Source: Mustelus asterias
Taxonomy: Eukaryota
Direction of reading: 5' to 3'
NCBI RefSeq assembly: GCF_964213995.1
Contig: NC_135822.1
Span: 51,770,001-51,834,000, forward strand
DNA length: 64,000 nt
The notes under the pieces are model-generated. The model was not told where the DNA came from and searched no databases. It worked only from the letters and a program-made list of their open reading frames with translations. A program made the translations under genes and the position numbers. Positions 1 through 64,000 of this stretch are shown here, in pieces (positions within the stretch are counted from its first letter, which is position 1; each line of letters starts with the position of its first letter).

Positions 1-990
1 CATATTTATTTAATACCCTTCCAATGTCCTTTGACCTCAGGCACAGATTGCCCCCTTGGTCTCTAACGAGCCCTACTCTTTCCCTCGTTACTTTTTTCAC
101 CTTAATTTATTGATTAAATATGAAGGGAGTCTCCCTAATTCTGTTTCCATGTCCTTCTCATGCCCCTTTTTGATGTGTAGTTGTTTTCTTAAGTTTCCCC
201 TTGCACGCCCTATATTCCTCGAGGTCTGCAGTGGAATTGCTCTCCTTGGATTTGGCAGAAGCTTTTTCCCTCTCCCGCATCCAATCCTGAATTCTCCGAG
301 GCATCCAGGGTTACCATAATTTATTGCTGCTAAATTTAACCCTAAAGGATAAATGTTGGACATGTTCTATCCCCAGATCTTTTTTCAATGCTCACCGCTG
401 ATCCGCTGAAGGCTTACCCCCAAATGCAGCTGTTCCCAACCAACTTTGGCTAGTTCCTGCCTTATTTTAATGAAATATACCTCCCCCAATCCAATGCTGT
501 TTTTTGCAGGCCATCTTTCTCCTTGTCCATAACAATTTTGAACCATGCAGTTTTGGGCTCGGTGTCGCTAAAATGCTCCCTCACTGCTACATTGAACAAT
601 TGTCTGCCTTCCTTCCCCAGAATGAGATCCAGCACTGCGCCATTCCATCGTGGGCCTTCTACATACTGAATCAAATAACTCCCCTTGATACATTTCAAGA
701 AATCCGCCCCTTCTACCCTTAGCAAAATGACTATCCCAATTTATGTTGGAAAAGTTGAAATACACCAGTATAATTATTCGATTCTTATGCTCACGCACCA
801 CTGTGAACAGTCTACATATTTGCTCCTCTATTTCCCGCTGACTCTTTGGGGGTCCATAATGCACTCGCAGTAATTTGGCTGCCCCTTATCATTCCGACAT
901 TTTACCCACAAAGCTACTTTAGAAGGCACTTCCAAGATATCACCGCTCCTTATTGCAGGGTTTGACCCCTTAATTAATAGTGCAACATCA
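1..990 (-). mobile_element. Degraded CR1-clade LINE ORF2 fragment (endonuclease/linker region)
   Basis: Minus ORFs 568..864 (NRIIILVYFNFSNINWDSH) and 462..725 (QYVEGPRWNGAVLDLILG...EHFSDTE) match the endonuclease motifs of the intact CR1 at 24194..25633. Confidence 0.75.
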
Positions 991-2011
991 GTGCCTCTCT
1001 GATAGTTGCATTGACAGGGTAACTTGCAGCCTGAATAGGCTAACTGTCTGCTACTCGTTCCCCAATGGCGCCAAAGAAAATTGCTTGTGGGTAGTAAAGC
1101 AAGATAAACTCTGCAGGTTAGTTAATGTAGAGAAATCCTATGCCTGACAATCTCCAATACCACGTCAACAATTCGGCTGATTAATCAAATATTTTCCTCT
1201 CTTCCGCCTAATTCCCATAAAACTAACACGGCATAGTGACACCTGGTCAACAAATTAACATCTCCCGATGGCCGAGAAGTTCTGTTGAACAGTGCACCAC
1301 TAACCTACAGCTTTATCAAGAAAACTTCAACTGAATGATGTAGTTTTGTACTGGACTGGGCAAAATTATTGCTGTCTAAAATAATGAATTTATATTTTGC
1401 TGCTTATGGAAGTTTTCAGTTCAGCAGGTAATAAATCTATACGAGCCTGACAGGAGATTCTACGTCCCTTCTCTGAAAATATATTTAAAACTGTGAGTGT
1501 TATGTACCCGGGGTTCTATAAACTCAATCATTCATTACAAAGTCTAGAATTCCATAGTTTGTAAAACTGAGAACAAGGTGTTCAACCCTATTGACTTTTG
1601 TCAGTGTGTATGATTGACATGTTTCTCTTACGATGGTACTACTTCTAAAATGTTTGCACGTTCCTTTGCTGGAGTTGAATTGTTTGGTTGAGGAGTGAGG
1701 TAATTATAAGAACACGTGGAGCCCTGGCACCACGACTAATGTTTGATCACGTTGTTGATATGACTGTATGCCCATTGTGAAGATAATGTGGAGAAGGTGG
1801 GTTTCCCAGCGAGGTTTGATAGTTTGGACTTGAAAATACGCCTTAGAAAAAAACGCATTTCCACTCATGCAGTGAATTAAATCCAGAGGTCATGAATACA
1901 AGCTGAATATTCAGAAAATCAATAGGAATATTTGAAGAATATCATTTACCCCACAAATATTTCAATATGGAGCATGCTATAACATCGACTTTTTGAGGGA
2001 AGTTTTTTTGA

Positions 2012-2310
2012 ATTAGCACTGCTGCCCCACAGCGCCAGGACCCGGGATCAATTCTGGCCTTGGGTGACTCCGCGTGGAGTTTGCACATTCTCCCCGTGTC
2101 TGTCTGGGTTACCTCCGGTTGCTCTAGTTTCCTTCCACACTCAAACATGTGCGGGTTGGTGGATTTGGCATGATAAATTACCCCTTAGTGTCAGGGCAAT
2201 TAGCAAGTTAAGTAACATGGTTTACCGTCATAGGGCCTGGGCTCTAATGTTGTCGGTCCAAACTCGATGGGCGGATGGCCTTCTTCTGCACTGGATGATA
2301 TGATTGTATG
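2012..2310 (+). mobile_element. HE1-like V-SINE (tRNA-derived)
   Basis: TTAGCACTGCTGCCCCACAGCGCCAGGACCCGGGATCAATTC head, V-domain GGAGTTTGCACATTCTCCCCGTGTCTG, CR1-like 3' tail. Confidence 0.85.
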
Positions 2311-2339
2311 TAACAGCAGAAATTGATGAAGTGAGAGTT

Positions 2340-5300
2340 TTTTGGACGACTGAATGCAGTAGATCGAAATGCAGGAAATGCAGGACGAGCAGACTCTCGG
2401 CAGTACCAGGATGCAGGGTGCTGCTGCAACAGAGAAGTCAAAGAGAAATGTAGTAGTAATTGGGGATAGTGTAGTTAAGGGCATAGACACTCTTCTCTGT
2501 GACCAGGATAAGGAATACCGTAGGTTGTGTTGCCTGCCTGGTGCTTAGGTCCAGGATGGACCATCTGGGCTGCAGAGGAACTTGGAGTGGGAGGGTGAAA
2601 ATCCTGTTGTCGTGGTCCATATAGGTGCCAATGACATAGACAAAACAGGAACTAAGGATCTGCAGAGAGAGTACGAAGAGCTAGGGAACAAATTAAAAAG
2701 CAGAACCAACAAGGTGGTAATCTCTGGATTGCTACCTGAGCCACGTGCGAATTAGTGCAGGGTTAATAGGATTAAGGAGACGAATGCGTGGCTCAATTAT
2801 TGGTGTGGGAGGAATGAGCTCGAATTCATGGGGCATTGCCACCAGTATTTGGGCAGATGGTACCTGTATAGATGGGATGGTCTCCGTTTGAACCGTGCTG
2901 GGACCAGAGTCCGAGCGAATCGTATCACTAGGGCTGTAGATAGGGCTTTAAACTAATTTATCGGGGGGAGGGTGCAGAGGTAAAGGGATTACGAAATCAA
3001 TGGTAGAGGAGAGGGAGCGAGTGCAAGTGAATGAAGGCATTCAAGTAGTTAAAGGAGTAGAGGGTGAGGGAGAGGTTGATAGCGTTTCACCAAATCGGGT
3101 CCAGATAAAAGCTGGAATAAAGACACTTTGCCTGAATGCACGAAGCATTCGGAACAAAGTTAATGAGTTGATGGTGCAAATCAGCACAAATGGGTTTGAT
3201 CTAGTGGCCATTACAGAAACGTGGTTGCAGGGAGACCAGGACTGGGAGATGAATATCCAGGGGTATCAGGCATGTAAGAAGAATAGACAGGAAGGAAAAG
3301 GTGGTGGGGTAGCTCTGTTAATAAAATATATCAGGTTAGTAGTGAGGGATGACATAGGCTCTAAGGAACAAAACGTGGAATCGTTATGGGTAGAGATAAT
3401 GAATAGTCGGGGGAGAAAGACAGTAATAGGCGTGGTCTATAGGCTCCCAAATAATAATGTTGAGGTGGGGAGGGCTATAAACAAGGAAATAATGGATGCC
3501 TGCAAAAACGGAATGGCAATAACCTGCATATTGATTGGCTGACTCAAGTTGGAAGGGGTGGGGATGGAGGAAGAGTTCTTCGAATGCTGTCGGTATAGTT
3601 ACCTTGAAGACTATGTTACAGAACCGACGAGGGAACGAGTTATCTTAGATCTGGTAATGTGTAACGAGGTAGGTAGAATTAAGGATGTACTTGTGAAGGA
3701 CCCTCTTGGGTCAAGTGATCACAATATGGTCGAATTTCTGATACAAATGGAAGAGGAGAATGTAGTGTCCCATACCAGTGTCCTATGTTTGAACAGAGGG
3801 AAGTACGATAGGATGAGGGCTTAATTGGCCAAGGTGGACTGGGAGAGCAGACTGGTAGGTAGGACAGCTGAGGAACAGTGGAGGATTTTTAAGGAGATAC
3901 TTTTCAGCACTCAGCAGCAATATATTCCGGTGATAAAGAAGGACTGTATGAAAAGGGAGAACCAGCCGTGGATCACGAAGGAAATTAAGGAGAGTATTAA
4001 ATTTAAGACCGATGCGTACAGAGTGGCCAAAAATAGTGGAGAATTGAAAGATTGGAAAAAATTTAAGAAACAACTAAGAACGACTAAGAAAGCGATAAAG
4101 AAAGGAAAGATAGATTATGAAGCTAGGCTAGATCTAACTATAAAAAATGATAGTAAAAGCTTTCACAATTATATAAAAAGGAATAGAGTGGCAAGAGTGA
4201 ATGTTGGACCCTTGGAGGACGAGAGGGGGGATTTAACAGTGGGAAATGTGGAAATGACTGAAACTTCAAATAAGTTTTTTGTGTCGATCTTCAAGGTGGA
4301 AGACACAAATAGTTTACCGAATATTAACGATAGAGGGTCGGTAGGAGGAGAGGAACTCCATGCAATTAATGTTACCAGGAAGGCAGTGCTTGGTAGACTA
4401 ACGGGACTGAAGGTGGACAAGTCCCCGGGCCCGGATGGAATGCATCCCAGGGTACTGAAAGTAATGTCAGAGGTAATAGCGGATGCGGAAGGGGTTATTT
4501 ATCAAATTTCGCTGGATTCTGGGGTAGTGCCGGACGATTGGAAAACGGCTAATGTTACGCCACTGTTTAAAAAAAGGAAATAGACAAAAGGCGGGTAACT
4601 ACAGGCCGGTTAGCTTAACGTCTGTAGTTGGGAAAATGCTGGGATCCATCATTAAAGAAGAAGTAGCAGGCCATCTGGATAAGAATGGTTCGATTAAGCA
4701 GACGCAGCATGGATTCATGAGGGGAAAGTCGTGCTTGATGAACTTGCTGGATTTTTATGAAGTTGTGACCAGTGCGGTTGACGGAGGGGAACCGGTGGAT
4801 GCGGTGTTTTTGAATTTCCAAAAGGCGTTTGATAAGGTGCCTCACAAAAGGTTGCTGAAGAAGATTGGGTCACACGGAGTTGGGGGTAGGGTGTTAGCGT
4901 GGATTGGGGATTGGCTATCCGACAGGAAGCAGAGAGTCGGAATAAATGGGTGGTTTTCTGGTTGGCAGATGGTAACTAGTGGTGTGCTGCAGCGATCGGT
5001 ACTCGGGCCTCAACTATTTACCATTTATATAGACGATCTGGAGGAGGGGACTGAGTGTAGGCTAACAAAGTTTGCAGACGACACAAAGATAAGTGGAAAA
5101 GTGAATCGTGTGGAGGGTGTAGAAGGTCTGCAGAGAGATTTGGACAGGCTGAGTGAGTGGGCGAGGATGTGGCAGATGGAGTATAACGTTGACAAATGCG
5201 AGGTTATTCACTTTGGAGGAAATAATAGCAAACTGGATTATTATAGAAATGGAAAAAAAATACAACATGCTACTGTGCAAAGGGACCTGGGGGTCCTTGT

Positions 5301-6007
5301 GCATGAGACGCAAAAACCCAGTCTGCAGGTGCAACAGGTGATTAAGAAGGAAAATGGGATGTTGGCCTATATCGCAAGGGGGATAGAATATAAAAGCAGA
5401 GATGTCTTGCTGCATCTGTACAGGGCATTGGTGAGGCCGCAGCTGGTATACTGTGTGCAGTATTTGTCCCCTTATTTGCGGAAGGATATATGGGCCTTGG
5501 AGGGAGTGCAGAGAAGGTTCACCAGGTTGATACCAGAGATGAGGGGTGTTGATTATGAGGAGAGATTGAGCAGATTGGGTTTGTACTCGTTGGAATTTAG
5601 AAGGCTGAGGGGGGATCTTATAGAGATCTATAAGATAATGAAGGGGCTGGATAGGGTAGAGGTGGAGAGAGTTTTTTCCACATAGAAAGGAAGCTAGAAC
5701 TAGCGGGCAGAGCCTCAAAATAAAGGGGGGTCAGTTTAGGACAGAGTTGAGGAGGAACTTCTTCTCTCAGAGGGTGGTGAATCTCTGGAATTCTCTGCTC
5801 ACTGAAGTGGTGGAGGCTACCTCGTTGAATATGTTTAAATCACGGATAGATGGATTCCTGATCGGTAAGGGAATTAGGGGTTATAGGGGTCAGGCGGGTA
5901 AGTGGAACTAATCCACTTCAGATCAGCCATGATCTTATTGAATGGCGGGGCAGGCTCGAGGGGCTAGAAGACCTATTCCTGCTCCTATTTCTTATGTTCT
6001 TATGTTA
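2340..6007 (+). mobile_element. Near-full-length decayed CR1 LINE: ORF1 esterase part plus ORF2 (APE endonuclease and RT)
   Basis: ORF1 motifs VIGDS, CCLPGA, HIGAND, DGLRLN (2440-2950); ORF2 pieces 3000..3542, 3549..3824, 3825..4583, 4552..5685 (LNARS, ITETW, NYRPVSL, KFADDTK); stops near 3540 and 3822, frameshift in the A-run near 4570; (TTCTTATG)n tail at 5988-6007. Confidence 0.95.
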
Positions 6008-6261
6008 GATGTAGTGGTGTGAAAAATGCTTGTGTTTTACAAAAACACACGCCGAACCACTTTAGCCCAATATATTCATTCTCTGCTGTCCATTTCTGAG
6101 CGATATGCAAGTGCAGACAAATTTACTGAGGTGCAGCTTCAATAACCATTTGCGGTTGTGAAAAAGGGTATGTCGAATTTTGGCTCGTGAATTTACAATG
6201 TATTAGATTGACTCAAGAGTTTAATATGTAAGAAACATGAATCTTCTGTGTTGCTTAACAG

Positions 6262-6573
6262 AAAATTTGCAGTTACGACTGTCCGATGGTGGAAGCAGAT
6301 GTGCTGGACGAGTGGAGGTTTTATATCGTGGAGAGTGGGGCTCAGTGTGTAACGATGATTGGGAAGACAGTGACGCAGCAGTCGTATGTAGACAACTCGG
6401 TTGCGGCAATTCCTTGGATGAAGGGCTCATTTCTTCTGGAGCAGGATCGGGGCCAATTTGGTTGGATGATGTGCAGTGCTCTGGTGAGGAACCATTTCTA
6501 TGGAACTGTTCCGCAAATCCCTGGGGACAACACGACTGTGGACATGATGAAGATGTGAAGGTCATGTGTTCCG
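6262..6573 (+). CDS. SRCR domain exon 1 (8 Cys)
   Basis: ttaacag|AAAATTTG...TCCG|gtaaga; [26 protein letters not shown]...EDVKVMCS. Confidence 0.97.
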
Positions 6574-9500
6574 GTAAGAACATATTAGAATTGCGCCTTT
6601 CCGCGGTCTGATCGCCCATGCATTTTCAGGAAGACGCCGAGCATGTTATAATTAATCAGGGCTGTATTAATTTGAAAATAACTGGTGTTATATTAATTTA
6701 TTGTTGCTCAGATCACATAATTCCCAGATTACAATCCGGATTTTCCAAATGCTTGGGGATACTGGAGATTAATAAGGGTGCAACCTGGGAAAGAGTTTGT
6801 GATCTTCACTGGGATTGGAATGACGCTCAAGTGGTCTGCGCACATCTGCACTGCGGTGTCGCGCTGCCGACGCCAGCACACACATATTTTGGAGAGGGCA
6901 CTGGACGTAGACGGAGCCACAGCTTCGAGTGCAAAGGAAACGAGACAAACCTGAATGACTGTCCTCTGTCTCCAGTAAATCACCACGAGTGCAGCCACGG
7001 GAACGATGTCGCTGTGGCATGTTCTGGTATGTAAACCACATTGAATGGCAGATAATCCACGGACCCCTTAATCATTGGAAAACTGAAGGAAGTAAAATAT
7101 CTGTTCTTCTCTCTAAGTTGGCCAAATGTAAACTCATGGTTACGGTTCAATTATATCTTTGGACGGACGTTACAAAACATCCCGATGTACTTAGAAATGA
7201 TAATTGTATAAGATTCAACTTTTCCTGCATAAATACAGTTGCGTTGCAAATTAATTTCTAATCTGCAACAAAAGTCGGCTTCTCTTGCACATTCCGATAG
7301 AAAATTGGTTATTAAACATCTCACTATTCTGGCGTTAAAGTTGATTGATTAGTCACAAGTCGGCTTGCCTTAACACTGCAACTAAGTTCCTGAGAAAATC
7401 CACGAGTCGCCATTCTCTGGCGCCTGTTCGTCTACGCTGATGCCAATGCACCTAATCGGCATGTCATTCAGATTGTGGAAAGAAACCAGAGTACGAGGAG
7501 GAAACACACGCAAACACGGGGAGAAAATGAGGAATCTGCACGGACAGTGGCCCAAGTCGCAAATTGAGCCAGGGTCCCTGGCACTGTGAGGCAGCAGTGC
7601 TAACCACTGTGCCACACTAACCGTAGTCATATTATGAACTTCAGGGATAGGTAAATTAAACCAACACTGCTTCATGAATTTGATTACCTTCTTATTTTTA
7701 GGGAGGGCATTCCGGAACTTTGATTGACCAAATTGTGCCTGTGTGAGTAAATACCATTTACAGTTGTTATTTCAAAATCGTTGAGCTTCCTAACGAACCA
7801 AATTACAAATATATTCGCTCCAGAGAGCAGCACTTCAAGAGAGACATGTTGAATCACTTTCGCAGGGAAAAGTAGGGAGGATGAATACATGCAATAGGTC
7901 CAAATATGGCGACAGGCTTCAGGCCAAGAGAGTGGCTTCCTGAACGGCACTGTCGAGATTACCGACTTCGGGACTCTGTGCAAATATACTCTGTCTGGAA
8001 GTTGGCAGCAAGGCTACTGGTGTTTTTAGACCAAAACTGGGATGACTGGATAATCGCTTCCTCACATTTATATTGAAGCCCCTTTGGATAGAGATCAATT
8101 TACATTTTTTTAAAAATCCCTGTGGAAGTTTGCACTGCGAGTCTTGTAAACATAATGCTAGAGAATATGTCATTCCATCCGTAAGACTCCTTACCTCATT
8201 TCGTTTTGTCCTTTTATTCAATTTCTTATGATGAGATTTGTGGTAACTCATTTCGTTATGTTTTTACCTAAAACAGGAAACAATGGACCCCGATTGGTTG
8301 GTGGAGAGGACAGGTGCTCCGGCCGGGTGGAAGTACTGCATGGAGAACACTGGGGGACGCTCTGTGATGTTTACTTTGATTTAGAGGACGCCAATGTGGT
8401 CTGTCAGCATCTTCAGTGTGGAACGGTAGAGACAATCCTGAGAAATGCTCATTTTGGGAATGGAACAGGTCCCATCTGGAAGGAAAACTACAGATGCCGC
8501 GGGAATGAGTCCCGGTTGGAGGATTGCCCTCTTTCATCCGGGGAAAAGTTCAACTGCTCACACTTGAATGACGCCGGTGTCATCTGCTCGGGTAAGTTCC
8601 CCAATCATTACACTCAAAGAAGCAGAATCACAGTCTGTGGAACCCGCACAAAGGGAGGGTACACTGTCCACCGTGCCCCTGTTGGTGTTTTGCAAAAGTA
8701 ACTCAACCAATTTCACATCCCGCAATTTCCCCAGAAATTGTCTTCTGAAAGATTAATCTGTATCCATCAGATTCCCACACAATGCTTTCCAGTCCAATCC
8801 ACCCGCTGCAATGAAAAAGTGAAACAACGTTCCCTTCAGCCATCTGGACATTGTCACCGCCTTAATTCTGCGCGCAGCAATTCTCGTACTCTCCCCCAAC
8901 GCCACCGATTTAATTTGCCTATTTGCTGCATCCAAATGGCTCAGTATTTTGGACAATACATCATACCTCCTTCTCACCGTCCTTGAGGAAGAACTGTCCC
9001 AGCATCTCTAATCTTTTAAAGAAACGGTGAATACTCATCTGTGGAACATTTCTTGCGAATTGTTGATACACCTTTTCTATTATACTCAGATTGCATCTGA
9101 TGTGTGGTGCCGTGAAATGGCCGAGCTGCTCCAATTGATGGCTCACTAATGTTTTATACAGGATTATCACAAATTCCGTACCTCTGCATTCTCTGACCTT
9201 TCGTGTAGGCCGAGGTTACCATTGGTTTTATAAAGTAATTTTACAACTTGCCCTTCCATCCTCAGTGATTTCTGCACGTTCTGTAAAAAGTTATCATACA
9301 CTTTTAGAATTGATCTGCTATTCTTTCTTTTCCTCTGCTCATTCGTCGTGAGTCATCTTGTTTCACTTGCCTGGCCTTTCGTTTTTAAGTCATAAGTTCT
9401 GCTTCAAGTTCCACATTCAGGATAGTCACAGAAATCTTAAGTCTGACACTGCAGTGCATCACTAATGGAATGTTTCACTTCAGTATATATCAGAAGAGAG

Positions 9501-12500
9501 AGAAAGTAAACCTCTATCCAACTTCTCGAGGGAGAATAATTATTGTAATATATTGGGAAACGCAGGGCAGATATCCCGGCTATCAGGCCAACAGTATCCC
9601 TTGGTCAACATTAAGAATGCACATTCTCTGGATATTGTGCCTTTGTTCCTTGTGGGAGTAAGTTATTTTCAACTTGCCTGCTGCGTTTCTGATATAACAA
9701 TAGTGGCTCAACTTCAATCTGTGCATCTGTCACAACATTGTCCGTTAAGGCATCTAATGGTCATTGAACTCATTATATTATGAAGACTTACTTAAATTCC
9801 CACAAAATAGAATCAATTGATGTTCTCCTGTGCCCATTTTTAGCTGTCCTTTTGAATCCATTCCACTAGTCAATCTATGTCCTTGTGAGGGTTGTGCTCT
9901 CTACTGTTCACAGAACTACAACGTTTTGTGTAATTCGCACACTTTGAATCTGTTCTTCGTTACATCCAAGCCTGGATCATTCGTATCTCTGATGAAAAGC
10001 AGAACTGCTGGACCTCATCCATTTGGAAAGTATCCCTTGTTTCATTTTTAAATTAGAAAGCGATGTTGGTCAACTCTGCCAAGTGTTTCCAGTCAAACAG
10101 CCAAATTTACATTATTACAACCAATGTCCTTCTGATTACGTAGGTTTGCCGATAATCCTTTGTGAAACATCATCAGATGTATTTTGGGAGTCCAGGAACG
10201 CCACATCAATTATATTGTCTTCATCAGCAATCTCTGTTCCGTCGTCACCAACTCGAGCTCAGTAATAAGATATGATTGCCCCCTTTAGAGTTATTGCTGC
10301 TTTAAATTTTAGTTATCAAATTGACTGTCTCTTTCCAATTATCATTTATAACCACGTTCGCATTTGTCAATATTCAACTGAGTGATCTGTGGGAACAACA
10401 TTTATATGCATCATTTCTTGAGGAACAGAACAATATGTTCAAATCTCCTGTCAGAGGCAGGTAAGAATGACTGGATCATTTTATAACATATAGAATAGAA
10501 ACTCATTGAATCCCTACAGTGAAGAAGGAGGCCAGGTGGCCCATCGAGGCTGCTTCGACCACAAGTCGCAACCCAGGCCCCATCCCCACTTAATCTGCAC
10601 ATCTTTGGACTGTGAGAGGAAACCGGAGCACCCGGAGGAAACCAACGCAGACTCGGGGAGGACGCGCAAACTCCACATAGACAGTGACCCAAGTGTTAAC
10701 CGTTGTGTCACCATGCCGCCCTAATTATGGTCAATATCTTGCAATTTCCACTCTTACTTTGGTCAGATGCCTTGGAATGAATTCATATGTTCAACTGTCT
10801 TCTCACCTTTAATATCAGTCAAGCTAACTGATGCGTCTGCTTTTTAAACTTCTACTCAATAAAACTTTCATCTCCCTCAGTTGCACCAATATTGAGCAGC
10901 ATCTGCTTCCTTGCCAGAAACATATTCAAATATCCGCTTAGCACCTGAGCAATCTTCCCAGGCTCTCGGCGTGCATGTCCATTCTACTCTGCCTTATTCA
11001 CAATTACTTTATTCATTCGGGGAACCTCTGGAGTTGCTTACGTGCTCCTGTGCGTGTTTGAGGAACGTCCTCATCAGCATCACAGAACCAAAGTGGCCAT
11101 CTTCGTCTACACATTACCAAAATTGTTCAGCACACTGTAATTTCAAATAACTCTCCTATAAATCAACGTGGGCCTTCTTAAACTCACTGGTTACTCTGAC
11201 CCCAAGTGATATCACAATACTTCTTCCTGCGGTGCCATCTGCCTTTTGCCAGCTCTCTGCACACACTGTTTTTGTCCCAGTATTGCTTACTGCTTCACAA
11301 TTCCCTGCTACATTAGTACAAGCCCACTCCAATAGAAATAACAAAGCAATTGATATATCAGTCCCGGCTTTGTTCATCTGCAACACATTGCAAATGCAGT
11401 TTCTTTCTCTGCAAAATCTGCTCCAATGTCCCAGGTCACGCCTTCCATCACGCACAATCTCTAAAGCTGCACATTCATTTGTTCAAACCTGTTTTTACGC
11501 CCTGCTTGCCAGACTCATCTTATGTTCATTAAACACCACACAAAGGAATGTATCCCTCTTTTAACTCATGCTCTTAATCCAAACATGGAAAAGGAATTCT
11601 GGCTTTCAACCTCCCACTTCAGATTAAAGAGATACCTTCGAGTGAAATCATTCACTTTCGCAACAAAGATACAATATTTCATTTAGAATTCTACCCTGTT
11701 GGCGGATGTCTTAATATGGCTACATTTGCTAAACTTTAAATATATTAGTGATTTTTTTAATCATGCAGATGCAATTTTCTCATTGCGAGTGTCGAATGGG
11801 GGAAGTCGGTGTGATGGACGAGTGGAGATTTACTACAACCACAGCTGGGGCAGAGTGCAGGACAGCCAATGGGATATGAATGACGCGAATGTGACCTGTA
11901 GACAGCTGGGCTGTGGCGCAGCGGTAGCGGCCTATAACAACTCAAAGTATGGAGAGGGTGAAGGGCCTGTTTGGGTGAATGATGTCCAATGTGAAGGAAA
12001 CGAATCACATCTCTGGAACTGCAGCACATTCACAATGAACCCGCATCGCAGTGACAACATCGGCGTCGGGGTTCTGTGCTCAGGTGAGTAAGGAGTTCTG
12101 TCTCACTGCAACATACGGAGACATTGCTGGTCTTGCGTTTAGTGGGAAGAAGAGTGAGGTGCTTGCAATTTTCAATATTCACGTCGTTTAACAGGGGCGG
12201 TTGATTGCAGATTAAGAGGAGACGTAACAAACTGAAGAACAAACAGCAAGAAAAATTGCGTGGCGCCTTTAGCAACGAATACACTGTTATGTCGCGTTAG
12301 ACAGTTAATTCAGGTTGACCCAAAAAAGAAATACTGTCACTGTGACACACATATTCATCAGATGGCGAGGAAAAAAGAATAGTGCACCTAAGTATGGGGA
12401 AGAGATTCTCCTTACGGAGGAAATCCAAATTTCTGTCTTAATGGTTCTGGGCAATGCCAGGTAGACAGATGTGATGCAAGGTCAAAGTGACCTAAACTGT

Positions 12501-15500
12501 TAATGTTTTGGATGACATTGTTGACGGGGAAGTGAGATGGAACGATTATATGCACTTGACCAGGACAATGCCAATGTAAAGTTATTTTTCATTGTTGGAG
12601 AAGGCAAAGCAGGAAGAGGCTGGGGAAGAGCGTGCAAGGTGTTCACATATGCAAATTGATACACTTCATTGAACAAAATTTGTTTCAATTCAGTACTATG
12701 GTGCTTGCCGCATTATCGCTATAAACTGTTTGCCTGTNNNNNNNNNNNNNNNNNNNNNNNNNNNNNNNNNNNNNNNNNNNNNNNNNNNNNNNNNNNNNNN
12801 NNNNNNNNNNNNNNNNNNNNNNNNNNNNNNNNNNNNNNNNNNNNNNNNNNNNNNNNNNNNNNNNNNNNNNNNNNNNNNNNNNNNNNNNNNNNNNNNNNNN
12901 NNNNNNNNNNNNNNNNNNNNNNNNNNNNNNNNNNNNNNNNNNNNNNNNNNNNNNNNNNNNNNNNNNNNNNNNNNNNNNNNNNNNNNNNNNNNNNNNNNNN
13001 NNNNNNNNNNNNNNNNNNNNNNNNNNNNNNNNNNNNNNNNNNNNNNNNNNNNNNNNNNNNNNNNNNGCTGGAAAGAGTGCAGAGGAGATTTACCAGGATG
13101 CTGCCTGGTTTGGAGTGTCGGTCTTATGAGGAAAGGTTGAGGGAGCTGGGGCTGTTCTCTCTGGAGCGGAGGAGATTGAGGGGAGACTTAATAGAGGTTT
13201 ATAAAATGATGAAGGGGATAGATCGAGTGAACGTTCAAAGACTATTTCCTCGGGTGGATGGAGCTATTACGAGGGGGCATAACTATAGGGTTCATGGTGG
13301 GAGATATAGGAAGGATATCAGAGGTAGGTTCTTCACGCAGAGAGTGGTTGAGTTGTGGAATGGACTGCCTGCAGTGATAGTGGAGTCAGACACTTTAGGA
13401 ACATTTAAGCGGTTATTGGATAGGCACATGGAGCACACCAGGATGGTAGGGAGTGGGATAGCTTGATCTTGGTTTCAGATGAAGGTCGGCACAACATCGT
13501 GGGCCGAAGGGCCTGTTCTGTGCTGTAATGTTCTATGTTCTATGTTCTATGTTCTATCTGCTGTCTATCTATCTGTCTGTCTATCTATCTATCGGTCCAT
13601 CTGAGTGCCTCTCTATCTATGTATCAATCTCNNNNNNNNNNNNNNNNNNNNNNNNNNNNNNNNNNNNNNNNNNNNNNNNNNNNNNNNNNNNNNNNNNNNN
13701 NNNNNNNNNNNNNNNNNNNNNNNNNNNNNNNNNNNNNNNNNNNNNNNNNNNNNNNNNNNNNNNNNNNNNNNNNNNNNNNNNNNNNNNNNNNNNNNNNNNN
13801 NNNNNNNNNNNNNNNNNNNNNNNNNNNNNNNNNNNNNNNNNNNNNNNNNNNNNNNNNNNNNNNNNNNNNNNNNNNNNNNNNNNNNNNNNNNNNNNNNNNN
13901 NNNNNNNNNNNNNNNNNNNNNNNNNNNNNNNNNCTGTCTGGCTATCTGGCTATTTGTCTACCTATCAATATATCTCCGGTCCATCTATCCATTTATCTAT
14001 CTCTCGCCCTCTCACTGCCTCTACGATCCCCCCCCCCCCCACCCCCCACCCCCACCAGTCATCGGAATACACAGATATTATTCCAATATGTGGATTTAAC
14101 ATTTATGAGATGGAGGTGGCCACTGGGCCATCGAGCCTGCTCTGCTTGCTTACGCTTCTTTACCCTTAGAGGAAGAAAGTTCAATGATTCACGACACTCA
14201 GTCAGAGAAAAACAAAACTCCTCAAATCTACATAAATAAGTGTACCATTAATTTTTCAAAATCCTCACATTTCTAGATTCGCCCATATGTGCAAATATCC
14301 TCTCCATGACGATATTATATGAAAGCATTGATGAGCCTTCGAGCAGCAAATGCATTGAGTTATTCGTGAAGGTTACTGTCATCTGTCTGCACAGATTCAG
14401 TCAGACCCTCTGATCATTTCGAGCAAATCTCTGATTTTACTCATATGCATTAGCGAGTATGGAGAGAACTGGTGAAATGCGCATGATCAAAACGTGCAGA
14501 GACAAGGGAAAGAACAAAACGGCATAGAAAGACAGTTCAATTGGAATGTTTATTAAGAACAATTGTAGCTGATGGTGAAATTGTGCACAAAGCATAAAGC
14601 CCCAAATATTAAACTGCAAGTCAAAATATCGCTGAAGTCAGGTGCAGGAATATTATAATTATCTGTACTCTCTACAGTCTTCATTTTGGTCATGTCTAGT
14701 AAGATGTTCTAACTCATTGATCAATTTAACTGTTAGTGTTGGGGAGAAAGGATTTTCGTTCTGCGCACATTATGCAATATTTGAAATTGAGTGATGAGAT
14801 ATGTATTAGGACTACAGTGTTTTTTCGCTATTTTCTTTGCTGTCAGAACACAAGCAGTTAAGACTTTCGGACGGTGGAAGTTCTTGCGCTGGTCGAGTTG
14901 AGATTTATTACAATGACAAATGGGGCTCCATCTGTGATGATTCCTGGGATGCAGCGGATGCTCAAGTGGTTTGTAAACAGTTGGGTTGTGGTGATGCATT
15001 GCAACTGCCACTTCCTGCTTCATGTGGACCAGGTATCGGGGCAATTTGGTTGGATGAGTTGGATTGCATCGGGAACGAATCTTTTCTCTGGAATTGTCCC
15101 TCAGCTTCATGGGGAAAACATGACTGCTCTCATAAAGAAGATGTCAAGGTCATGTGTTCAGGTAATGGCGATCTCAATCTGTTAATTATCCTAAAAAACT
15201 GAGCAAAGTTACAGCAAAAAATATATTTCACTGAATTATTGAGAGAGAGCAGAAATAGAACAGAAACTGCCAATTCGGCCCTCCTCGTTTGCATGCCAAG
15301 ATACCATTTAATTGGCCCCCTATCTATATTTCTTTGGTTCTTTATTTTCACCCCTACGTACTTTGTTCTTAGATGATTATGCCACATTGAAGAGAGACAT
15401 AGACTCTGGAAATTTACGTGATGCATGATTCTGTATAAGTGGATGCTTTTTTTCTGATCGCACATTTAACCTGTCATTTACCAAGGAGTATGAAAACTCT

Positions 15501-18500
15501 TTAATCTTTATTCTGCAATTCCCGATCTGAGACTGATCAGGACAAAATTAATTTGTCATCTACAAACCCATTTTTAAAATGTTTGTTTCCTTGTATTTTT
15601 GTGCAGCCTGCATTAGCATTTAATATGCATATCAATTTTCTGTCTGTGATACAGCTTGACATTTTACTTCCGATTGAAGGTCCATCTGGCTCACATTAAT
15701 GCCAAATAGCAGTGAGGACAGGACCAATCCATGTGAACACTTCATCCCAAATTCTGTAATTCGAAATAACTATTTGTGTTGCAGCCAATAGTCAATCAGT
15801 TGTTCTCGCGATCCCCATATTTTGCATTCACTGAACTGAGTCAAAATATGGAACTTTGTTGAATACCATTAGTTAATTCACGCACATCATTTTTACTTCA
15901 TTTCCCTGGCTGACCCTCCGGTAACATTATCAAATCATCCAAGGAGGAAGATCATACAATTGTTTGTTTAGTAATCCCTTGTCGAATGTTCTTGATGATA
16001 TAATTAGCTTGCAGCTCTCTTCCTGCTAACTTTCTGAAATAATCTCGGCAAACCTTCTACACAAATGATGAAAAACTGAATTTGTAATCGACAGAGCACA
16101 AAGAGTTACGCTTGGTGAATGGCAATCATCGCTGCGAGGGGAGAGTGGAAGTGTTTTACAATGGTGCCTGGGGAACAGTTTGCTCAGAGAACCTGGATCG
16201 CCATGATGCAGAAGTGATCTGTAAACAGTTACAGTGCGGCGTCCAAGTTTCCATTGACGATCGCGCTCACCAATTCGGAGAAGGATCCGATCCGATTTGG
16301 CTCGATGAGATTGAATGTGGTTCACACGAATCGACAATTTGGCAATGTCTGTCAGACCCGTGGGGCCAACACAACTGTCATCATTGGGAAGACGCAGGTG
16401 TTGTCTGTTCAAGTAAGACAGTATGTTTTTCAGTGTTAAGGTGTCATCACAAACATTGATATCTATTTGAATCAGCATGATTCTCTTCTTAACAGAACCC
16501 AAAGCAACAGAGGTCGAACGCTACAGTTCAAGGCAGTGCAGTGGTCAAGCAGGTGTTTACTGCTCTTTATTATTTTTACATTGTTGAATTGTGCTCCTGA
16601 GTTTTAATATGGATACATTAACGATTGATCTCGTTGACAGATTCTGGGCTAAGTTTGCATCTGGTTGGAGGTAACACTAAGTGTTCCGGCAGAGTGGAGG
16701 TACTGTGCAATAATACCTGGGGCATGGTATGTGATGACTCCTGGGATATCGCCGATGCCAATGTTGTATGCAGACAGCTGAATTGTGGCCCGGCACTTCT
16801 TGCCTCAGGTGGGGCCATGTTTGGCATGAGTAACACTGCTGTCTGGCTTGATGAGGTGAAGTGCACCGGAAGTGAATCCATTCTGTCTGACTGTACTTCC
16901 GCATCTTCAACTCAACCTGATTGTAATCATAAAGAAGCTGCCAATGTGATTTGCTCCGGTAAGTTTACTGCTTAATAAATGATTTTCGTCGCTGTGCGTG
17001 GAAGAGTGCGAGGTCATTTTAAAGCTGGATATAACTCTTCGTAAATTTAGAATATAGTTTCTATTTCAAGGAAATTCATAACATTTGATGTATTTTTTTG
17101 TGTTATCTATTCCATTGGGCCAGAATTGCCGCAGACACCTTCGTCCACACCTGCAGGTACTTAGAATCAAAACATACTATTCGTATTAACGTCAGTGTTC
17201 TTGCTTCTGACGTCTGTCTCCTTGACACTTTCTCGCTGTTGATAATTTCTGAAGATTACATGTGTGGTTTCAGAACTATGGAAACATTAAAAAATATAAG
17301 TGGGAGTCGCAGTGTTAAATCATCCTCGAACTTTTCATTCAGGACAGGAAGCGAAAACCACAAACGTCCCAGTCGTAATCTGCATAACCCTGGGGATCAT
17401 GTTAATCTGTGCATTGATCGCACTACTGTTGGTCCTGCGAAAGAACTCAAAAAGAAAAGGTGAGGCGGAAATCTTTCCCCCGAATTAGCATTGGAGCTCT
17501 GATATTGAGTCATTGCCAAGCCAGTCGTCAGCTGATTGGCCAATTCAAGAGAATGTCACTTCTCCTTTTTCGAAAACAATTTTAAGAATCTGAATAAGGT
17601 TTTCCTCGTTGGTTTTAATCAACTTAATCGTCCAGTCTTATTATATGACAATTAAAATGTAGAGTTTATTAAATATCCAAATCCAATGTTACAGTTAGTC
17701 TGCTCTGGTGAGACACCAGATGGATTTCCTTCTTTTCTGAGGCAGGACGTTCCATTAAACCGTTCGGCTCCTGTGTTCAGTTAATTTTTCGGCAATTAAT
17801 CTTCCTTTATCCAATGAGTATCCATTCCACTGGTGCAGGTTTTCGGCACTGATTTCAACCTCAAACTTCCTGATCGGGTTCCATCCACCATTCTGAGAAG
17901 TAACACTTTTATAGGATTTCCTGCATTTGTCAGTGATTATTCCACCTCATAAGATAACGATTACTGTCACATTCCAACAAACAACGACCTCCTCTTCCAT
18001 GTACAGAACAAAACTGTTCCCATTCTGATGTGTCACCAACCATCAATAACACACTGTTATTGCAACCTGACACTGCCAGCGGAGATCAAAGTGTCTGCCA
18101 GAATTGTCACGTCCGTCACCAATACATTTACTAACATTGAATTAAATCCAACTTTTTTCTTATGTGAGTTCTGCTTTGCTTTACATAAATATATGCATCT
18201 ATTCAGATATTCCCTCTCTCTCGTACAATGATACAAACAGCAATATGTATAATCACACTCTCATACAAACACATACATATACACACCGACATATTCACTG
18301 CCTCACTTGCACGCAGACACATAGACTTTTCTTTCTCTCTTGCTCGCTCTTGCACAGAAACAGCAAAAATACTACTTTTCCTCATGCGCACACATGAACA
18401 CACTAACTTCACACGCTCAGAGACGCTTCCTTTCACTATCTTTCTCTATCTCTTGCTCGCTCTCGCACAAGCACAAACACACCAATATGAACGCACTTCA

Positions 18501-21500
18501 TCTGTCTCTCAAACAAATATAACATTGCACTGAAACAATATTTCACTTGCACGAAGGCATAAGTTCTGTCTCTCTCTCACTCACTCTCGCACTCTCTCTT
18601 ATCTTCCAGTCTGCCTCTTTGTGTCTCTCCTCTCTCTCTCTTTCTCGAACTTAAGCAGCAACATACACACTCGCACTCACACTCATACACACGCAAACAG
18701 TAACGTAATAACTCTCTCGCACATGCACCATCTCAATCAGTCTAATTTGCTTTCGCTTCGGAACACTAACACCAAAATACACATACCCTCTCGCTCACAC
18801 ATGCTGACTCACTTGGAACATTAGTTCCATGTTTCACGTTTTTCAGTCTCTATGTGGCTTTGATCCACTTTCTCTCTCTCTCTCTCCATTTCTCAATCTC
18901 TCTCCCTCCTCCTCTTTTCTCCATCTCACAGACACACAGGAACACATATGCAGCTATGGACCTGCGCAATCAAGCTGAATGTCTTCGTCCATTGGTTACC
19001 ATTTCATTTGTGATTTCATTCACAAATACAAAAGGTGGCACAATGCAGCAAATGAATGCTCCACCTTCTCTCCAACAGGAGCTTCCAGTGGGCATTGGGG
19101 TTCACCGATCGGCTTGTACCAGACAATTTATGAGGAGATTGACAATATTTCGCGTAGAGAAGATTCAATCTATACTCATCGTTCAGGTTTGTATTTTCAG
19201 TTTGATATGCACCATGCATTGGACAAGCAGCACTTTCGTCTTAACCCAGTTAAATTTCCCCATATGCAGTAGTGATATCTCAGTGTCCGGGTGCAGACTA
19301 AGAAGAATAATGGAAGTTCTGAAAACTGCTACTGTTCATTTTTGCTCAAAGGGAGTTTTATGACACAGTTATTTGTAAGTAGCGACATGCTGTTTGTTAG
19401 TATTTCCCGTTCCACAGCCAAATGACTCCCTGAGGTTTCTGAGCCAGTGAACAATGCATAGTGCACACATTCAATGTCATACACTTGCAAAATTGGCTCA
19501 GAATTTCCAAAGGCATTTCAACAGACCTACTTTGAATATATTGTTTGCGAATATAATAGTGGAAGACAGATTTAATCGAATTGTTAAACACAGTGATTTG
19601 GTATGACAAAAGTAAATAAAAACATTGGTGCAGAATAATGACGCCATCATAAGCAAACAAAATGAAAAGTGATTGTTACCAGATGGATGGGATTTAGAAT
19701 TAAAGCGGTTACGCAGAACTTCCAACCCAATATTAGTTAGGTTACACGTAGAATATTATCAAAACCGATGTAAAATCACAAGAGTGCAATGATACAACCC
19801 AGTTTGACATCAGGAGGGCTGAAGGGTGGAAAACAGATATGATTTGATATTGATTTTCCGACTCGGACGCAGTTTAGCTGACAGACCGTCGAGTATTGCG
19901 CCTCGGGTCACTAGTGACGATTCAAAACCTCAGAAAGTACAAGAGATGGTGCGTCCTGAAGCCTGGGAAGTATTCTGCACAAATCAAGTCAATCAAAGGA
20001 TTTTGGCGTAAGCGGTTATATCTGAAGTTATATTATCTTTTCTGATATATGATAAACTGCCGTTCCTAATGGGATGTACTTTAACCCAGCCAGTTCCAGA
20101 TCAGCAGCGAAATGTATTGTTTACCTTTATTTGTCCTGATGCAGTGGTGCTGAGTCTTCCGCTTTTCAAAATGAATTCGCACGGTGACTGTTTTCCAAAA
20201 ATGGTGTCAGGAAGCAAATCTGCCCTCCGGGAGATTATCACATGAATTTATTATGATTTCTACTCAAACATATACAATGTTTCTGTGCTGTGTTCCAATA
20301 TAGTGTTTCTGGACCGTCAATCTCACCAATGGTCATTCGTTTTATTTTGTTTTTAACAGTTCCTGCTTCCATTGATTCCCTGAATCAGGTGGTGTATTAC
20401 ACCAGGAACCGTTTGAGTGACACGGATCCTGCTTCAGAAAATCCTCAAGGGGACCCCTGCAGTGCTCACGGTGAGTGGATTCTCACTTTCTCGGTGTTGA
20501 GCTTCCAATCCCAATTTGAAATTTAAAAAAATGAAATATCAAAAAGTGCAATGATCCAGATAACGGAGAATATTTTATAACGAACGATCGCTGAATGAAT
20601 TTCATACAGATCGTCCCCAGTTGTAAACAGGTATGTCACATGCAAGTTGTGGTGTGTCGTTCCATGAATTGGGAAGTGAAATGTGCGTGCAATTAAAAAT
20701 AAATTGGACCTCATCATCACTGGGCTTGACCAAATGTTATTGTCCATCAGCAATTGTCCATGCTTGGCCCTTTTAGAGGGCATTCAAGAGTAGATCTCAT
20801 TGTTGTGCATCTGGAGTAACATGTATGGCAGTCAAATAAAGGTGGCAAATTTCTGTCGTTCAAGGGACAGCAATGAAGCACGTTATTTTATGGCTGAAAA
20901 TCACAGAATATCCTCATTCTACTTTTAATTCCAGTAAATTAGTGCAGTCAAATTTCAGTATTTGCCATGTAGTGCTTCGAAACCCATCGATGCCCAATGT
21001 GAAGTAATGCATTTTGGAAGATCTAATACAGATAGGAAATACACAGTAAATGGCAGAACCCTTAAGAGTATTGATAGGCAAAGAGATCTGGGTGTACAGG
21101 TACACAGGCCACTTAAACTGGCAATGCAGGTGGAGAAGGTAGTCAAGAAGGCATATGGCATGCTTGCCTTCATCGGCCGGGGTGTTGAGATAAAAAATTG
21201 GCAAGTCAGGTCACAGCTTTATAGAACCTGAGTTAGGCCGCACTTGGAATATAGTGCTCAATTCTGGTCGCCACACTACCAGAGGGATGTGGTGGCTTTG
21301 GAGAGGGTACAGAAAAGATTTACCAGGATGTTGCCTGGCATGGAGGGCATTAGCTATGAGGAGAGGTTGGACAAACTTGGTTTGTTCTTATTGGAGCGAC
21401 GGAGGTTGAGGGGAGACCTGATAGAAGTCTATAAAATTATGAGAGGTATGGACACAGTGGATAGTCAGAAGCTTTTTCCCAGGGTGGAAGAGTCAAGTAC

Positions 21501-24500
21501 AAGGGCACATAGGTTTAAGGCGCGAGGGGCAAGGTTTAAAAGAGATGTACGAGGCAGATGTTTTACACAGAGAGTGGTGGGCGCCTGGAACTCGTTGCCG
21601 GGGGAGGTAGTGGAAGCGGATACGGTAGTGACATTTAAGGGGCGTCTTGAGAAGTAGATGAATGAGATGGGAATAGAGCCATATGGTCCCCGGAATGGTA
21701 GGGGGTTTTAGTTAAGTCGGGCAGCATGGTCGTTGCAGGCTTGGAGGGCCGAAGGGCCTTTTCCTGTACTGTAATCTTCTTTGTTCTTTGTTCTTTGACC
21801 TTGGGGCTCGACATAATGATTGAGTGATAATATCAATCTGCTAACGTCGCTCGACATTTGCTCTGCCAACTTCAGTTGTTCGCACTGTTGTCTCACAGTG
21901 TCAGGGAACCAGGTTCAATTGTGGCTCGGATGCTTGTCTGTGTAGAGTTTACACGTTCTCCCCGTGTTTGCGTGGTTTTCTACCAGGTGCTCCGGTTTCC
22001 TTCTGCAGTCCAAAGATGTGCAGTGCAGTTGGATTGGCCATCCTCTATTTTTTCTTAGTGTCCAAAATTGTGGAGATTAGGTGGATTAGCCATAGTCAAT
22101 ATGTCAGGTTCCGGGGAGAGGGAGGGTAAGATGCTCTTTCAGAGAGTTGGCGCAGATTCGATGGGCCGAATGCCTTCCTTATGCTCTATTGAAATTCTCT
22201 GATTTCACGACTCATTGGGATCCAGTAAGGATAAAACATGAAATAAAAATACCAAGGCGAATTGCACAACGATTTTCCGTCCTCTAAACTTGAAAGTGAA
22301 GATCACAATCGATCAACATTCTCTCTCTGCATTTGCAGAGTGGACTAATATTTTGCCCGTCCATTCTAATTATTAATAATGGAACTCGCTCCAGTGAAGA
22401 TCATTATTTCCTCCTATGTCCATTTCCAGGTCTGGATGATGATGTTGAGACAGGATCCATTGACTCCCAGCGCAGACACATGCTTCTCGATTGCACTGCT
22501 GATGATCATTCAATGCTGACGATTGGTGGTGCCAATGTTTCCACTCTCGGTGAGATAAACCATTGATTATTTCTGCAGCCAAGTGCTCACAGTGGAATAT
22601 ACTGACGCGATGTTGAAATTAATTACATATGGTCACAGCACAGAATGCCATTAAATGTCAGATCCTGCTTTAATTATACAAAATTATATTCCACAACCAA
22701 TTAGTGGATCCAGAAAGTAGGTGATCCCCTGTTCAGAGTGAGGTATCTCCTTGTTAAGACCGCGAACAGGAAATTCTTCCAGTGCTCATTTTGAGCCTCC
22801 TGACCCTGGTGATCCAATCTCCCGTCATCCAGTTGGACAACACATCATGGTCCTGGATGCTCCTTCATTCTGACAGCAACAAAAATCCACCCCTTATATT
22901 ACTGCCATGGGTATCATGTCTGAGCACCATTTAACACACAGTCTGCTCTTTAGAAATCCAGTAGCTCATTTATCTCTCCCCCCTCCCAGCCCCCCCTCCC
23001 CCCCCCACCCCCTTCACCCAGTATGAAACAATCAGGCTTGCTTGCATTCCTCTTTACCGGTTTTAATTTCCAGCTGCCAATTAACAATTACCCCGTGCAG
23101 GTTGTAATTATATACGATGCCTGTTTGGATCAGATTGAAACTTGTTGAACATAGAACATAGAACAGTACAGCACAGAACAGGCCCTCCGGCCCACGATGT
23201 TGTGCCGAGCTTCGTCTGAAACCCAGATCAAGCTATTTCCTCCCTATCATCCCGAAGTACTCCATGTGCCCATCCAATAGCTTCTTAAATGTTCCTAAAG
23301 TTTCTGACACCACTATCACTGCAGGCAATCCATTCCAAACCCCAACCACTCTCTGAGTAAAAAACCTACCTCGGACATCCTTCCTATATCTCCCACCATG
23401 AACCCTATAGTTATGCCCCCGAATTACCACTCCATTCACCCGAGGAAATAGTCTTTGAACGTTCACTCTAGCTATCCCCCTCATCATCTTATAAACCTCT
23501 ATCAAGTCTCCTCTTAACCTCCTCCGCTCCAAAGAGAAAAGCCCAAGTTCCCTCAACCTTTCCTCATAAGACCGACACTCCAAACCAGGCAGCATCCTGG
23601 TAAATCTCCGTAGCACTCTTTCCAGTGTCTCCACATCCTTCTTGTAGTGAGGTGACCAGAACTGCACACAATATTCCAAATGTCGTCTCACCAAGGTCCT
23701 GTACAGTTGCAGCATAACCCCACGGCTCTTAAACTTAAACCCCCTGTTAATGAAGGCCAACACACTATAGGCCTTCTTCACGGCTCTATCCACTTGAGTG
23801 GCAACCTTCAGAGATCTATGGATGTGAACCCCAAGATCTCTCTTCCTCCACATTCTTCAGAACCCTACCTTTGACCCTGTAATCCACATTTAAATTTGTC
23901 CTACCAAAATGAATCACCTCCCATTTGTCAGGGTTAAACTCCATTTGCCATTTTTCAGCCCAGCTCTGCATCCTATCTATATCTCTTTGCAGCCTACAAC
24001 AGCCCTCCACCTCATTCACTACTCCACCAATCTTGGTGTCATCAGCAAATTTACTGATCCACCCTTCAGCCCCCTCCTCCTAGTCATTTATACAAATTAC
24101 AAACAGCAGAGGACCAAGCACTGATCCCTGTGGCACTCCGCTGGTAACCGGTTTCCAGTCCGAAAATTTTCCATCCAACACCACCTTCTGTCTTCAGTTA
24201 GATAACCAGTTACCTATCCAATCGGCGAAACTTCCCCCTATCCCACACATCCTTACTTTCTTCATAAGCCGACCGTGGGGGACTTTATCAAACGCCTTAC
24301 TAAAATCCATGTATATGACATCAACTGCACGAGCTTCATCAACACACTTAGTTACCTCCTCAAAAAATGCAATCAAATTTGTGAGGCAAGACTTGCCCTT
24401 CACAAATCCGTGCTGACTAACCCGGATTGAGCTGCATCTTTCTAAATGGTCGTAAATCCTATCCCTAAGGACCTTTTCCATCAACTTACTGACCACCGAA

Positions 24501-25751
24501 GTAAGACTAACCGGCCTATAATTACCAGGGTCATTTCTATTCCCTTTCTTAAACAGAGGAACCACATTCGCCACTCTCCAGTCCTCCGGCACCACCCCCG
24601 TGGACAGTGAGGACGCAAAGATCAATGCCAAAGGCTCTGCAAACTCATCCCTTGCCTCCCAAAGAATCCTAGGATATATTTCATCAGGCCCAGGGGACTT
24701 ATCAACTTTCAGTTTATTCAAAATTGCTAGTACATCTTCCCTCCGAACATCTACTTCCTCCAGCCTATCAGCCTGTGACACCATCTCTTCCTCAAAACCA
24801 TGGCCCCTCTCCTTGGTGAACACCGAAGAAAAGTATTCATTCATCACCTCTCCTATCTCTTCTGACTCCATGCACAAATTCCCACTGCCGTCCTTGACCG
24901 GCCCCAGCCTCACACTGGTCTTTCTTTTATTCCTCACATAAGAGTAAAAAGCCTTGGGGTTTTCCTGGATCCGACCCGCGAAGGACTTCTCATGCCCCCT
25001 CCGAGCTCTCCTAAGCCCCTTTTTCAGCTCATTTCTTGCTAACTTGTAACCCTCCATCGAGCCAACTGAACCTTGTTTTCTCAACCTAACATACGCTTCC
25101 TTCTTCCTCTTGACGAGACATTCCACCTCTTTTGTGAACCATGATTCCCTCACTCGGCCATTTCCTCTCTGCCTGGCAGGGACATACCTATCAAGGACAT
25201 GCGGTATTTGTTCCTTGAAAAAGTTCCACTTATCATTAGTGCCTTTGCCTGACAATTTTTGTTCCCATCCTATGCTTCCTAATTCCTGCCTGATTGCATC
25301 ATAATTACTTCTCCCCCAATTGTAAACTATGCCCTGCCGTATGGCCCTCTCCCTCTCCATTGCAATAACAAAAAACACCGAATTGTGGTCTCTATCTCCA
25401 AAGTGCTCTCCCACAACCAAATCCAACACTTGGCCCGGCTCATTTCCCATTACTAAATCCAATGTGGCCCCACCTCTTGTCGGCTTATCCACATATTGTG
25501 TCAGGAACCCCTCCTGCACACACTGCACAAAAACTGCCCCATCCGAACTATTCGACCTATAAAGGTTCCAATCAATGTTTGGAATGTTAAAGTCCCCCAT
25601 GACGACTACCCTCTGACTTCCACACCTATCCATAATCTGCTTAGCAATTTCTTGCTAAAGTTCCCTTTCTCTCTCAATCCGTCCTCTCCCCCCGCTCTTT
25701 TCAGGTAAAATTGAGCATCAACACCAGGAGGCGCCATCCTCAGACATATGA
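6262..25751 (+). CDS. Group-B SRCR type-I membrane receptor, CD163/WC1/SCART-like, 5'-partial (13 exons, about 914 aa in window)
   Basis: Exons 6262-6573, 6712-7026, 8277-8591, 11769-12083, 14847-15161, 16095-16412, 16641-16958, 17124-17156, 17343-17459, 19079-19186, 20360-20470, 22430-22549, 25705-25751; all introns GT-AG and phase 1, all internal exon lengths multiples of 3, no internal stop on joining. Confidence 0.85.
6712..7026 (+). CDS. SRCR domain exon 2 (8 Cys, divergent)
   Basis: gctcag|ATCAC...TCTG|gtatgt; [16 protein letters not shown]...CGVALPTP...DVAVACS. Confidence 0.95.
7345..7622 (-). mobile_element. HE1-like V-SINE variant
   Basis: Reverse complement GTGGCACAGTGGTTAGCACTGCTGCCTCACAGTGCCAGGGACC; 3' part shared with the copy at 31383-31680. 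Confidence 0.85.
8277..8591 (+). CDS. SRCR domain exon 3 (8 Cys)
   Basis: aaacag|GAAAC...TCGG|gtaagt; [26 protein letters not shown]...DAGVICS. Confidence 0.97.
9398..9780 (+). mobile_element. Old SINE resembling LF-SINE
   Basis: Colinear blocks CTGACACTGCAGTGCA, GCAGGGCAGATATCCCGG..GGCCAACA..TATCCCT, TTGTGGGAG, CTGCTGCGTTTC..ACAATAGTG..ACTTCAA match the LF-SINE consensus as recalled. Confidence 0.55.
10489..10725 (-). mobile_element. HE1-like V-SINE with internal deletions
   Basis: CACATCTTTGGACTGTGAGAGGAAACCGGAGCACCCGGAGGAAACC is the antisense V-domain; ATAGAAT-type tail. Confidence 0.85.
11769..12083 (+). CDS. SRCR domain exon 4 (6 Cys, lacks C2 and C7)
   Basis: atgcag|ATGCA...TCAG|gtgagt; [27 protein letters not shown]...VGVLCS. 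Confidence 0.95.
12738..13066. other. Assembly gap (329 N)
   Basis: N run; right flank begins inside a CR1 RT 3' region. Confidence 1.
13067..13555 (+). mobile_element. CR1 LINE 3' end (young subfamily)
   Basis: [14 protein letters not shown]...GRFFTQRVV; (TTCTATG)n tail; highly similar to 23149-23620 (-) and 61975-62452. Confidence 0.95.
13556..14003. repeat. (TATC/TGTC)n microsatellite spanning a 302-N gap (13632-13933)
   Basis: Tetranucleotide repeats on both sides of the gap, continuing from the CR1 tail. Confidence 0.85.
14847..15161 (+). CDS. SRCR domain exon 5 (9 Cys)
   Basis: tgtcag|AACAC...TCAG|gtaatg; [18 protein letters not shown]...EDVKVMCS. Confidence 0.97.
16095..16412 (+). 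CDS. SRCR domain exon 6 (8 Cys)
   Basis: cgacag|AGCAC...TCAA|gtaaga; [26 protein letters not shown]...EDAGVVCS. Confidence 0.97.
16641..16958 (+). CDS. SRCR domain exon 7, membrane-proximal (9 Cys)
   Basis: tgacag|ATTCT...TCCG|gtaagt; [23 protein letters not shown]...CGPAL...AANVICS. Confidence 0.97.
17124..17156 (+). CDS. 33-nt Pro/Ser/Thr linker exon ([11 protein letters not shown])
   Basis: ggccag|AATTG...GCAG|gtactt, phase 1 at both ends, frame-preserving, stalk-like composition. Confidence 0.7.
17343..17459 (+). CDS. Transmembrane exon
   Basis: cattcag|GACAG...AAAG|gtgagg; [24 protein letters not shown] followed by the basic stop-transfer RKNSKRK. Confidence 0.92.
18200..18950. repeat. 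Degenerate (CA)n/(CT)n low-complexity tract
   Basis: Interleaved ACAC and TCTC runs in the intron between the TM and first cytoplasmic exon. Confidence 0.75.
19079..19186 (+). CDS. Cytoplasmic exon 1 with YQTIYEEI motif
   Basis: ccaacag|GAGCT...TCAG|gtttgt; [36 protein letters not shown]. Confidence 0.85.
20360..20470 (+). CDS. Cytoplasmic exon 2
   Basis: ttttaacag|TTCCT...CACG|gtgagt; [37 protein letters not shown]. Confidence 0.8.
20992..21798 (+). mobile_element. 5'-truncated CR1 LINE
   Basis: CEVMHFGR...[18 protein letters not shown]...; (TTCTTTG)n tail. Confidence 0.95.
21880..22205 (+). mobile_element. HE1-like V-SINE
   Basis: tRNA-like head, V-domain, GATGGGCCGAATG tail. Confidence 0.8.
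22430..22549 (+). CDS. Cytoplasmic exon 3
   Basis: tttccag|GTCTG...CTCG|gtgaga; [40 protein letters not shown]. Confidence 0.75.
23149..25653 (-). mobile_element. Young 5'-truncated CR1 LINE (endonuclease C-half plus RT), antisense in the last SRCR intron
   Basis: 479-aa ORF 24194..25633 ([25 protein letters not shown]), then 23816..24019 and 23233..23853; (CATAGAA)n tail at 23149. Confidence 0.97.
25705..25751 (+). CDS. Putative terminal coding exon ([15 protein letters not shown])
   Basis: Long polypyrimidine tract 25660-25704 ending in CAG, phase-1 compatible, TGA at 25749-25751, U-rich downstream sequence with ATTAAA at 26108. Confidence 0.55.
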
Positions 25752-26107
25752 CGCACTTCCAGAAATAGTCTGCGTTGCAAAGAAGAGAAGAAACCAACTG
25801 TTCCAACAGTGAGGTCATACCGAAAGTGCTTTTCTTTGCGAATAGTGAACCGAGTTATCTTATTGAATACCACACAACAATGTGTCAAGGTATCTAGATT
25901 CTTTTTGAAGGAATATTCTGCATTCAAATCAATAGTTTTATTTCTGAAACTGACTATTTCCCGTCCATTGGGAAAAAAATCATTGAGCTGTACTCCATAG
26001 ATCTCTGGAAAAAGTGTTGCTTTCAATAACTGACATGAATTCATGAAGTGTTTTTTTCAAACTTAATTTTGTTATCCCTTTATTTTATTATATTTTGTGC
26101 TTTTGCC

Positions 26108-26113
26108 ATTAAA
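26108..26113 (+). promoter_or_regulatory. Candidate polyadenylation signal (ATTAAA) of the SRCR gene
   Basis: Variant hexamer about 360 nt after the predicted stop, in U-rich context. Confidence 0.35.
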
Positions 26114-26167
26114 TATGGATTTGAATAAGCAAATTAATGTTTTATCTCCTCTTATTATACTTGCTAT

Positions 26168-27725
26168 CTTTGATTACTAGCTCAGTAACATCAACAACAC
26201 AGCACTAATATGATCAGGGAAAGCAACATTGAATGTAGGTAGGCCTTTACTTTCAAAATCAGTAACATCACCCTCACAATTCTACGATGACCACGTGAAG
26301 CCTGCCTGAAAGTAAGCCTTTTGTTCCTTCTTCAGTAGCATTGCCATCACAAAACCAAAATAACCAGGGAAAGCAAGGTTGACTGTATTGATGTTGTTAC
26401 TAACTCAGTAACATCGACATCAAAACACCCAATTTAATCGGGAAAGTGATGTTAAATGTAGGCGTTTGGTTACTAACTCAGTAACATCGGCATCACAACT
26501 CCACTATGATCAGGGAAAGAAATTGTTAATGCAGACCTCAGTTTAGAAAGAGAGTAAAATAGCCATCCAAACATTAATGTGATCAGGGAAAGAAAGACTG
26601 TTGGCTTTTGGTTAATAACCCACGAAATCGCCATCACAGCACCACATTGATCTCTTAAAGCAAGGTTGAATATAGGAATTTGGTTACTAACTCAGTAACA
26701 TCATCACCACAGTACCAACAAGATCGCGTAATACAAGCTTGATTATTGTATTTTCTACGTCAGTAACATCACCATTGTAGCACCACAATGACCAGGGAAG
26801 CAGTGTTGACATTTGGCCTTTGCTGACTAATTCAGTAACATCGTCATCATAGCACCGCAATGGTCAGGGAAAACAGGGTCGCATTTAAGCCTTTGATTAC
26901 AAGGTGAGTAACATCGCAATCAGAGCACCATTGTCATCACGGGAATCATGTATGAATGTAGGACTTTGGTTATTAACTCAGTCATAATACCAAAAAGCAT
27001 CACGATGGTCAGGGGAAGCAAGATTGAATGTATGCCTTTGGATACTGACTCAGTAACATTGACTTGCCATTGCAGCTTCACAATTATTAGGGAAAGTGAG
27101 GTTGAAAGGCAGCAATTAGATACTAATTCGGTAACATCACGGTTACATTAACACTATGGCCAGGGAGAGGAACATTGAATGTGGGCATTTGATTCCACAT
27201 TCAGTAACATCACCGTCATAGCACCACAATGATGTGGGAAAGAAAAGTTGAATGTTGTTCTTTTATTACATATTTAGTAATATTGCCATCATAGCACATA
27301 TATGATCATGGAATGTAGATCTTTGCTTACTAACCCATTAACGTCGAAATGAGAGCTCCACACTGAGCAGGGAAAACAAGATTGAAAGGAGGCCATTGGC
27401 TACTAACTCAGCAAGATCGTCGTTACAGCACTAATATGAACAGGGTAAGCCTTTGTTTATTAGGTGAGTAACATTGCCATTAGAGAATTACAATTGTGAT
27501 GGAAAACAAGCAGGCCTTTGGTAACTAGTTCAGCAACATTCCATAAAGCACCATTGTATTCTGGGATAGCAAGTTTCCATCTAAACGTTTGGTTAACAAC
27601 TCAGCAACTTCACCATCACAGAACAAACATGATCACTGAAAGCAAAGTAGAATGTAAGCCTTTGATTAATAACTCAGTAACATCACCATCACAACACCAT
27701 CTTGATCACGGAAAACAAGGTTCAA
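26168..27725. repeat. Diverged tandem array, about 22 copies of a 73-bp unit
   Basis: TCAGTAACA-like anchor recurs about every 73 nt (26182, 26259, 26332, 26405, 26478 ... 27601, 27673); eye consensus GCCTTTGGTTACTAACTCAGTAACATCGCCATCACAGCACCACAATGATCAGGGAAAGCAAGGTTGAATGTAG. Confidence 0.92.
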
Positions 27726-27934
27726 TGCCATCCTCAACACTGAGCTGGTCTTCGTCCGTTCGGAAGTGTTTTCTTTCATCTGACGGCTGTCGTCTAAACC
27801 CTACATATCAAATGAAGTTTTATTTTTACTTTAATTTGGACAGGACTGCGTCCGTTTGTGTCCAGTCCTTGACATGTTTCCCAGACACTGGCAAGTTGTC
27901 GAAATATTTAGTGTCAGCACAGCATCATCCACAA

Positions 27935-28540
27935 CTGGTTGGAATGTATTGTTGAAGTTGTACAAGACATTGGTAAGATTACACTTGGAATACTGTATGC
28001 AATTCTGGTCGGCCTATTATAGAAAGGATATTATTAAACTAGAAAGAGTGCAGAAAATATTTACTAGGATGCTCCCAGGACTTGAGGGATTGAGTTATAA
28101 GGAAAGGCTGGATAGACGGGGACATTTCTCTGAAGCGTAGGAGGCTGAGGGGTGAACTTATAGAGGTCTATAAAATAATCAGGGGCATAGATCATCTCGA
28201 GAGTCAATATCTTTTCCCAAAGGTAGTGGAGTCTAAATCAAGAGGGCACAGGTTTAACATGAGAGAGGAGAGCTACAAAAGTGTCCAGACGGGCATTTTT
28301 TTCACACAGAGGATAGTGAGTGTCTGGAACAAGCTGTCAGAGGTAGTAGTGGAGGCGGGTACAATTTTGTCTTTTAAAAAGCATTTAGATAGTTACATGG
28401 GTACGATGGGTATAGAGGGATATGGGACAAATGCGGGCAATTGGGATTAGCTTAGGGTTTTAAAAATAAAAGGGCGGCATGGACAAGTTGGGCCGAACGG
28501 CCTGTTTCCATGCTGTAAATCTCTCTGACTCTATGACTCT
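27935..28540 (+). mobile_element. CR1 LINE 3' end
   Basis: LYKTLVRLHLEYCMQFWS...; (CTCTATGA)n tail. Confidence 0.92.
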
Positions 28541-28899
28541 CGGAAGCAGAGCACAGACTTCAGGACAACTGTAGACGACTCAGTACAGCAGCATTAGTTA
28601 TCATGAACCGAGGGTGGAACTCTCGCAGGCAGACTTATACCACCAGTAACAAGGCCCGATGATATATCCGGGCACAGGTAATGGGGGAGGAGGGGGTGGG
28701 GGTTGCATTTCTTCTTTAAAAAGTCAGAACAGAGGTTTATGATCAGTCACTACAATGTAGCATCTACCGTAGACATATTGATGGAACCTCAACACCGAAA
28801 ACCACTGCCAACCCCACTGTCTAGATCTGGGAAAATAGAGAAACAAGCCAGTCTGCACCCTTTCAACACTATGTCACAGACATCGAAATATGTAATAAT

Positions 28900-29072
28900 G
28901 TTAGGTTGATTGGCCAGGTTAAAAATTGCCCCTTAGAGTCCTGGGATGTGTAGGTTAGAGGGATTAGCGGGTAGATATGTGGGGGTGGGGCCTGGGTGGG
29001 ATTGTGGTCGGTGCAGACTCGATGGGCCGAGTGGCCTCCTTCTGCACTGTAGGGTTTCTATGATTCTATGAT
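28900..29072 (+). mobile_element. HE1-like SINE 3' half
   Basis: GATGGGCCGAGTGGCCTCCTTCTGCACTGTAGGG(TTCTATGA)n; reverse complement of part of 50088-50351. Confidence 0.85.
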
Positions 29073-29866
29073 TTACATTTATTTCAATTAAACTCCATCT
29101 GCCATTCGTCAGCTCACTGTCCCAATTGATCAAGATCCCGTTGCCATCAGAGATAATCTTCCTTACTGACCACTATCCCACCAATCTTGGTGTCATCTGC
29201 AAACTTACGAACCATGCCTCCTATATTCTCATCCAAATCATTAATATAAATGACAAATAACAGTGTACCCAGCACTGACCTCTGAGGCACACCGCTGGAC
29301 ACATTTCTCCAGATTGAAAAACAACCCTCTACAACCACCCGCTGGCTTCTGTCATCAAGCCAGTCTTGTATCCATTTTGCTACCCCTGCCTGGATCCCGT
29401 GAGATTGAACCTGATGCGAGAACCTACCATGTGGTACCTTGTCAAAGGCCTTGCTAAAGTACATGTAGATAGCATCAACTGCACTGTCCTCATCGGCCTT
29501 TTTGGTTACCCCTTCAAAAAACTCAATCAAATTTGTGAAACATGGTTTTCCACTCACAAAGCCATGTTGACTATCCCTCATCTGTCCTTGTGTCTGGAAA
29601 TGCCTGCAGATTATCTCTCTCAAAATACCTTCCAAGAAATTACCCACGACAGATGTGAGGCTCACCGGCCTGTAGTTCCGAAGCAGCCGTTTGCAAACAA
29701 AGGCACAACATTTGCCATCTTCCAATCTTCAGGCGCCTCACCTGTCACGATCGATGATTCAAATATCGCTGCGAGATGACCCGCAATTTCCTCCCTAGCC
29801 TCACACAATGTCCTGGGATACACTGCATCAGCGCCCTGGGATTGATCTACCTTGATGCGCTTTAAG
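29073..29866 (-). mobile_element. CR1 RT fragment
   Basis: ORF 29147..29725: [22 protein letters not shown]. Confidence 0.92.
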
Positions 29867-29887
29867 ACAAAACTGGCAACAAGTGAG

Positions 29888-29975
29888 CTCTCGTCCGGGA
29901 TTTGAACCTGGGATCTCTCACAAACTCAGTCAGCGAAGCCCCCAAAGTGAGAATCATACCACTAGACAAACGGCG
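29888..29975 (-). tRNA. tRNA-Pro(TGG)-like gene or pseudogene with an 18-nt intron-like insert (29923-29940)
   Basis: Minus strand reads CGCCGTTTGTCTAGTGGTATGATT-CTCAC-TT-TGG-G-[GGCTTCGCTGACTGAGTT]-T-GTGAG-AGATCCCAGGTTCAAATCCCGGACGAG, matching vertebrate tRNA-Pro; A and B boxes present, TTTT about 15 nt downstream; acceptor stem damaged and one T-stem mismatch. Confidence 0.85.
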
Positions 29976-31382
29976 TGATAACTATAAAGGACACGGTGAT
30001 TAACAACCGGCAAAAGACGCTCAGATGTAGCAAATTTTTCCCTTAAACGGGAGGTAATAATAAACAGTTGTTTGGATTTGTCGATGAATTAGTGTATTTG
30101 CGTTTTCCACAGTATCCACCGAGATAGTTACCTCAAAGAAGTTCGAAACGCTCCTCCTCGAAGCACACTTTATCATCTTCTCTCATAATAATACTTTCCA
30201 TTAACTGTGTGCACTCCACAATTGATCCACGTTTTGCAAAAAAACACGCATCAACAGAGCCTCTGTTCTACTTTAACAAGCAAATCCACGGCATCAACGC
30301 ATTTTAGGATGTGTTTGTCTGACTGCTTTTCCACTTGCAAATTCAGATACTGAGCCACCAGCGACATATGTTTCAATGAACGTTTTGCCTGCGTTCAGTC
30401 TCTGCAAATCATAGCAGACCGCATTGGAAGAAGTGAATATAGATTACCTCCTTTAAAGACGTGAAAGTGAACTTCTCGAACAATTGAGATGAGGTTTGTG
30501 CCCTTGCCAGTGAGGAGGAAAACCTCCTGATAAAAAATTGGTTTCACACGTGCATGGCATGCAAATGTGCCTGCTGGAAAGATCAGTAATTTGCTTTATT
30601 TTATGTGTTACCTCTATTGGTGCATTGTTTCTTCTTTTGCTACCAACTGAATATATTCTGAACGTTGCTTTCATTTTCCAGCGCATTTGTTGATCTGGTG
30701 GGTTATTTTTCTGATTGTTCCCAGCATTTCAATATTAAGCAAGAAGTTTGCTTTCCTTTATTCACATAATAACAAAAATTCAGATCAATTCACATTTACT
30801 CATACAATTAATTTCATCTGCCCATGAGCTTAACATGTGAAAAACATCACTGAAGCCTCCTTGAAAACATGTCACAGCTTACATTGTCACTTCTATCTGT
30901 GGCTGTTCCTGGGCTGCCTCCAACCTTGCAATTGGCTGATATTTGGAATGTTCCAAAGAGACCGAGTTTCTATACTCGGGGTGATCAAAATTTTTCGAAT
31001 CTGAGACGTGCCAGAGCATGTAAAGGGTCAGTTTCTCGGACGGGGCAGCGCAAGGGGATCTTCTTACGCAGGATTCGCAACAGTTCTGAACAAGGGTCTG
31101 ATCTGCCGTTGACCAGATGTTTTTGTTAAACTGGGGATGCCTCGAGATTGCAAAGGAATTGAATCTGGGATCAACTGAACCCACGCGAGCTTCAACCCTT
31201 GGAGCAGCAGATGCTGAGAAGTATCTGAAGAAGTATGAGAATTCTATGCATTTGGGAATTTCGAGATTGTGGTTGCTGGAATCTGTTTTGGTCATAATTT
31301 TGACAAGGAGCTCATCCAGGGGCCGTTTAGAACTTGTGCAGATTATAATCCCAAAACAGAAGAGGAACTACTGGTGGCCTTG

Positions 31383-31680
31383 GGGCAGCAAGATGGCAAT
31401 GTGGTTAGAACTGCTTCCTCACAGTGCCCGGAACACGGGTTCAATTGAAGTTTCAGGTACTGTCTGTGTGGAGTCTGTACGGAGTTCGCCCAGTGTCTAC
31501 ATTTTTTTTCGAGGTGCTTTGGTTTCCTCCCCCAGTCTGAAAGACGTGTTGGTTAGGTGCACTGACCATGCTAAATTACCCCTCACTGGACCCGAACAGT
31601 CGCCGGAGTGTGACGACTCGTACATTTTCTCAGTAACTTCATTGCAGTGTTAATCAAGCCCACTTGTAACAGTAATCCAT
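31383..31680 (+). mobile_element. HE1-like V-SINE variant
   Basis: GGGGCAGCAAGATGGCAATGTGGTTAG head, V-domain, tail shared with 7345-7622. Confidence 0.8.
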
Positions 31681-32414
31681 TTTAAAAAAAAAAATGGCGT
31701 TCTTAAGGAAGGAAGTTTTGAATCCGTGCAGATTCTGATCCAGGAATGAATGATCACAAAACGGAAGTGCAACTGCCGTTGGTATTGGGATGAATCTGAA
31801 GAGTGAAATGTCAATGGCGACATCAGAATTTGTTGACAATCCGGTATGTGGATGTATCTGGTCCAGGAAGGAACTGGAACTAAAAAAGACCGATCAAGAA
31901 TCCCCAGATGGTCTGCAAATTTGAGATATAAAAGCAGCTGTGAATGTCCAAATATGTGAACGGTCAGCAACCGAGGATGGAGTGAAACTAGGGAGAGCAG
32001 GAAAATGGGACGGATGTGGAAACCATTGGGTGCGCGCCTCGGGAGTTTGTGAACTTGGGTACGGTACGAAGCTGAGAAGATTTTTATTCTGAGGTGTTCA
32101 GGAATATGAACGTCCAATATTTGGTTGAGGCGGATGGTGGTGTTAATCGCTAATTCCCAGTGTCTTATTGTGGCGTGTTCGCTCTGAGGAGAAAAAAAAG
32201 ACTGCTACTTATATTAATAGCTGGAAAACGATTTCCTTCAGACACGCAAAGCCTTATTAAAACAAATATAGATATGCCACGGTTATGGTTTGCTCCAAGC
32301 TACAATATATGTTTGCTTTTTTTTGGTGCTGAAACCCTCTTCTTGCTGTGTGGCTCGGATGCTGAGAACTGTTTGTAGTAATTTCTGGTTTATTTTTGTT
32401 TCTCACTCTCACAG

Positions 32415-33324
32415 TTAACTTGCTGGCCATTGTTGTGCTATCCCGTTGGAAGTGCGGCCTCTCCACCTGTACCTCTTGCTATCTGGTGGCCATGGCAACA
32501 GCGGATCTACTGGTCATCGGCACCGATGTCTTTTGGAGGTGGATCAATATTTATTATTTCCCACTGTCTTTCCTATACATCACTCCAGTGTGTCGAGTCA
32601 TCCTCGTCCTGACTCGGGAGGCCAAGGACTGTTCTGTCTGGTTCACTGTCACTTTCTCCTTCGATCGATTTGTGGCCATTTGTTGTCGCAAGCTGAAAAC
32701 GAAATATTGCACCACAAAGACTGCAGCAGTGGTTCTCGCAACAACATTCATTCTGCTCTGTTTGAAACATATTCCTTCTACTTTACATATCAAACAGGAG
32801 AGATAGTCAACAATGTACATTGGTTCTGTGATATTATTCCAAGCTATTTCACCGAGCCAGTATGGGTGGCGTTTGACTGGGTTGATACAATTTTAACCCC
32901 ATTGTTCCCATTCGTTTTAATTGTCTTGCTTAACGCTCTGACAGTCAGACACGTTTTAGTGGCCAGTCGAGTCCGTCAGGATTTGAGGGGTCACAGCAAG
33001 GGAGGGAATCGCAGAGACACAGAGATGGAGAGCAGAAGGAAGTCAGTGATTTTACTTTTCACCATATCTGGCACCTTCATTCTTCTGTGGTCGGCAACAA
33101 TTCTAAAATTCCGACATTATACCATCACTGGAACAAACCCAGTGGACTACCGGGATTATCTGTATGTCCTCTCTCGGGTCGAATTGATGTTGCAGGATTT
33201 AAGTTGCTGCACGAATACATTTATTTATATGGTGACTCAGTCCAAATTCAGAGCACTGGTGAAAGGTGCAATGCAGTATCCGATCACATCATTAATTCGA
33301 CGAAGAGTTAAAGAAAACAATTGA
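32415..33324 (+). pseudogene. GPR139/GPR142-like class A GPCR, main exon with one frameshift
   Basis: ctcacag|TTAAC phase-1 acceptor before VNLLAIVVLS; YLVAMATADLL (TM2), FSFDRFVAICC (TM3), frameshift near 32775, then LTPLFPFVLIVLLNALT (TM5), SCCTNTFIY (TM7), QSKFR (helix 8), TGA ending at 33324. Confidence 0.88.
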
Positions 33325-33409
33325 GTGCCGCCTGGAATCAGTCCCGTGGTCAGTTGGCCCTCGTCAGATGGCGGGAGTTGGACTGATGCAAGATGGGAAA
33401 CTAAATATA

Positions 33410-34085
33410 ATAATATGAAGTAAAAATAATAAACCAGACCAAAAGAAGAAATTGAACAACATAAAAGGAAATGGGTTGAAGATGGAGGGGACAGTTCATG
33501 TTGAACTCACTGTTTAGTCCAGAAGGCATCCAAAGGGCGCAAATGAAAGATGAAAAAAGGACGGCATGGACAGGCTCAGCCGAAGAGCCTGTGCCCATGC
33601 TGTAAAACTCTATGACTCTATGACTCTTTGAGGTTCTGTTCCTCCAGTTTGAATTGGGATTCGCCAAACATTGCAAAGGTCAAGTACTGAAATATGGATA
33701 GGAGAGGATGGTGGTGTGTTGAGTTGCCAAGTGACAGGAAGTTCTGGGTCCTGCTTGCGGATGCTCTGAAGGTGCTCAGCAAAGCACTCAACCAGTCTGA
33801 GTTTGGTCTCTCTGATGTAGAATAGACTGCATTGGGAGTAGCTAATACAATAGACCAGAGTGAAGGAGGCGCACGTGAAGTGCCGCTTCACCTGAAAGGA
33901 GTTTTTAGGACTCGGGATGGTGAGCAAGGAAGAGGTAAAGAGGTAGATGTTGCAACTTCAACGATGTCGGAGTGGACCAGGGTATCCTGGAGGGAATAGA
34001 CTCTGACGGGGAGTGATGTGTTGAGTGGTGGTATCATGCTGGGGTAGGCAGACATGGCAGAGGATGATTCTCTGAATGAGAATGA
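33410..34085 (-). mobile_element. Penelope-like element fragment (GIY-YIG region), interrupted by a short CR1 tail (about 33545-33627)
   Basis: ORF 33610..33927 FTCASFTLVYCISYSQCSLFYIRETKLRLVECFAEH. Confidence 0.85.
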
Positions 34086-34715
34086 CCCGGCTCTCCTGTC
34101 CACCTGCCCGTCCTTGGCCCTTTGCAATATTGCACGGAAGCCCAACAGAAACTGATGGTGCAGCACCTCAACTTCCAATTAGGCACTTGACAGCCTTTGG
34201 ACGGAATATTCAGTTTGGATGGAATATTGAGAGCCTGAAATTTTTCCTTCACCTTCAGCCCATTTCCATTTATAGTACTTCATTGTTTCTTTTTCATCTT
34301 ATTCATCCATTTAATTGCGTTCGACTCTATTGTTTTATTTTTCCACTTCTAAAATCCCACTTTGCACTTTGTTTCACCCCGTCGTCCCAGACCCATTCCA
34401 GCCATCTGCCACATCCTACACTCTGCACCTTTGTCCTACCATTTACGCATTCCAATCTCTTAATGGACGCTCTTAGTCCACCCCTACTTTTACCACCACC
34501 ATTAACATTCCCTTTGTGTTGTTGTCTATGCCATTCCTATCAATTACTTTCCCCCTAACACCTAACTACTCACGACCACACAGTATAAATCTTGTCTGAT
34601 TTTTCCTCCACTTTATCTCTGACCCAAGGGTCATCCTGACTCGAAACGTTTGCTCTGATCTCTCTCCAGGGGTGATTTCAACCCTTCTGAGACTTTCAGC
34701 ATTTTCTATGTCTGT
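34085..34715 (+). mobile_element. Penelope-like 3' segment / pseudo-LTR, inverted relative to the adjacent piece
   Basis: 34090-34190 is a reverse-complement homolog of 33630-33710; ends with CTGACCCAAGGGTCATCCTGACTCGAAACG...CAGCATTTTCT as in the copy at 37580. Confidence 0.75.
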
Positions 34716-35374
34716 GTTGGGAAAGAGGATATGCATTACGGAATTAATTTTTAACAGCGTGTGCCGCGGGAGAGCAGTGGGCAGGGACGCCATCGATTTC
34801 AACGTGCCGAGATCTCTGAAAAATAAAGAGACAGGAAGGATCCATGCATGCTGCAGGCAGCAAAGTAAAAGAAGATAATTCCCGAAGGCAGGCTTGAACA
34901 CTTGGAGCAGATTTGGATATGAGTGTCAAGACATCTGCAAGCCCCTGCTCAGCTTTAATTGTTGGAATACTGAGCATCTCAGGAACCGAGACAGCGAGAA
35001 AACCTACTCTCTGAGTAGAACATAGCACTGTGGGCTTATCCAACGTGTGCAGTCGACTAAACAGAAGAAAAAAACTTTAACCTGCCGACCTCTGTGAAGG
35101 GAAAACGGCACTTTGAATTCAATTCTGAACTTTCTTCACACGGAAAAAACAATAATTACTTTCTCTGTGTTCTTTTTCTCCTGTAAGTCTCCTTTTGTAC
35201 ACCTCTTCAGTGCATAAGGGTGAAACCCCGCAACCTGAATTTGGTTTAACTGCACTTGAACTCACAGTCTCCGTTCAAAATGCTCTGTGCTTTCTTTTGG
35301 TGTGATTAAAATCAACACAGCACTCCAAAACCAATGGATTGGTCAGCAAAACATTCTGGAGCGGAGGCCATTTT

Positions 35375-35695
35375 TCAGTGGTATTATCGCTGGAGTTTTA
35401 ATTGAAACTCAGCTAATGTTCTGAGGGGCCGAGTTTGAATCCCAGCACGACGGATGGTGAAATTTGAATTCAATGAAAAAAATATCTGGAGTTAAGAAAA
35501 GGATGATGACCATGAAACAAGTGTCGCCTTTTGGGAAGACCCACCTGGTTCACTGATGCCATCTTTACCTGGTCTGGTCTACTTATGTCTCGAGAGCCAC
35601 AGCAATGTTGTTGACACTCAACTGTCCTCGAACAATGAGGGATGGGCAATGAATGCCAGCCAGAAACCCCATGTCCCGCATGAATAAAAAAATAC
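35375..35695 (+). mobile_element. tRNA-derived SINE of a second family (SacSINE1/DeuSINE-like)
   Basis: AGTGGTATTATC A-box-like and GAGTTTGAATCCC B-box-like head, ACCCACCTGGTTCACTGATG core, TGAATAAAAAAA tail. Confidence 0.65.
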
Positions 35696-36884
35696 ACCAC
35701 CTTTCCTGAAGGGGGATATTAAAATACGAACATTATTAATTTTTCGGAAAATCACCGTTGTTTAAATTAAGACCGTACCTCAGACTTTTCTGCTCTCACC
35801 AGTCCGTTACAGAAGTTGGGAAACCAAGCCTTGGCAATAAATTTGAAATTGGCCAATGTGTCCATGTTAAGTGATGTCTGATGGAAAAAAAGCCAAGACA
35901 ATAAAAAAACTAGAATGTCGCGGTGACTGTTACAAAATTAACAACACGAGACATTTGACTATCGGACATTATTTTTCAAAAATTCCGCAAATGTCATCTT
36001 CTGATGCTCAGCTGTGGATCACAGGAAGAGAATTTGAGCGGTGCACATTTGGCAGCACCACGCACAGAAAATCCTCAAGTTACAAGCACGGAGATACACT
36101 TCAAAACGTCCAATAACATGGGAGAGGTAACCTGATCTAAATTCCATTAGAATATTTAGATGCCAGGATACTGATGTAGCAAATGTATATATCCATATCC
36201 AGCAGAACTCGGAATTTTCTCCACCAGCAGAATTGCATTTGGGAAACCGAATATTGCATCCAGATACTCAGGGGAGGGGAATTAGTTATCTAAGTGGCAA
36301 CAGGAAAGGAAATTTCAGCTCCGAAATTTGTAAAATTAAGCTCTCCAATCAAAGAGAGACGAGGTAGCTGGAAGCATCAGGAAAAACTCGTCGCTGTTTG
36401 ATTTTATCCCCCCATCCCCTCAGGCAAAATATTAAAAAAAAGACTGATTTGTGTTATATTGATTGGCAAGTTCGAAAACATCATTGTGAAGTCATGTTTT
36501 GTCACTTCATAAAAATGCAGCACAGTTAAAAGATCTCCACATCTCTGGATTGGAATCATTGGAGGACAACATTTATTGGGACCCCAAGTATCCCACGGCA
36601 TGCCGACAAAGGAGGTGTCCATGTGCTATGAACAATAGGAAAGGCTGCCATAATAAGTTCCATAACTTTAGTCCCGGACGAATTACGCCATCGATTGCGC
36701 AGCACTCCTCAGAAACCGATTAAAATCATTTGCAGCTTGAATGGCTGCATCAAAATCCTTTCGGCCGATGGGTCAGTTGCCTAAAAAACCCACATACCCG
36801 TGAGGCACTCTAAGATCTAGCATTGCTCTAACAATTCAAATATTATTTAACACATTACCTGTGCGCTACGAGGTTTCAGTAGTT

Positions 36885-37170
36885 AGATCACACAATGATA
36901 GATTCGTAGGATCGCTCTAGTGCAGCATGAGACCATTAGATACGTTGAGTCCACACCACCTATCTGACAGATCTTACTCAGGCCATTTTTCCCATCGCCC
37001 CACAAATTTATCCACCTAACCTTCACATCGTTCAAGTGTGGGAATAAACCGGAGCAACCGAAGGAAGCCCACGGAGGGGACGTGCAAACGCCACACAAAC
37101 AGTCACCCGAGGCTGGAATTGATCCCGGATTCCTGTCATCTTGAAGCCGCAGTACTAACCACTGTGTCAG
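36885..37170 (-). mobile_element. HE1-like V-SINE
   Basis: Antisense head (GTACTAACCACTGTG) and V-domain. Confidence 0.75.
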
Positions 37171-37579
37171 CTCAAGCCATCACACGCAAAGGTCTCAGAA
37201 CTCAAAGACTCTTCCTAATCACGATCATTGGAAAGTAATGCCGAGACCCAGACAGCAAATGTTTTAAAGACAGAATGTACGCACATGAGACGTCCTTGCA
37301 GCCATAAAGAGGTACCTCACATCCCGACGCATTGCAGTTGAAATACAGCTGTCCGTTCCAGACACTAGAGCTGGTGTTTGCGAGGGAAATATTTTTGCGT
37401 CATAGAAATTGAGATAAATGCTTCAGGAGTCCAGACCGTGAGCGGGACATCACGATCTGCGTGTCCGCTAGAGAAACATCTAATCAGATTCAAGAGTTTT
37501 GGACCTTTGAGAAACAATGTCACCAATCAATCCCGACATGATAACAATTCCGATGTAGACATAGGGGGATCTCATTCCG

Positions 37580-39460
37580 AGAAAAGAAAATGCTGGAAAA
37601 TCTCAGCAGGTTTGGAAAAGAGCTGACATTTCGAGTCCAGATGATACTTTGTCAAAGCTAAAAGGCAGAGAAAGTGAGAGATATCTATACTGTAGGATGA
37701 GGGAATGAAATATGTCACAACCACGAAAACAAGAGGAAAGGCTTCTAATGGCAGTCCAGAGAAAGAATACAAAGTGTGAATGGCCCAACGGCAGAGAAGC
37801 TGAAAGCAGAGGGTAAGCTGTGACAGATGAAAATTTGGCCGGTGAGGGGGTGGGGTGGGGGGGGGGGGGGGGCGGGGTGGTGGGGGAGCGGTGTAAGTGG
37901 GAGAGATGTAAAATAGAGAAAAAGGGGGAATGGGGAAGCAATGTTGAAGAAAAGGTACAGAAAACGGGGAAGTAAATAGAGGGAACGAATGAGGCGGGAT
38001 GGGGTGGGGTGGTGGGCGGTGATGGAATTAAAGAAGGAAAACAAAGAAAAAAGTTAGAAAACATTTAAAAACTAAATAAAATGAACACAAAGGGGTCGAA
38101 GTGCGGTAGGGCTTATCATCTGAAATTGTTGAATTCGATTTTGAGACCGGGAGGTTGTAATGTGCCTGGCCCGAAGACGAGGTGCTGTTCCTCCAGTTAG
38201 AGTTCAACTTCCCTGGAACAGTGCAGCAAACCAGAGAGAGACATGAGGGCATGGGAGCAGGATTGTGTGTTAAAATGGTAATCAGTGGGAAGGCCACGGT
38301 CCTGATTGTGCACAGACCGAGGGTGCTCAGCAAAGCGAAGACCCAGTCGACGTTTGGTCTCTCCAAGATAGAGGAGACCACATTGGGAGCAACGAATGCA
38401 ATGGACCAAATTGTAAGAGGTACAAGTGAAATGCCACTAAACCTGGAATGACTTATTGGACCTCGTATGGTAAGCATTGACGAGGTAAAAGTGCAGGTGT
38501 TGCACCTTTTGCGCTTACGTGGGAAGGTGCCATGGGTTATGGAATAGTCGTTGGGTACAGTGGAGGAGTGGACTAGGCTATGCCGGAGGGAACAGACTTT
38601 AAGGAATGCTGACAGAGGGAGTGAAGGAAAGATGCGTTTAGTGGTGGCAGCAAGCTGGAGTTGGCACGGGCTCCGAAGACTGCCCTTTCTGTGGCCTTGT
38701 GGAGTCCCTGGACCATGTCTATGTTGTGTGTCTCAGGCTGCACTCCCTTTTTGTTTTCCTAAAGAACCTTTTATTGATGTTTTGTTTGCACTTCAGTCCC
38801 ACGCTCCTGATCTACGGACACCCGGTGCGGAGAGGGGACGGTCGGGATGGCGAACTCCTCTTGAATCTGCTCCTGGGCCTGGCGAAACACGCCATTTACC
38901 AGTCCAGGCAGCGGGCGGTCGAGGGGGCCGTCCATCCTGACTGTTTGCCCCTCTACCGCGGCTATGTTCCCGGCCGGGTGTCCCTGGAGAGGGAGAATGC
39001 GGTGTCCACGGGCACGTTTGACGCCTTCCGCGCCCGCTGGGCACCGCCGGGGCTGGGGTGCGTTATCGACCCTAATAATCACATTTTAATTTGATGTTTT
39101 TAAGTTTCCTTTGTACTTTGATTTCTGTTCGGCCTGTTCTCCCTCCTTTTTGGGGAGCTGCCCCTTTTACTTTGTCCTGACTTAATCTGAGTTTGTTTAT
39201 TTGGTTTGACCAAAAATGAGGGCAAGCTGGAGTTGGCGCAATTGACGGAGGATTATGCGTTGTATATGGAGGCTGGTGTGGGGAAATGTGACATAAGACA
39301 CAGAAATAACGCATAGGAGCTATGCCGGAGGGAACAATCTTTGGGGAATGCTGACAGAGGGAGTGAAGGAAAGATGAATTTGGCGGTGGCAGCAAGCTGG
39401 AGTTGGCGAAATTGACGGAGGATTATGCATCGTATGCGGAGGCTGGTGTGGGGAAATGTG
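37580..39460 (-). mobile_element. Penelope-like element (GIY-YIG plus 3' tail), with nested Tx1 insertion and local duplication
   Basis: ORF 38197..38409 VHCIRCSQCGLLYLGETKRRLGLRFAEH; 3' tail at 37580-37660. Confidence 0.9.
38666..39221 (+). mobile_element. 5'-truncated L1/Tx1-clade LINE 3' end with 16-bp TSD
   Basis: CPFCGLVESLDHVYVVC CCHC knuckle and LLLGLAKHAIYQSR...FRARW C-terminus (38699..39094); TSD GCAAGCTGGAGTTGGC at 38650-38665 and 39222-39237. Confidence 0.88.
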
Positions 39461-42400
39461 ACATAAGACATAGAAATAAGACATAGGAGCAGAATTGTGC
39501 CACTCGGCCCATCGAGTCTGCTCCATCATTTAATCATGGCTGATAGTTTTCTCATGCCCATTCTCCTGCCTTTTCCCCATAACCCCTGATCCGCGCATTG
39601 ATCAATAAACTATCTATCTCTGCCTTAAAGACACTCAATGACCTGGTCTCCACAGCCTTCTGCGGCAAAGAGTTCCACAGATTCACCACTCTCTGGCTGA
39701 AGATATTCCTCCTCATCTCTGTTGTAAAGGATCATCCCTTTAGCTTCAGGTTGTGCCCTATGGTTTTTGTTTTGCATTCCAATGGAAACATCCTCTCCAC
39801 ATCCACTGTAAGTTGGCCTCGCGGTATCCTGTAAGTTTCTATAAGATCCCCCCTCATCCTTTTAAACTCCACTGAGTACAGACCCAGAGTCCTCAACCGT
39901 TCCTCATATGACAAGCTCTTCATTCCAGGGATCATTCTTGTGAACTTCCTCTGGACCGTTTCCAAGGCCAACACATCCTTCCTTAGATACAGGACCCGAA
40001 ACTGCTCACAATACTCCAAATGGGATCTGACCAGAGCCTTATACAGCCTCAGAAGTACATCCCTGCTCTTGTATTTTAGCCCTTCGACATGAATGCTAAC
40101 ATTGCATTTGCCTTCCTAACTGCCGATTGAAACTGCACATTAACATAAAGAGAAGTTTGAACAAGGATTCCCTCGTCCCTTTGTGTTTCTGATTTCCTTG
40201 GCATTTCCCCATTTGAAAAACAGTCTATGCCACCATTCCTCCTTCCAAATTGAATAACCTCACACCTTTCCACACTGTATTCCATCTGCCACTTCTTTGC
40301 CCACTCTCCTAACCTGTCCATGTCCTTCTGCACCCTCCCCCCCCACCCCCCCCCCCCCGCCCACGCTTTCTCAATGCTTCCTGTCCCTCTAAATAACTTT
40401 GTATCATCAGCAAAATTAGCAACAGTGCCTTCAGCTCCTTCTTCCAAATCGTGAATGTATGTTGTGAAACGTTGTGCTTTCAGCACTGACCCCTGCGGCA
40501 CACCACTAGTCACCGGCTGCCATCCTGAGAAAGACTCCTTTACCCCACTCTATGCCTTCTGCCAGACAACCAATCCTCTATCCATGCCAGGATCTTACCC
40601 TTAACACCATGGGTTCTTAACTTAGTCAAGTCTCCTATGTGGCACCTTGTCAAAGGCCTTTTGGAAATATTAATAAATCATGTCATCTGATTCTCCTTTA
40701 TCGAGGTTCCTTGTTACCTCCTCAAACAACTCTAACAGATTTGTCAGACATGACTTCTCCTTGTTGAAGCCGTGCTGACTCAGTTCTATTTTATCATGCA
40801 CTTTCAAGTACTCCACAATCTCATCTTTCATAATGGATCCGAAAATCTTGCCTCTGAGCGAATCAGGCTCACCGGCCTATAGTTTCCCATCTCCTGCCTT
40901 TCTCCCTTCTTAAACACCGGTGTTACAGTAGGCACTTTCGAGTTCTCTGGGACACTCCCTACCTCCAGTGATTCCTGAAAGATCACCACCAATGCCTCCA
41001 GCATTTCCTCAGCTATCTCTTTGAGAACCCTGGGATGTAGTCCATCCAGTCCAGGCGATTTATCCACATTCAGACCTTTCAGTCTCCATAGTACGTTCTC
41101 CTTAGCGATGGCCACTACACTCATCTGCGCCCCTTGATTCTCCTGGAGCCCTGGTGTCCCACTGGTGTCTTCCACCATGAAGACTGATGCACAGTAACGA
41201 TTCAGTTCATCTGCCATTTCTTTCTTTCCTATTATTGCTTCTCCAGCCTCATTTTCCAGTGGTCCAATGTATATTTCGCACTCAATTACCTTTTATATAT
41301 TGACAAATATTCTTCCTATCTCCTTTTATGTTACTAGCTTGCTTACACACATATTTCATCTTCTCCTCCCTTATTTTCTTTTAGTTGACCTCTGATCGTT
41401 TTTAAAGACTTCCCAACCCTCTGGCTTCCCACTAATCCTCGCCACTTTGTATGCTTTTTCTTTTGCTTTTATATTGCCCTTGACTTCCATCGTCAGCCAT
41501 GGATGCCTTGTCCTCCCCTTAGCATGTTTCCTCCTCCTTGACATGAATTTCTGCTGCGCCTTCTGAATAACCCCTTACATTCCTGCCATTGCTCTTCCAC
41601 CATCTTCCCGACTCAGCCCAATTTCCAAATAACTTTGGCCAATTCGTCGCTCGTGTCTTTGCAGTTACCTTCATTAAGTTGTAATGACGTAAATCTGATT
41701 CCAGCTTCTCCCTCTCAAACTGCAGGGTAAATTCTATCATATTGTGGTCACTGCTCCCGAAAGGTTCCTTCACCTGAAGTTCCCTCATCAAGTCTGCATC
41801 ACCAAGTCCAGAATTGCCTGTCGGCTCTGTCACAAGCTGCTCCAAAAAATAAACATCTCATGCTCATTCCACAAATTCCTTTCCTTCGGATCCACTACCA
41901 ACATGATTTTCCCAGTCCACCTGCATATTGAAGTCCCCCATTATTTTAGAAATATTGCCTTTTTATAAGTCTATTCTAGCTCCTGATATATTTTCTGCCC
42001 CACATCTTCACTACTGCAAGACAACTCCCATCAGTGTATTTTAACCTTTGCGATTCCTCAACTCGACCCACAAAGATTCTTGTCCTTCTGATCCTATATC
42101 GCTTCTTGCTATCGATTTAACTTGATTCCTTATTAAAATTCAACCCCGCCCCATTTGCCCTGCTGCAAGTCCTTTCGATAGGACACATGTCCTTGGATAG
42201 TTAGACCCAGCACTGATCCCCTTACAGCCACGTCTCTGTGATGCCCACAACATTGTACTGGCCAATTTCAATGTGCGCAACAAGCTCATTTACCTTGTTC
42301 CATATACTGCGCACAGTTAGTTACAAGGCACTCAGTCCTGCATTGACCACCTCTCTTCTCATACTTGTCACCTTTTTTGCTCTGCCTGAGGTTAGATGCC

Positions 42401-43900
42401 TGCCACCTTCTATACTATCGGTTCTATTACTCTGGAAAATTTACTAACCTCTCCTGAGCCCGAGGCTCCTTTAAATAGTTGAAAGTCCTCATCATTATCC
42501 AACACTTCTACCCTCTCGTTTAACTTTGATTTTCTAATTGTCCATACCACTGAACCCTCCCCCTCACTACTTAGTTGAAAGCCCGATCCACAGCCCTAGT
42601 TATATAATTCACCAGGATTCTGGTCCCAACATGATTCAGATGAACACCATCCCATCAAACAGATCCCCTCTTCCCCAATACTGGTGCCAATGCCCCATGA
42701 ATTCAAACCCATTCCTCCAAGACAATTTTGTGCCACACATTTACCTCCTTAATCTTATTGACCGTATGCCAAATAGTTCGTGGCTCAGGTGGTAATTCAG
42801 AGATTATTACCTTTTTGGGTCTGCTTTGTAATTTAGCTCCTAGCTGTTCAAACTCCCTTAGCACAACCTTTGTTCCAGTTCTACCTATGTCATTAGTACC
42901 TACGTGCACCACGACAACTGGATATTTACCCTCCCACTCCAAGTTCCTCTGCAGTCCAGATGGGATATCCCGAACCCGAGCACCAGCCAGGCAACACAAC
43001 CTTCGGGGTTATTGGTCCTGGTCATAGAGAACAGTGTCAATGCTCCTAATTATATGATCCCTAATTATGAGTACATTTCTTTTCTAACCCCACTTGGACG
43101 GCTCCCTGTACCATGGTGCCGCGGTCAGTTTGCTCATCCTCCCTGCTGTACCCCTTCCCGTCCACACAGGGAGCAAAAATCTCGAACCTGTTCGACAAGG
43201 TCAGGGACTGAGGCTCCTGCAACCCTACCTCCTGGATTTCTCTACTTGCCTTACTCGCTGCCACACCCTCCTGTCCCAGACCACTGGCCGAATTCAAGGT
43301 ACTAAATCTCAGGGGTGTAACTGCCTCCTGGAACACAGAGTCCAGGTATCGCTCCCCCTCCCTGATGTGTCACAGCGTCCAAAGCTCAGAGTCCAGCTCA
43401 TCCACTCTGAGCCGGAGATCCGCAAGCAAACATTTACTTAAGACGAGCTGACTGTGAACCACAATGGGGTACACCAAGTTCCACATCATGCATGAACAAC
43501 AATCACCAGACCCTCCATCTCTATTTTATTTTATTAGATTTTAATTTGGGTTTTTTAAAAGCCTTTTTCAAATTATATATCTCCTTAGTATATCCGTCTC
43601 AACGCAATTTCTAACCAGTAAATTAAATGGATTTTCAAATTTACCATACTCCCTGTTAGCCAATCAAATCACAGTTCTCCTGTGATGTCAGTTACAGGTT
43701 TCTTTAGTCTGACCTCACTGTCAGTTTCAGAGAATCAAGAGTAGCGTTTACTGACCAATCAGCACTCTCCCTTGTGGCCTCTGCTGCCTGTTTCACCTCA
43801 CTCCCTCTTTCACACAACTCCAAAAGCATTCCTCACAGCCAGGCAGCACTCACGTTGCAGACAGAGCAGTACTTACTGGCCTCTATTTTTATAGGTTTCT
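39461..43900 (-). mobile_element. Essentially full-length decayed CR1 LINE (ORF1 zipper and esterase, ORF2)
   Basis: Tail at 39461; RT pieces 39732..40019, 40076..40513 (NFADDTK), 40828..41217, 41519..41845; ORF1 CCLAGARV, HVGTNDIG (42703..42999); LRVDELDSEL heptads near 43400, ATG at 43518; 5' limit uncertain. Confidence 0.9.
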
Positions 43901-44779
43901 ACCTGCAATGCCCTGGGACTGGTTTGAACCAATTTTACAATTCGGCTGACAGACTTTCAGCTGAGAGCTGAAACATTTGACTCCTGTTTCAAGAATGCAG
44001 AGAGTGAAGTGCAGCTTTTAACTTCCCAATTAAATAACTAATTTAGCTAACCCTGAAAGCAAGTTTAATGACTACTTATCACCTTATAATTATCACTTGA
44101 ACTTCCTGTTTCCATCCACCTCCAAATGCACTCTGACACAGCCAGGCAACACTCACCGTGCAGTCACGACCGAACTGTGCACTGTTTCTGTTTCCTTTTG
44201 TTGGAACACACATCTCCTGGAAGTAATTCAATGAAGGTTCACTGGCATGATTCCTGGGAAGAAATATTGTTTAACCGGGAAAGGTTGAGAGGATTGTGTC
44301 TATATTCATTGAGGTTTACAGGAATGATCGCCGATTTTGAAGATGCAAGGCTCTAAGGCACTTTGCCAGGGTAGGCTCTGAGAAGGCGTGTCTCGACGTT
44401 TGAGTGATCTGGAAGAAAGGGCTGAATTTAAAATGAAGGTCTCCCAGTTAAGACTGAGAAAATGAGGAATTTATTCCCTCTTTCTGACGTTTTTCTTTCA
44501 CATTCTCTTCGGAAGCAAGCAGCGAAGGTGACTGTATAGATTCAATTTGTGGCATACTGCAAATCGATAAGACAATGGAACATCTACATCGAAAAAACCT
44601 TGCAGATTTTGGATCAGTTTTACTAATACTTCAATTGGTAGCAGTTTATGGGACGCTAAACGAGTAGGTCGCTGGGGTCATGGGGCTTGACGTAAGAGGA
44701 AATATCGGGTAGTATGGGATTCTCTTCATCAGGTAAGTGGAAGTTTTCGTACTGAACTACATGCGACTCTGAGAGTTAG

Positions 44780-45415
44780 ATAGAGTGTTAGAGTCAGAGT
44801 GGTTTACAGCATGGAAACAGGCCCCTCGGCCGAACTTGTCCATGCAGCCCTTTCTTTATTAAAACCCCTAAGCGAATACCAATTGCCCGCATTTGGCCCA
44901 TATCCCTCTAAACCCATCGTACCCATGTAACTATCTGAATGCTTTTTGAAAGATGACATTTTACCTGCCTCTACGACTCCTCTGGCAGCTTGTTCCAGAT
45001 ACTCACCACCCTCTGTGTGAAAAAATGCCCCTCTGGACACTTTTGTATCTCTCCCCTTTCACCGTAAGCTTGTGCCCTCTAGTTTTAGACTCTCCGACCT
45101 TTTGGGTAAAGATATTGACTATCTAGCTGATCTGTGCCCCTCATTATTTTATAGACCTCTGTAACATCACCCCTCAGCCTCCTACGCTCCAGAGAAAAAA
45201 GTCCCAGTCTATCCAGCCTCTCCTTTTATCTCAATCCATCAAGTCCAGGTAGCATCCTAGTAAATCTTTTCTGCATTCTTTCTAGTTTAATAATATCCCT
45301 TCTATAATAGGGTGACCAGAATTTCACGCAGTATTCCAAGTGTGGCCGTACCAATGACTTGTACAACTTCATCAAGACATTCCAACACCTGTATTCAATG
45401 TTCTGACCGATACTG
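44780..45415 (-). mobile_element. CR1 LINE 3' end, same subfamily as 27935-28540
   Basis: LYKSLVRPHLEYCVKFWSP...; shared 3' UTR. Confidence 0.9.
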
Positions 45416-46689
45416 AGAAGATGTGTCCTCTCCCGGTGGAACACATAAGTCTTGGGCACAGTGGGAAGTAAATGGACCTCCAAGTTTAGACCGAGATGAG
45501 GACTGAATTCTGCTCTCGAATGTATCCAGTATTTAGAATTCACTTTCGTCGAGAACGTTAAAGGCTGAGTAGCTGAACATATGCCAGGGTGTGTTAGACT
45601 CATGTCTGATGTGCATGGGTCAAGAGGTAAAATGATGTTAAGGCGACAACAAAGTCAGCCATGATATTATTGAATGGTGGAGTTTGATCGATGTGCACTT
45701 TTATTATGGATGTCTTTGTGATCATGAAACTGTAGATTGCAATGTGTTTCATCTGATCCGAAAAGGTGCAGGGCGGCAAGGCAGATGTTGGGTGTGACGG
45801 AAGAGAGAACTGCCGTGTTGCCAAGAGCAAGGTAACATGAGGGGACAAGAAGGTCCGTGTGTTGTTGATTTCAGGTGGAAGTAATGAAAATAAGGGGGGG
45901 GGGATGATGTGTTGAGAGTGGATTGGAATTTGGGAAGAAGGAAATTGATATCTTGGTTCTAGAAGGGAGGGTAATTCGTGAGAGCAATGGCACTGGAAAT
46001 CAATCAAACATGGCCCAGAAATCTGCAAAACAAACTGTGAGGATTGCGAGGCGAAGATAAAATGAGGAGACTGCAGAGACTCTGCCATGGAAGTTCGAAT
46101 CGTCAAAACAAGTGCAAAGATGACTGGAAAACGCTAAGTTGGAAGTAGGAAATGGAGGAAATCAGTTCACGGTAGCTGTGGAGTCAATGCTTCATAGTGA
46201 ATATTGATGCAAAGTCTGTCGACTGAATTGGAGACAAACAATGAGCAGATAGAAAGGAAAGAGTCAGAGACTGACCGCGTGCCCGTGCGGGAGGAAAATA
46301 CATTCAACACAACATTACATTTCGTCGACAGTGTTAAAGAAGAAATTTGCACAACAGAATCTGTCACGTATCGAATGAAGAAGTGGTGTCAGGAACCCAT
46401 GAACTTAGGGCCTGTGAGAGAAAGCAGGAGATTTGAAATTGAACATTCTGCCCCATTTTGGACACGGCAATTGAGGAACGATGTGAGGATTATAGAAATT
46501 GATTCAGAGAAAATTTTCCTGGGAGCTAACTTACTGTAACTTGGAGGAATCCTCAAAGGCTAGAATTGCTCTCCTTTGGGAAGAGAAAGTTGAGAGGGAA
46601 TTTGGCACAGGTGTTCAAATAAATGTATTTTTTTATCATTATAGGGAGATACTAAAAACGCCAGTCATGGAGAAAATCAAATATGTAAA

Positions 46690-48915
46690 GAGAGTACAGA
46701 GAGTAGTAAGAAAAATAAGGTGGTAACCGTAGGGGACTTTAACTTTCCTAAAATTGACTGGGACAGCCATAGCATTAGGGGCTTAGATGGAGACGAATTT
46801 GTTGAATAAATCCAGGAGGAATTTCTCATTCAGTATGTGAATGGCCCGACTAGAGATGGGACAAAAATGGACCTCCTCTTGGGAAATAAGGAAGGGCAGG
46901 TGACAGACGATTCAGTGAAAAATCACTTTCGGACTAGTGACCATAATTCCATTCGTTCCAAGATAGCTATGGAGAATAATAGGTCTGCCCAACAAATAAA
47001 ATCTTAAAATGGAGAAAGGCCAATTTGATGGTGTTGGATAGAAACTTTGAACAGCTGATTGGAGGAGTCTGTTGGCAGGCAGAAGAATGTTGGGCAAGTG
47101 GGAGGCTTTCAGAAGTGTGTTAACCAGGTTTCAAGGTAAACACATTCATTTTAAAGCGGAGGGCAAGACTGGCAGAAGTAGGCAACTCTGGATGGCTCGG
47201 GATATTGAGGTCCTGATCAAAAAGAGAAGGAGGCATATGACATACATAGGTAGCTGGGATCAAGTGGGCACCTTTAAGAGTATGAATGTTTTCGGAGTAG
47301 AGTTAAGAGAGACATCAAGAGGGCAAAAAGGAGACACTTACTCTTGAGTAAGGCGGGGATGTTAGGGAACTTGGGAAATAGTGATGTCTTGAGCATTGTA
47401 CACATCATAGAGAAAGAGGTGCTGGAAGTCTTAAAGCGCATCAAGGTAGATAAATTCCCAGGTCGAGAGAAAGTGTGTCACAGGACGTTGTGGGAGGCTA
47501 GGGAGGAAATTGCGGATCCCACAGCAGAGATATTTGCGTCATTGACAGCCGCAGGGGAGGTGCCTCAATATTGGAGAATGGCAAATGTTGTTCCTTTGTT
47601 TAAGAAGAGCTGCATTGAAAAGCATGGGAAGTACCGACTGCTGAGTCTAATGTCTGTAGTAGCAAGGTTCTTAGAAGGTATTCTTATAGATAGGATAAGG
47701 ATCCCTGCAGTGCAGTCGACGTTGTCACGTGGACCTGAGCAAGGCATTTGACAAGGTTTCACATGGTAGGTTGTTGAATAATGCTAAATCTCATGGATCC
47801 AGTGTGAGGTAGCCAATTGAATACACCATTTGTTTGATGACAGAAGACAGAGGTGGTTCCAGAGGGTTGCTTTTCAAGCTGGAGGCTTTGACCAGTGGTG
47901 TGCCTCAGGGATTAGTGTTGTGTCCACTGTAGCTTGTCAGTTATATTAATGATTTGGATAGGGATTTAGGAGACGTTGTTGTAATTTTGCAGATGGCAGC
48001 AAGATTGGTGGCATCGTGGACAACGAGGAAGTTTATCAAGGAAGGCAAAGGGATCTTGATCAATTGGGCCAGTTGTCTGATGAATGACAGATGGAGTTTA
48101 ATTTAGACCAATACGAGGTGATTCATTTTATTTGTTTGAAACAAGGCAGCACTTACTCATTAATGGTAGGACGTTGTGACAATTAAGGACCAAAGCGATC
48201 TAGGAGATCTAGCTCCTTGAAAGTGCACAGGTTGGTGAAGACAGGTGGACAGGTTGGTGAAGACAGCGTTTGGCATGCTTATTTTCATTGGCCAGAACAT
48301 TGAATACAGGAGTTGGGACGTCTTGTTTAAGTTGTTCAATACATCAGTAAGGCCACACTCGGAAAACTGTCTACAGTTCTGGTCAGCCTTTTATGGAAAA
48401 TATATTATTATAATTGGAGGAGTGCAGAAAACATTTACTGGGATGGTACCGAGGCTTGAATGTTGAATTACGAAGAGAGTTTGGTAGACTGGGATCCTTT
48501 TTTTCCTGGAGCGTCAGAGGCTTCGGTGTGATCTTATAGGTGTCAATGAGTTAATGATGGGCATCAATCAGGCAAATAGTCAACATCTTTTCACAGTGTG
48601 AGGGGAGTAAAAACATCGGGGGCATAGTTTAAAGTGAGAGGGAAGAGATACAAAAGGGTGCAGAGAGGCAGGTTTTTCACACAGAGGGTGTTGAGTGTCT
48701 GGAACGAGTTACCAGAGTTAGTAGTAGAGACGGGTACAATGTTGTCTTTTAAAAACCATTTAGGCTGTGACATGAGTAAGATTGGTATACAGGAATATGG
48801 TCCAAACGCGGGCAATTGAGATTAGTGTAATGGTAAAACCTGGACAGCATGTACATGTTGGGCCGAAGGGCCGATTTCCATGCTAAAACCCTCAATGAAT
48901 ATATGACTCTATGAC
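46690..48915 (+). mobile_element. Degraded CR1 ORF2 with internal deletions
   Basis: GDFNFPKIDW near 46730, [18 protein letters not shown]; (CTCTATGA) tail near 48905. Confidence 0.88.
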
Positions 48916-49649
48916 ACGTGCTTAAAATGATTTCCAATGAAACCAAACGACGGATTAAACAGAAAGACAGGTTAACAGGGCATGTGGTTTGGATCTGAAA
49001 TGAACAGCCTGAGAATGTGGCAAACATAGATTCCATAAAAAAATAAGCTGAATAAACAACTGAAACGGTAATTTGCAGCACAATTTTGGGGAGGCGGGAA
49101 GTGAGATTAACTGTGCTGACCTGGCAGAGAGCAGGCACTGACAAGACAGACTACATGGCAAATTGCAGGTTTACAAAAGACATCAGATTCATTTTTATTA
49201 AATTAATTATTGAATCGAATTTACCCAGGTAAACAGAACAGTCATATTTCAGAGTCTTGAGTATCCGAAAGGACAGTGTGACATCCGAGAATTAATAAAC
49301 GAATGGTCAGTCAGATTGAATGTCATCTCAAACGATACGAGAATTGATGGGAGTCATGATGTTTACATGAAAATTTCTACCCCTGTTTAGCACTGTTTCT
49401 AATTATGAAAATATGTCTGGACATGTCCAGTCTATGAGATCTGTAGATTTCAATTAAATCCCAGCACTTCAAATAATCGCTCAATTGGGAATTGCAGTAA
49501 GTGTTGCAATTTGTTTGTTCAAACTATAAGAAAAAATGTCGAATTCTGCAACATCAGTATCTCCGAGAAGTCCTGCAGCGTATCAAGTTAGTGGACGGGA
49601 AAGATATCAGCTCATATTTAATTCAAAACCATTGCTTGCTGCATAGAGA

Positions 49650-52083
49650 AAAAAAAACATCGACCAAATCATTGGGCCAGGAAAATACACGGTCCTTGTC
49701 ATTGTTGGTGTTCCTGGAAAGCGTCAGAAACCAATTGAGTTGAGTAAATTTGTACATTAGCTTGTTTCTGCTGAATGATATGTGAATGATAATGATAATG
49801 ATCATTTGGATCCAATTATCACATTTATTCACACACCTTTTCAACAATAATATTTACAAAATTTCCTGTTTTTTCTCTCCGGTTATATTCTGCTGCATCA
49901 ACTGCCTCACATGCTCTTTGAATGCCAATGTTACTGTATTCCTCTCAATGCTGTGGCCAGTTAAATTGAACACCCCATCAGGAAATTCATGAGAAAAAGG
50001 TATTACCGGGATTATCTGGCAGCATAGAATTATACTGAAGGTGGTAACTAAATGGAGCAAAACGGCTGACTGGTCGCCATTTGTTGCATAGAAAAACATA
50101 GAAACCCTATAGTGCAGAAAGAGGCCATTTGGCCCATTGAGTCTGCAGCGACCACAATCCCACCCAGGCCCTACCTCATATCCCGACACATTTACCCACT
50201 AATCCCCCTAACCTACGCATCTCAGGACAGTAAGTTGCAATTTTTAGCATGGCCAATCAACCTAACCCGCACATCTTTGGACTGTGGGAGGAAACCGGAA
50301 CACCCGGAGGAAACCCAAACAGACACGAGGAGAATGTGCAAACTCCACACCATGTTACCACGCGTTACTATTCCTCAGTCGAAAATTGTATAAAGTGTGG
50401 GCAACAAACTGCAGTCAACACCTAAAACCAGTAACATATATTTCCTGGACAACCTGTCCTGGAACATTTGTGTTCTGGGTGGGGCATCATCTTTCCCTTC
50501 GTTTAAGTAGAGTGAATGACAGCACTTCGTGTACTGTTTAGTCTCCTTTCTAAAGCATGGTTTTGAGAATCATTGAGCTATGCGTGCAGTGCTTTAATAA
50601 ATAGTATGCGAAGCAATAACTGATAACCATGATTAGTTCAAACTCAAGTCATATTTTAAAGCACAGAAAATCTGCCTAGCTCTCTTACACCTGTTTCCCT
50701 GCACCGCTCGGGGTTCCCTCAATTCCAGTTGCCCAACATCCATTTATCTGGATTTTTTTCTGATTCTTTCCACCCCATAGATAAACCTTGCTTATTCTTA
50801 CATGAATTTTCATTTTAACTTCTCCAATTAGTATCAACTTCACATTCTCACCACTCTCAGAGTAAAGCATTCTCTCTTGATTAATTTTGTGGGTTGTCCA
50901 GAGATTCGTCTTATATTTATGTAATACAGAATTGGATACGTTTACGCGTATTACCATAATCCTATCGACCTTTGCACTCTGAAATCACATCTCCATAAGG
51001 TGAAACAACACCCTTCTCTATGCACAGAGGAAGACAGATAATACCAGGCATTTCACAAATTATTATTTTGACGCACAGTATGTCTACTTGTCTCTCAGTC
51101 AGAACGTTGCATTGTGATGGGCAGACGAGAACATCACTCCTGCTAAACGTGCTTAAGCACGGTGCTTCATAGATTAATTTGACTTTTCTTTTAATAACAT
51201 TCTGTAAAAAAATGACCGTCTGGGCTTTGAACCTATTTACAACATATCACTTATTTCTTTCCTAAACTTAGCTTATTCGTGCGTTTATTAATTGGATACT
51301 GCCATGACCTGGAGATCAACGCAGGACTGCTGCTAGTCTGGGCTGGAAGCGGGGATAGAGTGTGTCAATATTGCGCCGATACCTGGAAATTAGGGGGTTT
51401 GAATGTATTTGAGTTAATTGTTCAGGTTCACTCTAACTTAACCTCAGCTTAACCCACAATTTATTGATTCTAAATTCTAAACTACCGATGTGCAGACCCT
51501 GAGAATTAATGTAATTGATTTCTAGTTTATCTCGTGCTCTCTTTCCACCAGTTAACTTAGTGGCCATCGTGATTCTGTCCTGGGGAAACTGGGGCCTCTC
51601 GACCTTCACCAATCGGTACTTGGTGGCAATGGCAACACCGGATCTGCTGGCTTTTATTACTGAGATAATTCTCAATCGAATCGAGTATTATTATTTTCCA
51701 GCAACTTTTCTAGGACTTAATCCTGTGTGCAGTATTCACTATGTCTTTCTCCGTGCATCACTTGTCTATTCTGTCTGGTTCACCAACGCTTTCACTTTTG
51801 ATCGATTTGTCGCCATTTGTTGTCAGAATGTAAAATCAAAATATTGCACCAAGAAAACTGCGGTCGTGGTTCTAGCAACAATTGGAATTGTACTCTGTTT
51901 ACATAACATTCCCATCTACTTCAGATTTAAACCAAATACTACCACTGATAATATATCATGGCAATGTTCTAATAAGTGAAGCTATTTTACTGATCCAAGA
52001 TGGACTGTATTTAGAAAGTTTGAAAAAAAAAATTAAGCCCGCTGACACCGTTTGGTTTAATTATCTTATTCAGTGCTCGAACA

Positions 52084-52114
<31 letters not shown>

Positions 52115-52459
52115 TACTGGCCAATCGAGTCTGAAAAGGGCTGCGGGGTCAGAACAAAGACGAGAATCAAAGTGACCCAGAGATGGAGACCAGAAGGAAG
52201 TCTATAATTTTACCCTTCAAAATATCTTGCAGCTTCATACTTGTGTGGTTTGTGGACGTTTACTATTTTTTGAGAGTCCAGATGGCTAAGATGATAATTC
52301 CTTTCATATTTTTGACAACATCGCGTATATGCTGTGGGATTTAAGTTGCTGAACAAACACATTCATTTATGAACTTTGACTCATTCGAAGTTCAGAGAGC
52401 AGTTGAAGAGCATGTTGAAATATCCGATTCCATCAATTATTAAATTAATTGATAACTAA
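49650..52459 (+). pseudogene. Second GPR139-like GPCR pseudogene (exon 1 remnant about 49650-49716; exon 2 from 51552)
   Basis: Exon 1 IDQIIGPGKYTVLVIVGVP followed by gaaagc (donor lost); ccaccag|TTAAC VNLVAIVILS, FTFDRFVAICC; stop at 51977, frameshifts, (TA)n at 52082-52113, stop in TM7 near 52350. Confidence 0.85.
50088..50351 (-). mobile_element. HE1-like V-SINE (young, 5'-truncated) in the GPCR intron
   Basis: CATAGAAA tail, GCACATCTTTGGACTGTGGGAGGAAACCGGA. Confidence 0.9.
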
Positions 52460-54579
52460 ATATATAAAATAAACTCAACTTAATCATCCAGAGTTGTGCT
52501 GCCAGAGGTGGCTGCTGGAGGACCAGCAGGCGAGGGCCTGGAGAATTAAGAATCTTCAAAGAACAGATAACGATGAATATAGGGAACATGCGAGGGTGGG
52601 TGAGAAGTAAATTCGGAGCTGACATTTTTCCTTCAGTACAAAACAAATGGCAGGGAAATGGGGACAGGACAGACATTTAGCTGACCAGAAATAAAATAAC
52701 ACAGGCAATCAGAAATAACATTGAGCAACGGGAAAATTGCAAGAGAAACACTCTGATGATCTGCAGCAACGCTGAAGGAGGGATCTAAACAGCAGAGCTG
52801 ATTCCTGCAGAAATTTGACAGGAGTGTGAGACATTTGATGGAACCCGTGCCCTCTGAAATATCTGCCTGATCGCTGACAATCTCTATCTCTCTCCACCCA
52901 CCTGTGCCCCGATGCAACCCGTGGTAGGTGTCTTTATGATCAGGTCTCGTTAAATCAAGCCCAGGAGGGCAGGTGAGCAGCATGGTCCTGCCACCGAGGC
53001 TGCAAACAGTATTGTACCTGCTCAAAGAGACCTATATCCCATTGTTTTCTCCAGAATCGACAATACCAAAGCAATCCTGCCCAAACTTTGACTATTCATA
53101 CTCCAGGCTCGTTACTATAATTATTCAATTTTGTGATTAAACTCACACACATTCCCATTCAGCAAACAGTCACTTCACTCGCTGAGCTGCATTAGTTTCC
53201 AAAGAGCTACAGCAGAATTTTAAAACACATATTTGATTTCCCAACCCTCCATGTCCTCAATCATCACTTTCTCAGTAAACATCTCCAGGTCTACAAAATT
53301 ACATATCTCTGCAACGTCTTCCAACCCACAGCCCTCCCCCCCCACCCGCCCCCACTCCCCCCCCCCCCCCCCTCCGCCCCACACTTCAACACAGTAAATT
53401 GCTCCATGTCCTACCATCCATCCAACTCTGCAATCTCCCACATAGACTATAATCTCACTTAACGCTGTCAGTTCTCGGCTAAATATTACGTCCAGATGTA
53501 TAACACTTTATAGGTCGGACAGCTGTCCATGTCTCTACAAACTGCTTCAGATCCGCAAAGTTCCCTATCTCCATGTTCTCTTTTACTCACTCTCTCACTC
53601 GGACCCTCGCTCTCACTCTCTAAATAACAGATTCATTTTGTACACTCTCAGAGATTGCTTAGGTGCATCTCTCAGAACTGCTTGCAGATCGCATACTTTC
53701 ATCACCATTGCCTTCCCATCTGATTCCACTTCCTCTTTCATCGATTTACCCTCTTTCCTTCCCATCCATTCTGCCTTAATCATCTCCGTCTGTGCCACCA
53801 TCACTCTCTTACACTCATTCCCACATTTCTCACGGTTCCTCCCATCCCATCTCCTGCATCTCGATTTTGTTCCATTGCCACTCTCTGCCCAACACACACA
53901 AACTTTCACTGCAATCTATCTTCCATTTATTTCTATCTTGCTGTTTTCTATTCCTTACATATCTCCCTCCCTCGTCCATTCCCGCTTCTCTTCCTCTCTG
54001 TCTCTCCTCCACATTCAAAACCATTTGTTCTCTTTCCCCTCTCCATCTCTGTCTTTTGCTCTCACTCATGTATCTCAAATGTTTCCAAAAGACATAGCGC
54101 AAAATTCACTTTGTCTGAGATAGTTGCTTAAACTGCCAGGTGATAATGAATATATGAATGGACGAAATAGCGAGTGATTTACTCTGTATCTACATCTTGT
54201 GATAGAAATGTTTGATGGGGCGTGTTGCTCTTTGCTCTGTTTGAAACCCCGTGATTCACCTGTACTGGAGTGTTTGGTGGGACACTGTTCAGGAGCATTT
54301 GCTTCGGAACTGTACCTGTGTTAGCTGCAATGGGGGTCATGCGTGGGGACAGTTTAACGGATCTCGGATCTCCCCGTTCTGTTCAATATTAAATATAAAC
54401 CTCCAGCGTCACACTTGTTGATCTGAAACATGTTTATTCATTACCTTTATCCAAAATCGTCTCAAGTGGGACAAAGTAGGGCACATGCTTTTGAGAACAC
54501 CCGAACTGAAAAGAAACGCAGGAGACATACACTGTACAAGTACATCACACATATTGCGAAGCCTATAAAACTCCCTCAA

Positions 54580-54790
54580 GTCTGGAATATAAATGATAAA
54601 TAACAGTCGACACAGCACTGATCCCTGAGGCATACTGCTGGTCACAGGCCTCCAGTTTGAAAAACAATTCTCCACAACACCCTCTGGCTTCTATCAAGAA
54701 GCCAATTTTGCATCAATTTAGACACCTGACCCTAAATCCCGTGAGATTCAACCTGATGCAACAATCTACCATGCGGTACCTTGTCAAAGA
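54580..54790 (-). mobile_element. CR1 RT fragment
   Basis: DKVPHG...WRPVTSSMPQGSVL on the minus strand. Confidence 0.8.
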
Positions 54791-54799
54791 TTGTCAAAG

Positions 54800-55565
54800 G
54801 TATGCATGGCAGATGTAGTATTATTTCTTGAATGGGTGTAAATTGAAAATGGTGGATACTTCTCCAAACCTTGGCGTCCACGTGCATCAGTTGCTGAAAG
54901 CAAGCAGGCAGGTACAGCAGGCAGTAAAGAAGTGAAGTAGTAGGCTAGCCTTCATAGCGAGATAATTTGAATGTTGAGATCGTGATGTTTCACTGCAATT
55001 GTATAGGACTTTGCTGAGGCCACACCTGGATTTTTTGTGCAGTTTTGGTGTCCTTATCTGAGCAAGGATGTACTTGCTATCGAGAGAATAAAGCGAAGTT
55101 TTACCAGGCTCGTAACTGGGTTGGCCGCTCTGTCATATGAGGAGAGACTAAATCGATTAAGATTCTATTCACTAGAGTTGAGAAGGGGATCTCATAGAAA
55201 CTTATAGAATTCTAACAGATTTCGACAGGGTATATTCAGAAAGAATGTTCCCAATGGCGGAGGAGCCCAAAATTAGTGATCATAGTTAGAAGATAAGGGG
55301 TAATATATTTTGATCTGAGGTAAGCAGAATTTGTTTTCAGCCAGAGGGCGGTGAATGTGTGTAATTCACTACCACAGAACGTAGTTGAGGCCAAAAGGTT
55401 GTCTGTTTTCAGAGAAGAAATTAGATATAACTCTCGAGTCTGAAGGGATCACGGGATACGGGGGAAGGGGGGATCAGGATATTGAATTCTATGATCAGCA
55501 TGATCATAATGAATGGTGCAGTCGGCTCGAAGGACCAAATGGCCTATTCCTTCTACTAGTTTCTC
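54800..55565 (+). mobile_element. Degraded CR1 3' end
   Basis: RPHL..VQFWCPYL, GDLIETYRIL, CR1 3' UTR. Confidence 0.8.
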
Positions 55566-56952
55566 TGCTCATATTGTTTTACTCCGTGGCTCGAAGAGGA
55601 ATTAAAACTTCGTGTCAAATCCCCTGTAATCTCGTCCCTTGTCTCTCACAGCAGCCTGGGACACAATTCATCCGGAGCTGGAGATTTGTCCACGTTTAAG
55701 CCTGCAAATAACACCAATACCTTGTGCTTCGCTTTGCCAAAGTGCTCGACAATCTCAGAGTGTCTCTCCCTCAATTCTATACCTTCATCATCATTCTAAT
55801 GATTGCAGACGGGTATAAAATATTCGTTCAACTCTCTGACATTGGCCTCAGTTTCCATCCACAGGTTGTCTTCTTGCTTCCTAAAGACCCTTACTCGTTC
55901 AGAGCTGCTCATTACAGTTCAGTTGCCTGTTATATTGATCCATCAGTAGATTCATCAATCATAAACATTGGCATCTTCCGCTGAAGTCTTCATTTGAAGC
56001 TGCTTATATTTTTCGGTGAAAAATCTGAAAATGGTTCCAGTAATCAGGGAGTCTAGGTACACGCATTATTTCCAGAAATTCTGCGCAATCAACTTAGAGA
56101 AGTAATGAATGAGAGCTGAGGAATATGACATTAAAAACCAATGGGTAAGGGGAAGTTGCCACAGGCGGTGATCAACTTGATAAGGAAGAAGACATTTCCA
56201 TTGTTGGGATGCTGAGGGACCAAAGGGTCACAGGTTAATGTTACTCGCAAAAACATGCAAAGGCAATGTACAAAAGAACCTTGCATACTGTGCGAGCTTA
56301 TACATTGCAATGCACTGTCTCAGATGATATGATGGCTTTCAATAAAAAAAATACTTAATTGCCTGAGGCCACAGGCCATTATAGGGCGAAAGGGAAAGTG
56401 CTGAGAATTCTCTGTGTTGATTTTGTTCTTGCGGGAAACTGACAATGGACAGGAAGAGCCTATTCCTGTGCTCCAAGCATCCGATAATTATATGACCCCC
56501 ATTCTGATACATTTCAAGTAAATCTCCAAGTCAAACCAAAAATTCCAAAGAACGTCTGGTTAATTGGCAGAAATTGAAGTCAAGGTTACAGTGAAATTGC
56601 CAAGCACAATTTGGCAAACATGTTCTGTTGGGCTTTGCAGCAATTGACATGACATGCTGCATAGCCGAGTGCTCCATACCACTGAGAGCCAGAAGTAACC
56701 ATGTTGAACTTGTCGGAGAGTATCTGAATTCGACCATGTGAAGTGGCATTTGAACTTTGAAGCAGACCCTCATACACTTGCGGACCGTGTAGTCGAACAT
56801 CATGCCCTGTTCCACAGTTTATATTGACACAGCCCTCTTAGAAGTTAGAATTTTCCATCTACTAGATAATCAATAACTCAGTTCAATATGTCCAACATTC
56901 AGAAGAGCCATTTTGAAGTGATTATTTTGTCATATTATCCAACAATGGAATA

Positions 56953-58165
56953 TTGACAAAAACGGTTGATGAAGGAAGGGCCGTGGATGTCGTCTATATG
57001 GATTTCAGTAAGGCATTTGACAAAGTCCCACATGGCAGGTTGGTTAAGAAGGTTAAGGCTCATGGGATACAAGGAGAAGTGGCTAGATGGGTGGAGAACT
57101 GGCTTGGCCATAGGAGACAGAGGGTAGTGGTCGAAGGGTCTTTTTCCGGCTGGAGGTCTGTGACCAGTGGTGTTCTGCAGGGCTCTGTATTGGGACCTCT
57201 GCTATTTGTGATATATATAAATGATTTGGAAGAAGGTGTAACTGGTGTAATCAGCAAGTTTGCGGATGACATGAAGATGGCTGGACTTGCGGATAGCGAA
57301 GAGCATGGTCAGGCAATACAGCAGGATATAGATAGGCTGGAAAATTGGGCGGAGAGGTGGCAGATGGAGTTTAATCCGGATAAATGCGAAGTGATGCATT
57401 TTGGAAGAAATAATGTAGGGAGGAGTTATACAATAAATGGCAGAGTCATCAGGAGTATAGAAACACAGAGGGACCGAGGTTTGCAAGTCCACAAATCCTT
57501 GAAGGTGGCAACACAGGTGGAGAAGGTGATGAAGAAGGCATATGGTATGCTTGCCTTTATAGGACGGGGTATGGAGTATAAAAGCTGGAGTCTGATGATG
57601 CAGCTGTATAGAACGCTGGTTAGGCCACATTTGGAGTACTGCGTTCAGTTCTGGTCGCCGCACTACCAGAAGGACGTGGAGGCGTTAGTGAGAGTGCAGA
57701 GAAGGTTTACCAGGATGTTGCCTGGCATGGAGGGTCTTAGCTATGAGGAGAGATTGGGTAGACTGGGGTTGTTCTCCTTGGAAAGACGGAGAATGAGGGG
57801 AGATCTAATAGAGGTGTACAAGATTATGAAGGGGATAGATAGGGTGAACAGTGGGAATCTTTTTCCCAGGTCGGAGGTGACGATCACGAGGGGTCACGGG
57901 CTCAAGCTGAGAGGGGCGAAGTATAACTCGGATATCAGAGGGACGTTTTTTACACAGAGGGTGGTGGGGGCCTGGAATGCGCTGCCAAGTAGGGTGGAGG
58001 AGGCAGGCACGCTGACATCGTTTAAGACTTACCTGGATAGTCACATGAGCAGCCTGGGAATGGAGGGATACAAACGATTGGTCTAGTTGGACCAAGGAGC
58101 GGCACAGGCTTGGAGGGCCGAAGGGACTGTTTCCTGTGCTGTACTGTTCTTTGTTCTTTGTTCTA
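56953..58165 (+). mobile_element. Young 5'-truncated CR1 with uninterrupted 377-aa RT C-terminal frame
   Basis: [23 protein letters not shown]; (TTCTTTG)n tail. Confidence 0.97.
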
Positions 58166-59199
58166 TTAAATACTTGTTTGCATGTATATATGGACACGAG
58201 GACAAAGTGGGGCCTTATTATCAAATAGCAAGGCATCATGAAGTTACACTGATGTGGGGAATTCCACGTTGGTGACCAGATTGTATAAAGTTCAACAAAG
58301 CAGCTTTGATAAGTGAACTCTTGCATAAGTAAATGAAACTCAGTCTTCAAAGCACAGTAAAATTTTACGATAGTTTTATTGAAACATAGGAAATACAAAA
58401 CGAAAAACAAACAATAGTCAAGCAAACAAATAATTTGGCCAAAGGAGAGTTCCAAGATATGCTTATTGACACAACAGCACCATTGAGTTTTCTCCAAAGA
58501 TCTCCATTTTCGCACGGGAGGCTTGGTCAAGTAAATAGTTTGGTTATCTCAATTATCTCAAAATACACCCACATATTTAATTTACAGAGGTTAACTTAAT
58601 CAGCATGTCACTCCAAAGTCGAATGTTCATTTCTCAACTGAGTGTTATATTAAACACGTGCATATTTACAATGTAGCATAACTGGCACCAGTTAACGTGC
58701 TTCCAAACCGTGGAAGTATTCAGAAATTCTGCCCATATCAATTAGTGAGAACACAAAAACATATCCCGAATATTCCAGGAATCTCCTACTCCATTCGCTG
58801 CCCCTTTCCCAGATCTGCATTGCTGGCCGAGAATTCCTTTCTTGGGCTCTTTCGAAATCACGTTCCTTACAGGTTGCGTTGGATCGAAATGGATGTGGTG
58901 AAGCAGAGGAGTTGTCTTTTTAGTAGTAATCCAGGGACAGGATAATATTCTGGAGTGCTATTTCAGTTCAACACTGCTAAGAGAATCCAGACCTGGCCAT
59001 GTGAGAAATCATCACCCAACCAGGAACTAACTCAAAACTGCAAATCTGCCCGAACATCCCAAGACAGAAAGTTATTGTTGATGACCCACGTTGGAAATCG
59101 TTGGCATTGAAGTCCGCACAACGGATGGCTCTAACTGGAGAGATTTATTACTCTCGATTCGCACCCAGCAACAACAGCAGCTTCTGTTGGAGACACCGT

Positions 59200-59902
59200 G
59201 GCTAAACCTTTTGCAACTGACAGTCAAAAAGACATATGGAATGCTTGAATTCATGAGCGAGGCGTAGGCTGACACATCAGAGAAGTCATCTTTGAGTTGT
59301 ATAGAACTTTGATGAGGCCACAGCTGGAGTACTGTGTGCAGTTCTCGTTGCCATATTATAGGAAGGATGAGATTGCATTGCGCGGGGGGGGGGGGGGGGG
59401 GGGGGAGGGGGGGGGGCGGGGGGGGGGGGCCGGTGCAGTGGTCATTGACCAGGATGCTGCCTAGAATGGACAATTTATGTTATGAAATGAGCTTGGGTAG
59501 GCGTCAGTTGTTTCCGTTGGAGCAGAGAAGACTGAGGGGGCAATCGAATCGAATTGCACAAGACTATGTTGGGCATGGACAGAGTGGATAAGAAGCAGCT
59601 GTTCCCCTCAGTTGAAGGGTAGGTGCCGAGAAATATAAAGGCTCAAGGTGAGGGGTGTGAGCAGAAATACTTTTACCTGGAGGATGGTGAATATCTGGAA
59701 TGTGCTGCTGGATGTCTGTTGGAACTGGGTTTATTCACACCCTTTTGCAAGTACCTGGCTGAGCACGTGGCACGCCATAGCATTCAACAAAATGCGCAAA
59801 GTGGTGGTAAATGGAATTAGGTGGAGGTCAGGAGTTTCACACGTGTCTGTGCAGGCTCGATGGACTGACGGTCCTCTTTTGCATTGTATGATTCTATGAT
59901 TC
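59200..59902 (+). mobile_element. Degraded CR1 3' end containing a long G-run
   Basis: RPQLEYCVQF, LTRMLP, (ATTCTATG) tail; G-run at 59383-59430. Confidence 0.8.
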
Positions 59903-60619
59903 TGCGAATTATTTCGTAGTTCAAATCACGGTGCATTTGATCGGATTGCCCTGAATTGTGCTTCACTCATGGTCTCACTGCCTTACAATGGACTGATATG
60001 GAGGCCGCTAAGTGAATGAAGAATTTTAGATTTGACATCTCGCTGTTCCCGAGTGCATGCAGTAATAGTAACCACAGCTGGTCTGCCGTACATATGACTT
60101 TAGTTCAAGTGCAATGATGTTGACCCCATACTGCCCTCTCAAGAGCAATTGGGATTGACAATATTTGCTGGCACATGTATCATGATATTTTTTTCAATAA
60201 TCAGCGGGCGAGGACAAGCTGCATTCCATTAAGACGCAAGTTGCCCAATTCAGTAGTATTCCTTCCTGAAAGCACAGAATATCTCTGCAACATTTCATTC
60301 AATTTCCAATGTGTTCGTGAATGGTTGTACGAGTGAATGGGTGTGCGCGTGAAAGGGCGGGTAGATGATCGGCTTGTGGAAAATGGGGCAAGTTCAGTGT
60401 GGAATGTGGCTGAATGTTCGCTGGACATTCAGATGTTCAGGTTGGTAGGACACTTAGGTCGTGTTGGGAGAACGTGGCAAGTCAGAACTTGACAAGGCAA
60501 AAGGGCAGACGATGGGTGCTAGGTTGGGGTAGTGGAGGGATGGTGGGTGATTTGCAGGGTCAGATTGTGTAGTTGTTTCATTACATCGGATCATGGATGT
60601 TGAGGGAAAAGTGACCACA

Positions 60620-62452
60620 AATATCCAACATTTTGCCGATTGGATAGGTAACTGGCTTTCTGATCGAAGACAGAGGGTGGTGGTGGATGGAAAATTTTCG
60701 GATTGGAGGCAGTTTGCTAGCGGAGTGCCGCAGGGATCAGTGCTTGGTCCTCTAATCTTTGTGATTTTTATTAATGACTTAGAGGAGGGAGCTGAAGGGT
60801 GGATCAGGAAATTTGCTGATGACACCAAGTTTGGTGGAGTAGTGGATGAGGTGGAGGGCTGTTGTAGGCTGCAAGGAGACATAGATAGTGAAGAAGGGAA
60901 AGGGTTAATGTTTTTTTTGTACTCAATGTATTTTGTACCTAAAAGGTTGAACATTGTACCTGGAATGCATCACAAACCTTGCGTTTCCTTGTGGCGAGTC
61001 ATCCCTTTTTTATATTGCTCCTGATAGTAGCATAAGCCATTTGTTCATGTCTTTCATCTTTTACTTTAGTATAAGCCATTTGTTCATGGTTCCCTCGCTT
61101 GTTTATATCATTCTGATAAAACAGACAGTTGAATATAGATTTTAGTCTTTCTTTCTTGTAGGCTTGTCTATTATTTAAACAGAGGAAGCAGCGACCAAAT
61201 GGTAGAGTGCGAGAATGGCCGTTTGAAGGAGGACTCCCACTGGGACAGTGGCACTCAGTCACTCAGTCACTTCAAAGGAAACGCTGCGGGAAGAGCAGGG
61301 GACCAGAGGTGACACCTTGACTGCAACGACCAGAAGAATTGTGCTTTATGACCCAAGGATACCAGATGGTCTCTAACCATGATCCAGAGACTATCAGAAG
61401 CTGTTAAAGGAACTATAATTTACGATCAAGGACTGTTAACTGGACTTTGCTTCATGACTTGTATTGGGAACCCTGATGTATAAATATCCATGGTTCTTGT
61501 GTTCAGTGAGAACTTTGGCTTCCGCTTTCAAGGGGTCAAGTTCTCCCATAAGCTTGTGAGAATAAAGTCTGACAGTATTTTTGACTCATACCAGCCTAGA
61601 GAGGTATATTTTCCGACTTCAGATAGGATGCAAAGCTGGACTGAAAAATGGCAAATGGAGTTTAACCCTGAAAAATGTGAGGTGATTCATTTTGGTAGGA
61701 CTAATTTAAATGTGGATTACAGGATCAAAGGTAGGGTTCTGAAGACTGTGGAGGAACAGAGCGATCTTGGGGTCCATATCCACAGACCTCTAAAGCTGGC
61801 CACTCAAGTGGATAGAGCTGTGAAGAAGGCCTATAGTGTGCTAACTTTTAATAACAGGGGGTTGGAGTTTAAGAGCCGTGGGGTTATGCTGCAACTGTAC
61901 AGGACCGTCGTGAGACCACATTTGGAATATTGTGTGCAGTTCTGGTCACCTCACTATAAGAAGGATGTGGAAGCGCTGGAAAGAGTGCAGAGGAGATTTA
62001 CCAGGATGCTGCCTGGTTTGGAGGGTAAGTCTTATGAGGAAAGGTTGAGGGAGCTAGGGCTGTTCTCTCTGGAGCGGAGGAGGCTGAGGGGAGACTTAAT
62101 AGAGGTTTATGAATGATGAGGGGGATAGATAGAGTGAACGTTCAAAGACTATTTCCTCGGGTGGATGGAGCTATTACAATGGGGCATAACTATACGGTTC
62201 ATGGTGGGAGATACAGGAAGGGTATCAGAGGTAGGTTCTTTGCGCAGAGAGTGGTTGGGGTGTGTAATGGACTGCCTGCAGTGATAGTGGAGTCAGACAC
62301 TTTAGGAACATTTATGCAGTTATTGGATAGCCACATGGAGCACACCAGGATGATAGGGAGTGGAATAGCTTGATCTTGGTTTCAGATAAAGCTCGGCACA
62401 ACATCGTGGGCTGAATGACCTGTTCTGTGCTGTACTGTCCTATGTTCTATGT
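60620..62452 (+). mobile_element. Young CR1 RT region split by a solo LTR
   Basis: ...KFADDTK...CCRLQGDID|R resumes as MQSWTEKWQMEF after 61621; (TTCTATG) tail. Confidence 0.95.
60889..61621 (+). mobile_element. Solo LTR (733 bp) of an LTR retrotransposon or endogenous retrovirus
   Basis: Termini TGAAG...CTTCA, TSD GATAG (60884-60888 and 61622-61626), TATAAA at 61479, AATAAA at 61561. Confidence 0.9.
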
Positions 62453-62504
62453 GGTTTCAGTCATTCGGAAATACATTGCAATGGCATATCCTTTAAATGG
62501 CTTC

Positions 62505-62740
62505 ACGGTGGCTCAATATTTAGCACTGCTGCCTCAGAGCACCAGGGGCCTGGGTTCAGGTTTCCACATTCGGTGACTGCATGGAGTCCTCCCGTGTCTA
62601 CGTGGGTATTCTCCATGTACTGCAGTTGGCTCGGACAGTCCAATGATGAGCATTTTATGAGGGCCGTGCTAAGCTGGCCCTTAGTGCCCAACGGTCTGTA
62701 AATTATGTGGGTTAGCCATGGTAAATACCTGAGTTTAGCA
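62505..62740 (+). mobile_element. HE1-like V-SINE (degraded)
   Basis: CACGGTGGCTCAATATTTAGCACTGCTGCCTCAGAGCACCAGGGG head and V-domain remnant. Confidence 0.75.
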
Positions 62741-64000
62741 GCGAGCCACATTCCATGCAATCAGATTTCCTGTAGCTTGATTTCAGGAGATAATTTCTGT
62801 CGCTGGATTTAACATTTCCTTTCCTGTTACCTCCGATTGTTTGCAGCTTGATTTCAAGTCTGCGGCAAACAACGATGTTTTATGTATCCAGCATTATAAA
62901 AAGCCGAACTAACCATCCATCTAACAGTTCATCTGAAATTTCCAGTCTCAGTATCAGTTTTAAGAGAGCTATATTCATCCCAAGATAGCGTGCGACGGCT
63001 GAAAGCGCAGAAAAATGAAAAAAAAACCCTCAACCCAATATTAACCGGGTTAACATTCTCCAGACATGTGCTCCAGCATTGGCTTTTTTTCCCTCCAGCA
63101 TGTGTGTGACACTACCATTGGACCGTTAACGTGCAACATTCCCAAGCTGTTTCGTCTTCAATCAACAGTGCTGACGGCCTAAATTTAATCATCAATAAAC
63201 AATTGAATGAAAATTGGACACATCTGGGAAATTAAGTTCAGCAACAAACATCTCATTAAGCATCAATCTGGACGGCACAAGAACCATTCGACACCAGACA
63301 TCAAAATAGACTCTGCGCCAATGTTGACAACACAACTGAATTCTAGAGGAGGGAGAAAAGTGACCGTCCTTAATATGAAGGCATTTTTCAGTATGTATTG
63401 TATAAAGAGCAATTGTGAGCACACACTCAGTTAGCGTCAAACAAGATGAGTGTATTTGTCACACGCATTTTAAAAAGCTCCAGCAAAAGGCTGCCTGATA
63501 CTTCAAACAGCATCCTAGAGCTATTGATTTTCAGCTGCTTCATCAATCCACTTCCATTCAATAAGGGACGGATGAATGGAAGGTTGATGATATGTGCACC
63601 ATTTTACAATCTGTTCATAAAACCTCAAACATAGAGCAGTGCTGTGTAGGTTAGACAAGAGACAGGCTTTCAGTGAGTTGGAGCTTTGGGAAGCAACACC
63701 CGGCAACGTGAGGCTATGAAAATCTTCAAGGAAAGAAAATGCAACAGGCGGCCCTGAATATGAAATTACCACAATTTCACCAAACCTTTAAGTTCCAACA
63801 TGGTTAGAAATAATCAAGAACCACTTCACCAGTAATATCCAGAGTCTCGCTTCGAGATACTGCCAGAAACGCGAATTCTTCAATTATGATCTGTTTTCTT
63901 CTCGTGTTACAGCGGATGGGAGTATCTTCGGCAATACGGTTGCACATCACTAATTGTCCTTTCAAAAAGTGCTGAAAACCAGGCTTCTGGAAACAAATGC

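What the first reader, a model, noticed from the sequence alone, without database searches (positions are those of the whole stretch)
6262..25751. Shark CD163/WC1/SCART-like SRCR receptor with a complete signalling tail
Seen: seven one-exon SRCR domains, a stalk, a TM beginning [10 protein letters not shown] and a multi-exon tail of about 135 aa with five tyrosines, all in one frame. Known: this layout is that of WC1/SCART (gamma-delta T-cell co-receptor and pattern receptors) rather than secreted DMBT1, which has CUB/ZP domains that are absent here. Inference: a cartilaginous-fish WC1-like lymphocyte co-receptor that automated pipelines would likely label only 'DMBT1-like'.
Basis: partly seen in the sequence, partly recalled or inferred. 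Interest (0 to 1): 0.72.

Follow-up and report, generated by a model that had tools for sequence, protein, structure and literature searches.

The report
Shark WC1/SCART-type immune receptor variant
This is an intact shark gene, partly confirmed as spliced, for a cell-surface receptor of the CD163/WC1/SCART family and one of dozens of copies in its genome; it likely binds microbes and likely helps switch on immune cells as WC1 does on cattle gamma-delta T cells, but which shark cells use it is untested.

Summary
Observation confirmed and extended. Seven SRCR exons, stalk, TM and a 135-aa, five-tyrosine tail lie in one frame. Contigs of one run are spliced S5 to TM and T2 to T3; the joins around the YEEI exon were not seen. 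Layout is d*-b/c-b/c-n-d-e-linker-d', the SCART-type cassette, with a WC1-like four-exon YEEI tail; not DMBT1. It is neither WC1 (its tip is a copy of shark domain d, not domain a) nor CD163A. It is a minority subtype: 3 d-tipped loci against 59 n-type exons, and it has lost a second family tyrosine (YDDV to DDDV). Domains d and d' keep CD163's oligomerisation Lys-Glu. RefSeq already names this gene M130 (CD163)-like, although its twin and most paralogues are named DMBT1-like. T-cell co-receptor function is inferred only. The scan found this family three times before in other shark genomes; my ten paper searches found no description of it in sharks, but one relevant paper was not held. A new member of a known kind.

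The parts
6262..6573 (+). SRCR 1, type d* (8 Cys; a copy of the shark d domain in the tip position, without the Lys-Glu site)
   Evidence: trees 40, 71, 93; AU 71, 72; motif 81
6712..7026 (+). SRCR 2, b/c clade
8277..8591 (+). SRCR 3, b/c clade (closest to b; best CD163 match is SRCR5)
11769..12083 (+). SRCR 4, six-Cys domain lacking C2 and C7; n-type by position and Cys pattern
   Evidence: no mammalian SCART1 sequence was on hand
14847..15161 (+). SRCR 5, type d, with Asp-Asp and Lys-Glu as in CD163 SRCR7; left out of the RefSeq model, spliced to S6 in a contig
16095..16412 (+). SRCR 6, type e
16496..16552 (+).
16641..16958 (+). SRCR 7, type d', with Asp-Asp and Lys-Glu as in CD163 SRCR9
17124..17156 (+). 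Stalk exon (11 codons, Pro/Ser/Thr-rich)
17343..17459 (+). Transmembrane exon with basic stop-transfer stretch
   Evidence: helix 697-726 of P0001
19079..19186 (+). Tail exon 1 with YQTI-YEEI, the WC1/SCART-type tyrosine motif; not covered by the spliced contigs
   Evidence: no cover
20360..20470 (+). Tail exon 2 with conserved YY
22430..22549 (+). Tail exon 3; acceptor lies 12 nt downstream of the one used by paralogues, and DDDV stands where relatives have YDDV/YDDA
25705..25751 (+). Tail exon 4, coding part to the stop; 3' UTR follows

Best explanation
The locus is an intact gene for a 960-aa single-pass receptor of the CD163c/SCART-WC1 branch of the CD163 family, likely used by leukocytes, and likely T cells, as a pattern-recognition co-receptor. 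Shown: reading frame, splice sites, domain types and order, tail motif, family size, six splice junctions. Inferred steps: (1) the outer SRCR domains bind microbial or other polyanionic ligands, as WC1 domains bind Leptospira (PMC8356672); (2) domains d and d' of neighbouring molecules pair through their Lys-Glu and Asp sites in a calcium-dependent way, as SRCR7 and SRCR9 of CD163 do (PMC11685794), giving avidity; (3) on clustering with an antigen receptor, a Src-family kinase phosphorylates YEEI, the counterpart of the YEEL that WC1 needs to boost T-cell activation (PMC2906472). This copy is a minority subtype with a d-derived tip and one tail tyrosine fewer, so its ligand and output would differ from the a-tipped majority.
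For: Frame and sites. Splicing: five GT..AG joints (S5-S6, S6-linker, linker-S7, S7-stalk, stalk-TM) and a loose end from T2 reading into T3, in run X3, with no differing letters in the S5, S6, S7 and T4 pieces, although the twin differs by about 4%. Domain trees: S2 and S3 in the b/c clade with CD163L1, WC1-like and turtle domains (100/99*), S4 with six-Cys turtle, sturgeon and coelacanth domains (100/99*), S6 with e (100/97*), DMBT1 domains apart (98/87*); the same clades, with weaker support for n, e and d' under the mixture model (91/96, 92/93, 94/89). SCART is m-l-b-c-n-d-e-d' with n lacking C2 and C7. YEEI fits the published Y-(Q/E)-(D/C/E)-(I/L) motif and aligns with turtle, coelacanth and possum tails. 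Four tail exons after the TM exon match WC1 type I, not CD163A or CD163c-alpha (two exons). Multigene family like WC1: 59 of 65 matches to S4 at 56% identity or more. dN/dS 0.39 against the twin. Lys-Glu in 18 of 18 d and 16 of 18 d' domains and 0 of 70 other domains from 16 cartilaginous-fish proteins. Cod T cells with putative TCR gamma and delta transcripts express an m130-like gene (PMC9276791).
Against: No cell-type data. The YEEI exon has no cover in the one spliced run, TM-T1 and T1-T2 were not seen, and depth arithmetic puts 25 nt of intron in front of T2 in the T2-T3-T4 contig. All splice evidence is one run of one study, with contig depth about 6, and the run is not on record as RNA. 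AU tests do not reject grouping S5, S6 or S7 with DMBT1 (p 0.19, 0.095, 0.096). By score, S1 and S4 match single DMBT1 domains well (130 and 110 bits), and b versus c is unresolved. WC1 domain a is absent, and even the six-Cys tip of the paralogues joins WC1 a without a star (93/87, 90/82; open). Lys in both d and d' is, among human proteins, a trait of the macrophage receptors CD163 and CD163L1, while SCART1 has it in d only. YQTI and YEEI also fit the YxxPhi endocytosis pattern (general knowledge).
Confidence: 0.55

Rival explanations
1. Same family, but it works like CD163A or CD163L1: an oligomeric endocytic scavenger on macrophage-like cells, with the tyrosines serving as internalisation signals.
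For: Lys-Glu kept in both d and d', the pair that builds the CD163 trimer; CD163 is the best PDB match by sequence and fold (CD163 is also the only long family member solved); the tail tyrosines fit YxxPhi.
Against: No h-i-j-k arm: no window domain joins the N-terminal CD163L1 domains in the trees. CD163A's tail is YREM, two exons and unlike WC1/SCART tails. CD163A is single-copy and was argued to be eutherian; this gene has dozens of paralogues.
Confidence: 0.25
2. A modulatory or decoy member: the usual product lacks the YEEI exon or the TM exon (all exons are phase 1, so any can be skipped in frame) and dampens or diversifies the signalling paralogues.
For: YEEI exon uncovered and intron left before T2 in X3; second tyrosine lost; the RefSeq model skips S5 and a contig end at 12080 fits a join from S4 that skips S5; RefSeq models of the twin and of three other cartilaginous-fish proteins lack the TM; TM-less WC1 transcripts are known.
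Against: The YEEI exon keeps canonical sites here and in the twin, is in the RefSeq model and in nearly all relatives; stalk-TM is spliced; missing cover in a low-depth contig set is weak.
Confidence: 0.12
3. A recent duplicate on its way to decay, with little function.
For: Birth-and-death family: 2 of 59 n-type exons have stops, several sampled loci are broken; the twin has a TT donor after S5 and Cys or Trp changes; one ancestral acceptor is lost here.
Against: This copy has all sites canonical, an open frame, dN/dS 0.39 and spliced contigs; a catshark protein has the same d* tip (72% identity, 100/99*) and also lacks the second tyrosine, so the subtype is old.
Confidence: 0.05
4. A DMBT1/SSC5D-type protein of mucosa or epithelium.
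For: Database names of most relatives; 49-58% identity of S1 and S3-S7 to the cat, lemming and turtle DMBT1 repeat domains; AU does not reject S5, S6, S7 with DMBT1.
Against: TM and YEEI tail; AU rejects S1, S4 and S2+S3 with DMBT1 (p 0.0055, 0.012, 0.0003); the 3 DMBT1 domains checked lack Lys-Glu; no ZP match on this contig; seven unlike domains, not a run of near-identical ones.
Confidence: 0.03

Closest known systems
CD163c-alpha / SCART1-2 (m-l-b-c-n-d-e-d'; Herzig et al. 2010, PMC2906472)
   Same: Six membrane-proximal domains b/c-b/c-n-d-e-d', n lacking C2 and C7, an inter-domain exon, Y-(Q/E)-(D/C/E)-(I/L) motif
   Different: One d-derived tip domain in place of m-l; four tail exons, not a two-exon tail; Lys site in d' as well as d; dozens of paralogues
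WC1 (a-b-c-d-e-d-b-c-d-e-d'; PMC2906472, PMC2681482) and chicken a...c-n-d-e-d' hybrids
   Same: Multigene family, one exon per SRCR, linker exon, TM exon plus four tail exons, YEE(I/L) motif; most shark paralogues carry a six-Cys a-like tip (7 of 10 sampled loci)
   Different: This gene has no domain a, has domain n, seven domains, and lacks the second YDD(V/A) tyrosine of its relatives; gamma-delta restriction untested
CD163A (M130) and CD163L1 (M160)
   Same: b/c, d, e, d' domains; Asp-Asp and Lys-Glu oligomerisation sites in d and d' (PMC11685794)
   Different: No h-i-j-k arm, linker between e and d' rather than c and d, unrelated tail, not single-copy
RefSeq XP_078095342.1, 'SRCR type 1 protein M130-like' (P0001)
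   Same: Same gene; identical over the shared exons and tail
   Different: The model omits SRCR 5, which is spliced to SRCR 6 in X3; the name points to CD163A, not to the SCART/WC1 branch
Atlantic cod m130-like gene (PMC9276791)
   Same: Fish CD163-like SRCR receptor; expressed in T cells with putative TCR gamma/delta
   Different: Teleost gene, sequence not compared here; orthology untested

Membership tests
CD163 family (group B SRCR, class I scavenger receptors) | Tandem group B SRCR domains, one exon each, 8 Cys or 6 lacking C2/C7 | tested here: met
CD163 family (group B SRCR, class I scavenger receptors) | Domains of types b, c, d, e, d' with e-d' next to the membrane | tested here: met
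   b/c and e starred; d and d' grouped but not starred; b versus c unresolved
CD163 family (group B SRCR, class I scavenger receptors) | Type I membrane protein with signal peptide, inter-domain exon, TM and tail | tested here: met
CD163c-alpha / SCART | Domain n (six Cys) between c and d | tested here: inconclusive
   Position and Cys pattern met; clade with turtle, sturgeon, coelacanth domains; no mammalian SCART1 sequence was retrieved, so identity with n is by description only
CD163c-alpha / SCART | N-terminal domains m and l | tested here: not met
   Only one domain precedes the b/c pair and it nests among shark d domains (95/97*, 100/97*, 96/98*); m and l references were not available
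CD163c-alpha / SCART | Y-(Q/E)-(D/C/E)-(I/L) tail motif | tested here: met
   YEEI; splicing of its exon not seen
CD163c-alpha / SCART | Tail on two exons | tested here: not met
   TM exon plus four tail exons
WC1 | Diagnostic N-terminal domain a | tested here: not met
   AU p 0.016 against S1 with a; the reference is a muntjac protein taken as WC1 from its six-Cys repeats and c-d-d' end (my reading, the record is unnamed)
WC1 | Tail on 4-6 exons with a phosphorylatable YEEL-type motif | tested here: met
   four exons, YEEI; phosphorylation itself untested
WC1 | Multigene family | tested here: met
   59 n-type exons, 14 on this contig; some may be uncollapsed haplotypes
WC1 | [quoted passage not shown] | not testable with these tools
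   no cell-type data
CD163A / CD163L1 | Domains h-i-j-k (k diagnostic) and YREM-type tail | tested here: not met
   k reference is the seventh domain of rhinoceros M160, assigned by position
CD163A / CD163L1 | Lys-Glu and Asp oligomerisation sites in d and d' | tested here: met
   sequence motif only
DMBT1 | CUB and ZP domains, secreted, near-identical SRCR repeats | tested here: not met
   Pfam gives SRCR only for P0001; 0 of 117 ZP matches on this contig; CUB was not searched genome-wide; TM present
SSC4D / SSC5D | Domain grouping with SSC4D or SSC5D | not tested
   no trusted reference retrieved; both are secreted (recalled), this gene has a TM

The most novel reading that the evidence does not exclude
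The seven-domain x-b/c-b/c-n-d-e-linker-d' receptor with a four-exon YEEI tail is the jawed-vertebrate ancestor of WC1, SCART and CD163, already oligomerising through d and d'. Sharks expanded it to dozens of germline-encoded co-receptors on gamma-delta or NAR-TCR T cells, and the rare d-tipped, YDDV-less subtype seen here, shared by houndshark and catshark, is a dedicated modulatory subunit that co-assembles with the a-tipped receptors.
Probability: 0.2. Interest if true: 0.72.

Novelty: new member of a known kind. Interest (0 to 1): 0.42.

Why it matters
The published account of this family stops at chicken and platypus (PMC2906472: no mention of shark or zebrafish). A shark gene that joins the SCART cassette, the WC1 tail plan and the CD163 oligomerisation sites suggests that these traits were together before jawed vertebrates split and were later shared out among WC1, SCART and CD163. 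That makes an old question testable with shark single-cell data: did gamma-delta T cells have a pattern-recognising co-receptor family from the start? The gene itself is one annotated member of a large family, and databases hide most of that family under DMBT1-like.

Tried and rejected
Candidate 21-nt micro-exon at 20610-20630: rejected; it carries an in-frame stop, its donor is not kept in the twin, and X3 joins T2 straight to T3. My first by-eye suspicion of a frameshift in tail exon 2 was a misreading. Sequencing-run search: no RNA holder listed. First read-laying over the whole gene: the joint table was filled by repeats. Tail-only homologue search: 3 of 357 candidates, all sharks; too insensitive to reach tetrapods. 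Per-domain PDB searches: only S3 (CD163 SRCR5) and S5 (SRCR7) map to the expected CD163 domain; S1, S4, S6 and S7 also default to SRCR7 and S2 to SRCR9, so they do not type the domains. Complex prediction of S5 with S7: no verdict (score 0.04, mark 0.34, alignments not used); neither support nor evidence against. AlphaFold model of P0001 (pLDDT 65, pTM 0.27) and fold search: SRCR folds, a TM helix and a low-confidence tail, nothing beyond sequence. Protein atlas: three tries gave no result. Tail exon 3 of the third d-tipped locus (C64) was not found, so loss of the second tyrosine is shown for 2 of 3 d-tipped loci here. Redmond et al. 2018 on haptoglobin and CD163 is not held; the supplement of PMC2906472 could not be read. 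No SCART1, bovine WC1, SSC4D or SSC5D sequence was retrieved. Synteny was not tested.
Full report
1. Observation. I read bases 1-28000 and built the exon chain in scripts. All acceptors are AG, all donors GT, all internal exons are phase 1 to phase 1, and the frame is open to the stop at 25751; the tail has 135 aa and 5 Tyr. A profile built from non-shark SRCR domains finds 7 distinct domains in the window and none in 20 of 20 shuffles. The window is G000:C22:51770001-51834000 of a 3.68 Gb genome.

2. What was missed. [quoted passage not shown] It has the same tail, adds a 57-nt linker exon (16496-16552) and a 28-aa N-terminus, and omits S5. The N-terminus lies on two exons at C22:51761472 and about 51767402, before the window, both kept in the twin. 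No other SRCR exon was found in 40 kb upstream. With S5 the protein has 960 aa (855 + 105).

3. Splicing. Four runs of one study hold the stretch; none is on record as RNA. Contigs of X1 and X2 run through the introns. Contigs of X3 skip them: GT..AG joints S5-S6, S6-linker, linker-S7, S7-stalk and stalk-TM, and a loose end behind T2 that reads the start of T3. I infer that X3 is RNA. The listed S5, S6, S7 and T4 pieces have no differing letters, so they fit this copy and not the twin. Piece ends at 6711 and 25704 fit S1-S2 and T3-T4, and one at 12080 fits a join from S4 that skips S5; these three are inferred from coordinates, not listed as joints. Against: the YEEI exon has no cover; TM-T1 and T1-T2 were not seen; the depth of the bin before T2 (4.92) is matched if the T2-T3-T4 contig starts 25 nt inside the intron (4.92) and not if it starts at the exon (4.20). 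S2-S3, S3-S4 and S4-S5 were not seen either. So 6 of the 13 junctions in the window are shown, 2 are inferred and 5 are unseen.

4. Domain types. Herzig et al. 2010 (PMC2906472; abstract, passages, sections 5, 9, 10 and the first part of 6 read; supplement unreadable) define CD163A as h-i-j-k-b-c-d-e-d', CD163c-alpha/SCART as m-l-b-c-n-d-e-d' with n lacking C2 and C7, and WC1 as a-b-c-d-e-d-b-c-d-e-d'. From 123 stored homologues I cut 1327 domains, added the window's seven and built trees on hand-picked subsets of 116, 63 and 46 rows. References were rhinoceros M160, possum 'WC1.1-like', an unnamed muntjac protein read as WC1, and cat, lemming and turtle DMBT1; no SCART1, bovine WC1, CD163A, SSC4D or SSC5D sequence was on hand. 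S2 and S3 fall in the b/c clade (100/99*, 100/99*, 97/89*); S3 leans to b, and order b-c is neither shown nor rejected (AU p 0.28). S4 lacks C2 and C7 and joins six-Cys turtle, sturgeon and coelacanth domains (100/99* twice; 91/96 under the mixture model): n by position and pattern. S6 joins e (100/97*, 99/97*, 92/93). S5 and S7 group near d and d' without stars (89/84 and 98/76). S1 nests among shark d domains (95/97*, 100/97*, 96/98*); AU rejects S1 with WC1 a (p 0.016) and with DMBT1 (p 0.0055). AU also rejects S4 (0.012) and S2+S3 (0.0003) with DMBT1 but not S5, S6 or S7 (0.19, 0.095, 0.096). Eight AU tests were run and one in 71, uncorrected; domains are only 104 columns. Layout: d*-b/c-b/c-n-d-e-linker-d'.

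5. Tail. YEEI fits the motif that Herzig et al. found in all CD163c-like molecules and WC1, whose YEEL is needed to boost T-cell activation. It aligns with turtle (37% over 68 aa, pairwise E 1.5e-4), coelacanth, teleost and possum tails. WC1 tails have 4-6 exons (PMC2681482, passages), CD163A and CD163c-alpha two; this gene has four after the TM exon. Tail exon 3 starts 12 nt later than in a paralogue with alignable DNA, because the older acceptor is mutated, and reads DDDV for YDDV. In 10 hand-picked paralogous loci the exon was found in 9; 8 have Tyr there and the ninth, a broken gene, a stop. The catshark protein with the same d* tip also lacks it.

6. Family. S4 finds 65 matches (150 of 685 candidates scored); 59 are at 56% identity or more, 14 on this contig, 2 with stops; many others have identical scores on small contigs and may be recent copies or uncollapsed haplotypes. 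S1 finds only 3 of 74 matches at 70% or more: this gene, its twin and one on C64. Of 10 sampled loci, 7 begin with a six-Cys a-like domain, 1 with d*, 2 were not reached. Of 40 cartilaginous-fish protein models, isoforms included, 23 read a-b/c-b/c-n-d-e-d' with the linker before d'. Against the twin, dN 0.032 and dS 0.081 (66.5 and 49.5 changes), ratio 0.39; the twin has a TT donor after S5.

7. Oligomerisation site. In CD163, Lys811/Glu812 with Asp746 (SRCR7) and Lys1021/Glu1022 with Asp956 (SRCR9) build a calcium-dependent trimer; among human SRCR proteins the lysine is in CD163L1 domains 10 and 12 and SCART1 domain 6 (PMC11685794, passages). S5 aligns to SRCR7 with these residues in place. 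S5 and S7 have CDDS and HKE; the other five domains lack the lysine. In 16 cartilaginous-fish proteins Lys-Glu is in 18 of 18 d, 16 of 18 d' and 0 of 70 other classified domains. This is motif evidence only.

8. Mechanism. Most likely a leukocyte receptor that binds ligands with its outer domains, gains avidity through d-d' contacts and signals through YEEI when clustered with an antigen receptor (0.55). WC1 binds Leptospira and is phosphorylated by Src kinases on co-ligation (PMC8356672, passages). In cod an m130-like gene marks T cells with putative TCR gamma and delta (PMC9276791, passages and Discussion). None of these steps is tested for this gene. Rivals: myeloid scavenger (0.25), decoy or modulatory splice forms (0.12), decaying copy (0.05), DMBT1-like (0.03). 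Family placement alone I put at about 0.9.

9. Novelty. Ten searches gave no paper describing WC1/SCART-type genes in cartilaginous fish; for most hits I saw the listing only; PMC9207270 and PMC6238376 name CD163 only in a reference title; PMC8721182 was read in passages. Redmond et al. 2018, seen only as a title, may treat shark CD163-like genes and was not held, and subscription journals are mostly missing, so the claim is weak. The scan's own notes report this family three times in other shark genomes with the same reading (AI notes, not support; I had reached the reading before). What is added here: splice evidence, the d-tipped subtype without the second tyrosine, and the kept oligomerisation site. 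Verdict: real, a new member of a known kind, interest 0.42.

Noticed in passing
window 32366-33321 (+): Intronless rhodopsin-family 7TM gene split by one frameshift near 32790-32800 (Pfam 7tm_1 positions 2-126 and 125-260 in two frames). It resembles the GPR139/GPR142-like genes expanded in sharks (label recalled, not tested).
   Followed up: partly
window 51503-52444 (+): Second, more broken 7TM gene of the same kind (53% identical in the N-terminal half, stops and frameshifts, a short TA-repeat insertion).
   Followed up: partly
G000:C22:52746000-52788400 (-), L006-L010: Inverted twin about 1 Mb away, about 96% identical in exons, open frame but a TT donor after SRCR 5 and changes C692R, G361C, W66L; RefSeq names it DMBT1-like and models it without TM.
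   Followed up: yes
window 12083-16095: Probable skipping of SRCR 5: the RefSeq model omits it and an X3 contig ends at 12080, the cut expected for a join to S6, linker or S7 but not to S5 (12079). Skipping would remove one of the two oligomerisation sites.
   Followed up: partly
window 22418-22429: The acceptor used by paralogues is mutated here and in the twin; an in-frame AG 12 nt downstream is used, shown by the X3 loose end.
   Followed up: yes
window 6306-6338: S1 reads [11 protein letters not shown], close to the bacteria-binding peptide described for DMBT1 (recalled; the review checked did not contain it).
   Followed up: no
G000:C22:51882400-51892950 (L047-L048): Broken family member 50 kb past the window's end: damaged e and d' exons with a fairly intact TM and tail. 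An orphan tail-3-like exon lies at C22:52737706 (+).
   Followed up: partly
G000:C3:4.24-4.43 Mb and C5:147.1-148.6 Mb: Two further SRCR clusters with more distant domains (about 49-60% to S5; n-like exons at 50-52% on C3).
   Followed up: no
window 2952-5908, 13067-13530, 20950-21790, 23150-25650, 56917-58083 and others: Many decayed LINE (CR1-like, label recalled) copies; RVT_1 hits for 4528-5682 and 56917-58083; several lie in this gene's introns.
   Followed up: no
G000 contigs C19, C26, C200, C319, C540 and others: At least 117 ZP-domain matches in large tandem arrays.
   Followed up: no

Follow-up and report, generated by a model that had tools for sequence, protein, structure and literature searches.

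The window analysed here is a 64,000-nucleotide stretch of the Mustelus asterias genome. Its minus strand carries a tRNA-Pro-like body that is interrupted by a short insert and followed by a trailer and a LINE fragment (Table 1). An initial annotation of this DNA, made from its letters, had described an 18-nt insert one base past the anticodon, pairing between the insert and anticodon-loop bases 32 to 36 with G-U pairs allowed, a downstream TTTT, and a broken acceptor stem. We found all four features in place. Opposite loop bases 32 to 36 lie bases -3 to -7 of the insert, as U.G, U-A, U.G, G.U and G-C. The acceptor stem has lost positions on its 5' side and carries changes on its 3' side. Homology of the copy to its relatives begins at tRNA position 5 and continues as far as the base that follows TTTT. 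Because it starts only at position 5, the acceptor stem was broken mainly by 5' truncation.

Table 1. Positions of features in the window (coordinates without prefix) and of related copies elsewhere in the genome.
Feature	Position	Strand	Remarks
tRNA-Pro-like body	29972-29887	minus	
5' exon remnant	29941..29972	minus	tRNA positions 5-36, counted in the sequence; positions 1-4 absent
Anticodon, reads TGG	29942..29944	minus	Likely CGG altered by CpG deamination
N37	29941	minus	
Intron-like insert at 37/38, 18 nt	29923..29940	minus	G at -3 (anticodon-intron pair U32.G)
3' exon, T-loop (B box) intact	29887..29922	minus	Positions 70-71 altered
3' trailer with its terminal TTTT (Pol III terminator)	29869..29886	minus	Same sequence as in intact Pro-CGG genes, contig C85
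TTTT	29872-29869	minus	
LINE ORF2 fragment, 5'-truncated, frameshifted	29076..29868	minus	Pfam RVT_1, E = 1.4e-13
High-copy repeat, probably 3' part of a SINE	28890..29075	plus	From coverage profile; sits where the LINE fragment ends
Clusters of decayed intronless Pro copies	C3:136.7-146.7 Mb; C4:147.2-147.8 Mb; C10:120.75-120.90 Mb; C17:70.9-72.2 Mb		
Arg-TCG copies with intron	C85 and related scaffolds; L153-L164; L135:1635-1727		Pattern matches

The tRNA likeness of the copy is not due to chance, because its T-arm motif is found a single time in the window and in none of 100 shuffles, and because a genome search with the copy gave 40 scored matches, of which the other 39 had E values of at most 1.5e-11. 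ARAGORN called no tRNA here, with the intron search on or off, and Rfam returned nothing at E <= 1. The fold of the copy is no better than that of shuffles (z = +0.87), a result that we did not count as evidence, as free-energy folding recovers cloverleaves unreliably (z of -1.1 to -2.5 for four intact genes). The copy does not have the intact acceptor stem and cloverleaf of a functional tRNA gene. It is non-functional, and as such ordinary debris.

The LINE fragment lies on the same strand as the tRNA-like copy, and its first base is the base directly after TTTT. The initial annotation had seen the terminator and missed the reverse-transcriptase fragment right behind it. By its motifs, this LINE is probably CR1-like. 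Its 3' end was not seen after about position 29076.

An intron-bearing tRNA-Pro family

Exact patterns searched against the 3.68-Gb genome gave 172 intron-bearing and 10 intronless Pro matches, counts that refer to pattern matches and not to curated genes, with damaged copies included, variants missed and unplaced scaffolds perhaps counted twice. Divided by anticodon, matches with a 13- to 18-nt insert and matches without one number 89 and 6 for TGG, 19 and 1 for CGG, and 64 and 3 for AGG. Reversed-pattern controls gave 0. We fetched 30 of 89, 19 of 19 and 12 of 67 loci, plus extra regions. The family spans all three Pro anticodons, not TGG alone. Its insert lies exactly between N37 and N38, its exons join to a complete tRNA body, and ARAGORN calls many of the intron-bearing copies tRNA-Pro with the intron at 37/38. 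Intact paralogues, whose absence would have counted against the initial annotation, do exist: 44 of 109 distinct copies have the intron and are at most one exon base off an intronless gene.

The exons of these copies are far more alike than their surroundings. For 60 copies carrying an 18-nt insert, we compared the 45 exon bases that the search pattern leaves free. They show a mean difference of 0.096, with a median of 0.044. The difference in the same copies is 0.51 within the insert and about 0.6 in the ungapped flanks. Thirty-eight of the 60 are at most one base from an intronless gene, and 22 have at least two differences in the free exon bases. Since the exons are nearly fixed while introns and flanks diverge, we read this as selection on the exons, although recent amplification or conversion could account for part of the conservation.

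Most intron-bearing Pro copies lie in large arrays on C71, on C85 and on unplaced scaffolds. Intact single-site genes with an intron are also found outside the arrays (L091 and L092 on C19), and the dispersed copies are bounded by a short leader and a terminator. On C85 (1.68-2.98 Mb), identical or near-identical Pro-CGG loci repeat at a spacing of about 650 kb, which suggests very large tandem repeat units.

A second isotype has the same organization. A pattern taken from an Arg-TCG gene on C72 matched 58 copies with an insert and one without, and the single intronless gene looks intact. The Arg-TCG insert is again at 37/38 and measures 16 to 20 nt in 11 copies. In all 11 fetched intron copies, positions 32 and 34 to 36 pair in register and position 33 is unpaired. 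The C32-G(-3) pair was present in each of the 11 checked.

Pairing between intron and anticodon loop

We compared 35 unique intact combinations of anticodon and intron from the Pro family. Positions 32, 33, 34 and 35 pair with intron bases -3 to -6 in 30, 34, 30 and 35 of them, respectively. This amounts to 129 of 140 possible pairs in register, versus 54, 76, 74 and 78 of 140 when the register is shifted in four ways. At position 36, pairing is limited to 8 of the 35. The length of the insert varies from 13 to 18 nt, with its position and the -3 register kept.

Intron base -5 follows the wobble base, as A-U in 10 of 11 types, U-A in 13 of 18 and C-G in 4 of 6. Watson-Crick pairs at this place total 27 of 35, against a shuffle mean of 13.2 (0 of 20,000 shuffles). 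However, the 35 types stem from about six or seven lineages, grouped by eye, and the shuffle result therefore overstates covariation. The tracking of the wobble base is only suggestive of covariation.

The anticodon-intron (A-I) pair, between N32 and intron base -3, is present in 30 of the 35 types. The five types without it are all extant Pro-CGG genes of C85, which are the closest intact kin of the copy in the window. The genes of those arrays (L071-L086), otherwise intact, have U at intron -3, and older dispersed relatives have G. According to the accessible text of PMC8479045, human TSEN requires an A-I pair for the 3' cut, whatever its bases. The C85 CGG genes may thus be poor TSEN substrates.

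The Pro introns can be set beside known systems. The human intron-containing families given in the accessible parts of PMC10275265 and PMC8479045 are Tyr-GUA, Ile-UAU, Arg-UCU and Leu-CAA, whose introns are processed by TSEN and RtcB. They share with shark Pro a short insert between N37 and N38 and a pyrimidine at position 32 opposite a purine at intron -3. In both, introns vary among family members, and intronless genes coexist with intron-bearing ones, as in human Arg-UCU and Leu-CAA. However, the shark isotypes, Pro (AGG, CGG and TGG) and Arg-TCG, are not in that human list; the shark Pro A-I pair is U-A or U.G, and the copy number is far above the human one, in tandem arrays. Budding-yeast tRNA-Pro(UGG) genes also carry an intron (PMC4090602, in the part available). 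It is canonical and of the same isotype as in the shark. In yeast all genes of the family have the intron, whereas in the shark it is found with all three anticodons and intronless genes remain.

Literature searches that had GtRNAdb and subscription journals outside their scope found no paper naming vertebrate tRNA-Pro introns. Such introns are likewise unmentioned in the accessible portions of PMC8450103, PMC11408192, PMC10485636, PMC5499810 and 10.1101/497545. A printed precedent (Squalomix) names no isotype in its available text, where no splicing test was found either, and its Fig. 3A or supplements may give a breakdown. The introns of the shark family are a variant of the canonical tRNA intron and are likely spliced; earlier publications had foreseen them in part.

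Intronless genes and the probable removal of the introns

If the introns are removed by the usual route, TSEN would cut at the 37/intron and intron/38 junctions, with the tRNA body and the U32:intron(-3) pair as its guides. An RtcB-type ligase would then join the exons into tRNAs identical or nearly identical to the products of the intronless genes. About seven to nine intact intronless Pro genes exist and cover all three anticodons. Therefore, splicing of the intron-bearing genes is not forced by need.

We looked among intronless sequences for traces of spliced precursors. U/T at position 16, a marker of the Pro-CGG subfamily, occurs in no intact intronless gene that we found. Nine matches were returned for intronless copies with T16, as expected of spliced copies of the CGG subfamily, and no CGG case was among them. 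One decayed TGG copy is intronless and has T16, and its trailer is that of an intronless gene. Thirty matches to the CGG trailer included none that was intronless with a recognizable 5' exon.

One of 25 intronless copies has the trailer of an intron-bearing family (L031, C3:136.70 Mb). This trailer scores 33 over 45 nt against that family and 9 against the best intronless gene. Among the best 25 hits of a search with it, the other 23 loci align as intron-bearing genes. L031 also has a 4-nt leader match and is joined to a LINE end of 1.35 kb that has a tandem tail. It possibly represents a copy of a spliced, untrimmed precursor, as its arrangement would suggest. However, L031 has no second example, and the intronless Pro genes of C3, around which intronless copies gather, are 5.5 Mb away; its source may therefore have been an intronless gene, since lost, that had this trailer. 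An inverted partner of L031 (780-1134, minus, versus 1476-2950) lies 325 bp away and is 96% identical over 354 bp. The partner's sequence opens with the first 3'-exon base, a boundary uncertain by a base or two because of a T run, and has the same junction between trailer and LINE.

Could the intron-bearing loci be a tRNA-derived tandem repeat that was passively amplified and is perhaps transcribed but spliced poorly or not at all, with the few intronless genes supplying all tRNA-Pro? The concentration of most copies in large arrays, the damage in many of them (the 22 of 60 above), the intact intronless genes and the missing A-I pair of the C85 CGG genes all fit such a repeat. We nevertheless consider it unlikely. 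The exons are near-identical to those of intronless genes in subfamilies whose inserts and flanks have diverged by 50-60%, and the insert has kept its position and its -3 register across its whole range of lengths. Intact genes also stand alone on C19, and L031 looks like precise excision.

Decayed intronless Pro copies are found almost only within about 6 Mb of a few intronless source genes (Table 1). Such clustering is unexpected for retrocopies and may reflect local capture of nascent transcripts. At C17:72.227 Mb (L107), a copy of the intronless Pro-CGG gene runs beyond its terminator by about 155 nt, as far as the terminator of the convergent Pro-AGG gene, and is followed by a SINE head. 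Its template was either read-through RNA or DNA.

Parent and origin of the copy in the window

The initial annotation had read the copy as Pro-TGG and placed it, in decayed form, in a shark tRNA-Pro family with introns, or among repeats derived from such a family. Membership in the family is supported, and the TGG identity is not. The 19-nt trailer of the copy has 0 of 19 mismatches to L071, L077, L078 and L080, which are Pro-CGG genes in arrays on C85 and related scaffolds, and exon position 16 is T. The 22 nearest copies by intron and trailer read CGG in 20 cases, GGG in one and TGG in one. The D-loop base, intron and trailer of TGG genes were not found in the copy, which matched the CGG subfamily instead. 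At intron position -5 it has G, which would form a Watson-Crick pair with C34. The intron as a whole resembles an older variant with G at -3 that is seen only in dispersed or decayed copies.

Compared with L071, the copy differs at 8 of 68 exon positions, with changes at 4 of 14 CpG positions and at 4 of 54 others. The CpG transitions include the first anticodon base and both anticodon-stem bases. Given that D-loop base and trailer are those of the Pro-CGG subfamily, CpG decay would seem to have produced both the TGG anticodon and the "kept" stem. The stem does stay paired, as had been claimed. We rejected compensatory change in it, both changes being CpG transitions. By these markers, the copy is probably not Pro-TGG and would have a Pro-CGG parent.

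To see what lies next to such copies, we compared flanks across 109 distinct copies. A SINE head or LINE fragment directly downstream was found in none of the 63 copies with shared upstream flanks and in 24 of the 46 with unique upstream flanks, a class that also includes true single genes; 3 of the 24 were themselves the source of the references and so are bound to match. Within the unique-flank class, 17 of 28 copies with the intron and 7 of 18 without it are joined in this way. According to the accessible text of PMC3747384, the SINE HE1, with its partner HER1, is listed for sharks and rays. The SINE next to the tRNA-Pro copies may be HE1, a name that we infer. Two loci (L039 and L139) have a second tRNA-like sequence directly after the tRNA-Pro trailer, possibly through serial template switches between precursors.

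The copy in the window ends at its terminator, as an RNA copy would, and is continued in sense by a 5'-truncated LINE. Because the T-run terminator abuts the truncated LINE, the copy most likely arose as a template-switch chimera of pre-tRNA and LINE, derived from RNA and not a gene decayed in place. Chimeras of U6 with LINEs and SINEs, and pre-tRNA retropseudogenes, are known (PMC4476161, in the part available). The U6 chimeras share with our copy an oligo-U-ending Pol III RNA that is followed, in sense, by a 5'-truncated LINE or a SINE. In our copy, the Pol III RNA is a precursor of nearly full length that retains intron and trailer and lies in sense, unlike the primate tRNA/LINE-1 chimeras of 10.1101/2025.02.02.635956, which in the text available are mostly tRNA halves in antisense.

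It is very unlikely that the copy was once a gene for Pro-TGG or Pro-CGG, decayed in place or duplicated as DNA, with a LINE inserted at its T run by chance: LINE pieces are common in this genome and no poly(A) tail is seen, nor, with the 3' end of the LINE missing, a target-site duplication, but the copy has no upstream homology to any source gene, starts at tRNA position 5 and stops at the terminator, and same-strand junctions of this kind occur in the unique-flank class and not in the shared-flank one.

We hold with good, though not full, confidence the joint reading that a LINE template switch onto an unspliced pre-tRNA-Pro(CGG) produced the copy and that its source family is transcribed and spliced by the ordinary machinery. 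In this scenario, Pol III would make a Pro-CGG precursor that still has its intron and trailer. While priming from its target, the reverse transcriptase would jump from the LINE RNA to the oligo-U end of the precursor, and reverse transcription would halt four bases before the mature 5' end. Later CpG decay would change CGG to TGG in the inserted copy.

The interest lies in the family and not in the single copy. The vertebrate picture of tRNA introns, of their persistence and gain, is built largely on four mammalian families. A broader proposal, which we offer tentatively and rate at somewhat below even, is that tRNA splicing is wider in sharks than in mammals. In that proposal, most Pro and Arg-UCG genes would be spliced by TSEN, with pairing bases that co-evolve with the anticodon, and LINEs would trap processing intermediates. 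The trapped intermediates would then include unspliced precursors (as in the window), a spliced untrimmed precursor (L031) and a piece beginning at the 3' splice site. They would form a fossil record of the gain or retention of vertebrate tRNA introns and of the order of processing. Pro and Arg-UCG genes with and without introns in one jawed vertebrate make a natural comparison. It would allow tests of intron-dependent modification, of tissue-specific intronless genes (compare brain Arg-UCU), of intron-derived circular RNAs, and of the tolerance of TSEN for U-A, U.G and U.U at the A-I position.

Elsewhere in the window, two overlapping plus-strand frames at 32366-33324 resemble, by eye, a frameshifted seven-transmembrane receptor gene. 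A diverged tandem repeat with self-matches of about 64% identity occupies 26170-27730.
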